Part shown: positions 1 to 64,000 of the stretch, in pieces
How positions within the stretch are numbered: the first letter of the stretch is position 1
How the letters are laid out: every line of letters starts with the position of its first letter
Assembly (NCBI GenBank): GCA_043228905.1
Contig: JBHGNT010000010.1
Span: 18,538,001 to 18,602,000, forward strand
DNA from: Azolla caroliniana
Taxonomy: Eukaryota; Plantae; Polypodiophyta
Length of the DNA stretch: 64,000 bases
Reading direction: 5' to 3'
Translations under genes and position numbers: made by a program
The notes under the pieces: model-generated
The model's database searches: none
Told to the model about the DNA's origin: nothing
What the model saw: only the letters and a program-made list of their open reading frames with translations

Positions 1-218
1 GATCAACGCACGACCTGGTTACAGATCGAACTCAACGCCTTGCCGAAAGGCAAAGGAGACGTGAGGCTTTCCAACAAGCGGCGCAGGAAATTAGAGCGGA
101 TCGCTCGTTTTCCAACGTAATCCGGAGAGTAGCGGAGGACTCCCTCTGGTTACAGCAAACATCGCACCCGGACGACGGCAGCAGCCTAAGCAGCCTCCGG
201 GAAACCGAATCCCTTCTC

Positions 219-499
219 TGTTGCAGACGAGGTCGTCTATGCGGAAGATCAAGAAGCATTCGATTGTTGTTGAATACCTGCGTATGACAGTTTCTAGTCG
301 TTGCACAGAGAGAGAGAGAGAGAGAGAGACACAAAAGACTTCTTATTCCACAAAGCAATAATACAACACCCAACCTTACAAAAAGGTTACAAGGTCACTA
401 TATATAGTGACCGACTTAGGGCAACTACCCTTTATGCTAATTACACAAATGGCCCAAAGGGATAGTGTGAATACGTCCATTATACACTTGTATTCGACA
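219..499 (-). repeat. Copia-1 3' LTR (281 bp)
   Basis: Near-identical to 4550-4832 (one AG microsatellite unit and about one substitution differ); adjacent PPT reads CCCATTACGGGGGAG on the minus strand. Confidence 0.95.
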
Positions 500-712
500 C
501 TCCCCCGTAATGGGCGTATACATGGGTTATCTGAGATTACAGGTATAGACTTGGGTTCTCGGACATATCAGCTTTGTTCGAGTCGGTAGGGTCCGAAGGC
601 AGAAGACCGAACTGGTCGGGTCGGAACAGTTGAAGCCGATCATTAAGGAACTGATGTCGGTTGTCGGGAACCATCCTGCTCTGTGTCCGGCTCTAACCGG
701 ACTGGTTTGTCG

Positions 713-3700
713 TTACGCCCATCTGATGCCGAAGATGTGTCGTGCCGGACCGAGGTCCTTCATGGCAAACTTCAACCGCCGTTGCCGAATGAGATCGGCA
801 AGTTCGCCCGCGTGGCGTCCAGAAATTAGCATGTCGTCCACGTAAATGATGAGGAAGATGGGTGATCCATCTTGAGCTGTGTTGGTGAAGAGACAATGGT
901 CCTCATCGCTTTTGGAGAAGCCGATCGATTGGATGAAGTCGTCGAACTTCTTGTACCATTGTCGTGGTGCCTGTTTGAGGCCGTATAGACTCTTCCTGAG
1001 TCGGCAGACTAGATGTTCTTGGCCAGTTGCCACGAAGCCTTTTGGCTGCTCCATATAAATTTCCTCGTCAAGATCACCATGGAGGAAGGCTGTTTTGACA
1101 TCTAGCTGAATCAGCTCCAAGTTGTCGGCTGCCACTACGCCGAGCAGAAAACGAAGGGTTGTCATTTTCACCACTGGTGAAAAAATCTCGTCGAAGTCGA
1201 CGCCATATTCTTGTCGGAAGCCCTTCGCAACTAATCTGGCCTTGTACTTTGGGGTGGTCGAATCAGACGTCTCTTTTAGTCGATAAACCCACTTGCAAGG
1301 AAGAGCACGTCGGTTCCTAGGTAATTCGACCAGATCCCAAGTCTTGTTTGCCCGAATGGAGTGCATTTCCGACTCCATCGCCAGATGCCAGGTGGCGGAA
1401 TCGACAGATGTCGATGCTTCTTCGTAAGACGTCGGTTCGCCGGCGTCGGTGAAGAAAATTCCAGGAGAATACCTCTCCGGAGGTTGCGACAGTCTCTCGG
1501 ATCGTCGAGGTATGATTGGACTGGTCGCATCGGGTATCGAGGTCGGATGGTCCGAAACCGAATCATTCGGCTGTGCCGAGTCAGAGTTGTCCGAGTCGGT
1601 AGTGTAAGGTTCAGCTACCCGTGAAGCTGACCGTGTGTTGAGAGCGGGGCCTTCTTGAAGGGTCGGCACATCGGAAAATGTTACCCTTCGGACTTCGACC
1701 GGTTTTTCGACTGATGGATTCATAGCCGACTCGTTGAACACAACGTCCGAACTTCGGACGATTTGTCTGCGTTCGGGGTCCCAGAGTCGGTATCCCATTT
1801 CGCCGTCTGATCCATATCCAAGGAAAATGCATTTCCTGGACCGAGGTGCAAGTTTTCGGCGATCATCTTTCGGAATAAGGGCGTACGCCTCGCATCCGAA
1901 GATCCTCAGCTTGTCGTAATTCGGCTTACTGCCGATCCATAGTTCCTGAGGAATTTGAAGTCCTAGAGGTCTACTTGGCGACATATTGATTATGTGTATT
2001 GCTGTGAGTAGAGCCTCTGCCCAGAAGCCATCCGACAGTCCGGAGTGTTGGAGCATGGAAACTATCCGTTCTTGGATTGTCCGATTCATGCGTTCGGCAA
2101 TCCCGTTTTGCTCCGGACTGTGTGGTGCCGTAAATTCACGTCGGATGCCGCGTTGTCGGCAGAATTTGACGAATTCTTCGGATTTGAACTCTCCCCCATT
2201 GTCTGTCCGAAAGCATTTCAGCTTTCGGTCGGTTTGATTTTCTACCATAGCGAGCCAATCTGAGAAGATCGAGAAGACCCGATCTTTGGTGCGAATTGGA
2301 TAAGCCCACACCTTTCGAGTCGAATCGTCAATAAAAGTGACGAAGTAAGAGGCACCGCCAAGAGACTGATGCGGCATTGGGCCACAGACGTCCGAGTGGA
2401 CTAAATCGAGAGGTCTCGTTTCTCTTGGTGCTGATGTCGGGTGTGATGCGGCTACTTGTTTGCCATACTGGCAATGCTCGCAGAATTGATGGTCGGAGAA
2501 GGAGAGTTTGGGGATGTATCCGGCTCTAGATAGGTGCGTGATGCCGGCCTTGCTGAGGTGTCCTAATCTTCTGTGCCATAGTGATGACACAGGAATATCC
2601 ACCAAAAACAGGTTACCCTCTCTGAGCGTAACATGTAACGGATACAGGGAGTGTATCTTGGGTCCTCTAGCAAGCAGGAGGTTCCCCCTGTGGAGTGTCC
2701 ACCCTCCCGAAGAAAAGCCGGCACGAATGCCGTCTTCATCTAGTTGTCCGACTGAGATCAATGGCCTTGAGAGCTCGGGTACATGTCGGACATTGTGGAG
2801 TACAAGTGTAGAGCCACCTGCAAGGTTGAGCTCTACTGTGCCGATTCCGATGATGTCACAGTGTTGTGAGTTGCCGACTCGAACTGAGTCGGAGTGACGG
2901 ATCGTATATTGCCGAAATTGGGATCGATGAGGAGTCACGTGAAATGACGCGCCCGAATCTAAGAGCCATGTGCTCGACTCTTCAGTCGTGAGTAGGACTT
3001 CTGATCCGACTGGATTTTCGATTGATAGTATATTCGGGTCGTCTGGTAGCACATCAGCTGAGAAGCTGACGTAGTTGATCTCCTCATGCCGACCACTCTT
3101 CTTGTTGTTCTTGTTCTTGAGTGCGCGGCAGTCGGCTTTGATGTGTCCGGGTTTCTTGCAATAGTTGCAGATTCGGTTATCCCGTGACTGGCTCCGTCTT
3201 CGCTGATTGTTCGGCGGTCGTGAGGAATCTCTTCCTCGTATGTTCGATCGGTCTGTCGAACCTTGTACTACATAAGCGTCGTCTGTTGAGTCTTTGACGA
3301 AAGACTTTCTCTGAGCTGCTTCGGTCAGGATTGCGCTCGTGACTTCGGAGTATTTAACAACCGTGGTTGACGCGTTGCACACGGTTGTGACGAAAGTTTC
3401 CCATGATGAGGGAAGGCTGCTCATGAGTATCATTGCTCTGAGTTCATCCTCGATTGCCGTCCCCTGTGATGAGATTTGGGAGCTTATGCTTTCGTACTCG
3501 TTGAGATGTGCTTGAACCGAATCGGATTCTTTCATCCGCAAGTTGTAGAGGCGCCGGATCAGAAACATCTTCGTTGCAGCGACCTTCTTTTCGTAGGTGT
3601 CCGACAGTGTTTTCCACAGTTCGAATGCTGTCGTACACGATTGCACCGTAAAGTATACCGATTCCGATAGGTGCATCCGAATCGTGGCGCGGACGATTCT

Positions 3701-3877
3701 GTCCAGCTTCTGCCACTCAATTGGTTTGTATCCTTCTGGAGGTTCTTCATTTTCGATGGGATCGATTTGCCCCTTGACTATGAGATAGTCCTGCATTTGC
3801 TCCTTCCAGAAGTTGAAGTTCGATCCATCGAACTTTCGTAGACTCATTTCTGACGAGCCGGATGTTGATGCCATCAA
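713..3877 (-). pseudogene. pol: Copia-1 gag-pol polyprotein lacking RT C-terminus and RNase H
   Basis: 1054-aa ORF almost identical to the Copia-2 ORF up to KDLGPARHI, then an ~832-bp deletion (Copia-2 ~16602-17433) causes a frameshift. Confidence 0.93.
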
Positions 3878-4535
3878 ATTTGGTTTCGGTTGACGAAGCT
3901 CGGTTCGGAGTTGACTACGAGCCTTGTTGGAGTGCAGCCGGTTGGCTCACCCGATATCGCTCTAGTCGGATTTGAACCCGAGTCGGTTCGGCTTCGGAAC
4001 TTGCTCGAATTGACTCCGGTAGCTTGAGGGACAGAACCGACTGGTCTTCCCGAATGTTGCCGAGTCGGAGTGAGCCCGGTTCGCTTCGGATATATATGCC
4101 GAATACCGATTATTGAAACCGATTATCTGGACCGATTCTGCTTCGGTTGACTGCAGCAACGAGAGAGACGGATCCAACTGATCCTCCCGAATGTCGATTA
4201 GCCAGATGAAGCACGAATTTGGGGTTGTTGTCTTCAGACCGATCTACACCGAGTGGTTACAATGAGCGGCGTTTGATTACCTCTTCGGATGCCGTTTAAC
4301 CGAATGGAGCACGATCGTGTCAATGTTGCACAAGGGGATTTCACGTCGAGCGGTTACGATCACAAGGGACAGAGTACAACCTGCTGGCTTACTCCAAGCG
4401 AAGATGATCTAACGCGATGAGATGCAAGCCTCGTTTTTCTTCTTCTTCTCTCTTCTTCGAATGACGCAGGAAACCGAATACTGTGCAGGCTGAGACGACG
4501 GCCGACAGCAGATTGAAGGACCGACTACTGTGCAG

Positions 4536-4547
4536 GCTCTGATACCA
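4536..4547 (-). promoter_or_regulatory. Copia-1 primer-binding site, initiator tRNA-Met
   Basis: Minus strand TGGTATCAGAGC, 2 nt from the 5' LTR. Confidence 0.92.
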
Positions 4548-4549
4548 GA

Positions 4550-4832
4550 TGTTGCAGACGAGGTCGTCTATGCGGAAGATCAAGAAGCATTCGATTGCTG
4601 TTGAATACCTGCGTATGACAGTTTCTAGTCGTTGCACAGAGAGAGAGAGAGAGAGAGAGAGACACAAAAGACTTCTTATTCCACAAAGCAATAATACAAC
4701 ACCCAACCTTACAAAAAGGTTACAAGGTCACTATATATAGTGACCGACTTAGGGCAACTACCCTTTATGCTAATTACACAAATGGCCCAAAGGGATAGTG
4801 TGAATACGTCCATTATACACTTGTATTCGACA
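4550..4832 (-). repeat. Copia-1 5' LTR (283 bp)
   Basis: Direct repeat of 219-499 with TG..CA ends. Confidence 0.95.
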
Positions 4833-7193
4833 TTCTCCACGCGTTGGCAAACGGAGAAGGCGAAGCAGAAGCCTTTTCAGCATATGAATCGGACTCCGAA
4901 GGGGAATACAACGTGCACATGAACTACCGTAGCAGCAACGAAACCCCGGGCGGACCGGAGGACGAAGGATCGGATACCTTACCGACACCGGAACCGGAAG
5001 TGCTAACGCTGGAACCCCCGGAACCAGCAGAGGAAGAGCGACCTCCGACACCGGAAGTCGAAGAGGAGAGGCCTCCGTCACCAAAAGAAGAGGAAAAGCC
5101 ACCGACGCCGAAAACAAATCGGGAAAGGCCACCGACGCCGGAGAAAATTCCGGAACGAGCACCAACACTGCCAGCCCGCACACCGATACCGGACGACGAC
5201 ATGCCGTTCCAGTACTCCAAGTATAGAGATGATCCGGATGCGGAAGCTCATGTGCACGCCTTTGAACAGACATGGGAAGCCAACCATGTGTCCCAGCGAT
5301 TGACCCCGGAGGAAGAAGAACGCTCTAAGATAGCGGAATTTGGCGTCACATTGGAGGGACCGACAACAAGATGGCGCCGGACGCAGGACCCGTCTACCAT
5401 CAACACCTTTGCAGATTTAAAAGCTAAATTCTTGCATTTTTTTCAAAAGGAGGTGGACCAGACCATAATGGTAGGCTTATTTTATACCATCCAACAGGAG
5501 GCAGGGGAGAGCATTCCCCAATTTGTCATCCGGTTTCAACGGATGCATAGTCAGCTTGCCCACGCACCCTCGGAGGAGGAATTACGGACTATATTCCTAA
5601 ACGCGCTCCGGGAACCCCTACGCACGGTTTGCACGGTAATTGACTTCCGCACAAGTACCATCGACCAGGTCATTGACCGGGTGAGAGAGATGGAAAAGAC
5701 AAGCTCCTGGCTCACATTGGGAGCACTCCAACGGGCGTTACCGTCCGATGAAGACCTCCGGTTTCGGCAAGCAATACAGTGCACAACCTGCTTGAATTCC
5801 GGACACTCGGCTCTAGAATGCACTATGAGGACGCAATGTGTAATCTGTCAATCCAAGAGCCATACAACGGATAGGTGCGAGTATAATCTGTTGAATCGGC
5901 AAGCACTGCCCGTCCGACAAATTGAGCCACGTAGCAGCCGGGATGAAGAAGACGAACGCTGGCGGCGAATGGACCGCGACCGACCGACACAGGATGTCTG
6001 GTATGGCGATCGACGGGAGAATGATGTCCGGTATGGTGATCAACGGGATAACTATGACCGGCATGATCGGTACCGGGATTACAATGGACGATACGAACAT
6101 TACGATCAGGAGCACTCCCCCGGGTATCGTCAACAACGGGAGGAATACGACAGATATAACGGGCAACCCCGTCAAGAGTACCGCAATAAGAAGAGCTATA
6201 ACAAAAAACGACATTTTAAAAAAGGCGGCTACCCCCGGGATCCAGAACAAGGAGCTCCAAGCAGCCAACCGGTCCAAAACCCCGCGCGTACCGCAGGACC
6301 TGCCCCGGGTACAACAGACAATGCCGAATCTAGCAATACCCGGAAAGCCTACTGCTACTACTGCCGACAGGAAGGCCATTATAGTAACCAATGTCCGGTG
6401 AAGAGCTATGAAAAACGACCGACGATAAATATGGTAGTCCCTAAGGTGGCAGATCTGCAGCAGGTGACCACAAGGTCGAAGGGCATGGCCAAGGAATGGG
6501 AGACGCAGGAGACTATCTGGAAACAAGCAACGGAATGGGTAAAGAAAGCAAATGAGCAGAATGTCACAGACTTACAACGGCAAAAGGAGAACATCGTAGG
6601 GCTTGCCGGCGGTAGTAACTCTGAGAACGAGACATGGCAGGCGTTGCAAGAATGCCAGATTACGTTGCCACTAGGAAGACTCCTACAACTCGTGCCTAGA
6701 TTCACGGAAGGACTGAAGACGGCCATGACGGCAGGAGAACCATCACCGGCACCGGTACTCTTCTCGAACCCGGAGGAGGGACCAACGGTGGTGGAAACCA
6801 TCAGTCCGGTAATCACTGCCATTGTAAAAGGGAAAGAACTCCCCGACACAGTTATAGACGGAGGCTCTGGGGTGAATGTAATAAGCCTCCGGACGTGTGA
6901 TGCCCTAGGAATCCATGAGTGGGAGCCGTGTCCGTTCTGGTTGCGGATGGCCGATACAAGCTCAGTGCGGCCGACATGATTAATACGGAAATTAGAAGTC
7001 ACCGTCGGCGGTCATACATTTCACATCTCGGCCGTAGTGCTACAATTACAGGCACAAGGCGCATACCTGCTATTGCTGGGGCGGCCATGGTTGAAAACAG
7101 CAGATATCAAACAGAATTGGCGGAAAAATATAATTACCTTCCGACAAGGAAAAGCCAAGGTACGGGTACCAACACAGCCAAGGACGACCACAA

Positions 7194-9133
7194 CCATTCC
7201 AGTGGACCGACACCGAGGATAGGGCGTATAGGGCCCTCAAGGTACTATTGTCGCAAGCACCGGTAGTGCAACCTCCGGATTGGAGTAAAGAATTTCACGT
7301 TTTCGTGGACGCTTCCGACATCGCAATCGGAAGCGTACTGATGCAGCTTACGGAACCAAAGTGGTACCGGCCAGTGTACTATGCCAGCCGAAAGCTATCC
7401 CAAGCAGAACGGAACTACTCTACCATGGAACGGGAAGCTCTAGGGATGATCTACAGTGTGACAAAGTTTCGGCATTATTTATTGTGAAGGAAGTTTTCCT
7501 TCCATGTAGATCATTCGGCACTCCTTTACCTGGTGTCCAAAGCGTCACTCACCGGCAAATTGGCCCGGTGGACCTTACTGTTACAGGAGTTCGAGTTTGA
7601 AATATTCCGCCGACCCGGTATACAGCATGCCATGGCAGATTACTTAAGCCGATTAGAGTCCGGAGAGACGGGTGACGGAGTAGCGGAGCTGTTTCGAGTC
7701 ACTACGGAGACGGCAGCAGATGAGACGGTGGCACAGGAAGACAAATGGCTCACAAATATGCACCAGTTTCTGAGCACAGGACTGCCTCCGGAAGAGATGA
7801 ACCGGGACGAACGGAAATGCCTGGCGGTGCAAAGCCGACATTTCTGCTTACTGCAAGACACACTGTACCACAAGGGCGCGGACGGCATATGGAGACGGGC
7901 GGTGCGCAACGATGAAAAGGAACTGATACTGAGGGAAGCCCACTGCGGAGTTGCCGGAGGTCACTATGCCGGAGATGCGACGGCCAAGAAAATATGGCAA
8001 AGTGGCCTATGGTGGCCAACGGCATTAAGAGATGCGGTACGATACGCAAAAGAATGTGACCTATGCCCGAGAATGGGCCAACCAACGGAGCAGGCTCGTA
8101 TGCCACACCAGCCGTACTACCACTCGAGCCATTCCAGAAGTGGGGGCTAGACTTTGTGGGACCGTTCAAGCCACCGGCAATGAGAACGGGTAATCGATAC
8201 GTCATCGTCGCGACGGATTACTGCACGAAATGGGTGGCGGCCAAAGCATTAAGGGACAACACCGCTGCGTCAACGGCGAAGTTTCTATATGAGTACATCT
8301 GGTGCCGTTACGGATGCCCAATTGAATTAATAAGTGACCAAGGGGGGCACTTTCTCGGCCAAGTAGTGGAAAGCCTGACGACATTCTATGTCGTGGTCCA
8401 CAAACGGAGCACACCTTACTATCCACAAGCAAACGGTTTAGCGGAATCAACAAACAAGACGCTCCAGAATATCCTCTGGAAGATCGTAAACGAAAACCGA
8501 ACGGATTGGGATACAAAGCTACATAGCGCGCTTTGGGCATACCGGACGGCATACAAGACGAGCATCCGAACAACACCGTTCCGGTTAGCATTCGGACTAG
8601 AGGCGGTAATGTCGGTGGAATTCCAAGTACCCAGCTTACGGATCCAGCTACGGGAACGACTGAACGAGAAGGAGTCGGAGGCAATACGGTTGACAGCGCT
8701 GTGTGAACTCGAGGAACAACGACTGGCCAACATCCTGCATTTAGAATTGGAGCAACGGCGACGGAAAGCATTTGTCGACCGACACAAGAAAGGAAATGAA
8801 AAAATGTTCGCAATCGGCAAACCGGTGTTAGTATTTCAGACCCGGATGGGCAAGATGCCGAGTAAACTACGGTTTAGATGGACCGGACCGTATTGGCTAA
8901 CACGGGAGTATAATGGGTCCTACCAGTTAGGGACACTTGCCGGCGAAGTGCTAGGCAAATGGGTCAACGGATTCCGGTTGAAGCCATATAGAGGACCGAT
9001 GCCTAAGAACCCATTTGAGCAAAGGACCGACACTAGTGAGGGAAACGGCAACCACCAAGACGGCAGAGAAGGCGAGCCGGTAATTGGGGAAAATGAGGCC
9101 GGTAAGGGTCCGGGAGGACCAACAGACAAGTAA
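7194..9133 (+). pseudogene. pol: Gypsy A RNase H and integrase (stops/frameshift)
   Basis: FHVFVDASDIAIGSVL..YYASRKL..EREALG (RNase H); HCGVAGGHYAG..CDLC (HHCC); catalytic core in ORF 8063-9133. Confidence 0.9.
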
Positions 9134-11607
9134 CGTCACACTAAATTAAATTATTATTAATAAAAAAAAAATAAAAAAATACAATCATGCAAAAGAGAGG
9201 AATGAATGGATGAAAGAGCGAGGAGCGAAAAGGTACGGAGTGGGCATTTAAAGCGCCACCACAGGACATAATGCTATTTTAGTACACGACATGCACACAC
9301 TCGAAAAAGGCGCCAGAATGCACAGACAAAAACCACTGCGCGTAGAGACCCTTTACTTTCGCGAACCCAGGAGCACAGAAGCACCAAGACGCTGCAAGAT
9401 CATCAGACGAGAACCTGCGCACAGAGAACCCCCGCCTTTTGAACTCTCTCTCTCTCAACCTCACTCTCATCACCATCCAACCTTGCCACCGCAATCCGAC
9501 CTCGACACAGAAATGGACCCACAAACGCTGTCGGAAGCCGCCAAGACATGGCTAAAGAAACACGGGCTCGAGGGCTTCTTGATGATGATGGAAGTACCGC
9601 CACACAAAGAAGCCGACAAAGTGATCAAAGAAATCGACACAGAGGTCATAACGGCAGAGGCGATTCGAGCGTTAACAGGCCTTCCGGAGGGAGGCATACT
9701 CACGATCGACAATCCAATCCCAGAGCAACTCATCAGGTATTTTGGTGAGTACTCTCTAGCCAGCAAGGGCTACCGGACACAGGGCGGCGGAGATATGCTG
9801 TTCCGCGAGATTGCTCGTGTGCTCCACGAATACGGCCACGTGTACCCTAGACCCCCTGTCATGCTGCAGAACCGGGCATGGATGATCATCGCCACCTATG
9901 AAGGGGTCAAGGTGGATTGGTCGGTATTGATCGTAGACGGGTTGTGTGCGGCGATCGAGATCGTCAGAGGCAAAGACGGCAAGGAAGGCCGAGACGGACA
10001 AAGGATATGGCACGCTGTAACGCAGTGGCTCACCTTGCTTGTGCCACCCGTCCAGCCCGTCCAGCCCAAGAAGCGAGGAAGAGTGGCGGACGGCACCCCA
10101 AAGACGGCTTCCAAACGACAACAGCTGTTGGCCTCTAAGGCCAGTAAGGGAAAGGCGGCGGATGCAGAATAGGCGGCAGCCGGAAGCGCCCAACGGAGGC
10201 GTAGGATGAACCACCGGCACAACCCGTAAAGGTTACACTCCGCCGACTGGTGAATAGAGAAGCGAACCCCTTGGCGGCAAAACTCAATGCCGGGGCTCAG
10301 GAAGAGGAAATAGAGGAGGAGCCTACGGAGCACCTCCAGCGACGGTCGTCGGCAAGGATCGTTGAGGCAGTCGGGAAACGTTCGGACCCTCAAACGGAGG
10401 GAACACCGGCTCCCCATACTGAGACTCCCACGCCAAGGAAGGAACCGGAACCGGTACGCATGGCACCGGAATCAGAAGCCCCGGCACCACCGGCAACACC
10501 GGCAAGTCCCATCCCGCCAGAGCCGGAAAGGTCAATGCAGCCTCCCTCGGCCAGCCAAGAAGAAGCGCAAGGGGAACCAGGACAGCAGGGTGGTCCACGA
10601 GCAGAAACGAAACTGCAACTCGGCGCAACCAGGCGGGACCACCCCTCTACAAGTGAGCCCATCTGTCAAACCTCCGTGCAAGCACAAGAAGGCACCAGTA
10701 GCTTGTGGCTCCGGTGGATAGGCGAACAGATAGCCGAAGCAGTGGGGTATATTGAGGCAGAAGAAAGAGCGCAAAGCGAACGGTTGCTCGTCACAACCGA
10801 ACAACTAGAGACGGCCCGGTCCAGAATCCGGTGCCTTGAAAAAGACTTGGATCAGGTCACGACAGAGATGGCCAAAATGGCCTTAACGGCAACACAAATC
10901 CAATCACCGGTGACTCCGGTAAGTGTATAGAATAAAGAAATGGATCGACCTGTACATAGCAATAAGACCCCGGCAACGGAAACCGTTCCGGCGAGAGATG
11001 CGGCGCAAGCCCAGGAGCTTGCGGAATTGAGAGACGAACTTGCCGCACAAGAAGCGCTAAGGAGCCGTGAACGGGAATTGAAGACAGCGGCCGAAGCCGA
11101 ATTAAAGAAGACTGCTGAGAACCTCCGCCGGGTAGAGGAGAGCCTCCGGAAAGGCCATCAAGCGTATGACCGGCTAAAGGAGGAGAAAGACAAAGTGCTG
11201 CAGGAAAAGGACAAGCAGCGGAAAACGGCGGAAACGGAGATTGAACGGCTAAAGGAAGAGCTCCGCCAGCAGAAGGACCGCGAGGACCGGGCCCGTCGAC
11301 AGATCAACGCACGGATCAATCAAAAGACAGATGATTTTGAGCACCTGCACCGGGACTACAAACGGCTGGAAACAGAGCATAAAGAACGGATGGCCGAGCT
11401 CCAGCAGGAAGTTGATCGGGCCGCGACGGCCATCGCCGACGAACGTGCGGAAAATACAAGACGCTTGGATGAGGCGGAGAAGGTCCGGATGGAGCTCCAG
11501 AGGCAGCATCAGGAAGAAAAAGAGAGAGCGTCAACAGTATTGCAAAAATTACAAAGCACATATCAAAGGCAATTGACGCATTACAAGGCGCAGGCGGAAG
11601 ACAACGT

Positions 11608-12311
11608 TGTCGTGCCTTTCGGCTCCGGATTGTTGCGTGAGTCGGGTGGGAACCGCCGAGGTTTTTGACTAGGAGGAAGAGGAATACAACTTAAGGCTAG
11701 TTATGAATAGTGGAAAGAGAAGTAAGATAGCAATCTCGTGAATCCCACGAGTTTAGTGTATTTAAAACAATATTTAGATTATAAGAGTAATTTAGATGGC
11801 AAAATTCGTGAATCCCACGAATATATTAGATTGATCAATCCCTGTATATTAATCAACACCCTTATACATATTTCTCTCCTCCTTATATAAAGATGGAAGA
11901 GGCTAAGCATGGCTTCATGCTTTTTCACCAAAAGTGTCCATGCACACTAAATGTGCATGTGATGCATTGTCATTTCCCAAGTATAGGGCTCATGCACGCT
12001 AGATGTGCATGAGTCACTTTTAATGTCACGTGCAAATAAAATATTCACACCCTAAAGAATACATGATTTTTACCTTTTAATAAAGGTATGTGTAAATAAA
12101 GGTCTTATACGTATTAAATCTATATGTATAACACTAAAGATAAGTTATTACAATGGTAAAGTTGAGGTTTATCTACGCGGAGGTGCAGGGTTTGAATCCT
12201 GCCCTATGCACGTGATAAATATTTTGATATATTATTTATTTATTTATATGTATCTAAAATCGGATATATTATTTTATGGTTTTCACGTAGTGTGAGGAAT
12301 ACACTACGACA
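11608..12311 (-). mobile_element. Solo LTR (704 bp) of the Trp-primed Gypsy group, 4-bp TSD ACGT
   Basis: Ends TGTCGT..ACGACA; ACGT at 11604-11607 and 12312-12315; both termini match LTR 23551-24539 in reverse orientation. Confidence 0.9.
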
Positions 12312-12590
12312 ACGTCAAAATCATCAAGCAACTAAAGGAGGAACGACAAGCGGCGGAAACAAAATCGCAATTGGGAACGGGCCGGATTCAGTCCATCCTC
12401 CGGGCATGGCTGAATTAGACAAAACACTTGATTGATGAAAGCTCCGTAAAATGGTGGACAAAGTGGGCACAAAACGCGACGGAACTCCAGTTGTTACGGG
12501 CAGATGTGGCAAACCGGCGAAAGGAAGGAGATGATTGTTATACGTTGACTTTCGAGGACTTCACCGCCATACGGGACGAGCTGGCCGACG

Positions 12591-12869
12591 TGTCGAATAC
12601 ATGTGTATAATGGACGTATTCACACCATCCCGTTTCGGCCATTTATGTAATTAGCATAAAGGGTAGTTGCCCTAAGTCGGTCACTATATATAGTGACCTT
12701 GTAACCTCTTTGTGAGGTTGGTTGTTGTATTATTGCTTTGTGAAATAAAGAGTCTTTTGTGTCTCTCTCTCTCTCTCTCTGTGCAACGACCTACATTCTG
12801 TCATACACAGGGAATAAACAGGAATCGAGTGCTTCAAGATCTTCCGCACTGACGACATTGCTTCCAACA
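12591..12869 (+). repeat. Copia-2 5' LTR
   Basis: TGTCG..CAACA, followed by Met PBS. Confidence 0.96.
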
Positions 12870-13457
12870 TCTGGTATCAGAGCCTGCACAGTAGTCGGTC
12901 CTTCAATCCGCTGTCGGCCGTCGTCTCTGCATTCGGTTTCCTGCGTCATTCGAAGAAAGAGAGAAGAAGAACAAAAACGAGGTTTGCACCTCATCGCGTT
13001 AGATCCCCTTGCTTGGAGTAAGCCAGCAGGTTGTACTCTGTCCCTTGTGATCGTAACCGCTCGAGGTGAAATCCCCTTGTGCAACTTTGACAACAACCCA
13101 AATTCGTGCTTCATCTGGCTGATCGACATTCGGGAGGATCAGTCGGATCCGTCTCTCTCGTCGCTGCAGTCACCCAAAGCCGAATCGGTCCAGATAATCG
13201 GTTTCAATAATCGGTATTCGGCATATATATCCGAAGCGAACCGGGCTCACTCCGACTCGGCGACATTCGGGAAGACCAGTCGGTTCTGTCCCTCAGGTTA
13301 CCGTAGTCAATTCGAGCAAGTTCAACAATACATATATCCGAAGCCGAACCGACTCGGGTTCAAATCCGACTAGAACGATATCGGGTGAGCCAACAGGCTG
13401 CACTCCAACAAGATTCGTAGTCAACTCCGAACCGAGCTTCGTCAACCGAAACCAAAT

Positions 13458-16400
13458 TTGATGGCATCAACATCCGGCTCGTCAGAAATGAGTCTACGAA
13501 AGTTCGATGGATCGAACTTTAACTTCTGGAAGGAGCAAATGCAGGACTATCTCATAGTCAAGGGGCAAATCGATCCCATCGAAAATGAAGAACCTCCAGA
13601 AGGATACAAACCAATTGAGTGGCAGAAGCTGGACAGAATCGTCCGCGCCACGATTCGGATGCACCTATCGGAATCGGTATACTTCACGGTGCAATCGTGT
13701 ACGACAGCATTCGAACTGTGGAAAACACTGTCGGACACTTACGAAAAGAAGGTCGCCGCAACGAAGATGTTTCTGATCCGGCGCCTCTACAACTTGCGGA
13801 TGAAAGAATCCGACTCGGTCCAAGCACACCTCAATGAGTACGAAAGCATAAGCTCCCAAATCTCGTCACAGGGGACGGCAATCGAGGATGAACTCAGAGC
13901 AATGATACTCATGAGCAGCCTTCCCCCATCATGGGAAACTTTCGTCACAACCGTGTGCAACGCGTCAACCACGGCTGTTAAATACTCCGAAGTCACGAGC
14001 GCAATCCTGACCGAAGCAGCTCGGAGAAAGTCTTTCGCCAAAGACTCAACAGACGACGCCTACGTAGTACAAGGTTCGACAGACCGATCGAACATACGAG
14101 GACGAGATTCCTCACGGCCGCCGAACAATCAGCGAAGACGGAGCCAGTCACGGGATAACCGAATCTGCAACTATTGCAAGAAACCCGGACACATCAAAGC
14201 CGACTGCCGCGCACTCAAGAACAAGAACAACAAGAAGAGTGGCTGGCATGAGGAGATCAATTACGTCAGCTTCTCAGCTGATGTACTACCGGACGACCCG
14301 AATATACTATCAATAGAAAATCCAGTCGGATCAGAAGTTCTACTCACGACTGAAGAATCGAGCACATGGCTCTTGGATTCGGGCGCGTCATTTCACGTGA
14401 CTCCTCATCGATCCCAATTTCGGCAATATACGATCCGTCACTCCGACTCAGTTCGAGTCGGCAACTCACAACACTGTGACATCGTCGGAATCGGCACAGT
14501 AGAGCTCAACCTTGCAGGGGGCTCTACACTTGTACTCCACAATGTCCGACATGTACCCGAGCTCACAAGGCCATTGATCTCAGTCGGACAACTAGATGAA
14601 GACGGCATTCGTGCCGGTTTTTCTTCGGGAGGGTGGACACTCCACAGGGGGAACCTCCTGCTTGCTAGAGGACCCAAGATACACTCACTGTATCCGTTAC
14701 ATGTTACGCTCAGAGAGGGTAACCTGTTTTTGGTGGATATTCCTGTGTCATCATTATGGCACCGAAGATTAGGACACCTCAGCAAGGCCGGCATCACGCA
14801 CCTATCTAGCGCCGGATACATCCCCAAACTCTCCTTCTCGGACCATCAATTCTGCGAGCATTGCCAGTATGGCAAACAAGTAGCCGCATCACACCCGACA
14901 TCAGCACCAAGAGAAACGAGACCTCTCGATTTAGTCCATTCGGACGTCTGTGGCCCAATGCCGCATCAGTCTCTAGGCGGTGCCTCTTACTTCGTCAGTT
15001 TTATTGACGATTCGACTCGAAAGGTGTGGGCTTATCCAATTCGCACCAAAGATCGTGTCTTCTCGATCTTCACCGATTGGCTCGCTATGGTAGAAAATCA
15101 AACCGACCGAAAGCTGAAATGCCTTCGGACAGACAATGGGGGAGAGTTCAAATCCGATGAATTCGTCAAATTCTGCCGACAACGCGGCATCCGACGTGAA
15201 TTTACGGCACCACACAGTCCGGAGCAAAACGGGATTGCCGAACGAATGAATCGGACAATCCAAGAAAGGATAGTTTCCATGCTCCAACACTCCGGACTAT
15301 CGGATGGCTTCTGGGCAGAGGCTCTACTCACGGCAGTACACATAATCAATATGTCGCCAAGTAGACCTCTAGGACTTCAAATTCCTCAGGAACTATGGAT
15401 CGGCAGTAAGCCGAATTACGACAAGCTGAGGATCTTCGGATGCGAGGCGTACGCCCTCATTCCGAAAGATGATCGCCGAAAACTTGCACCTCGGTCCAGG
15501 AAATGCATTTTCCTTGGATATGGATCAGACGGCGAAATGGGATACCGACTCTGGGACCCCGAACGCAGACAAATCGTTCGAAGTTCGGACGTTGTGTTCA
15601 ACGAGTCGGCTATGAATCCATCAGTCGAAAAACCGATCGAAGTCCGAAGGGTAACATTCTCCGATGTGCCGACCCTTCAAGAAGGCCCCGCTCTCAACAC
15701 ACGGTCAGCTTCACGGGTAGCTGAACCTTATACTACCGACTCGGACAACTCTGACTCGGCACAGCCGAATGATTCGGTTTCGGACCATCCGACCTCGATA
15801 CCCGATGCGACCAGTCCAATCATACCTCAACGATCCGGGAGACTGTCGCAACCTCCGGAGAGGTATTCTCCTGGAATTTTCTTCACCGACGCCGGCGAAC
15901 CGACGTCTTACGAAGAAGCATCGACATCTGTCGATTCGGCCACCTGGCATCTGGCGATGGAGTCGGAAATGCACTCCATCCGGGCAAACAAGACTTGGGA
16001 TCTGGTCGAATTACCTAGGAACCGACGTGCTCTTCCTTGCAAGTGGGTTTATCGACTAAAAGAGACGTCTGATTCGACCACCCCAAAGTACAAGGCCAGA
16101 TTAGTTGCGAAGGGCTTCCGACAAGAATATGGCGTCGACTTCGACGAGATTTTTTCACCAGTGGTGAAAATGACAACCCTTCGTCTTCTGCTCGGCGTCG
16201 TGGCAGCCGACAACTTGGAGCTGATTCAGTTAGATGTCAAAACAGCCTTCCTCCATGGTGATCTCGAGGAGGAAATTTATATGGAGCAGCCAAAAGGCTT
16301 CGTGGCAACTGGCCAAGAACATCTAGTCTGCCGACTCAGGAAGAGTCTATACGGCCTCAAACAGGCACCGCGACAATGGTACAAGAAGTTCGACGACTTC

Positions 16401-17474
16401 ATCCAATCAATCGGCTTCTCCAAAAGCGATGAGGACCATTGTCTCTTCACCAACACAGCTCGAGATGGATCACCCATCTTCCTCATCATTTACGTGGACG
16501 ACATGCTAATTTCTGGACGCCACGCGGGCGAACTTGCCGATCTCGTTCGGCAACTGCGGTTGAAGTTTGCCATGAAGGACCTCGGTCCGGCACGACACAT
16601 CCTTGGCATGAAGATTAGTCGGCATCGCAATAAACGACATCTTTTTTTGTCTCAGACCGACTATATCGGACGTGTCTTGGAACGCTTCAACATGCAATCA
16701 GCCAAATCTGCTTCAACCCCACTCCCTATGAATCTTCGGCTCTCTCAGCGAGACTGCCCGACATCCGGTTCGGAGGGGGAAGATATGAAGTCGGTACCGT
16801 ATGCACCGGCAGTCGGCTCCCTTATGTACCTGATGGTCGCGACACGGCCTGACATCTCTCATGCCGTAGGAGTCGTTAGCAGATTTATGCACAATCCTGG
16901 CCGATCGCATTGGAACGCAGTCAAGCATGTGTTCAGATATCTGGCTGGCACAAAAGACCATGGCATTCTTTTCGGACCGAACCGAACCTCAGGCGTAGTC
17001 GGTTATACCGACTCGGACTTCGCCGGCTGTATAGACAGTCGGAAATCAACAACCGGATACTGCTTCAAATTCGGCAATGGAGCAATCTCGTGGAAGTCGA
17101 AACTTCAGGAGTGCACAGCGACCTCAACGACCGAAGCAGAATATGTAGCTGCGTCCGACGCAGCAAAAGAAGCTTTGTGGCTCGGTCGGCTGGCGCACAC
17201 GTTTCGACAAGTCGAACATGACTCGGCTCCAGTTGTCTACAGCGACAGTCAAGGTGCTGTTGCCTTGTCGAAAAATCCGGTTCACCACAACGCCTCCAAA
17301 CATATCGACGTTCGATATCACTTCGTTCGGGACTGCGTCATTTCAGGGAAAATCGGTCTAGAGAAAATATCCACAACCGATAATGTCGCAGATGGAATGA
17401 CCAAATGTCTCTCGGCAGACCGTTTTCGGTCTCTTCGGCATCAGATGGGCGTAACGACAAACCAGTCCGGTTAG
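13458..17474 (+). CDS. pol: Copia gag-pol polyprotein (Gag, PR, INT, RT, RNase H), 1338 aa
   Basis: Uninterrupted ORF: CNYCKKPGHIKADC, WLLDSGASFH, GAG-pre-integrase WHRRLGH..CEHC, HSDVCGP/RTDNGGEF/NGIAERMNR, YVDDML, YTDSDFAG..EAEY..KHIDVRYH. Confidence 0.97.
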   Translation: MMASTSGSSEMSLRKFDGSNFNFWKEQMQDYLIVKGQIDPIENEEPPEGYKPIEWQKLDRIVRATIRMHLSESVYFTVQSCTTAFELWKTLSDTYEKKVAATKMFLIRRLYNLRMKESDSVQAHLNEYESISSQISSQGTAIEDELRAMILMSSLPPSWETFVTTVCNASTTAVKYSEVTSAILTEAARRKSFAKDSTDDAYVVQGSTDRSNIRGRDSSRPPNNQRRRSQSRDNRICNYCKKPGHIKADCRALKNKNNKKSGWHEEINYVSFSADVLPDDPNILSIENPVGSEVLLTTEESSTWLLDSGASFHVTPHRSQFRQYTIRHSDSVRVGNSQHCDIVGIGTVELNLAGGSTLVLHNVRHVPELTRPLISVGQLDEDGIRAGFSSGGWTLHRGNLLLARGPKIHSLYPLHVTLREGNLFLVDIPVSSLWHRRLGHLSKAGITHLSSAGYIPKLSFSDHQFCEHCQYGKQVAASHPTSAPRETRPLDLVHSDVCGPMPHQSLGGASYFVSFIDDSTRKVWAYPIRTKDRVFSIFTDWLAMVENQTDRKLKCLRTDNGGEFKSDEFVKFCRQRGIRREFTAPHSPEQNGIAERMNRTIQERIVSMLQHSGLSDGFWAEALLTAVHIINMSPSRPLGLQIPQELWIGSKPNYDKLRIFGCEAYALIPKDDRRKLAPRSRKCIFLGYGSDGEMGYRLWDPERRQIVRSSDVVFNESAMNPSVEKPIEVRRVTFSDVPTLQEGPALNTRSASRVAEPYTTDSDNSDSAQPNDSVSDHPTSIPDATSPIIPQRSGRLSQPPERYSPGIFFTDAGEPTSYEEASTSVDSATWHLAMESEMHSIRANKTWDLVELPRNRRALPCKWVYRLKETSDSTTPKYKARLVAKGFRQEYGVDFDEIFSPVVKMTTLRLLLGVVAADNLELIQLDVKTAFLHGDLEEEIYMEQPKGFVATGQEHLVCRLRKSLYGLKQAPRQWYKKFDDFIQSIGFSKSDEDHCLFTNTARDGSPIFLIIYVDDMLISGRHAGELADLVRQLRLKFAMKDLGPARHILGMKISRHRNKRHLFLSQTDYIGRVLERFNMQSAKSASTPLPMNLRLSQRDCPTSGSEGEDMKSVPYAPAVGSLMYLMVATRPDISHAVGVVSRFMHNPGRSHWNAVKHVFRYLAGTKDHGILFGPNRTSGVVGYTDSDFAGCIDSRKSTTGYCFKFGNGAISWKSKLQECTATSTTEAEYVAASDAAKEALWLGRLAHTFRQVEHDSAPVVYSDSQGAVALSKNPVHHNASKHIDVRYHFVRDCVISGKIGLEKISTTDNVADGMTKCLSADRFRSLRHQMGVTTNQSG

Positions 17475-17667
17475 AGCCGGACACAGAGCAGGATGGTTCC
17501 CGACAACCGACATCAGCTCCTTAATGATCGGCTTCAACTGTCCCGACCCGACCAGTTCGGTCTTCTGTCTTCGGATCCTGCCGACTCGAACAAAGCTGAT
17601 ATGTCCGAGAACCTAAGTCTATACCTGTAATCTTAGATAACCCATGTATACGCCCATTACGGGGGAG

Positions 17668-17946
17668 TGTCGAATACATGTGTATAATGGACGTATTCAC
17701 ACCATCCCGTTTCGGCCATTTATGTAATTAGCATAAAGGGTAGTTGCCCTAAGTCGGTCACTATATATAGTGACCTTGTAACCTCTTTGTGAGGTTGGTT
17801 GTTGTATTATTGCTTTGTGAAATAAAGAGTCTTTTGTGTGTCTCTCTCTCTCTCTCTGTGCAACGACCTACATTCTGTCATACACAGGGAATAAACAGGA
17901 ATCGAGTGCTTCAAGATCTTCCGCACTGACGACATTGCTTCCAACA
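17668..17946 (+). repeat. Copia-2 3' LTR
   Basis: Direct repeat of 12591-12869. Confidence 0.96.
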
Positions 17947-18412
17947 CGACGACTTCCAAGTCCTGGCGGATGAATAGCTGGCGCAGGTCAGGCAGCTCGT
18001 AGCTCAGCTAGATGATGATAAGCTGGACGCTCAAATCCAGTTTGAAAGCTACGAGTGGTCCGGGGTTCAGGAAGAAAAAGCACGGGAAGCGGCAACAGTT
18101 AACCTTAGTGATGAGGAACCGTCGCCGGCTGAAGGCCAGCCGGGAACCAGTCAACCGGAGACCACTACGACGAAGGGAGCAACGACGGAGACGCCGGTGT
18201 CAGAGCAACAAACGGAGGAGCAGCCGCAGCAGCCACCAACGGACCCGCTACAACAGACATCAACAGAGCAACAACAACAACAACAACAACAACCACTTCC
18301 AGATGAACCATTGGAGCCTCTCGAACAGAGCATTCTGGATATTTTGGACGAAGAATAGCAAGGGTCGGTTGTGGATTCGACGTACAAGGTACTGTCCCAC
18401 GAGCGTGCCATG

Positions 18413-18847
18413 TGTTACCGGCCGACAAAGGAGTCCAGAGTGGGAAACGGAGAGTTATTTAAGTACTAGGAATGTGGTTGTAATTAAGCTATGAGTGTGG
18501 ACGGACGGACCGGAATCGGTATGCCGTTCCGAATCCGGACCGATCCCAAACAGGTGCGGATGGCACCGTTTTGTAATACAGACCGAAAACCTATTTAAAG
18601 GCCCGGATACAATGTAATGAATAGCGGTTAATTAATAAAAGCTTAGCGTTGTTATCTCTCTGTGTTAATTACCGTTTTGTCTTAATTGTTATATCTTACG
18701 CGTGTGATTATGAAAGACGATCATGCTAAGTAACTTAATGAAGTCGAATTAAGCGTTGAGTCTAATCCGGTTGCCGTAACACCCTTTGGTGAAGTGTCTT
18801 CCGTAGACACCCTGTGTTAGGCCATTGTCCGGCCCTAAGAGTTAACA
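18413..18847 (+). repeat. Gypsy A 3' LTR (~435 bp)
   Basis: TGTTA..TAACA termini; plus-strand TATA-like TATTTAAA (~18593) and AATAAA (~18634); right end fixed by resumption of Copia-3. Left end is inferred because the partner LTR is outside the window. Confidence 0.72.
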
Positions 18848-20692
18848 TCAATGAGTTTTCCATGCATCAATCGGTTGAAAAGTCGATCGAAGTCCGAAGG
18901 GTAACTTTTTTCGATGTGCCAACCCTTCTCGAAAACCCAGCACACAACACACGGTCAGCTTCACGGGTAGCTGAACCTTCAAACACCGACTCAGAGAATT
19001 TTGACTTGGCACACCGAATGCGACTAGTCCAGTCATACCTCGAAGATCCGTGAGCCTGTCGCAACCCCCAGAGAGATACTCTCCTGGCATCTTCTTTACG
19101 GACGTCGGAGAATCGACATCATACGAAGAAGCATTGGTGTCAGCCGATTCGGCCACCTGACATCTGGCGATGGTCCATGGAATCCGAAATGAACTCCATT
19201 CGCGCAAACAAGACTTGGGACCTGGTCGAATTACCGAAAAATCGACGCGCTCTTCCGTGTAAGTGGGTCTATCGAATTATCGAAAATTTGACACATTCTT
19301 GGTATGAAGATAAGTCAGAATCGTAATCAATGACAATTGTTTCTGTCCCAGACCGACTACATTGGACGTGTCCTCGAACGCTTCAACATGCAGTCAACGA
19401 AATCTACCTCTACCACGCTCCCTATTCATACTTGGCTATTTCAGCGAAACTGTCTGACATCCGGTCCGGAGGGGGAAATTATAAAGTCGGTATCGTATGC
19501 ACCGACTTTTGGCTCCCTAATGTACGCGATGGTCGCGACACAACCTGATATCGCTCACGCCGTGGGAGTCGTCAACAGATTTATGCATAACCCCGACCAA
19601 TCGCACTGGAACGCAGTCAAGCATGTGTTCAAATATCTGGTGGGCACAAAAGACCTTGGTATTCTATTCGGCCCGAACGACATCTTAGGCGTAGTCGGGT
19701 ATACTGACTCTGACTTTGCGGGCTGCATAGACAGCAATAAATCGACAACCAGATATTGTTTCAAATTTAGTAATGGAGCCATCTCATGGAAATCAAAACT
19801 TCAAGAGTGCACCACCACATCAACGACCAAGGCCGAATACGTAGCTGTGTTCGATGCGGCAAAGGAGGCCTTATGGCTCAGTCGGCTGGCTTGGACATTT
19901 TGACAAGCCGAAATTGACTCGACTCCAATTGTGTACCGTGCCAGTCAAGGTGTTGTTGCTCTGTTGAAAAATCCAGTTCATCGCAACGCCTCCAAGCATA
20001 TTGATGTTCGATATCATTTCGTTCAGGATTGTGTCATTTCAGGGAAAATCGGCCTTGGTACCTACAACCGATAACGTTGCGGATGCAATGACCAAGTGTC
20101 TCCCGACGGATCGATTTCAATCCCTTCAGCATTGAATGGGCGTAATGAAGAATCAATCCGATTAAATCGGACACTCAGGACATTTCTCGGACAATAGACC
20201 TGGATATTTCGAACTTCAGCTTTAGCCTCTCTGAACTCGGCCAATACGGCCTTCTGCTCTTCAGAGTTCACCGACTTGAACGAATTCTCGATTGTTCCTA
20301 AACCTTGTATCAATATGTATTGTACATTCATTTTGGTCTACAGATTTCAGATGTATACGCCCATTACGGGGGAGTGTTGAATACAGGCTTCTAATGGACA
20401 CATTCACACTGTCTCCTTTTGTACACACTAGGCTTAGGCTATTTATGTAAATAGTGAGAAAGGCAGTTGCCCTAAGTCAGTCAGTATATAAACCAACTTT
20501 GTAACCTAGTTAGTGGTTGTTGCTTTAAGTTGAAATATACTCGTGACATTGTGCCCAATTGTCTCTCTCTTTTGCGTACTAGTTGTATTGTTTGCCTTTG
20601 CTACCATCAAAGTTACGATCTTGCATCCTTTCTTGATCTTATCCTAGAAGAGTGTTGATCTTGTTCCGCATTAGATGATGGTGATCCCAACA
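18848..20692 (+). mobile_element. Copia-3: decayed 3' half of an older relative of Copia-1/2, with 3' LTR 20375-20692
   Basis: Homologous to Copia-2 from the INT-RT linker to RNase H (YTDSDFAG); RT core deleted; same PPT CGCCCATTACGGGGGAG; LTR TGTTG..CAACA. Confidence 0.9.
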
Positions 20693-21425
20693 GTATTGGC
20701 CCTGGACGCCCCTGATGCTTATCCCCCACTATTAGGCCGCCCATGGTTGCACTTGGCAAACATCAAGCAGAATTGGCAGTTTGACAACATCTGTTTTTCG
20801 CCAGGGCCGAGCCAAGGTTCTGGTGCCGACACAGGGGAGCACCCACACCACTCAAATTATGACTCCGCTTTACACAAAAGAAGTCCACATGCTCAAGGGG
20901 TTAGACGACGAGGAACTAAAAACTTATCTAGAAGAGAACCCTCGAATTGTACCATTGTTCAAGATCGAGGTCATCGAGATGGTTAGAGCGTATGCCATGC
21001 CGGGAACAACATGAGACGAGGATTGTGAACCCGATACGGAGGCCCTAGTGGAACTCCATAGGGCAGAGGATGTGTTCGACCGAGAAATGGAAATCTCTAG
21101 ATGCGTCATGGCATCGGCCTTAGAAGAAATCAATGTAGGGACTTCCAACACATCGCATCCTCTCTCGATCGCAAAGGACTTACCTCCTTTGGAAAAGGCA
21201 ACCATGATTAACCTATTGCACAAAGATAAAGATGTCTTCGCATGGTCTCATGAGGATATGAAGGATCTGGACCCCAAATTGTACCAGCACTAGATTAACT
21301 TGGCAACAGATGCAAAGCCCCTCTAGCAAATGCGTTATTGCATGAACCCGAATTTGCAACTCCCATAAAAGAAGAAATAGACAAACTCTTGAAAATCGGG
21401 TTCATCAGACCAGTCAAGAAGGTTT

Positions 21426-24400
21426 GTATACTTGTGGGATTCGCAAGTTTCTATCTCTCGTTTATATAATCTATTCATAATTAGACTTGTCTCAAATTCT
21501 TCCTCCTAGTCCAAAACCCCAGTGGTTCCCACCCGACTCACACAACGATCTGGTGCCGAAAGGCACGAAACAAGTGGTGAACCCGACATGAAAACGGGTG
21601 GCAAGGAGATGGAGAATCAACAAGAGGCGATGAACATGATGATGATGATGTTTGAGCGGATGCAACAAGAACAACGTGCGATGTCAGAGATGAAGGCTGC
21701 AATGGAGCGGCTTGTGCAACGAAATGGGGAATTCAACGGAAAGGATGTGTCATGCTATCTACGTGAATACAAGGCGGAGATGATGCGATGTGGGATACCA
21801 GAAGGATTGCAAGTGATATCCTTCAATTGGGTAGTCACAGATGAGTTGCAGGAAAGCATATATGAGATACAACAATAGAACCCAACGTGGGTGTCCTTTG
21901 AGAAAGCACTATTGGAGAAGTATGACTGCGAAAGAACGACGACCAAGGATAAGGTCGATAACTTGAGAGTGGCGAACACCACTTCAAGAACAGAAGAAGG
22001 TTTCGGAATACAAGTATCCGAAACATCGGGTGAAAAACGAATAAGCATAATCAATGCTTGCATTATCGAGGGAGATAAAGAGTGCGGGCAGACTTGATTG
22101 AGGAGGTCGCCACGAAAGATGACATCGAATTGGAGGTGGCTATGGACGAATCAATGGCGGATGGCCGTATGAAGACTTTCCCACCACTAGTTCTAAAGAC
22201 TTTGGCAGTTGCATTCTAAGGACAACATGAGACCGAAGAGATGGAAGGTGGCGGAGAGAAAACAATGTTCGAAACCGATGCATACGATGGAGAGATAGCC
22301 AAGAAGGTGGCTATGGGTGAAACAACGGAGAACGATAATACCGAGGATTCCTGCCCACTAATCCTAGAGACTTCGGCGGTTGTGTCCGAGAAGCAACATG
22401 AGACCGGAGAGACGGGAGATGACGGCGAGGAAGGTAAAGTTAGAAGCCGGTTCGGATGGAAGATGATCTAAACGAAAGTAGACAACGCGGAGGTCGGGTC
22501 TGCGTCAGGAGAAGCGCGTAATAAGGAGCACGCGCTACGGTGCAAAATGGAGCATGCACTACGACGGAATACGAAGCATGCACTACGGCGTAATACGACG
22601 CAAGCACTACGACGAAAAATGAAGTGTGCATTACAGCCGCACGAGGACCTAAGAGCAAGCGCGTATTCAGAGGTCAACATCGATGTTTGGGTAGAGCCTA
22701 CGGAAGGCAAGCGCGGAACGGAGAGAGACAACATGGTGAGATGCTCAGGACGAGGGGACGATTGAGTCAAAGGAGGAACGAAGGCGGCACGCGAGGGGCA
22801 AAATCCGGCATGCGATCGGAGTGACTGGGGGCCCAATCGGAGGACCTACGCGGCAAACAATGGAAAGAAGTGTCGGAGGTCGAACTGGTCGAGGCCAGTG
22901 AAAACAAGGAAAAGGAAACAAATCTGGACAGAAACTAATCGGTCGAAACCGACCTGAAAGGTGGCCGAATCGGTAAAAACCGATCAACCGAGTCTGAATC
23001 AGCCGAATACGAATCAGAACAGAAGCGGATTCAACCGAAAGACGATTAGACGAGACCGATTCGGAAATAAGCTAATCCGACTCAACCGGAGGTCGAAAAG
23101 ATCAAGGTTGACGATTACGAGGAAGAGGTCAAGCAGGTGCACTACAAAGGATGACAAGGATCAAGCGGGCCAAACAAATTTGAAGGGTGTTACCAAGGAT
23201 GAGATCTCGACAAAGGAGGGCTATAACATGAAGATTGTCAACTCTAACGCAAGATTATATGACAAAGGTGGACAAAGTGGGAATCATGGCACATGCACAA
23301 GACATGAAGGGTTATGCTCAAGAGGAGCACGAGGAGCCGTGACAACCGGCCATGGCCATGCAAACAGTGAACGAAGACTATGGTGGATCGGATGGCGACA
23401 ATGGTTCAGGTGGCAAGAATGGATATGCTCAAAATGGAGAGAGAAAGTTGACATAGCGAGAGAAACGGAGGGTACTACGGGTAAAGGAGAATTACGAGCA
23501 CCGGAAATTTCGGCACATACCGGAGGATGTGCAGGTTCGGAAGGGGTGAGTGTCGTAGTGTATTTCGTACACTACGTGAACAATTGCATTTTGGTTCCTA
23601 CGGATGGGACAAGGAGGAACCGGTAAGGAGAACCAGTGAGAACCGGTAAGGAGAACCGGTGAGAACCGGATGAAGGAGGAACCGGTAAGGAGACCCGGTA
23701 AGAACCGAATCAAGGAGAACTGGCAAGAGCCGGATAAAGAAGGCCGGTGAGAGTCTCTCACCGGATGAAGAGACAAATTTGTAAATAAAAGAAAAGTCTG
23801 TTACATGCACAGGGCAGGATTTGAACCCTGTACCTCCATGTTAATAATGTAAAGCCTTACCATTACACTAACATATCATTAGCACAAAAAAGTAAGTGCA
23901 CACTAGGATAAACTTTAGTTAGAAGAAAACACATGATAAAAGAAAAAGCTACACATGCACATCTAGCGTGCATAAACACTATAGTCGATAAAAACGCATC
24001 AAGTTAGAAAAAGCAAGATCACTTTAGAAAAAACATGTTAGATAAAGCATATAGTCTATTGTTAGAGAAAAAGCATGGATTATTAAGACTCTCTCATCAC
24101 TATATAAGGATGGGGAGCACGATGTAATAGGGGTGTGGAATATTTGGAAATTGGATATATTTCCTAAAACACCAATTAATAAAATATATTCGTGGGATTC
24201 ACGAAATAAACTATACTCATGGGATTCACGAGATTTCTATATCCTTCTCTTTCAATCTAAATTCATATTCTTACATAAATATTGATTTATATAATACTTG
24301 TGGAATTCACAAGGTTTGATCTTTTTTCTCAATTTATTCTAATATATTCTAAACTATTTCAATTTATTACTACGATTAAGATAAACTAAAACAACTATAC

Positions 24401-24539
24401 TTGTGGGATTCGCAAGTTTCTATCTCTCATTTATATAATCTATTCATAATTAGACTTGTCTCAAATTCTTCCTCCTAGTCAAAAACCCCAGTGGTTCCCA
24501 CCCGACTCACGCAACGATCTGGCGCCGAAAGGCACGACA
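21426..24539 (+). mobile_element. Trp-primed non-autonomous Gypsy-group element (partial gag only); 5' LTR truncated (21426-21570), 3' LTR 23551-24539
   Basis: PBS TGGTGAACCCGACATGAA 21575-21592; gag N-terminus GEFNGKDVSCYLREYKAEM homologous to the 52619 ORF; remnant 5' LTR matches the end of the 3' LTR; followed by ACGT. Confidence 0.85.
23617..23775 (+). repeat. CCGG-rich short tandem repeats in LTR U3 (GAGAACCGGTAAG-like)
   Basis: More than ten degenerate 10-15 bp units visible directly. Confidence 0.8.
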
Positions 24540-25518
24540 ACGTGATGGCATTGTGTTGATCCAGGAAAGATAAAGGCCATCATCGAGGCCGAGACCCCAA
24601 AGAACGCGAAGGCCCTAAGTCGTTTTCTAGGACAGATCCATTGGCATAGTCGGATGTTGCGTTATTTAGCAGACTTTGCGACACCTTTGCATGCGGTGGT
24701 GCACCAAAAACCATTCAGTTGAACCGAGACAAAGGACAAGGCGTACATGGCATTAAAAGTCATGCTCACTCAAACACTAGTCGTACAACCGCCGGATTGG
24801 ACATGACCGTTCCACATGTTTGTGGACGTGTTAGACATAGCGATTGGCAACACATTGATGCAACTAGCCGAACCGAATTGGTATCGGCCAGTTTATTACT
24901 CAGGTCGAAAGCTTTTGGTCGCCAAACGCAATCACTCCATGATAGAGCGCGAAGCCTTACATATGATATATAACATCAATCAATTTCGTCACTACCTCCT
25001 GGACCGTAAGTTCTTCTTCCAAGTCGATCACACGACACTCCTATATCTAGTATCAAAGCAATCCCTTACCAGTAAGCTAGCGCGTTGGATGTTGTTATTA
25101 CAGGAATTAGAATTCAAGATCCAGCATAGACCAGGTGTCTAGCATGCGATTGCCGATTATCTAAGCCACATCGAAAATAAAGAAAATGTCGTCAAAGGGG
25201 ATGAGGACTTCTTGGATAACGGAATTCTACGCATTTCGGCAAGCGAAGCCAAAACTGACAAGTCTTCACCATAGGACAAATGGCTTGAGGATATTCAAGT
25301 CATTTCCTGAGCATAGGCCTACCATCCCCAAGGATGCGAACGGATGAGAAGAAGAGATTGGTGGTTCAAAGTCGTAATTTTTGCTTATTATAAGGTACCC
25401 TGTATCATAAGGAAAGTGACAGAACTTGACGAAGGTGTGTTCAAAATGATGAGAAGGACATTGTGTTACGAGAAGCACACTGTGGAATAGCCGGGGGTCA
25501 TTACGCGGGCGACACTAT

Positions 25519-26142
25519 TGTTAAGGATCTATGTATCGATGGAGTAAGCTCCTCGATATCGTGGCGGGATTCGGACTGGCGTATACCCTCTTGATGGCGA
25601 ATCGGGCGGAGATGGTTGTCGGATACCTCCGAGCCTCACACTCGCTCAATGATTAGTAAATGATTAAGCATGATATCTCTCTCACTCTCTCAAGCTCTCT
25701 CTCATAGACAATAGATTAATAGATATAGACAATAGATTAATAGATATAGACAATAGATTAATAGATATAGACAATAAGAAGCAAGAGTATGTCTATTATT
25801 AACCCTCTTTGCTAAGAGGTCTAGCACCAACAAGGAGAGAGATTAGTGTTCTCTAACTCAACACTTCACTAATCTCTCTTAAGCTCAAAGGTTACAAGAA
25901 GGAGGAAAGGAAGCTCTAGCTCTAATCAATAGGAGATCTTTACAAATGGGAGAACCCCCACAAAGCCACTACTATGTGGTTTATATAGCTTTCACGTTTA
26001 GGGTATGGGCCTTTCACACTCCGATGTCCTTTATCCCTCTTTCCTCTTGTCATTCCCTCTTCGTAGGTCCTTTAACCATACTGTGTCCTTGTTGATGCGC
26101 TCTTCTTCACAACTGGTCGTGGTGTTATCCAAGGGCTTAACA
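25519..26142 (-). repeat. Element C 3' LTR (624 bp)
   Basis: TGTTAAG..CTTAACA; direct repeat of 43952-44533. Confidence 0.93.
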
Positions 26143-27384
26143 TCCCCCCCAACCTAATGAGTGCACACTCCCAGGTGCACTATGGGAGGGGAGCTTTGAG
26201 TGGTAGTTCTTTGGGGCATTCAGACCCTTAGTTGCCAAGTCCGGTCGGGGCCTATGGCCTTAACCTGGGCGGGGTATTTGGTCAATGTGCGCAGTTGCCG
26301 GGTGTCCCGTGCAGTCGTGGTATAGTCGTGGGTGGGAAGCCGGCTTTGTTTCGGGACCCAGAAGCTAGTGGCACCTTTGTGCCAACCTTGGGCATTTGTG
26401 AGTGCTTTTCTGACTCACCAAATAGCACGTTCTCCACGGCGTGGTCCTTCGGTGAAAGTTGCGTGGACGTTCACTGTTAGGTACACATAACGTTGGTGAG
26501 GGTAGGTCACTAATATTTACATTAGTGAAGGGTATGTTCACTATTATTAAAAAGGGGACTAATGATTGGATAGAATGAATGATATGTGCATGCACTATCA
26601 TGATTTAGACAACCAATGAATAAAGAGCCTTTTAGAAAGGCACATCTATTCAAGGGGCCTAGGAAAAGGTATAAATATGAGGCTTAGCTACCCTCATAGG
26701 GATCATCACATCGGAAGGCTGCTGTCGTAGACACCGGTGGTGCGGGCTAGGCTTTCGTCTCGACGATCGTGTTTATCTCTTCCAAGGTATTAGTCATCCT
26801 AATATCCGGCGGTATGGGACGTCGGTGGTAGGTTGGCTATGTCTAGATCATAGCTCGGGGGTGGTCGGGTGGAACTGGTTCTTCTATCCAATCTATTTTC
26901 TTCCTTTTTACTTGATTTGGTCTATTGATTAGTAATAGACTCTTAACAGTGGTATCAGAGCTTTTACTAACAATTTTTTTGTTGTTTTGATGTTTTTTGC
27001 GTGTGAGCGAGGGGGATCTAACAAGGCTCGTCATGCTCTTCTCAGGATCAAAACAACACTCTAAACCCGGTATTCTTCTTTTTTGATCTCTTCTCTTTTT
27101 CTATTATGCGTTCTTTATGGTCGAATCAAATTGGTATTACGTTTTATTCTCTTTCTTTCTACCTCCTACTACGCTACGATTTTACTTATTGTTATGCATC
27201 GGGCCGAGCGTGTTTCACTAATCGCACACGCTCAACTCATGGCCTTTTGCATATTGCGATATATATCCCACTCTCTCCTCTCTTGAACTCTTACGATAAT
27301 AATTATTCTTGTGCATTGGGTCGAGCGTGTTTGCTCTAATCGCACACGCTTATCTCATGGCCGTTTTGCATATGATGTTGAGTA

Positions 27385-27715
27385 TACCACTCTTCCCCTC
27401 TATTGAGCCATCACTTGGCCGATTCTAAGGGATGATGTGGCCTTGACGAGGTGTATGTTGCCTACCTATGCCACTCTACTCTCTATTAAGCCATCAATTG
27501 GCCGATTCTATGGGATGTTGTGGCCTTGACAAGGTATATGTAGCTTACATATGCCACTTTCCTTTTTAATTAGCCATCAATTGGCCGATTCTAAGGGATG
27601 TTGTGGCCTTGACGAGGTATATGTCACTTACCTATGCCACTTTCCTCTTTAATTAGCCATTACTTGGCCGATTCTAGGGATATGTGGTGGTCTTGAGGAG
27701 GTGCATGTCAACTAC
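27385..27715 (+). repeat. About four copies of an 83-bp tandem repeat in the chromovirus 5' leader
   Basis: AGCCAT..TTGGCCGATTCTA recurs at 27406, 27489, 27572, 27655. Confidence 0.88.
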
Positions 27716-28699
27716 CCTAGGGTTTCGTATCTTAGGGCATGTTTGATTCCATACACCTAATTGTTGATTATTCTAATTAAATTTTAATTTCATAAGTATT
27801 GTTTCACTTATATGATTTTCTAGTAATTATTATTTACCCGCCCACAATTAACTCTCCTTTTTTCACTTCCTTTTCATGTATAAAGTATTTACATCGTTTA
27901 TTTTAATGTAACCTTTACGTGTAGACTATTTTTTCGTATGGAGTGGCTTGTTGAACGATTTTTTTTTTCAACGGGTCATCTAGGTTTAACTCTTATCATC
28001 AAGCCTTAGAAAACGAGTAAAACCATATGAGTTCCCTTATTGATGTTTTACTCATGGATTTGAGTATTACATCTTTGCGCACAACACCGTCATCACTTGT
28101 ATCAATTTGTGGCTTATGTCACAATTGTGCAAGTTATAACAATCATATTGGGATGTATATGTGCATACCTTGCACTTCCCATTTATTTGTGACATTGTTT
28201 TTTTCGTAGGTAACACATGGGTTCTTTTTTTACCCTTGTTTTCGTCACTACTTAACTCTTATGAGTAGTGCCTTATTTTATCATTTTATCATCACGTTTG
28301 CTTATTGCTCGCAAGACTAGAATATTACTTGTGAGTGCACTTGTTTTTTCACGTAATACACTTTCTCGACCATATAATACATGATGGGTTGGCATTAATA
28401 TAAGGCTATCTAGGAAATTTCATTGATGTAAGAACCATGGTTGAGCCTTGGGGAGCCGCCATGATTACTCAAGATAGAGATCCGAGAAATACATCTTAGC
28501 TATGTTTTCCCCCATGGTTTTTAAAACACCATAGTGTTACCATAGTTATCGGATCTCGAATCACATCTCATATGTCTAGAGGGGTAAAGACATGAGATAC
28601 TTTCTTGGATAAAGTTCTTTCAATCAAAATTTCAAGCATTCATTTTGCTTGTGTATTTTCTGAACCTCCTTATTTTATTGCATACCCACAACGTGCATC

Positions 28700-31600
28700 A
28701 TGGAACAAGTTTTGAACGCAGTTGGAACGATCTCTCCAAATGAGACCTCTCAACCCCAATCCGCATCTCGCACACAAGCTGAGATCACTATTGAGCAATT
28801 GCTCACTACTACCTTGAATCAATTGGCCGAAATGAGACAGGCCAATATGGCATTGGAAAAGAAATTCCAAGAATTAACTATTGAGTCCAAGAAAGAAGGT
28901 GAACCTTCCTTCGTAGTCACGCCTTTCAAGGGAGATAAGAAAGAAAGAACTGAGGAGGCCATTAGCACTTGGCTTGGTCGTTGGGAGTCTCACTTTGAGC
29001 TTCATCCCAAGCCCGATGCAGTAAAAATTGGTTATGTCGGTCGTGAGTTAGGTGGCCGAGCTGCTGCTTGGTGGCGTGGCCTAAGGACCACAAAAAACTT
29101 ACCCACAACTTGGGAAGGTTTCGTTGATGTTTTTAAGAAACAATTCTTGCAGCCACCTTCTCAAACCGAACAAGCGCAACACTTGCTCACATTGTCTAGT
29201 AAGCCATTTACCTCTCTCGAGGATTATGTGCATCACGCACGGACCCAGATCCAAAAATCGGGACTTACGGGTGAGAAATGGTTTGTCGCTTGTTTTTTGA
29301 ATGGTATTCCCAATGGGGATTCGTTGATGTTTTTAAGAAACAATTCTTGCAGCCACCTTCTCAAACCGAACAAGCGCAACACTTGCTCACATTGTCTAGT
29401 AAGCCATTTACCTCTCTCGAGGATTATGTGCATCACGCACGGACCCAGATCCAAAAATCGGGACTTACGGGTGAGAAATGGTTTGTCGCTTGTTTTTTGA
29501 ATGGTATTCCCAATGGGGATTATCATTGGATTGTCCATGACAAGGACCCCACAACTTTCGAGGAAGCCGTCAACATTGTGTTGCGATACCATAGGACTTC
29601 CAAGAAAGACCACAATAAACCTGAGTTCGCCAAAACTCCGAATGTCAAGTTCATTGGGAAACGTAAGCAATCCAGTGACACTCTTGACCGCGACTCAAAG
29701 AAACCGAACCTCTTCTGTGCATATTGCAAGAAGCGGGGCCACACAAAGGATACCTGTCGTCGTCTTGAGAGGAAGTCAATGAACACCCCTCCTCAAGACA
29801 AATCTACGAGTCACACAGGTGAGTCTTTTGATATTGTTGAAGTTCATACCAATCACTTAAGTTTATGTGAATGCACTTTTCCTTCACATTTACTTGGACC
29901 TAATGATTTACTCCGAGCAGTCGGATATATCAATGGAACACAAGCACATTTCTTGTTTGATTCCGGTAGTTCTCACAATTTTCTTAATGATCACTTTGTG
30001 CAGCAAATGGAGCTCCACATAAACGCAAGTGATCATATCTATCAAGTTCACATGGCAAATGGAAACGTTCAATACATCAGTGGCATTGTTTGTCAACTGC
30101 CAATTCAAATAGATACTTATTTGGAGAAGCTTGACTTTCATGTTATGAAATTACAATCCACAGATGTCATTTTAGGATATCCTTGGTTTTTTAATAAAAA
30201 CCCTTCTTTGTCCATTGATTGGGTTAATCACTCAATCACATTTGAACTTAATAATTGTAAACATTTTATTCAATGTTCCAAACTTCCTTCGCATTCACTT
30301 GTGTCTTCTAAATCTTTAAGTGAGTATTCTAGTTCATTAATTTATTCGTGTGTAATTGATCCTGCGGTTCAATTTTATTATTTTAATATTGACGCCACAC
30401 AATTACCACATTTTGAGCAACGATTACTCGACTCTATTTTAGAGGATTTTCAAGATGTGTTTCCTACTGAATTACCGCTTACTTTACCACCTAAACGTAA
30501 TGTGGACCATCAAATTGAACTCATCCCTGGGGCTGCTCCTGTGAGCATTCCACCTTACCGACTTAGTCGATTAGAAGAGGATGAGATCGCTAAACAACTT
30601 AAGGAATACTTGAGTATGGGCCACATTAGGTATAGTAAATCACCTTGGGGTGCGCCAGTTCTATTAGTCAAGAAGAAGGAAGGTTCGTGGCGAATGTGTA
30701 TCAATTATCGCCGTTTGAATAAAATGACAATTAAGAATGCATATCCATTACCTCGTGCCGATGATTTGATTGATCGTTTGCACGGGGCTCGATATTTTAC
30801 GAAAATTGATTTACGAACTGGTTATCATCAGATTCGCATCGCCGAGGATGATATTCCTAAAACCGCTTTTCGTATGCGCTATGGCCATTATGAGTTTTTA
30901 GTCATGCCGTTTGGGTTGACTAATGCTCCAGCCACATTCCAACAAGCGATGAATGATGTTTTCCGAGATCAACTCGGTGATTTTGTTGTCGTCTTCTTGG
31001 ATGATATTTTGATATATAGCCGTACCTTGCAAGATCATGTTCAACATGTTCGATTTGTTTTGCGAAAGTTGCGTGACAACTCTTTCTATGCAAAACATTC
31101 AAAATGTGACTTCTTCCAAAAATCTATTGTGTACCTAGGTCATTTAATTACAGAAAATGGCGTTGAAATTGAACCTTCTCGTATTGAAAAGGTTAAACTT
31201 TGGCCCATTCCTCGTAATATTCGTGAACTTAGATCATTCTTAGGGTTTGTTGGATTTTTACGAAAATCAATTCGTAACTATTCCAAATTGACTACGCCAT
31301 TAACTGACCTTTTAAAAGGTCATCCACGTAAGTCTGTCAAACCAATTTCATGGAATGAACAACTTAACAAATCATTTGAGACACTCAAGGAGCATGTGTG
31401 TCAGGCTCCCACTCTTCTATTACCAGACCCTTCTAAGCCTTTCTCAATTGAAACCGATGCTAGTGATTATGCTATTGGTGCCGTTCTTTATCAAGGTGGT
31501 CACCCTATTGCTTTTGAAAGTAAGAAGCTTGATGCTGCTCAATCTCGGTATTCGGTTCAAGAGAAAGAGTTGTTTGCGGTGATACACGCACTTAAAACAT

Positions 31601-33303
31601 GGAGGCACTATCTCTATGGAAATAAATTTGTGGTTACAACAGACCATCAATCATTAAAGTATTTTTGTGACCAGCCCGATCTTGTTGGTCGTAAAGGCCG
31701 TTGGGCTGACCTTATGCAAGATTTTGATTTTTCCATACGCTATCGCAAGGGTTCTATGAACACCGTTGCTGATGCTCTTAGTCGCATTAAAGAAGTTAAC
31801 ATGCTTAGCTTCACGGAAATAAAATCTGATCTTTTAGATCACCTTCGAGGGAAATACCTTGATGACAGTTATTTCTCAAAATACTGGACGAAAGTCGAAT
31901 CTGGTTTAGATGCCGATACTAGCACCCTACCCTCGAAGGCGACCTTTCACATTACAAACGGTTTGCTCTACCGTAGTGGGAAGGTCTGTGTTCCATATTT
32001 ACCAAATGTTAAACAGAAAATTTTTCATGAATGTCATGATGCACCATCTGCTGGTCATCCTGGAATACAACGCACACTCGTTCTCATCTCGTGTACTTTT
32101 TTCTGGCCTAAGATGCGCTCTGACGTGCATAAATACGTAACTCAATGCTTACAATGTCAGATTAATAAGTCGGAACGACTTAAAGCTGCTGGTCTTTTAC
32201 ATCCCTTAGATATTCCCAACAATAAATGGGAAAGTATCTCGATGGATTTTATTGTTAGTTTACCTCGTACACAGAGGGGTCATGATGCCATATGGGTTGT
32301 CGTTGACAGGCTAACAAAATTAGCTAGATTTATTCCTACAAAAACCACGGTAACCGCTCAACAGTTGGCTTATCAATTTGTTGATGAGTTATTTCGTTTT
32401 TATGGATTACCGATGGATATTGTTAGTGATCGAGATTCCAAGTTTACTAGTGACTTTTGGACTCAGGTCTTTAAGAAACTAGAAACTACGTTGAGCATGA
32501 GTTCCGCAGATCATCCTCAGTCTGATGGACAAACTGAACGAGTTAATCAAATTATTGAGGACATGCTTCGAGCTTATGTAGCAAAAACCCTTTCTAAGTG
32601 GGAGCAATACCTTCCTATCTTAGAATTTGCCTATAATAGCTCTAAACATACATCCACTGGATATAGTCCTTTTATGTTGATGTATGGTTTTCAGCCACGT
32701 GCCCCAGTTGATGTCACGATTCATCGTGATACATTAGACAGTACACGCAATTTTTTGCAAGACATGAACCAAATGTTGCATATTGCCAAAGAAAATGTCA
32801 AGACAGCTCAAGATCGTGCTCGATTTTATGCTGATCAGGATAGACGTCCTCGTGCATTTACTATTGGTCAAAAAGTTTTTTTGCGTGTCCCGACTGATTC
32901 TACGTCATTATCTACGGGCAAGTGCGCTAAGTTAGCCCCACGATATTGTGGCCCATTTGAAATCCTTAAGCGAGTTGGGTCATCTGCTTATCACCTTGCC
33001 TTACCTCGTAACGTTGGTATTCATCCTGTTTTTCACGTCAGTCGTCTAAAACCATTTTTAGGCTCTGGTGATAACACCATCACAATCCAAGATCTTGTAA
33101 CATTAGAGGATTTTTCTTACAAACCTCATGTTCCTGAACGAATTCTTGATTCTCGTACTAAACGTTTACGTTCTAAAGAGATTCGGCTATTCAAGATCAA
33201 ATGGATGGATAAACCTATTGATGATGCCACATGGGAACGCGAGCATTCGCTTAAGGCACAATTTCCTCACTTTATATTGCAAGAGTGCAATCTTTTGAAG
33301 TAG
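28700..33303 (+). pseudogene. pol: Chromovirus gag-pol (Gag, PR, RT, RNase H, INT, chromodomain) frameshifted by a 200-bp tandem duplication
   Basis: CAYCKKRGHTKDTC, LFDSGSSHNF, MPFGLTNAP, FLDDILIY, ETDASDYAIG, HPQSDGQTE, GPF..HPVFHVS, PERILD..IKW..DATWE. Removing one 200-bp copy leaves 4404 bp = 1468 codons. Confidence 0.94.
29121..29520 (+). repeat. Exact 200-bp tandem duplication in gag
   Basis: 29121-29320 equals 29321-29520. Confidence 0.95.
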
Positions 33304-35800
33304 GGGAGTATGTTATGTACACATAACATTGGTGAGGGTAGGTCACTAATATTTACATTAGTGAAGGGTATGTTCACTATTATTAAAAAGGGGACTAATG
33401 ATTGGATAGAATGAATGATATGTGCATGCACTATCATGATTTAGACAACCAATGAATAAAGAGCCTTTTAGAAAGGCACATCTATTCAAGGGGCCTAGGA
33501 AAAGGTATAAATATGAGGCTTAGCTACCCTCATAGGGATCATCACGTCGGAAGGCTGCTGTCGTAGACACCGGTGGTGCGGGCTAGGCTTTCGTCTCGAC
33601 GATCGTGTTTATCTCTTCCAAGGTATTAGTCATCCTAATATCCGGCAGTATGGGACGTCGGTGGTAGGTTGGCTATGTCTAGATCATAGCTCGGGGGTGG
33701 TCGGGTGGAACGGGTTCTTCTATCCAATCTATTTTCTTCCTTTTTACTTGATTTGGTCTATTGATTAGTAATAGACTCTTAACATTCACCCATTTGCGTG
33801 GCGGAGATGTCTTTGTTCCGATGTTAGCATTTCTCTGGCCGTGGGTGGCCGGTGGTTGTGCGCGTTCTTTTTGGTTGGGTGGGTTTGCACTCTCGAGTTT
33901 GTCGACATCGGTGGGGCGTGATTCGAGACTCGTTGTTGTAACAAGTTTCTCGGACCTCACACCATTTGCAGTTTGGAAGGAGACGATGTTCTTGCTTGGC
34001 GACAGGAAACATTCGCTTATGTGACACCAATCCAAACCGAGGAGGCATGGGGTGTACAACACTTTTGGTGGGAGGACCCAAACGCAAATTGAGTGGTCAC
34101 TATATTTTGTCTTGATGTTAGACACGAAGGTTCTGAGGCAGGGCGATGTAGAACAATCGAAGCCAAGGAATTTGTCGTTGCATACTTCGAGGTTTGGGGA
34201 ACCTAGATGTTCCCACGTTTCAAAGGAGAAAAGGGTTAGTGATGCTCTAGTGTTGATCACCGTTGTTAGAGGTACACTGTCGGCGAAGCATGGTAGGTGT
34301 GTCGTCACGTCAATAGAGGTGCGTTGTGGTCTCTTACAAGCCACCGCCCTACTCCCTTGTTCATAGAGTTTGAATTATTCTGGGAAGTCCACCTCTGTCG
34401 AGGTTTGCCGAGTGGTCACATCCTCTTCCTGGCGTGTGATTCGTTGCACTAGGCCTGCGTCTCTTACGTCTGCCTGTTTTCGTCGGGTTACGAGAGTGGT
34501 GACATTAAAACAAGAGATCGTGTCTCCATCCTCATCGCGACACTTTGTACCAATAGGGTACATTGCATCAGTCGTGGCGAGGGCGTGCACCCAATTCATC
34601 TCTGACGCATCGGAGGCTACGTATTGATCCTCTCTTTCTCATGCGTTCTCCGCCTTAGGATTAGTGGATTTTTGAGGAAACGGTTGATCGCTAGCCAAGA
34701 TTTGGACTGTCTTTGTAGGGTTACACGCTAGGAGGTTAGTCTCGAACTCGGTGGTTTCTGACCAGTCGTCCACGAGAGGGTTGCCTTCTTGTTCATGCAC
34801 CTTTTGTGTGTATGCTTTGATGTGGAAGGTTTTGTTGTTTTTGTGCATGTAGATTGTATCATTCCCAAAATCCATGACGAGGTGGCTTACACATAGGAAT
34901 GGTCTCCCTAGTAAACACTCGTAAGCCACATGATTGGATGATCTTGTGATGACGAAGGTGAGATTGAACTTGACCCCGTGGATAGACCCATCTGCCATTC
35001 GGAGTTTGATGTTCGAAGGAAACATGTTTGGGCTCCCCCACTTACACCAACCTTCGTAGCTGACTATGCTTACCCCCGCTCCAGTGTCGATGATTGCGTC
35101 ACACGTCGTGCCGTTGACACAAACGGGGAGAGTGAAACTAGTGTCGTCGCTCTCAAAGTGAGCTTCACATATATCGATCGGCGTTCCTTGGGGTTGTTTG
35201 GAGATTGTGGTCGTATGAGGGATGAGTGTGTGTATCTTTTCTCCATAACCCGCTGACAGGTCTCCATTGAGGCGCCGATGGACGTCGTGCCATGGTTGGA
35301 TGTCGAGTTGGAGCAGCTCTTCAAGTGTGAACTCTATTTCCTTGGCGAGTATAGGTTGTAGTTGGGGGTTGTCAGTCACGAATGTGCCGGTGTAGCTTTG
35401 TACTTCGCATAATGTGAGTCGTAATTTCAAATTTAATATTTGTTGGAGCAAGACTGTGTTGACTTCTTTGATTGGGGTAGATTGGGAGATGGGAGTGTCG
35501 GTTGGTGTTACGACGAGGGGGGGTGTACCCGTGTGTTGGGGTGCCGGATTTAGCCATTCTTCGAGTTGGTCGAAGTTTAGGCTCGAAAGACTAAGCGATC
35601 TTTTGCACTATTCGTGTCGAATAAGTTTGATGTACTCTTCGACCTTTTGTTTTTCAACTATTGGGTTTGGGTATGCTGCTAGGTGTGCCGGTAGCTCTTG
35701 GTTAGGGTTGACAGGTATTGTTTCTACGTCTCCCTCCGATTCTTATTCTTGATTTGAGGGCTGCGTGGATGCATTTTTTTTGGATTTTCGTCTCTTACGC

Positions 35801-37511
35801 TATCGTGAAGATTTTCAGCAATGGCGTGAAAATCACATAAAACGTACAAAATCGAGTATGAATCACATAAAACAATAATAGTGAAGTATCTAAGTACAAA
35901 ATGATGGAGGTCTTCAAGAGCTTTCGAATGCACTTTATTACACGAGAAACGAACAACTAGATGTCAAGATATGAGGGTATAAAGTTTGTGAAAGGAAAAG
36001 AGAAAACTGTGAGATATCCCACATAGGCACGACAAATACGGCTCTCATCATATATAACGTAGAGCAAAAGCTATTATCTTTGTGTCTATGTGTGGAGCAT
36101 AGAGAGTTCAAGGTAACTTGAACTAAGAGTGGAGGTGGCCTAGCTACTCGTAAAGGGTTTTGGCCAACCAAAACCGGACGGTGGCACACCAGTGTCGGGT
36201 CGTTACTCGCGTACGTGTAGAAAGGGGCGGGACCACGGGGGTCTTGGACCGAGGAGCGAGAGAGAGAGATTCACCGACACGTAGAAGCGAGAAAGAGAGG
36301 TATAGAACGTAACTCTTAATTATAAAGACAGAGATTACAAACTCCGACAGTTACAACCGACAAAGCGGCGACGGACCCGACACGGGGACCCTACTCATGC
36401 ACACCAACAACAGTCACACGACTCAAAGAAACAAAAGGGGAAAGGGAGCGACTCTGTTGGAAGCACACGAGCTGTCCACGAAGCAGAGACAGCGACCTCC
36501 CGACACCCGCAGAGAGCGACGATTCGAGTCGAAGAGAGAGAGCTCCGCCTTCCGTTCTGCAGCAACGCTTCTCCTCCTCCTCGCGCGCGATCCCCATTTT
36601 CCCCTTGTCCTCTTCCCTTTATTCCATGTCCCTCTCCCCGAGATACGCACAATCCCCCCCTAATAAAGGCGTGCGGCTTAGTATTTACACCCACCGGTTC
36701 GTGTACAAAATGTCAAGTCACGTGTCCATCCGTGTAAGGGCCGGTTTACGCGCTTTCTCTCTGATTCCGCCTATGGCCGGTTTTCTTTACGACACCGGCA
36801 ACCGGCGGCATCTAGCGACGACGAGGTGATGGCATCCGGCAGCCACCGGTAATCGGCGAGGTGGCGACATCCGGCGCCGGTGAGACGACGACATCCGGCG
36901 AACCGGCGTCCAACGACTAGATAAATAAATATAGAAATATATATACACACACACATATATATATACATATACAAGGAATGCAAGTAAGAAATTGAACCTT
37001 GCACCTCCAAGTTAGGAGTCAATTAGCTTACCACTAAGCCATGACATTTAGTTGAATTTATATTTCTATCATTGTACTTTTACATGTAAATTCTCATACA
37101 TGAGAGCTAAAACGAGTAACATGGTTATCATGCACCACATGTAATACATGAGCGCCAAATGGCAAACATGCATTTTATGCATGTCTTGTACCCTCACATG
37201 CATCATATGCATGAGAGCATCTATAAAAGAAGGGATGAAAAAGACGAAGGGTTAGGTTTTTTTTTGTTATGAAATTAATAAGAAGAAAATTCGTTGTCAA
37301 ATTGATCGTGTAACTTGTTTCTTAAATCTAAAGATAAAATTTCAATCAATCTCTCTCAATCGAAAGTCAAGCGTTTAATCTCAACTTCTCTCTTTCCCAA
37401 TCTATCTTAAATACTTCCTCACTAAAGCTTGTACCGACTTTGAATCCTTCCGGTCCAGAACCCCGGCGGTTTGGCCTCGCGATCCGTGCCTAGTGACAGA
37501 TCTTCACGACA
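35801..37511 (+). mobile_element. Solo LTR (~1.1 kb net) of the Trp-primed group, 4-bp TSD ACGC
   Basis: Termini TATCGTGAAGAT / ATCTTCACGACA (12-bp inverted repeat, one G>A); ACGC at 35797-35800 and 37512-37515; removal restores element C frame (PTTTR|KRRKSK). Confidence 0.87.
36193..36794 (-). mobile_element. Solo LTR (602 bp) of the Trp-primed group nested in the previous solo LTR, TSD CCAG/CCGG
   Basis: TGTCG..CGACA; on the minus strand begins TGTCGTAAAGAAAACCG like LTR 51892 and shares the U5 motif CCAAGACCCC.GTGGTCCCGCC. Confidence 0.85.
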
Positions 37512-40511
37512 ACGCGTAGTCGTGGGGAGGCCTTGGTCGTGACACTTTAAGTTATGAGCTATTCTTTGAGCTCGTGTGATGACGTTGGCGCCAACCGTTG
37601 ATGGTACGATAGATAACAGGTTTGCGCCAATCCTTTTCTTTTTTTCTGGGCAATCGGGTACTAAGTGATCTTTACCACACCCTGGGCATGATGCTTCTCT
37701 TTGGAACCACTCGATAACGTCTTGTGACTGTTGAGTGAGACTTTGCACTGGTGGTTGTGGGGTTGTTTCGAGTGAGGGGTGTCGTGGTCGTTGTGCCATC
37801 GGGTTGTAATATTCATGTTTGGTTGGGCACTCGCTAACCATGTGTGGGCCTTGGCAATTGAAACATTTCAATTTTGGCCTCCTTAGACCACTATTGTTGC
37901 GATATCCCGTCGACGGCCCTTGTTGTTCTCCTCTCAAGACGTAGACCGGTATTTGGTCACCTTCGAAGTCAACAAAGTGGGAAAGCACCTCTTCTTCAAC
38001 ACCATACCCCTGGTATGCTTCATATTCGGGGGTGCCCCCCCCAACCTGAGTTTGGTTATCGGTGGTATATTCTAGTTCGGCGAGGCGAGTGCCGATACGC
38101 GGTAGTGGGGGTTGTTGGGGAAGTATTGCTGGTAGTTGTGGGCGGCTAAACGGTGGAGGTGAGCGTGGGTGCTCTACCATTGGTGTTTGGCTATACCTTC
38201 CGTTTGGGGCTTGCCAACAATTCTCTTGAGAATGCATCACGAAATCTTTGCACCACTTACAGTATTGCGGCCGTCGTTGGTGGAGGAGGGGGCACTCATG
38301 CCCCGTGTGATGGCCATGGCATAATGTACACCTTACATTTTCTCTTTGGGCGTATGCTTGGGGTCTTTCTATACGGGGTGGTCTTGGTGGCATGGGTAGA
38401 GTAGGGTCTGAGGGCTTCTCATGGTTGTTCGTAGGCGCTTGAGTGGGTATCCGTAACCCCTGCTCATTGAATCCTCGAAGGTCATCACTACCGTGCAAGC
38501 TTCAGTGAACGACCGACACATCCTGGCAATCAGGAAGTTTTGCAACGTTGGATCGAACAACCCATTGATGAAGCGGCTCATCAATTTGGCCCTTGTTCGG
38601 CCGTATGCACGCCCCGCTCCTCGCCGTATGCCTGATGTCCTCCGTTGAGCATTCGTGTTGCCCTGATTGTCGTCCCATGTTGTTTCGCATTGCCTTCGTC
38701 CTCTCGCCGCCACCTTCCTTCTCCATGGTCTTACATCGTCGCGTCGGCTCGAACCGCCATGGTCTCCGGAACGGTGTGGAGGATCCTCCTCGGCCTTCTA
38801 CGCGCTACCTCCGAACCACACAACCCATCTCCGTGCTCGCCTTTCCGCTCCGGCACCTCCGTGTGCCACATTCACTCGTCTGTTGTTTGGCACTGGTTGT
38901 GCCATACTCCGGTTCATTGCACGCCTTGTCGGCCCGTTTCCCGGCCAGATCGCGCATCACCACTCACCCGCATACTGGTGTCCTCCGCACCCGAGGAACA
39001 CCCCGCTTGGCCCTTCCCGTCTTCGTGCTGCTGCAACAGGTCTTGAGTCTTCCGCTTGCCGTCGTCCCCTCGCCCCCACCAGCTTGTCACCCCGAGCTTG
39101 CCGTGTCACTCTTCGCTACTTCGACGGAGCTACCGAGATCTACGAAGCGAGTGTGGAGGATCCTCCTCCGGCCTCTCTTGCCATCCCCTGACTCCGACCC
39201 TGTGCAGTCCACTGGGCACCCGTCACCTCGTTCCTGGCACCTCCCTTGTGCCGTCTTCCGATTCCTTTGTTCGGCACCGCCTGCGCCGAACGTCGTCCTG
39301 TAGTCACGCTTTGATCCGGCCCGCGATGGCCACTGGCGAGACTCTTACTCCGTCCCAGGTGTGCCTTTCCGGCCCGACACACCTCCTTGTGTTTGCCCCT
39401 ACCAGCTACTTCCGAAACCGTAATCGGTCGGTGAGGGTTTCGCACTTCGTCCGCCCCGTCTTACCGACTCTCGATCCGCTACCTCGTGTCATTGGTCTCG
39501 TTCCCTGCCGCCACCAACCTTCTCTCTCGGTCTCACGTTGCCACGTTGGCCGAACTGTCGGAGTCTCCGGATCGGTGTGAGGGTCCCATAGGACCAGACT
39601 CCGTTTCCATGCTTGCCGAAATTCGGGTGTCTTTTGTTTGAGTCCCTCCCGGACTCTCCTCGTGTCTTCCGCATAGTCGGGTCCCGTTTCCCGCCGCCAC
39701 CAACCTTCTCTCTCAGTCTCATGTTGCCACGTTGGCCGAACTGCCGGAGTCTCTGGTTAAGTGTGGGGATCCCGTAGGACCAGACTTCCTTTCGCCTACT
39801 AACCTTGCCGGAAGGTCCGATTCGGTTCGTAGCCGCCTCGCCGGCCTGATACCTCCTTGCCGTTCATCGCCTCCTGCCGTCCGATCACGTTCTCCTGCCG
39901 CCACCGATCTTCCCTATACGACTCACGCCGGCTCTCGGGCCGACCTCCGGATCGGTGTGAGGATCTCCGTAGACCGCCCATCCGTAGCCCTTTTGCCTTC
40001 ATCACCTCGCCGCCACCGTCAGTATCTTGGTCTTACGTCGACCGCGTTGCCGACTGCCGAAGTCTCTAGAACCGGTGTGAAGGATCCTCCTTGGGCGTTC
40101 GTCGCTTTGTCTTCCTGACCCTATCCCGGGCCGTCCTTTTCCGCATGTCGAGAGGGCGGTTTTCTCCGCACCCGCTCCCGTGGTACCGACGCACTGTCTC
40201 CTCGGCCTCTTCGTAGGCCGGCTCTCTTCCTCCCTTCCGGAATGGTCATCCGGGAGTCCGCTCCGCCCGGTTCTCGTCCCGGTCACCGCCCCTTTTAGTG
40301 GTGTCGGTGGATAGCATCCGCTCTGTGATCAATCAAGCCCGCCTGAGCTTGATTCTCTAATGTCCGGAGTTTCGGCTCCGATGCCGACCTTGCCAGACTC
40401 GTTCCGAACCTTTAATCACCTTCCTTCGAATTCTCGACCTTCGCCCGATCGGTCTTTCTCCCCATGTAAAAGAGGGTGGCTCATCCCGCACCCTCTCTGG
40501 TATCGGCACCT

Positions 40512-41951
40512 TTATGCCGATTCTGGCCCCGATCGAACAATCCACGATCGGATTACGCTCCATCCGAATCGGAATGCCAATCTTCTCGTACCGCTTCCGT
40601 CCTCGGCCTCCTCGCAAGCCGTTCCCCATCCATCTTCGCTGGCATCGTGCCAGGACTCCTCGGTGCCGCCATCCATCTCCTCGGTCTTACATGGGCATAC
40701 GGGCCCGAACGCCAAGTTCTCCGGAATCGGGTCCGTGGGCTCTCGTCTGCTCCTTCCTCGTATCGTCTCGCCGGTGATTCTTGGTCCTTCGCCGCCACCT
40801 TCCTCCGGTTGGGACTCACGTGGACATTCGGGCCCGACTGCCATCGTCTCGGGAGCAAGTGTGGGAAGACACAAAGAATCGCCCGTCCGTTTTACGCCCT
40901 TGTCCGTAGCCACCGACCCTTCGTGGTCGGCTGTCGTCTTTTTATCGATCGCGCAAGCCCCGCCTGGGCTTGTTTCTCCGATTTCCGGGGTTTCGGGCTG
41001 ACACACCCGAAACCGCTGGTTCCAACTATCCGGTTCCGCGATCTGTATCTCGGCCTCGTCCTTGGCCGTTCCATCTCCACAAGTCGAGAGGGTGTTTTGT
41101 TCCGCACCCTCTCCCGTGGTACCGTCGTACCGATCTTCCGCCGTCGCGTGGGGCAAGTCCGTCTCCTCAGTCTCGGCTTGCGGCCTTGATCTTTCCTCTT
41201 CCTCGAGCATCGCCTCGAGAGCTGTGTACGCCTCCGCAATCCTGGCCCCAACGCCGACCCTTGCCGGCTCTCTTTGCCGTCCGGCCTCTTCCAGTTGTGA
41301 TGGCACGCCGTCGCGCCCCTTCCTCTTAGCCTTCTCAGCTCGCGCATTGTCTAGCCGTAGGCACACCCTTCCGACCTTCGACCAGTCCTCCGTAAGCCCA
41401 TTCGCTCCGTCATCATCTTCGAGCTCAATCCCGATGGCCTCCCGTTCCGCTCGGTCGATCGACCTGACGAACAATAGGACCTTGTCCGTCCCCACCAAAC
41501 CTTGTTCCCGCTCCGGGAGCCGAGCAAGCCGTCGCTCGAACTCTCGGAACGCCTTCGTCACGCCCCGGTAGGTCTTTGCCGATGCTACCCACTGGTCGAA
41601 GTCGTGTCGTCCCCGGCTCTTCCGTCGTCCTCCGTATGCCTTCAGGAGCGCCTCTTCGAAGGCCTCCCACGAACTATGAGCCTCACGGAGCTCCTTTACT
41701 TCCGCATGCATCCGGACAGCTACGACCCGACAGAAGAACTCCAGCCTCAACGCCTCGTCTACGCCATGCTCCTCCATTTCTGCATTGTAGGCTTCCAAGT
41801 AAGATGGGACTTTGTCCCCGTTGAAACGACCGACTCTTTCGACCACTCGCTCGACCGCTTGTTGCGCTACTTCTCGCCTCATCACCACTCGTGCCGACTC
41901 CAACACCACTTCGGCCACCATCACCGCGAGGTCGTCTTCTTCCGACTCCAT
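40512..41951 (-). CDS. gag: Gag-like protein (capsid-like N-half plus acidic low-complexity tail), 479 aa
   Basis: GRFNGDKVPSYLEAYNAEM..KVLLFVRSID aligns by eye with the 52619 Gag. Confidence 0.72.
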   Translation of the reverse strand: MESEEDDLAVMVAEVVLESARVVMRREVAQQAVERVVERVGRFNGDKVPSYLEAYNAEMEEHGVDEALRLEFFCRVVAVRMHAEVKELREAHSSWEAFEEALLKAYGGRRKSRGRHDFDQWVASAKTYRGVTKAFREFERRLARLPEREQGLVGTDKVLLFVRSIDRAEREAIGIELEDDDGANGLTEDWSKVGRVCLRLDNARAEKAKRKGRDGVPSQLEEAGRQREPARVGVGARIAEAYTALEAMLEEEERSRPQAETEETDLPHATAEDRYDGTTGEGAEQNTLSTCGDGTAKDEAEIQIAEPDSWNQRFRVCQPETPEIGETSPGGACAIDKKTTADHEGSVATDKGVKRTGDSLCLPTLAPETMAVGPECPRESQPEEGGGEGPRITGETIRGRSRREPTDPIPENLAFGPVCPCKTEEMDGGTEESWHDASEDGWGTACEEAEDGSGTRRLAFRFGWSVIRSWIVRSGPESA

Positions 41952-41966
41952 CCTCCCTTGTCGCCT

Positions 41967-41984
41967 TTCACGTCGGGTTCACCA
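41967..41984 (-). promoter_or_regulatory. Primer-binding site complementary to tRNA-Trp
   Basis: Plus strand TTCACGTCGGGTTCACCA equals the 3' 18 nt of plant cytosolic tRNA-Trp as I recall it; 4 nt from the LTR. Confidence 0.85.
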
Positions 41985-43099
41985 AAGATGTCGTGTCATT
42001 ACGCGCGTGCGTGGAGAAAGGCGGGACCACGGGGGTCTTGGACTAGGGAGTAACGGAGCGTAGGAAGTCGTGCTTCACCGTTTACGGGGAGATCCCAGAA
42101 GAACATCGGAAGCGACCGAAGGGAGAGAGAGAAAGAGAGGGAGCGCGCGCTTAACACCGACTCACGCACACACACGCGCACACACACACACATGCTGACC
42201 CGACTCACGCCCTTATGTACAGGAAACGCAGGAAAGGGGAAGCACCCGACACCAACGGAGACGCGAATATACACAGACAGACGCAACGTATATATATATA
42301 TATATATATAAGGAAGAATACATTCCCGGCGTCGAGTCGGACCAAGGTAGGTTACAACAGTCGTCGGCTGCCAAGCCGCCGGTCGGGAAGCTCACGGGCT
42401 CGTCGCGCCGAGCGGGGTCTTGCGCAGGAGACGAGCTGAAGCAAACCCTAAGCAAACACGAAGGGGGTAGAAGAAGAAGAAGAAGAAGAAGCTAACCCTA
42501 AATCTAACAGTATACCCTCTAACGCAAAATGGGCAACCCTTTCACAAAGGCCGCTCCCTTCCTTTTATAGAACAAGGAGAGGGATGCGTTACAATGTGGG
42601 ATAAATCCCGACTTAACTACTCTTCGGCGCCATAAAGGCGCCTTCGTTATTCACACTAAATGTACAAGGGTGAGCACACATGCTGCACCTCGCCGATGTA
42701 GCCAATGTTTCCTGGTTTCCACCGCTGGACGAAATTCTTCACGACAACGAGTTGTACTGCCCATATATTGATTTCTTGTTCTATCACCCGTAATTCTTGT
42801 GCGGCATCCCATATGTGTCGCTCTACGCTGAGTGGGTATGCCATTGGGCTCTCCTGTAGTGGGGGCGTGGTGAGAGGTGCTTTAGTTCTTAGGCTCGATG
42901 GGAGGTTCATGTTTGGTAGCGTCCCCGAAGTTAACCACCCTCTGTGGTACCGAGTCAGTTTAGGTGGGTCAACATCATGTGTTTGGTTGGTTTGGGTTGA
43001 CTCCTCCTGGCGTGTGGGTCGGGTTTTGAACATCTCTGTCCATAAGGATCCGGCCATGTTTTCTTGTCAAGCTTTTGTAGGTTCATCGAACTTTAAATC

Positions 43100-43340
43100 T
43101 TTCGTTGAACTTTGAATCTTTTGTCGAATGATGAACCTTCGTCAAATATGAACCTTCGTCGAATGATGAACCTTCGTTGAATGATGTGAACCTTCGTCGA
43201 ACCTTCGTCGAAGGATCAACCTTCGTCGAATGATGAGGGTTCGTCGAATGATGAACCTTCGTCGAATGATGTGAACCTTTGTCAAATGATGAACCTTCGT
43301 CGAAGGATGCTTCTCTTATCGAACTCTGTTCTTTCGACGA
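43100..43340. repeat. About 18-bp degenerate tandem repeat (GTCGAATGATGAACCTTC) at the start of element C gag
   Basis: About ten units visible directly. Confidence 0.85.
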
Positions 43341-43535
43341 ACTTTGCGTGGGAAATTTGAATTTTTTTGGCGCCAACGGTCGTTTCGTGTCCCGTGGGAT
43401 GATCGTAATCCACGAGAATCGCGGTGGTTATGCTTGCCCTATAACGACTCAATCTCCACAATGTTTAGTGTTAACGGAACGAATAGCTTGTTGATGTCCG
43501 GGCGATTAAGAGGGGGTAGTTCAAAACTTCTTTTA

Positions 43536-43840
43536 AAAAACAGAAAATCAACTTAATTAAACTATGAAATAGTGAGAAAAACAGAAAATCAACTTAATTA
43601 AACTATGAGTTAGTGAGAAAAAATAGAAAATCAACTTAATTAAACTATGAATTAGTGAGAAAAAATAGAAAATCAACTTAATTAAACTATGAGTTAGTGA
43701 GAAAAAACAAAAAATCAACTTAATTAAACTATGAATTAGTGAGAAAAAACAAAAAATCAACTTAATTAAACTATGAATTAGTGAGAAAAACAGAAAATCG
43801 ACTTTAATTAAACTATGAAATAGTAAGAAAAACAGAAAAT
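43536..43840. repeat. About seven copies of a 41-42 bp AT-rich tandem repeat in the element C leader
   Basis: AGAAAATCAACTTAATTAAACTATGA.TTAGTGAGAAAA repeated head to tail without spacers. Confidence 0.93.
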
Positions 43841-43927
43841 AGTGGTTCTCTTTTGATTTCTTCCTTCGTTAAGTGGGTTGCTTTCGAGTTTTCGACTACT
43901 CGAAATAGGCTTCAAGCGTCGGTCGTA

Positions 43928-43945
43928 TCCCCGGCAGCAGCGCCA
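43928..43945 (-). promoter_or_regulatory. Element C primer-binding site, tRNA-Asp type
   Basis: TGGCGCTGCTGCCGGGGA versus the canonical Athila TGGCGCCGTTGCCGGGGA. Confidence 0.8.
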
Positions 43946-43951
43946 AATAGA

Positions 43952-44533
43952 TGTTAAGGATCTATGTATCGATGGAGTAAGCTCCTCGATATCGTGGCGA
44001 GATTCGGACCGGCGTATACCCTCTTGATGGCAAATCAGGCGGAGATGGTTGTCGAATACCTCCGAGCCTCACACTCACTCAACGATTAGTAAATGATTAA
44101 GCATGATATCTCTCTCACTCTCTCAAGCTCTCTCTCATAGACAATAGATTAATAGATATAGACAATAAGAAGCAAGAGTATGTCTATTATTAACCCTCTT
44201 TGCTAAGAGGTCTAGCACCAACAAGGAGAGAGATTAGTGTTCTCTAACTCAACACTTCACTAATCTCTCTTAAGCTCAAAGGTTACAAGAAGGAGGAAAG
44301 GAAGCTCTAGCTCTAATCAATAGGAGATCTTTACAAATGGGAGAACCCCCACAAAGCCACTACTATGTGGTTTATATAACTTTCACGTTTAGGGTATGGG
44401 CCTTTCACACTCCGATGTCCTTTAGCCCTCTTTCCTCTTGTCATTCCCTCTTCGTAGGTCCTTTAACCATACTTTGTCCTTGTTGATGCGCTCTTCTTCA
44501 CAACTGGTCGTGGTGTTATCCAAGGGCTTAACA
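43952..44533 (-). repeat. Element C 5' LTR (582 bp)
   Basis: Direct repeat of 25519-26142. Confidence 0.93.
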
Positions 44534-44895
44534 ACTACTGCGCGGAAGTTATGGTAAGGTGGTCTCTGGTGGCCAACCACACAAAAGGATGCCCAAACAT
44601 ACTATCGATAGTGTGACCATTCTCAGCGAATGGGACAACCTACGGAGCGAGCCCGAATGTCGTATCAGCTTGTTCTCCCATTAGAGTCGTTCCAAAATGG
44701 GGCCTCGATTTTGTCAGCCCATTTACCCCAGTTGTGGCACACATGGGCAATCAATACATTTTGGTCGCAACGGACTGCTGCATCAAATGGGTAGAGGCAA
44801 AAGCATTACGGGACAACACGACGACATCCACCACAATAAATTTGTATGAGAACATCTGGTGCCGTTTCGAATGCCCTATCGAGCTCATTAGAGAC

Positions 44896-45640
44896 TGTTA
44901 GGAAACAGGTCCCTTCGAATGGGAAGTGAGAAGAACAATACTGATAAGCAAACTCGGCCGAGGCCGAAACCGGATGTGGAGTACCCGGCTACGGAAGACC
45001 CAGTGAGAACCAGATGTGGTGTACCCGACAAGCGCCGGATGACGAGTACCCGGCAAGAGCCGGATGGTGAAGACCCGATGAGAACCGGATGAAGAGTACT
45101 CGACTATGGAAGACCCGGTGAGAACCGGATGACAAGTGCCCGGCAAGAGCCGGATGATGCAGGCCCGATGAGAAGTGCTCACCGGATGAAGGGACATATT
45201 CATAAATATGTTTTTGAGAGTCCATCGGGGTTATATTTGTAAATAGCCGAAAAGTCATATTAGTATAAATATGACTTAGGGCAAACATATGTGTGTGTTG
45301 TTGTCATTCTTGTTTGCGCAAGATTAGAGCGTGCAACTGTGTACAGAGAGAGTGAGAGAGAGGAAGAGGTAGTTGCCTCTGTTGTAACCGCCACCTGTGG
45401 CGAAGATAGAAAGCTCGAGGTCGTTGCTTCGGTGCTTTACCATTTTGTACATTCTGACATAGTGATAGTTTGCAGTCTATGGGTTGTCGTGGTTTTTCCC
45501 TAGTTTGGGTTTTCCACGTTAACATCCTGTGTTCTCTTCTCTCCATTGTGTCGTGCATTCATTATCTGTTTTTTTTTGTGTTTCGATTTTAGACTCGGTT
45601 GTGGCCGAGTGTGGTGATAAGGGAGCGTGCATTCCTGTCA
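44896..45640 (+). mobile_element. Solo LTR (745 bp), 5-bp TSD GAGAC, family not otherwise seen in the window
   Basis: TG..CA; GAGAC at 44891-44895 and 45641-45645; TATAAAT ~45264; U5-type GTGGTTTTTCCC..GGGTTTTCCACGT; removal restores Gypsy B integrase. Confidence 0.9.
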
Positions 45641-47439
45641 GAGACCGAGGAGGGCACTTTCCGAATACAGTTATTCACGAGCTCACTGACCATTATGCCA
45701 TAGTCCACAAAAAGAGTACCTCGTACTACCCTCAAGTGAATGGGCTAGCGATGTCGACGAACAAAACCTTACAAAACATTTTAAAGAAGATCGTCAACGA
45801 AAACCACATGGATTGGGATACAAAGCTTCAAAGCACCCAATGGGCATACCAAACAAGTTTTAAAACCAGTATCCAGTCCACCCCATTCCGGTTAGTCTTT
45901 GGACTCAAAGCCGTAATGCCCGTCGAGTTCTAGGTTCCAAGCTTGCAGATACAGATCCAAGAACGCCTTCCCGAAAAACAGTTGGAACAATGACAATTGC
46001 AATAACTCCTCGAACTCAGTGAAGACAAGGTGCTGAGCATGGCGGTCCTGGAATAGAAGCAACACCTTCGAAAGGCGTTTGTTGATCGACATCAAGGGGG
46101 TAACAAGAAATTTTTCAAAATTGGAAAAGCCATATACTCGAGTTCCAAATACACATGGGAAAAATGCTAGGAAAACTCCAATTTCGGTGGACAAGGCAGA
46201 ATTGGATAATCGCTGTCGAAAACAGTACATTCGAGCTCGGCACTCTCGCCGGGGAAGTTTTACAGTAAAAGGTTAACGTCTTCCGACTCAAGTCGTACAA
46301 GGACCCACACCCCGAACCCTTTCAGAAACGCTGCGAAATTAGTGGATGAACACTCAATTTCGGGGGGTGGAGCCATACCTCATTAATGCGACCCCACTCT
46401 GTAATCATGTATTATTAATGTATCATAGTAACGTCCATTACCGTTAGGTGTGCAAGGGAAAAAAAGAACATGTTCATTGTTAACCATACGGTCGTAACAA
46501 GGAGTGCGGAATGGTAGATCATCGATGGGTAGAGGTAAGAGATTAGGACTTGTTTAGGGTTTAGGGTTTAGAGGTAAGAGAAAAATGGGTTTACGATTAA
46601 GTGCAAGAGGAGATGAAGTGAAAAGAAGCCACCAAGAACAATTTGAGCACACCCAAATCATTTAACACATTTGGTATAAGTGAGGCATAATGAGAGATAG
46701 AATTAGGGGAGAGAGAGAGAGACGAGGGATTAATCACTAATAATAAAACTATAAACAAGTTTAAACATAACCATAAGCTTAATAGTCTATATGAGAGAGA
46801 GGGAGAGATTAAGAATGAAACTAAATTTCATTAAGAAAAAGAAAAAGTTACAATAGGATAGGTAATGGTAATGAGCAAACTAGTTTCGCCCCTATGGGGG
46901 GGGGGGGGGGTCTCATCAGTGCTAAATGACCATTGGGGGTGTATGGTGGTTTATATAGAGGTTCTAAGAGAAATGATAGTAGGGATTGGGGGTGTGCTTA
47001 ATGGATATGATTGAAAAGGGGAGGATTTTTTAGAGGAATGGATTTCAATGTGATAGGAAAAGAAGGCTTTAATGTGATAAGGGGAGAAAGGTTTTAATGT
47101 AAAAGGAGGGATGAGAAAAGGGGGTGATAATAGGACAGATAGGATATCAAAGGGAATTTTTAAAGGGTAAATTTTAAGAGGGAGGGGAGGAAAGGGAAAG
47201 GTATACATGAGATAACGAGGAGAAAGACAGAAAGAAGTAAAGATATATTAACGTCTTCTAAGGCCAAAATTGGCCCATGAGACAAATGGTTTACAAAAAA
47301 AATGGGATATTTACCCATTCATCGAATGTAAAAATAAAAACAAGATAAAAATAGAGTTTAAGCTAAATAGTTCTAAGAAAATAACAAGATTGTTCTATAT
47401 AAAAAATATGTTCTACAATGAAAATGATGTTAAAGTAGG

Positions 47440-48600
47440 CCTAATTTCTTTTCCATCCAAGTCTCTCGAAGAGAAGTGTGAGGTCAAAGGGTTGTGATGT
47501 GAATGTGGCTCGTGGTCCCAATGTAAGAGATACCCCAACCATAGCTTCTAGTCGACGTAGCTCACGTTCCCTTATCTTCTTAATCTTTTCTACTCCACGT
47601 CGACTTGTTTTGAAGCCCAACATCCGAGGGTGTTTGGTTGTTCTTTGCATTCCTGCTTCCTCAAGGGAGAGGCCGAGCGGTGTAAGCGTATCCACATTCA
47701 TCATCTCCCCTTGTTCCTAAAAAATTACACTAGTTACATGTTGATGAGTAGTAAAAGGGTTATGGTTAACACTTTGTAATTTATTCTCCCTATATTGTTT
47801 TAGTTCTAAGATATACCTACCTAGTCTCTTTACACTCGAGGTATCTAATAGTTTGGAGAGGGTCCTAATATGTCTTGGTATTCCACTCGTATCTCGGCAT
47901 AAGTTGGGCACTTGCATGTGAAGTGATACTCATCCTCTATCTCTATGTGGCATAACCTACATAGCCTTTCCTCTCTAGGGACTCTATTAGCCCGACCATT
48001 CTCAATCTCAAGTTGGTGAGATGATACCCTAAGTTGTCCAATGGCCACCCTTAGTGCATTTGGTAAGAATGTATCTAGATATCTTGGTTGTGTAATAAAA
48101 CCTAACTTAGAGAAATGTTCCTTATAGTACAATATTTTCAATGGGAGTGGCTCTCGTGGGGTGATCCATTTATATCGAGTGTAAATTTGCCATATTTCTT
48201 GGCGTATCACTTTATTACGGTCTTCATGGGAGATTAGAGTTTGATTAGTCCCATGGTTGTACTTAAGGGGAGGTAGGTTATTAATATCTCTACCGTTTGC
48301 AAGTAACGAACTCACCACAATGCTATACCAAGAGCTAGTGTCTCTAGACGCATGTAGGGATTGGGATGCCTCAAAGGCTCGACGAGATATCCTATCTTGT
48401 GGTTGACTATGTATCCGATGAATAAAAACTACCACTTGAAAGAGTGGTTCTACTAACATCGGGGGTAGATTGAACTCTGCTCTAATAATGTCATGTGGTA
48501 TTGTTGATTTGCTTCAGAGCTGACGTGATAACATCATCACCAAAGGTCTCTCTAATTGCGTCCACATGAAAGATAGTAGACCTGGAGCCCATACTACTGA
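47440..48600 (-). mobile_element. 5'-truncated non-LTR retrotransposon (LINE) ORF2 C-terminus
   Basis: QLRVSSHQLEIENGR..EERLCRLCHIEIEDEYHFTCKC..Y..IR is a post-RT CCHC domain. Boundaries approximate. Confidence 0.72.
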
Positions 48601-49332
48601 TGAGAGAGAGAGAGACTGTTAGGGGAGGGAGCCTTGGGGAAACGTGAAAAAGTAAGAGAGAGGTAGGGGAGAGAGAAGAAAAACTATGGGAAAAGAGAAA
48701 GGAAAAGGGCCATATAGGATGTAAAAGAAAAAGAAATGGGGTAAGGCTATAGATTTAGAGAAAAGACGGGGAGGGGTAAGGTCAAATAAGTAAAAAATGG
48801 GGGAGGGTAGAAAACAGAAAATAGCAACAAAGAAAAAAGATCCTAAAATGAAAGTAGTAAAATAGCAGGGGTAGATTTGTAATAAGAAAAAAATTAAGGA
48901 GGGGCATGGTGAAATTTGAAGGGGCGGGTTTAGGAATGTAATAAAGAAAAGACGGAGGGGAAAGGGTAAATGTGTAAAAAATAAAACAAAATAAAAACTC
49001 TAGGGAGTAAATGCCTAAAATGTAAAAAAATATAAGGGGAGGGGTAGGGTACTAAAATTGAAAACTTGTAAGGAGAGGAGTAGGGTGCTAAAATAAAAAA
49101 GATGGAGAAACTATAAGGTGGAAAAAACATAGAAGTGAGGGGAGGGGAATAAAGTGATAGGGGCATTCAAAACTATTTAAAGATCTTGCATGCGGGCACA
49201 TATCCCATGAAAGCAAGTACCGCTCAATCACACGCGTGCACAATATGGCTCGACAAATCTTGAACGCTAACATCCCAACCTCACAAAAAGGGGGATTATT
49301 TCTCTACACATCGCAGAAGCTCTCATCTCTCT

Positions 49333-49491
49333 TGTTGAGAATCGAACTCAACGTCCCATAGAAATAGGTTTCACACTAGTTCATGGACATACCAAGCTAG
49401 TTTTGTAAATAGTAGAAAGGGCCCTTTCCCTAGTTTAGTTGGTATTTAAACCAACCTTTTGTAACTTTGTTACTGTTGGAAGTAATACATA

Positions 49492-49568
<77 letters not shown>

Positions 49569-51362
49569 CACATAAGTGCTCATATGGCACACACACACAC
49601 ACACAGTCCTACCGCTACATACAATCACTCTCCTTTCTTTACATGGTATCAGAGCGTGTGGTTTTGTGATCAAGACTAATCAACTATGGTGTTCTACATA
49701 CCGACGATCAACAAAACTGGTTCAAGAAACAGAGAAGAAATCATCATGAATACTCAGATGGGAAGCGCTCTTCCTACAGACAAGCTCGACAGGACAAACT
49801 TCACATCTTGGGAGTACAAGATGCATCAGTACCTTGTCGGACAAGGATACTAGAGCTATATTGAAGGAGCTCACGAAACGCATCCCAACCAAACACACAC
49901 TGACTATCCAGTTTGGGAGCAAGCTGCAAGCCGTGTGTTGTATTGCCTTGCATCATGCGTACATGATCACTTGCTCAACTATATTTGAGAGGCGAAAACG
50001 TCGAAAGAAGCTTGGGGCAATCTCAAGAAGATATTCGTGGCCAATACAACTTCCCGTAAGCTTCAACTTCGTCAAGAGCTAAACAATATTCATCAAAGGG
50101 ACATGTCAATCGACAGCTATACATTGAAGATCAAGGAGCTATGTGAGGCCCTCGAATCGATCAATGTCATCATCAATGATGACAAGATGGTGCAAATATG
50201 CCTCGGCGGCTTAGCACCCCGATTTGGCTTGATTAGATCGGTCATCCTTGCAAGGGAGAACCCTCCTTCATTTTTCGATCTCCAATCAATATTGCTGGTT
50301 GAGGAAAATCACACCCGACAAAGGAGCAACGCACCAGAGGGTCATATGCTCTACTCCCAGTCTACGACGTATCTCAGAAAGGAAGGAATCCGACGAGAAT
50401 TCTCATGCCGGCACACACCTTAGCAAAATGGCGTAGCCGAGCGAAAGAACCGACACATAGTAGAGGTTGCACGAGCGATGATGAACAAGAAAAACCTGCC
50501 GAAATCGTACTGGGCAGAAGCTGCGAACATGGTCGTATACCTAATGAACAGGTGCACAACCTCAGGAGTATATGACGTAACCCCCCATGAGAAGTTCTTT
50601 GGAAAGAAGCCAAACTTATCACATGTCCATATTTTCGGCTCAATCGCGTACATTCACATCCCCGATGAGAAGCGACAAAAGCTCAACCCAAAGTCAGAGA
50701 AATGTATCCTCGTAGGATACTCACTGGACCAAAAGGGGTATAGGTGCTATAATCCCTCAATTGAAAAATCTCGACTGAATCGAGACGTCGTTTTCGACGA
50801 GTTCGCATCCTTGTACACACTAGAGACGACTTCGACTCTGATTCCGCTCGACCCAGAATATGCCGAAATAGAGATTGAAGCCAAAGATCGGCTCACGCGC
50901 ATGTACGAAGAAAACTTGATTAGGACAAGGCTTAGTAGGCCACAAGAGCCTCTGAGCGATCAAAGCACATCTCGGCCAAGTTCGAAGTTGGACAAAGGGA
51001 AGGCGAAAATGACGGAGTATGAAGACGATCACTTCAACGGCAACGAATCGACTCCTCCCTCGATAGTGAGCTCGAAGGCATTGACATCCGGACAAATGGA
51101 GCGAAGAAAGCCTTAGTATCCGCAAACGAGAAGCTCCGCCGATCCACCCGTGAAAAGAACCCCATAAGCCGATTCGGCTACAATGATTATATGGCGTACC
51201 ATTACGCCTTTATGATGAAGGTCACGTCAGTACGAGAGCCAGAAACCCTTTCCGAAGCCGTAACGGATCCACGATGGGTTGACACGATGAATGAAGAAAT
51301 GCAATTCCTATGCAAAAACGAGACATGGGATCTCGTTCCTCACACTCCACACAAGAAAGCGA
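49333..51362 (+). mobile_element. Copia-4: decayed 5' part of a second Copia family, 5' LTR 49333-49643
   Basis: Met PBS 49644-49655; gag DKLDRTNFTSWEYKM from 49746; deletion into integrase (NGVAERKNR, YWAEAA, CILVGYS); ends at RT start (KNETWDLV). Confidence 0.85.
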
Positions 51363-52618
51363 AAGATATGGTATGTAAAAACAAGACCGCAAGGAAGGTC
51401 GAAAAACCCAGAGGAAGATCATAGAGCCCCTGACCAACCACGAAGAAGAAGGCCCACAAATTGAGCAAATCCACGAGGCTGAACCAAAGCTAACAAAACT
51501 CACTGACCCCCCTAAACCAAAGCCAACAAAGCGAACTGATCCCCCTGTACCCGAACCGACGAAACATACCCCCCCCCCCCCCCCCCCCCACAGAGCCTAC
51601 GGCCCCCTTGAACCTGCGCCTACGATGCAGACCATGAAATCCCCCACAACACCCACCGTAGTTCTCGCGGAGACGGACCGTCAGGAGCCGAACATCTTGG
51701 ACATCCTTGATGACGTAGGAAGGTCTTCTATGGGTTCGACCATGCAGGCACTATCCCACAGGCGTGCCATGTGTTGGCCTCTTCGGACGGCCAAATGGGA
51801 AAGGTCGAGAAGGAGAAAGACAAAGGGACAGTTACGACAAGCGAAGAAGATGGGAGGGGCTATAACGTAGTGAAGTGGGAGTAACAACCGTTGTCGTGAA
51901 GAAAACCGTCCCCAAGCACAAACCGTGTATAATGTGTGTGAACCGGCCCTTACACGTGGGCACGTCCCTTGTCGTAAAGTAGATAGGGAGAGGCAAGGGT
52001 TAAATCCTAGGTACCAATATTCTATAGGGGAAATCGAGGAGTATCTCTGTCCGAAAGGACATCGAATTAATGTGATGTAAACGGGCAAGGCGGCCTCCCT
52101 CCTTGAGCTATAAAAGAGAGGGAGACGGGGAGAGAAGGACATCGCGCGCTAGAGGGAACGAAGTGCTGTCGGACTGGGACCCAGCTCTTCTTCTCTGTCG
52201 TTCTCCATAGCTTTCTTTGGCGCAGGCTCTCAGGAGGCTGATTCTGCTCCGTGGAACGCCTGTGTGCTTCCGGCAAAATCTCCATCTTGCTCTCTTGTGT
52301 GCGTGGGTGATCAGGCGTCGGCATCCGCCTCGCTGACCTGGTCGGTTGTAATCATTCGAGTCGTCTGCATACACACAAATACATGCATATTGTTACATAC
52401 ATACTCTAGTGTTCTCAACTCATGTCTCTTGTGTTGTTGTGCCGCGCGTCCCCGTGCGCTTCTTTGTCTATACGTGAGTGAGCATCTCTCTCTCTCTCTT
52501 TTCCCCACCTATTCCTCGGTCCAAGACCCCAGTGGTCCCGCCTTGTTCTCCACGCACGCGCGTAACAACGCGACATATTTGGTGAACCCGATGTGAACAG
52601 GCGGCAGAGGAGTAGAAG

Positions 52619-54745
52619 ATGAGGAGGTTGGACCTCGCAGAAGCCATGGCTTCGGCTGTAGACCGTATAGTGAGTGCACGCGAAGGCACCGTCGCCCTTG
52701 ATAGGGCTATCGAGGCGGTTATCGATACGAACGGCCGGTTTAATGGAAAGGATGCCACGAGCTACTTGGCGTCCTACCGGGCTGAGATGGTAATGAGGGA
52801 CATTCCGGAAGAGAGGCGTCTAGCCGGATTCCCTCAAGTGGCGATGCCAGGTATCCATACGGAGGTGCTCGAGGTACGGGCCGAGAGCCGGACCTGGGAG
52901 GAGTTCGAAGGTCGGCTCCTCGAAAGATACGGGCTTGAAGATGCGCTTCGACTTTCGAAGCGGGACTTCATGGAGTGGGTGGAGACCCCCGACAAAGGAA
53001 GGAACGCGTCAGTGCTCCTTCGGGAGTTTGAGGAACGCTTCGCGCGCCTCTCGGTGCTTGACCGGGCCGTTCTGGACACAAGCCGTGTCCTATTGTTTGT
53101 TAAGTCGGTTGACGAGCAGGATCGGGAGCAGGTAGGCCTCCTATTGGACACTGATGACGGGCTGACGGCCGACTGGGCCGTGGTGAAAAGGGTCTGTGGC
53201 CGTTTCGACAAACGGCGGGAATGGGTTGACAAAGGATCGACAGGGGCGGGCTCTGTCGCAGCAAGGAAGCTTGAGCCAACACCACCAGCGCGAAGGGAAG
53301 AGAGCCGAGATTGGCTCGAGACCGGATCAGCTTCAACCGGCGTGGTCAAGGACTCGTCCGGGGGAGCAGCTCTGGAGGAGCTGACGCGGATGGTAAGGGA
53401 TCTCCAGATCGCCCAGGCACGGAGGGATGGTGGCGAACAGGCCCGTGACCGACGACCTCTGGCTGAAAACAGGTGCATGTGGTGTGACGCGGTTGGGCAC
53501 ATCCGAAAGGACTGCGGGGACTTCGCCGAGGCGATGAGAAGCAACGTGGTGTACCTGTGGAACGGTCGAGTGCACGCCAGCGAGACCCGAAGGGCCCTGA
53601 ACCTGAACGTCGGGCGAGGGGGTATGAAAAGGCTGATGGAGGAGGCGGCGGATCGTCACGCGGAGACCGTCCACTACTCGGCGTCAGCTGGTATTCGGGT
53701 CGGAGGTGGCGAGGCCCCGAAAACAAACAAAGCTGGGTTCTGGCCGACGATGTTAGAAGGCCTCGCCGGCGCACGGCTAAGGGAAGAAGAAGTGGACCGC
53801 GTGGAAAAACGGGTCCGGGAGGTAACCGGGTGGAGTGACCCGGTGGAAGAAAGGACGGGCTTCGTTGAAGCCGCTTGTCAAAACTACGAGGCTCTGGTGG
53901 AGGACAAGCGAGTAGGGAAAACCGGAGGGGCTGGGCCCTCGCAGCGATATGAAACTCGATTCGGGCAAAGACGGAATGAGGCCGTTGTAACCGGCACCCA
54001 GGATAATCCCAAGAAGGGTGGGTACCGGCTGCGCACAGAAATCGAAAGATCCACGGACTTGCGAAAGGTCCTGGAAGAACGAATCCTCGACAGCAAGGTG
54101 GAACTGTCGCTGAGGGAAGTACTCGGGATCGCCAAGAAGGAGTTCCACGACTCCATCGTAGACTTGGTGAAGAGGAAGAGGCTGTCGACGGAGACAGAAC
54201 CGGAGAAGCCGGTGGAGGTGCGGACAACGCACATAGAGGACATGGCGCTGGAAGACGAGTTGGCGGAGAGCCACTATTCGAGGCCGCACTGGGCCAGAGC
54301 GACCACGGAGACCCCCGTGAAGATCGGAGATGTTCATGAACCGGTGGTGGCGTTGGTGGACCATGGTTCAGAAATCAATTTGATGTCCATGGACTTCTAT
54401 AAGAAGGGAAAGTGGCCGATCAACACCAAGCACGGGTGGAAAATACGGGCGGCGACGCGTGCCACCGAAGAACTGCATGGAGCCTACCCGAACGTACGAG
54501 TAAAGATCGGCGATGTCGAGATTGACCAGCACTTCTTCGTGCAGGAGACGTCCTCACATCCGGTTATACTAGGAGAACCGTACATCACGGCAGCGCGGAT
54601 GGAGACCAAGGTGCTGGACAACGGCTCGGCCTATGCAAGGGTCAAGAGCCAGGATGGGCGTCACTCGGTCCAGTTCCTGACGGTGAGACCGAACCATGAG
54701 AGGAACTGCGAGACCCTCGGGGGCGAAAGCAGGGAGGAGTTTTGA
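52619..54745 (+). CDS. gag: Gag-protease polyprotein, 708 aa
   Basis: CMWCDAVGHIRKDC knuckle, DUF4100-like segment (ILDSKVELSLREVLG, from memory), protease ALVDHGSEINLM..ILGEPY. Confidence 0.88.
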   Translation: MRRLDLAEAMASAVDRIVSAREGTVALDRAIEAVIDTNGRFNGKDATSYLASYRAEMVMRDIPEERRLAGFPQVAMPGIHTEVLEVRAESRTWEEFEGRLLERYGLEDALRLSKRDFMEWVETPDKGRNASVLLREFEERFARLSVLDRAVLDTSRVLLFVKSVDEQDREQVGLLLDTDDGLTADWAVVKRVCGRFDKRREWVDKGSTGAGSVAARKLEPTPPARREESRDWLETGSASTGVVKDSSGGAALEELTRMVRDLQIAQARRDGGEQARDRRPLAENRCMWCDAVGHIRKDCGDFAEAMRSNVVYLWNGRVHASETRRALNLNVGRGGMKRLMEEAADRHAETVHYSASAGIRVGGGEAPKTNKAGFWPTMLEGLAGARLREEEVDRVEKRVREVTGWSDPVEERTGFVEAACQNYEALVEDKRVGKTGGAGPSQRYETRFGQRRNEAVVTGTQDNPKKGGYRLRTEIERSTDLRKVLEERILDSKVELSLREVLGIAKKEFHDSIVDLVKRKRLSTETEPEKPVEVRTTHIEDMALEDELAESHYSRPHWARATTETPVKIGDVHEPVVALVDHGSEINLMSMDFYKKGKWPINTKHGWKIRAATRATEELHGAYPNVRVKIGDVEIDQHFFVQETSSHPVILGEPYITAARMETKVLDNGSAYARVKSQDGRHSVQFLTVRPNHERNCETLGGESREEF

Positions 54746-57700
54746 AGAGGGCTATCAAGGCGTGGGGCCGCGATAGTCCGAACACTCTGGGAAAACCCCA
54801 CAAGTGTATGATAGCGAAGAAGACCTGTGCTATAAGTAGGGAATTTTGGTTCTCCGACAACGGAGGGTGTACGATAGTCGACGTTGTTGGCCGGGAGAAG
54901 AGAAGGGCGGAGGAGCGACTTCGGGCATGTGGCATCCTCGACCTCGGAGAAGAAATCAACGGAGCCGTGGAGGCGGTCTCTTTCATCGATACCTTGGGGA
55001 AGCTGCGGGAGGTAGTCGGAGGAGTCCTTAAAGAGGACCGGACGATTCCGGTATGTTCGGAAAAGATGTACGAAGTCATCGCAGACTTCAGTGGAGGGCT
55101 CGAGTCGGATCGGACGGCCCGGGTGGACACGAGGTACAAGACTGTGGACCGGAAGGTGAGGCCAGTCGCGGCTCCCTTGCCGGAGGGCAGCAAGTTGCGA
55201 ATAAAGGGGGTTGCGTCGGACCCGAGTTTACGAAATCCGGCCCGCATAGGACACATGTTCACCGACATAACGCTACGCGAGCTCAAAATCGGTGGGGGCG
55301 GCTTCCTACTGCAGGCGGAAGAGGACCGTTTCCGGGGAATGCTCGGAAGGCACGGGAAGGCTTTCGCATTCTCACCGGAGGAGATCGGGTGTGTAGACCC
55401 GACAGTCGTGGAACCGATGGTGATATTCACGGTACCGCATGTGCCGTGGAGTCTCAAACCGATTCCAGTACCCAGAGCTCACATCCCGAAGCTGATGGAG
55501 CTGTTAAAGAAAAAGGTTGAGATGGGAATCCTCGAACCGTCGAGTGCCCCATACTCGAATCGGTGGTTTACCGTGCCGAAGAAGGACGGCACGTTGCGCT
55601 TTATTCAAGGCCTGCAGCCGGTCAACAAGGTGACCATTCGAGACGCAGGAATCGGACCGACAATAGACGAGTTCGCGGAGGCCTTCGCCGGAAGGTCGAT
55701 TTACTCGGTCGGTGATCTCTACTCGGGGTACGATCAGTTCCAGCTTGCCGTAGAGAGCAGGGACATCACAACAATGCGAACTCCTCTCGGCCTAGTACGA
55801 ATGTGTACCCTGCCGCAAGGAGGGACGAACTCGGTGGCTCACATGGTGAACGCAATGAACAAAGTGCTGAGGGATTGTATCCCGAACATCACCATGCCGT
55901 TTTTGGACGACGTCCCGATCAAGGGATGCGCGGTGGAGGAAAGGGATGAGACGACCGGACCGGACGGATGCCGGAAATTCGTGGCGACGCACATCGATGA
56001 CTGCGAGAAGGTGTTGCAGAGGTTGGAGAGCGCGAGGCTCACCTTCTCCGGGGGAAAGTTGGCCTTCGGGCAATCAGAGATCATGGTCGTCAAACACCTA
56101 TGCAGGCCGTACGGCCGGAAACCTTCTCCGGCCAAGGTAGAAGCCATCTCTGCGATGAAGAACGACTGTAGCTCGGTCACAGAGGTTCAGAGGTTCTTGG
56201 GAGCGTGCGCGTTCTACCACATATGGATCCCGCATTACACTCACGTCGCAGAGCCGTTATACGGGTTGCTGAAAAAGGGGCGAAAATTCGAGTGGAGAGG
56301 CGAGCATACGGAGTCTGTCCGGAAGATGAAGGAAGCACTTGCCGCGACTCCAACGCTCCGAAAGGCTGTCTACGGAAAGAGCACTCCAATTTACGTAACG
56401 GTAGACACGAGTCCGACCGGGATCGGATGGGTCGTCAACCAGGAAGACGAGGACGGCATGCGTTTCCCGATCCGATTCGGCGCGAAGGTCCTCAGCGAGC
56501 GACATCGAGGATACGCCCAGGTTAAATGCGAGCTCTGGGGTATCGTTTCGGCGGTAAAGGCCGATAAAGACTACCTAATTGGGGCAGAGGTAATTATCGA
56601 GACGGACTGCCTGCCAATTCTTGGCATGGTTTCTGGATGCGCGACGCTAGACCTGGCAATGCTCAGGTGGATAGCATACATCAAGTCCCTGAATCCGGAA
56701 ATACGACACATTTCCGGGAAAGACAACGCCATGGCCGACATGCTTTCAAGGGCAAGGTTCAAAAACGACGGCGGCATGGTTTCAGAAGACGAGGAAGTCG
56801 GCGTGGACTTCTTCGAGGCGGCTAACGTAACAACCGGTAGGGAATGCTCTCCAACGCTTAACGATTTCGATGAGAGCAAGTATGACGGGGAGTGGTTGCA
56901 GATCGGTGGGTTCCTGAAAACAATGACACCGGACGCGGCATGGACAACGGACGAGGCCAACCGGATTCGGAAGAAAGCCTACCGATTCTTTCTCCGGGAC
57001 GGATACATATGGAAGCACTCAAAGAAGAGGAACGGCATCCCGCTCCGAGTGGTGGCGAAGAAGGAGGAACAGGCGGATTTGTTGGCGGTGTACCACGATA
57101 GCCCATGGGCTGGACACCGTGGAACGTGGGCCACGTTCGAAAAGCTAAAGGGGAAGTACTGGTGGTCGGGACTATACCGGGACGTGCATCGGTTCGTGAC
57201 GACTTGCGAAAGCTGTCAAGTGCACTCCATGATCCGACATCGGGACAAGCTTCACCCGACCTACCCTCCGACCGTCCACTTCAAGTGGATGGTAGATTTG
57301 GTGACGATGCCAATGGGGGTAGGACAGATGCAGTATCTGATGCTGGCTCGGGAAGATCTAACGAACCAGGTTGAAGGCCGATCCCTGCAAAACAAGACGA
57401 CGGCAGCCGTGTGCCGGTTTTTGATTGAGGACGTAGTATGCCGATACGGGTGCGTAGGGAAGATCGTGGCTGACCGTGGTGAGTTGGACGCAGAAGAGGC
57501 CGAAGAGCTGTTCAACCAGCTAGGAGTCAAACTTTCTCTCACCACAGCGTACAATCCGGAGGCGAACGGGAAGGTGGAGCGCGGACACGGGCCAATTGTC
57601 AAAGCGCTAGTACGAGCGTGTGGAGGCCGAGTCAGGGATTGGCCACGGTTGCTACCTTATGCCTTGTGGGCGGACCGGACTACGCACAATTCGGTAACCG

Positions 57701-58230
57701 GGTTCATGTCGGCCGAGCTGATGTTCGGACAGAAGCCGATCATGCCAACAGAGCGAACGATCTCCTCGTGGGCCACGGTGGACTGGAGGGATGAGATGAG
57801 CCGGGAGGAACTGTTGGCGGCGCGGATTCGACAGCTCGAGCGGAGGCCGGAGGACGTAGAGCGAGCTGCGGAGAAACTACGAGTAGCGAGGATAAGGAAC
57901 AAAGCCCGGTTCGACCGAACACACCGGTCCAGGCCAAGGAAGATCGAGGAAGGCGACTGGGTGCTAGTCTACGACAGCAGCCTCGACAATCAGCACAGGG
58001 CCACGCGGAAGTTTTCAAGGAGGTGGTTCGGGCCTTACGTAGTAACAAGCGCCAACGACAATGGGACGTACCATCTCGCGGAGCTTGACGGTACGAGAAT
58101 GGCGATACCGGTAGCGGGGAAGAGGGTCAAAGCGTTCAAGAAACAGCACAACGGGGAGCCGGAGCTAGGGGGCATGGACAGCGACGACGAGCAGCCCGAG
58201 GTGGAGGATGAACCGGTAAACGAGGAATAA
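54742..58230 (+). CDS. pol: Pol (RT, RNase H, integrase) in the -1 frame, 1162 aa
   Basis: DLYSGYDQ, LPQGGTNS, FLDDVPIKG, VDTSPTGIG, HRGTWAT..CESCQ, YNPEANGKVERGH, RRWFGPY. Open but with some likely damaging substitutions (e.g. FIQGLQ). Confidence 0.92.
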   Translation: MKRAIKAWGRDSPNTLGKPHKCMIAKKTCAISREFWFSDNGGCTIVDVVGREKRRAEERLRACGILDLGEEINGAVEAVSFIDTLGKLREVVGGVLKEDRTIPVCSEKMYEVIADFSGGLESDRTARVDTRYKTVDRKVRPVAAPLPEGSKLRIKGVASDPSLRNPARIGHMFTDITLRELKIGGGGFLLQAEEDRFRGMLGRHGKAFAFSPEEIGCVDPTVVEPMVIFTVPHVPWSLKPIPVPRAHIPKLMELLKKKVEMGILEPSSAPYSNRWFTVPKKDGTLRFIQGLQPVNKVTIRDAGIGPTIDEFAEAFAGRSIYSVGDLYSGYDQFQLAVESRDITTMRTPLGLVRMCTLPQGGTNSVAHMVNAMNKVLRDCIPNITMPFLDDVPIKGCAVEERDETTGPDGCRKFVATHIDDCEKVLQRLESARLTFSGGKLAFGQSEIMVVKHLCRPYGRKPSPAKVEAISAMKNDCSSVTEVQRFLGACAFYHIWIPHYTHVAEPLYGLLKKGRKFEWRGEHTESVRKMKEALAATPTLRKAVYGKSTPIYVTVDTSPTGIGWVVNQEDEDGMRFPIRFGAKVLSERHRGYAQVKCELWGIVSAVKADKDYLIGAEVIIETDCLPILGMVSGCATLDLAMLRWIAYIKSLNPEIRHISGKDNAMADMLSRARFKNDGGMVSEDEEVGVDFFEAANVTTGRECSPTLNDFDESKYDGEWLQIGGFLKTMTPDAAWTTDEANRIRKKAYRFFLRDGYIWKHSKKRNGIPLRVVAKKEEQADLLAVYHDSPWAGHRGTWATFEKLKGKYWWSGLYRDVHRFVTTCESCQVHSMIRHRDKLHPTYPPTVHFKWMVDLVTMPMGVGQMQYLMLAREDLTNQVEGRSLQNKTTAAVCRFLIEDVVCRYGCVGKIVADRGELDAEEAEELFNQLGVKLSLTTAYNPEANGKVERGHGPIVKALVRACGGRVRDWPRLLPYALWADRTTHNSVTGFMSAELMFGQKPIMPTERTISSWATVDWRDEMSREELLAARIRQLERRPEDVERAAEKLRVARIRNKARFDRTHRSRPRKIEEGDWVLVYDSSLDNQHRATRKFSRRWFGPYVVTSANDNGTYHLAELDGTRMAIPVAGKRVKAFKKQHNGEPELGGMDSDDEQPEVEDEPVNEE

Positions 58231-59408
58231 AAGCAAGGATCGGTTTTCTCCCGTAGGAACCCAATTTTGGCGCATACCGGTGGATGCGCGGTTAGGTGGG
58301 GGCGGATGTCGTGAAGAAAACCGTCCCCAGGCGCAAACCGTGTATAATGTGTGTGAACCGGCCCTTACACGTGGGCACGTCCCTTGTCGTAAAGTAGATA
58401 GGTAGAGGCAAGGGTTAAATCCTAGGTACCAATATTCTATAGGGGAAATCGAGGAGTATCTCTGTCTGAAAGGACAACGAATTAATGTGATTTAAACGGG
58501 CAAGGCGGCCTCCCTCCTTGAGCTATAAAAGAGAGGGAGACGGGGAGAGAAGGACATCGCGCGCTAGAGGGAACGAAGTGCTGTTGGACTGGGACTGAGC
58601 TCTTCTTCTCTGTCGTTCTCCATAGCTTTCTTTGGCGCAGGCTCTCAGGAGGCTGATTCTGCTCCGTGGAACGCCCGTGTGCTTCCGGCAGAATCTCCAT
58701 ATTGTTGTCCTGTGTGCGTGGGTGATCAGGCGTCGGCATCCGCCTCGCTGACCTGGTCGGTTGTAACCATTCGAGTCGTCTGCATACACACAAATACATG
58801 CATATTGTTACATACATACTCTAGTGTTCTCAACTCATGTCTCCTGTGTTGTTGTGCCGCGCGTCCCCGTGCGCTTCTTTGTCTATACGTGAGTGATCGT
58901 CTCTCTCTCTCTCTTTTCCCCACCTATTCCTCGGTCCAAGACCCCAGTGGTCCCACCTTGTTCTCCACGCATGCGCGTAGCAACGCGACACCGTAGCGTA
59001 GTTAATGAAAGTAATGCTTCACGCGTCAAGTGTAACCACCCATGACCCTGTATATAAAGGGCATGGAAAACTTGTAAAAAAACTAGCAATAATCTTGTAC
59101 TCAATAACTAGAATATAGTTTCTAATTGCCTGACTCATTGTGTTTATGCGACTCTTGTATCTGTTTCATGTTTTCATGTCGAGTATACATTTTGTGTTAA
59201 AGTTGTATTACGTTGTGTATGATAGTACGTAAGGAGTCGGTTGTAGGCGTCTCCCTGATCTCCACAATCAAGTTAACCCTTACGAGTCTCGTACACGATC
59301 ATCCGAGTTCTGGGTAAGACGTACTGACCCATTCCTCAAACCACGATTCCCTTAACCCGAACCCCGAAGGATTGAGGATTCGGCACCGTGTCACCTTAAT
59401 CGGTAACA

Positions 59409-61173
59409 AAGATGACCACAACCGTATGTTGGTTCTTAATCGAAGACGTGATCTACCGATACGGTTGTGTCGGGAAAATCGTGGCCCACTAAGGGGAGTT
59501 AAACGCTCAAGAAGCCGAGGAGTGTTGTTCAATCGACTAGGGGTCAAGCTCTCCCTCAAAACAGCAGACAATCCGAAAACGAACAGAAAGGTCGAACGTA
59601 GCCACAGTCTGATCGTAAAGGCAATCGTAAGGGCTTGCGACGAGCAAGTCGGAAATTGGCCGAGACTCCTGCCATATGCATTATGGGCCAACCGAACTAC
59701 GCACGGTTCGGTAACCGGATAGATACCAGTCGAACTCATGTTCGGGCAGAAGTCGATCATGTCGGTGGAACATACGATAACCTCATGGACGGTGGTCAAC
59801 TGATCGGGAGGAATTCTTGGTTGCTCGGATTCGACAACTTGAATGAAGACCGAAGGATGTGGAGCGAGCAAAGGAGAGGCTAGAGAAGGCGTGTATGAAG
59901 AACAAGGAGCGGTTCGACCGAATGCACCGACTACGACCGAGGAAAATCGAAGAAGGCGATTGGGTGTTGGACTACGACAACACCCTGGATAACCAGCACC
60001 AATCGACACGGAAGTTCGTGAGACGGTGGTTCAAGCCGTACGTGGTGATGAGCACCGATGACAATGCCACGTATCACCTTGTAGAGCTCGACGGAAATAG
60101 GATAGCAGTGCCAGTTGTGGGGAAGCGAATCAAGGCATTCAAGAGGTGGCAGGAGGCGGCAGGAGGCGGAACTAGACCCGGAGGTGGAGGACAATGGCAA
60201 GGCTGAGGAGCCGGACGAGGACCCGACCGGAGATGGATCGAGAGAAGACGAGTAAGAACCAAACCGAAATCCCCACTACTTCACTACTTGGCACATGTCA
60301 AAGGATGTGTAGCTTGGTGGGGGTGGATGTCATGGAGGATTCCGACGAAGGAGAGAAAGACTCTCGGATGCATATGAATGAGGAAATTCAGTCACGAGAA
60401 GGAGAACTCGCCAGATGGCACGGGGGTGTGCATGTATGCACATGAAAAGGGCATTGTATACAAACTTTTGTTAATATATAGTATTAATAAGTACAAGGTA
60501 GAAGGTAGTTTAGTAGTTTTAATGTCCTATAAAAAGAGGAGAATAAAGCATGTGATGGGAGAGAATCAAGGGAAAGATTAGTGATAGAAAACGGGTTGTC
60601 ATAAAGGATGATGAACCGACCCTCCTTGAGAGATAAAGGGGGAAAGGAAGACCGTTTGAGGGGATATCCATCGTTTTGGAGGAGGAACTATTCTTGGTTT
60701 GAGCTCAGAGTTTCCGGTTTCTGTCTGGTCATTTTCGGTGTGCTAACGTGATGCCTCTATTCGCATAGGAAGCCTGTGTGCTCCCAACTAGAGGCCAATC
60801 ATTTCAATGTGTCTTGTGTGTGTTCGGAGCTCCACGCTCCGTTACCCACTGAGTCCGTTTGTATTTTCTATCATTTAATCCATTATTGGTTTGTTGTATC
60901 CGAATCTATCTTTCTTTGTGTTTGGGTTCGCATTATCATCTCTGATTTTGTCTGTTTTTGCGTATTTACTTGAGTCTCTGAGCCCATGTACTCATCTTCC
61001 AAAATCTAGCGACAGGCCCAAATCGAATACACATTTGCGAGCCCGTGTGCCATAAATATCTCTAGCAACCGAACTATATAGACACTACAAGCATGTGGTC
61101 TCCCTCCAGCTCCTTAGTCCAAGTCCCCGGTGGTCCCGCCAAATTCGACACGTACACGTAGATATCCACGACA
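59409..61173 (+). mobile_element. Decayed 3' part (integrase + 3' LTR 60328-61173) of another Trp-group element
   Basis: WPRLLPYALWA, RPRKIEEGDWVL match the 54742 Pol; PPT GGTGGGGGTGGA; LTR TGTC..CACGACA with shared U5 motif; followed by ACGG. Confidence 0.85.
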
Positions 61174-61780
61174 ACGGGATGTCTAGACAACTGAAAGTCG
61201 AAATCCATATACTTTTTCCTATTCGAGCATGGAGCTATCTTCTAGAGTTTGAAACTTCAGGAGTGTACGACTACTTCTAAGACCAAAACCGAATACCTAG
61301 CTGCATCTAAGGAAGCACTTTGGCTCGAACGACTAGCCTACATGTTTTGACAAGCTGATCTGGATATCATTAGCGATAGTCTGGGATATTGTGGCTTTAG
61401 GGAAGAATCTGGTGCACCACAATCATGCCTCAAAGTATGTCGAAGTTCAATACCACTTCGTTCGGGATTGCGTGACTAAGGGAAAGCTTAGCCTGGAGAA
61501 AGTTGCCACGGCTAACAATGTTGTATATCATCCTCTTGTTGTATCTGTAGCTCGTTCCTTGTTTCTCCTTTTTTGCATATTCCTTAGAATACGCCCATTA
61601 CGGGAGAGTGTCAAATACGGTCACATAATGGCTATATTCACACTATCCATTTGGATAGACCATATTTGTAATAATCAGGAGGGCATTTGCCCTAGCTTGC
61701 ATTAGCATATAACCAAGCTTGTATTGTCTATTTTGAATTGCCCATTCTTGAAATATACAGTGTATATTGTGGTGCCAATT

Positions 61781-61840
<60 letters not shown>

Positions 61841-61951
61841 AGAACTATTGTTCTCTTTGCTCTCATACACATTTGTTGTCTATTAGCAAATACACAATCA
61901 TGCGTACATTGTTGCAACACACGTTTACCTATTGACGACCTTCTCCCAACA
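61174..61951 (+). mobile_element. Copia-5: RNase H remnant and 3' LTR (61609-61951), relative of Copia-1/2/3
   Basis: KLQECTT..KEALWL..SKYVEVQYHFVRD; PPT CGCCCATTACGGGAGAG; LTR TGTC..CAACA with (CT)n. Confidence 0.82.
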
Positions 61952-61964
61952 CTCGTTAATATTT

Positions 61965-62120
61965 AACTCTCAATACACCCGTATTGGCATATGAGATATT
62001 CTAGGAGGAACTTGCATATCACCACCAATATAGTTTTGTTTTTTAGGGCTCTTCCTTTCACCTAGTTCATGAGGTCCTCTCTTGCAAGCACCAAATATTT
62101 CATTTGCCCCACTCCAACAA
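61965..62120 (-). pseudogene. Ancient integrase fragment of the Trp-primed group
   Basis: Translates GVGQMKYLVLAREDLMN*VKGRALKNKT..CKFLLEYLICQYGC, matching GVGQMQYLMLAREDLTNQVEGRSLQNKT..CRFLIEDVVCRYGC. Confidence 0.75.
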
Positions 62121-62589
62121 CATATCAATTAGTCGAACAAAGGACAATGTTCTCCTCCGCCAAGAGGTTGAGAGTGACTTCCTTCATCAATTAGTCGAAC
62201 AAAGGACAATGTTATTGTGGAGAAATATTTTTTTCTAGGGCAAGTGGGGTACCCATAGACTCTAAGGATTCCAAGAACTACTCTACCAAGTGTTCAAAAA
62301 CGTTGTTATAATTGACATTAACATCATGCATTTGGGAAACAATCTCATTATGTTTTGTAATGATATCTAGATGAGGACAATTTTCCAATCGCAAGGAATT
62401 TGTATGACTTGAAGAAGGAGATGTCATGATAATACGACTAGACTTACTCTCAACATCAATTTGATTCACAGGATCAACCGAACACATTACGTTGGCAAGT
62501 CGTTCCTCAAGTATTACCTATCATTACATGTTGGCTAAATAAATATAACTACATTCTAGAATAGGGTTTAGGTAATTCACTATTGTGCA

Positions 62590-63690
62590 TTGTCACCCAA
62601 CTAATTAGCAACTTGATGTTCAAACCAAGCCATTACATGTTATCATTGAGCTAAATCGGCCTTGTCTCTAAGTTAGCTTCTCTAAGTTAGCTACTAGAAG
62701 TTGTCGCTTAGCTAATTTTTTGTTCAAGGTTGTCGCTTGGGTAATTTGTCACTAGATGATATCATCGAGTTAAATTAGCCTAACCTATTTAGCTATTCGA
62801 AGTTATCACTTGGCTAATTAGCTACTAAAGGTTAACGTTTAGCTAATTAGTTACTAGATGCTATTATGCACTAAATCAATCTAATTTAATTAGCTATTAG
62901 TAGTGATCACTTAGTTAATTTACAACCTGAGTTTCTTACTTCAGTAATTAGTTATTAGATGTTATCATTGAACTAAATCACTAACTAAGCCAGCCTTAGT
63001 TAATTAGCTATTGGGGGTTACCATCTAGCTAATTAGCTACTAAATGTTTTTATCGAGGTAAATTAGCCTTATTCGATGAACTACCATAAATGATCACTTA
63101 GCTAATTGGCTAGTATATGTTATCATGGAGCTAAATCAACCTTAGCTAATGAGCCATTAGAGGTTATCTTTCAGCTAATTAGTCAATAGATGTTATTATG
63201 AGCTAAAGTAGACTTAGCTGATTAGCTATTAAATGTGATCACTAAGCTAGTTAGCTACTAGATGTTATTATCGAGCTAAATCAACCTTATCTAATTAGCT
63301 AATTGAACTTATCACTTAGCTATCTAGCTACTAGAGATTGTGACTTTTGTAATTAGCTACTATATATTATCATTTACGTTTGAGTTCGCTAATTAGCTAT
63401 TGGATATTATCATTTACATTTGAGTTCGCTAATTAGCTATTGGATATTATCACATGCTTATTAGCTACTAGATGTCATTAGCAAGAAAATTAGCTACTGG
63501 ATGGGCACACTTAGTTAATTAACTATTAGATGTTATCCCCAAGCTAAACTCAACCTTAGCTATTTAGCATCTGCAAATTGTCACACAACTGATTAGCTAC
63601 TTACTAATGAGCATTATCTCTTAGCAAATTAGCTTTATCACTAACCTAATTACTTGCTTGAGGTGTTCACTTAGCGATTTGGAATTACTT
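62590..63690. repeat. Degenerate AT-rich tandem repeat built on the palindrome AGCTAATTAGCT
   Basis: Recurring (G)CTAATTAGCTA and GATGTTATCATYGAGCTAAATC motifs; ~29- and ~43-bp subunits giving ~72-bp spacing at 63117/63189/63261. Confidence 0.8.
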
Positions 63691-64000
63691 GAATAAAAAA
63701 TACATATGTAAAGCTAAAAATTAAATAGTTACATTAGATGGAGAACTTACCTATTGCTTTAATCCAACCTTTTGAGGATTTTTGTGGAGCAGGACCCCAC
63801 ACATGTGTTGGCATGGTAGAGGTGCACCAACATCTTCATTCCCTCTTCAATTGTTAGCCCACATGCAATGCATGTGGACTTCACATTCAATGATGAGCTA
63901 CTGGTTTTAATTTACACCTACATTAACCCATGTATGTTTTGCATATCTTATTCTAAAATTTGAATGATCATATTTTTAACTTTACTCATAATCTTAAATC

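Follow-up and report, generated by a model that had tools for sequence, protein, structure and literature searches.

Priming of the second DNA strand by a polypurine tract (PPT) is the rule, near-universal in retroviruses and LTR retrotransposons, according to the accessible portions of two papers (PMC5371799; PMC6317226), and general background on tRNA primers is given in the accessible part of a third (PMC7472051). Yeast Ty3, as presented in the accessible text of PMC5371799, has the order gag-PR-RT-RH-INT, starts its minus strand on a tRNA through a bipartite interaction involving the T arm, and, just upstream of U3, uses a purine-rich piece of its RNA to prime the plus strand. The Ty3/gypsy clade described here, found in a window of Azolla caroliniana DNA (the whole stretch analysed, 64,000 nucleotides), shares with Ty3 the domain order, the tRNA-primed minus strand, the primer site just upstream of U3 and a predicted bipartite tRNA interaction involving the T arm, but in it a tRNA match replaces the PPT. 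In addition, the second tRNA-binding block of Ty3 is complementary to the tRNA on the RNA and serves minus-strand initiation, whereas the match in the clade is sense on the RNA. In HIV-1, as reported in the accessible text of 10.1101/2021.08.29.458043, primers that escape removal end up copied at the termini of the cDNA, RNase H cleaves the tRNA one base away from its junction, one tRNA base stays at U5, and two-LTR junctions show the PPT at the U3 side and the tRNA at the U5 side; the remnants of the clade are alike, but at the U3 side they hold the 3' end of a host tRNA where HIV-1 has the PPT. The self-priming Tcn1/Tf1-type elements and the half-tRNA primers are known departures from standard LTR-retrotransposon priming, although they concern the minus strand only and none of them, as far as the accessible text of PMC6317226 goes, replaces the plus-strand primer.

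Among plant elements, an Arg primer-binding site (PBS) is dominant in TatIII, Ogre and part of Retand (PMC6317226, accessible text) and is common to our clade. The classical Tat elements (TatI-III, Ogre and Retand) have an additional RNase H, whereas Pfam searches of protein P0001 and of the window ORFs detected only the RT-linked RNase H, whose acidic residues appear intact in P0001 at what we take to be the motif positions. The link to Tat/Ogre drawn in the first-pass annotation holds, in consequence, for the Arg PBS and not for the additional RNase H domain. The Tat lineages Z1/Z2, which are devoid of this domain, resemble the clade in this respect (PMC10508981; PMC13468544; accessible text), and the clade may belong to them. 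Athila differs by its tRNA-Asp/Asn PBS, against Arg in the clade, and Phygy/Selgy by a 4-bp target-site duplication (TSD), a Trp or Ala PBS and no extra ORF, against the 5-bp TSD, Arg PBS and 3' extra ORF of the clade (PMC6317226, accessible text). In the accessible descriptions, the OTA-group plant non-chromoviruses (Tat Z1/Z2, Athila) are like the clade in having no chromodomain, a 5-bp TSD and a 3' extra ORF. A missing PPT is not reported in the accessible text of the OTA-group papers (PMC6317226; PMC10508981; PMC13468544), and the terms PPT, polypurine and tRNA have 0 occurrences in the main text of the two Tat papers (PMC10508981; PMC13468544). The first-pass annotation knew of no LTR lineage of this kind and, in agreement with it, no description of a tRNA-primed plus strand, or of a tRNA copy replacing the PPT, was found in the literature covered, which lies mostly outside subscription journals and repeat-database reports and was in part accessible only as partial text.

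The elements of the clade have gag, RT, RNase H and integrase in gypsy order, LTRs of the TG...CA type, a TSD and a tRNA PBS after the 5' LTR, as expected of Ty3/gypsy, and they have no polypurine tract before the 3' LTR. No Chromo match was obtained in the integrase ORF of the motif-bearing element, while the element at 29275-33300 has one. In a quick tree of 136 rows, with SH-aLRT support only and with no labelled Tat or Athila references, the clade, a branch supported at 100, groups with liverwort and unnamed proteins and stands apart from an angiosperm/pine group, and the chromoviruses are a separate branch. The nearest named relatives are liverwort proteins (44-52%). A search of the genome (G000) for a PPT-bearing sister lineage, made with a 60%-identical protein, gave 43 scored matches at 55-56%, no closer than the clade itself.

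The main finding of this work is that this clade has no PPT and carries, two bases before its 3' LTR, the sense 3' end of tRNA-Arg(UCU), an arrangement from which we infer that a host tRNA is likely the plus-strand primer. In the window, the motif and its spacer take up 44 bases of the plus strand (18369-18412), with the sequence and coordinates first described. Positions 18369-18380 reproduce, in the sense orientation, nt 47-58 of tRNA-Arg(UCU) (T loop and 5' side of the T stem; 11 of 12 identical), and their complement on minus-strand DNA is a predicted auxiliary tRNA-binding block. They are followed by an insert of 13 nt (18381-18393, with a 4-bp hairpin at 18382-18392), placed exactly between nt 58, presumably the methylated base where RT stops, and nt 59 of the tRNA. 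Positions 18394-18410 copy nt 59-76, including the CCA and with one C missing, and would, read on minus-strand DNA, likely act as a second primer-binding site; the A at 18402 (G to A) is private to the window copy, as 29 of 30 family copies have the G of the tRNA. The spacer between CCA and LTR (18411-18412) is TG in this element and GG, AG, CG or 4-5 nt in other families. The order proposed at first pass, namely a T-arm-like block, a 13-nt insert, an acceptor-end block with CCA, TG and the LTR, was thus recovered letter by letter. The 3' LTR (18413-18847, plus strand, 435 bp) is paired with a 5' LTR that an LTR search located 60 bases upstream of the window (G000:C10:18537506-18537940, L031/L056), also of 435 bp and with 16 differences between the two, and is followed by the 5-bp TSD TCAAT (18848-18852), whose partner copy lies left of the 5' LTR. 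Since the LTR pair and TCAAT at both flanks define the element, the 3' LTR starts at 18413, two bases after CCA, as had first been assumed, and no start was found further downstream behind a purine tract; the CCA end is in this way the mirror image of a PBS. An LTR end at 18781, guessed from an inverted repeat, was ruled out, as 30 family copies match the window up to 18847.

The absence of a purine run before this LTR, also pointed out at first pass, was confirmed in the window: purines make up 8 of the 18 bases directly before the LTR, and the longest purine runs in the 200 nt upstream measure 7 and 6 nt, both inside the ORF. Elsewhere in the window, elements of three other lineages, namely a copia, a chromovirus and an unrelated gypsy, each have a purine-rich tract before the LTR. 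A second copy of the motif (51730-51771, plus strand) stands before the LTR of a different family, which starts at 51772. Inserted in this LTR is a gypsy element (51892-58990) whose RT is only about 25% identical to that of the clade; it has an ordinary purine tract and a DUF4100 match in gag, and lacks an obvious tRNA PBS.

The window copy of the element is old and broken. Its gag-pol (4839-9133, plus strand; gag, zinc knuckle, RNase H and integrase) is missing about 1.25 kb over the RT domain and has broken frames, and two copia elements are nested in it, at about 12590-17946 and at 219-4838. The 5' part of the extra ORF region (9252-12589, plus strand) is interrupted by later insertions, and its 3' end (17947-18358, plus strand) closes with a stop at 18356-18358, 54 nt before the LTR. 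Taken as a whole (window 9252-18358), this sense ORF has about 900 codons; its middle resembles a coiled coil, its tail is rich in Gln, Pro and Glu, and an acidic motif at its C-terminus is conserved between families. It gave no Pfam match above the cut-off. Ten families were tested, and in 8 of them the stop of the extra ORF lies 48-54 nt short of the LTR, in shifting frames; the other 2 gave no clear reading. Because the stop precedes the motif in shifting frames, the motif is non-coding: the overlap with the extra ORF listed at first pass does not exist, coding constraint is ruled out, and conservation is not confined to the amino-acid level. An off-frame ORF (18012-18494) does span the motif, but it is interrupted in 12 of 30 copies. 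The plus-strand orientation first given for the ORFs and TATA stands, gag-pol, the extra ORF and the TATA-like box being all sense.

A T-arm pattern search returned 55 genome sites, all of which were read, and five of them are tRNA-Arg(UCU) genes of one type (L082, L088, L089, L091 and L121). The host does have the tRNA whose 3' half with CCA had been recognised in the motif, and none of the five genes encodes CCA after nt 73, in keeping with what the first-pass annotation stated for eukaryotic tRNA genes. The 1-nt gap against the tRNA, at first a caveat, is real and present in every family. ARAGORN found no complete tRNA gene in the window. As for the 5' end of the element, the PBS of the window family lies after a 7-nt spacer and matches tRNA-Arg(UCG) over 13 nt, and copies of this primer occur at U5; tRNA-Arg(CCG) was discarded as the 5' primer, since it has one mismatch whereas UCG fits all 13 nt. 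The 5' PBS is UCG-type in the window family and in most sampled families, and UCU-type in some others. The spacer between 5' LTR and PBS ranges from 2 to 11 nt between families (L031:9641-9660, L330-L361, L373-L386) and the U3-side spacer is mostly 2 nt, so that integrase or RNase H must handle unequal ends. The genome also contains tandem arrays of diverged tRNA-Arg(UCU)-like copies, with repeat units of about 0.5-0.7 kb (G000:C11:0.69-0.70 Mb, L106-L110; C22:1.43-1.50 Mb, L123-L126; C4:19.5 Mb, L092-L098), which are pseudogene or SINE-like and derive from the same tRNA that the elements use.

The 14-nt junction core has 1,935 exact genome matches with the TG spacer (control 0) and 895 with an AG, CG or GG spacer (control 1), about 2,800 sites in all, of which a minority, such as L090, may be ordinary 5' PBSs read on the opposite strand. 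With such controls, the motif is not a product of chance. The T-arm block and hairpin precede many different LTRs in all of the first 30 loci of the 1,935, and about 33 motif clusters were recognised, 4 non-LTR rows (L255, L265, L362, L363) having been dropped from 37 before alignment A1. An upstream protein match gave the orientation of the motif at 63 of 153 sites, 62 of them forward and 1 reverse at 1.8 kb. To avoid circularity, three families were reached through their 5' primer copies, independently of the motif, which was nevertheless present at 8/8, 6/7 and 5/5 of their 3' LTRs (19 of 20), the exception looking like a solo LTR. Positions 50-56 are tRNA-identical in 28-32 of 33 family representatives, though no search pattern fixed them, and in one family three further bases differ from the tRNA. 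The insert measures 13 nt in 25 of the 33 representatives and 14-16 nt in 8, and its stem covaries, with both-side changes in 3 of 4 pairs and 91% of cells paired, a score reached by 0 of 500 shuffles, which as a control take no account of relatedness. A wobble bias is not clear among the substitutions of the T-arm block (21 of 45). Both the 1-nt gap and the hairpin are kept in every family, although a plain PBS needs neither. Folded as minus-strand DNA, the motif was no better than shuffles in 3 of 4 cases, with a z of -1.4 in one.

This PPT-less clade has transposed recently and is active, as all 5 of the LTR pairs compared have 0 or 1 mismatch over 456 nt and integrase gave 150 matches at 98-100% identity, many of them in frames of about 1,950 aa. 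In metagenome contigs at least 121 stretches carry the motif; 118 come from one assembly series and hold families like those of the genome, and the other 3 among those listed are without LTR or hairpin context. Sequencing runs of two organisms matched in contigs only, with no RNA run among those listed having the sequence, and these metagenome and run matches do not demonstrate breadth beyond close relatives. Two matches in viral contigs were both attributed to chance. Some families (L142, L158, L200, L292/L402) keep the cassette with no adjoining protein match and are likely non-autonomous partners, at least one of them only about 3 kb long, and in L200 both LTR edges carry the UCU end, each with a 2-nt spacer. 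Four motifs (L408, L409, L425, L427) are cut inside the hairpin by apparent ends of other LTR elements, which is possibly an insertion hot spot, in a search whose pattern selected for such cases.

The second line of evidence comes from primer copies retained at LTR ends. The genome was searched for exact matches to a pattern made of the UCU end in its true tRNA form, which includes the C missing from the elements, then two bases and TGT. Nine sites were obtained, of which 7 lie at U3 edges and represent 4 independent events, all of them from exact-pattern searches only, and the other 2 are ordinary PBSs. In the first event (G000:C2:12.00-12.02 Mb), 57 nt of tRNA-Arg(UCU) plus CCA extend past the anticodon; duplications of 99.6-99.9% have brought this copy to three, one of which stands before an LTR with PBS and gag behind it, and a contig from a sequencing run, possibly of the source sample itself, crosses the C2 junction and is identical to it along 48 nt. 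In the second (L292), 56 nt stand before a 5' LTR, with the same 4-nt spacer as at the 3' junction of that element. The third (L371) has exactly 18 nt, of a second isodecoder type, before an LTR and then a UCG PBS. The fourth (L369/L370) is a two-LTR-type junction formed by U5, the 11-nt spacer of the family, 1 nt, the tRNA 18-mer, AG and U3, and an element that has a 5-bp TSD contains two tandem copies of it; the motif of this family differs from the tRNA at several bases, and therefore the 18-mer is not element-derived. In all four events the missing C is present, the hairpin is absent and the remnant joins the LTR through the family's own spacer, and in the first three the elements are UCG-primed, yet the remnant is UCU.

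As a positive control, 100 sites with tRNA-Arg(UCG) plus CCA were found, and the 30 examined were all at U5 edges, with a copy length of exactly 18 nt in 21 and of 17-19 nt in 27 of them. Conversely, the UCG end with a 2-nt spacer occurs at 2 sites genome-wide, both read as U5 PBSs; neither this pattern nor the 30 sites examined yielded a UCG copy at a U3 edge. A one-mismatch UCU search returned 20 sites, 4 belonging to the first two events and 16 read as U5, of which 10 were placed there through LTR mapping; for the other 6, as for the U5 assignment of L498, spacer type is the only basis. L090/L293 and L368 were rejected as U3 remnants, being U5 PBS copies. A search for clean two-LTR junctions gave 2 matches, against 4 and 7 in the control, one due to chance and one ambiguous. 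Among the 100 UCG sites, 30 (L437-L466) show a 5' PBS extended to exactly 18 nt and then internal or foreign sequence, apparently failed plus-strand transfers, and three such PBSs run directly into a telomere-like repeat or the leader of another element. At two places (L309:1-116, G000:C597, and also G000:C8:19460356-19460389), two LTR right ends are joined head to head through UCG primer copies.

Since tRNA-Arg(UCU) copies are fused where the second strand begins, it is likely that host tRNAs prime both strands. We hypothesize, with slightly less assurance than for the primer itself, that the whole lineage has probably dropped the PPT and starts both strands on host tRNAs, frequently two distinct arginine tRNAs, of which the second would anneal to single-stranded minus-strand DNA at a site split by a hairpin at 58/59. 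The minus strand would start in the usual way on tRNA-Arg(UCG), or on UCU in other families, and minus-strand transfer and removal of the RNA by RNase H would expose the motif complement on minus-strand DNA. The tRNA could then pair with this complement through nt 59-76 (17 bp, with one tRNA base bulged) and, beyond the looped-out hairpin, through nt 47-57 (11 bases), a pairing over 17 + 11 bases for which RNA parameters, taken as a proxy, predict -48.7 kcal/mol, compared with -31.9 kcal/mol for the UCG string one base short. RT would extend the CCA end of the tRNA through the spacer into U3, RNase H would normally remove the tRNA and integrase would trim the spacer. Where removal of the tRNA fails, the finishing minus strand would copy the attached tRNA, usually over 18 nt and sometimes further, which would leave the remnants described above. 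The first-pass annotation had offered three options for the motif, and the cross-family conservation and the tRNA-derived copies at U3 edges lend support to the first of them, a second cellular tRNA priming the plus strand.

The second option, a tRNA-like primer made by the element itself, is the alternative that survives best, but we consider it unlikely. Here the element's RNA would form a T-arm-like hairpin that survives RNase H as a PPT substitute, and the tRNA copies at U3 would arise by RT switching onto the tRNA via shared 3' bases. Indeed, the motif RNA of the window folds into a long hairpin (-14.7 kcal/mol) and the covariation of the inserted stem would agree with it, as would a metagenome contig (L234) in which an element-type 17-mer without hairpin follows foreign sequence; L430, which has just CCA-TG at a two-LTR-type junction, fits a tRNA or an element source. 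However, there is no covariation in the T-stem-like self helix (78% paired, with both sides changed in a single cell), no acceptor 5' strand lies near the motif, and the primary sequence tracks a tRNA supplied in trans. Of 40 matches to element-type remnants beside LTR ends, 32 were read, covering one junction class, and none was a remnant at a 5' LTR, against the 4 tRNA-type events with their tRNA bases absent from the element. Elements primed by UCG would otherwise have no reason to hold the UCU tRNA.

That the usual plus-strand primer is a 3' tRNA fragment (about 18 nt or the 3' half) instead of the whole tRNA appears improbable. The fact that 2 of the 4 U3 remnants are exactly 18 nt would favor a fragment, but this is the usual copy length of the minus-strand primer too, the two remnants of 56-57 nt pass the anticodon, and the block matching nt 47-57 is conserved. 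The third option of the first-pass annotation, in which the motif pairs with the 5' PBS of the element or aids strand transfer while another signal primes the plus strand, seems to us highly improbable: in families with a UCU-type 5' PBS both sites are complementary over about 11 nt, but the option fails for the window family, whose 5' PBS, as in most sampled families, is UCG-type (-25.0 kcal/mol for the 13-bp UCG match against -9.8 for UCU), no PPT or other candidate primer was detected at the LTR edge, and the tRNA remnants at U3 would be left unexplained. Equally hard to credit are reversed roles of the two sites, with antisense genomic RNA packaged, the UCU site as first-strand PBS and the UCG site priming the second strand, since despite the longer match and typical 2-nt spacer of the UCU site and the symmetry of the ends, complete in L200, the coding regions and TATA-like box lie on the sense strand and the numerous UCG copies of 18 nt that run on into internal sequence are consistent with a failure of plus-strand transfer at a normal 5' PBS; were the roles reversed, one strand would still be tRNA-primed on DNA.

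If plus-strand priming by tRNA-Arg(UCU) is correct, this would be the first retroelement with a tRNA primer supplied in trans for its plus strand. The success of such a lineage, which numbers thousands of copies, with a tRNA primer on a DNA template would mean that the second-strand priming step can be swapped, and would offer a natural system in which to study primer choice and primer removal by RT and RNase H. It would also matter for annotation tools that score PPTs. Finally, it predicts that the tRNA-Arg pool of the host, or its fragments, may control two steps of transposition.
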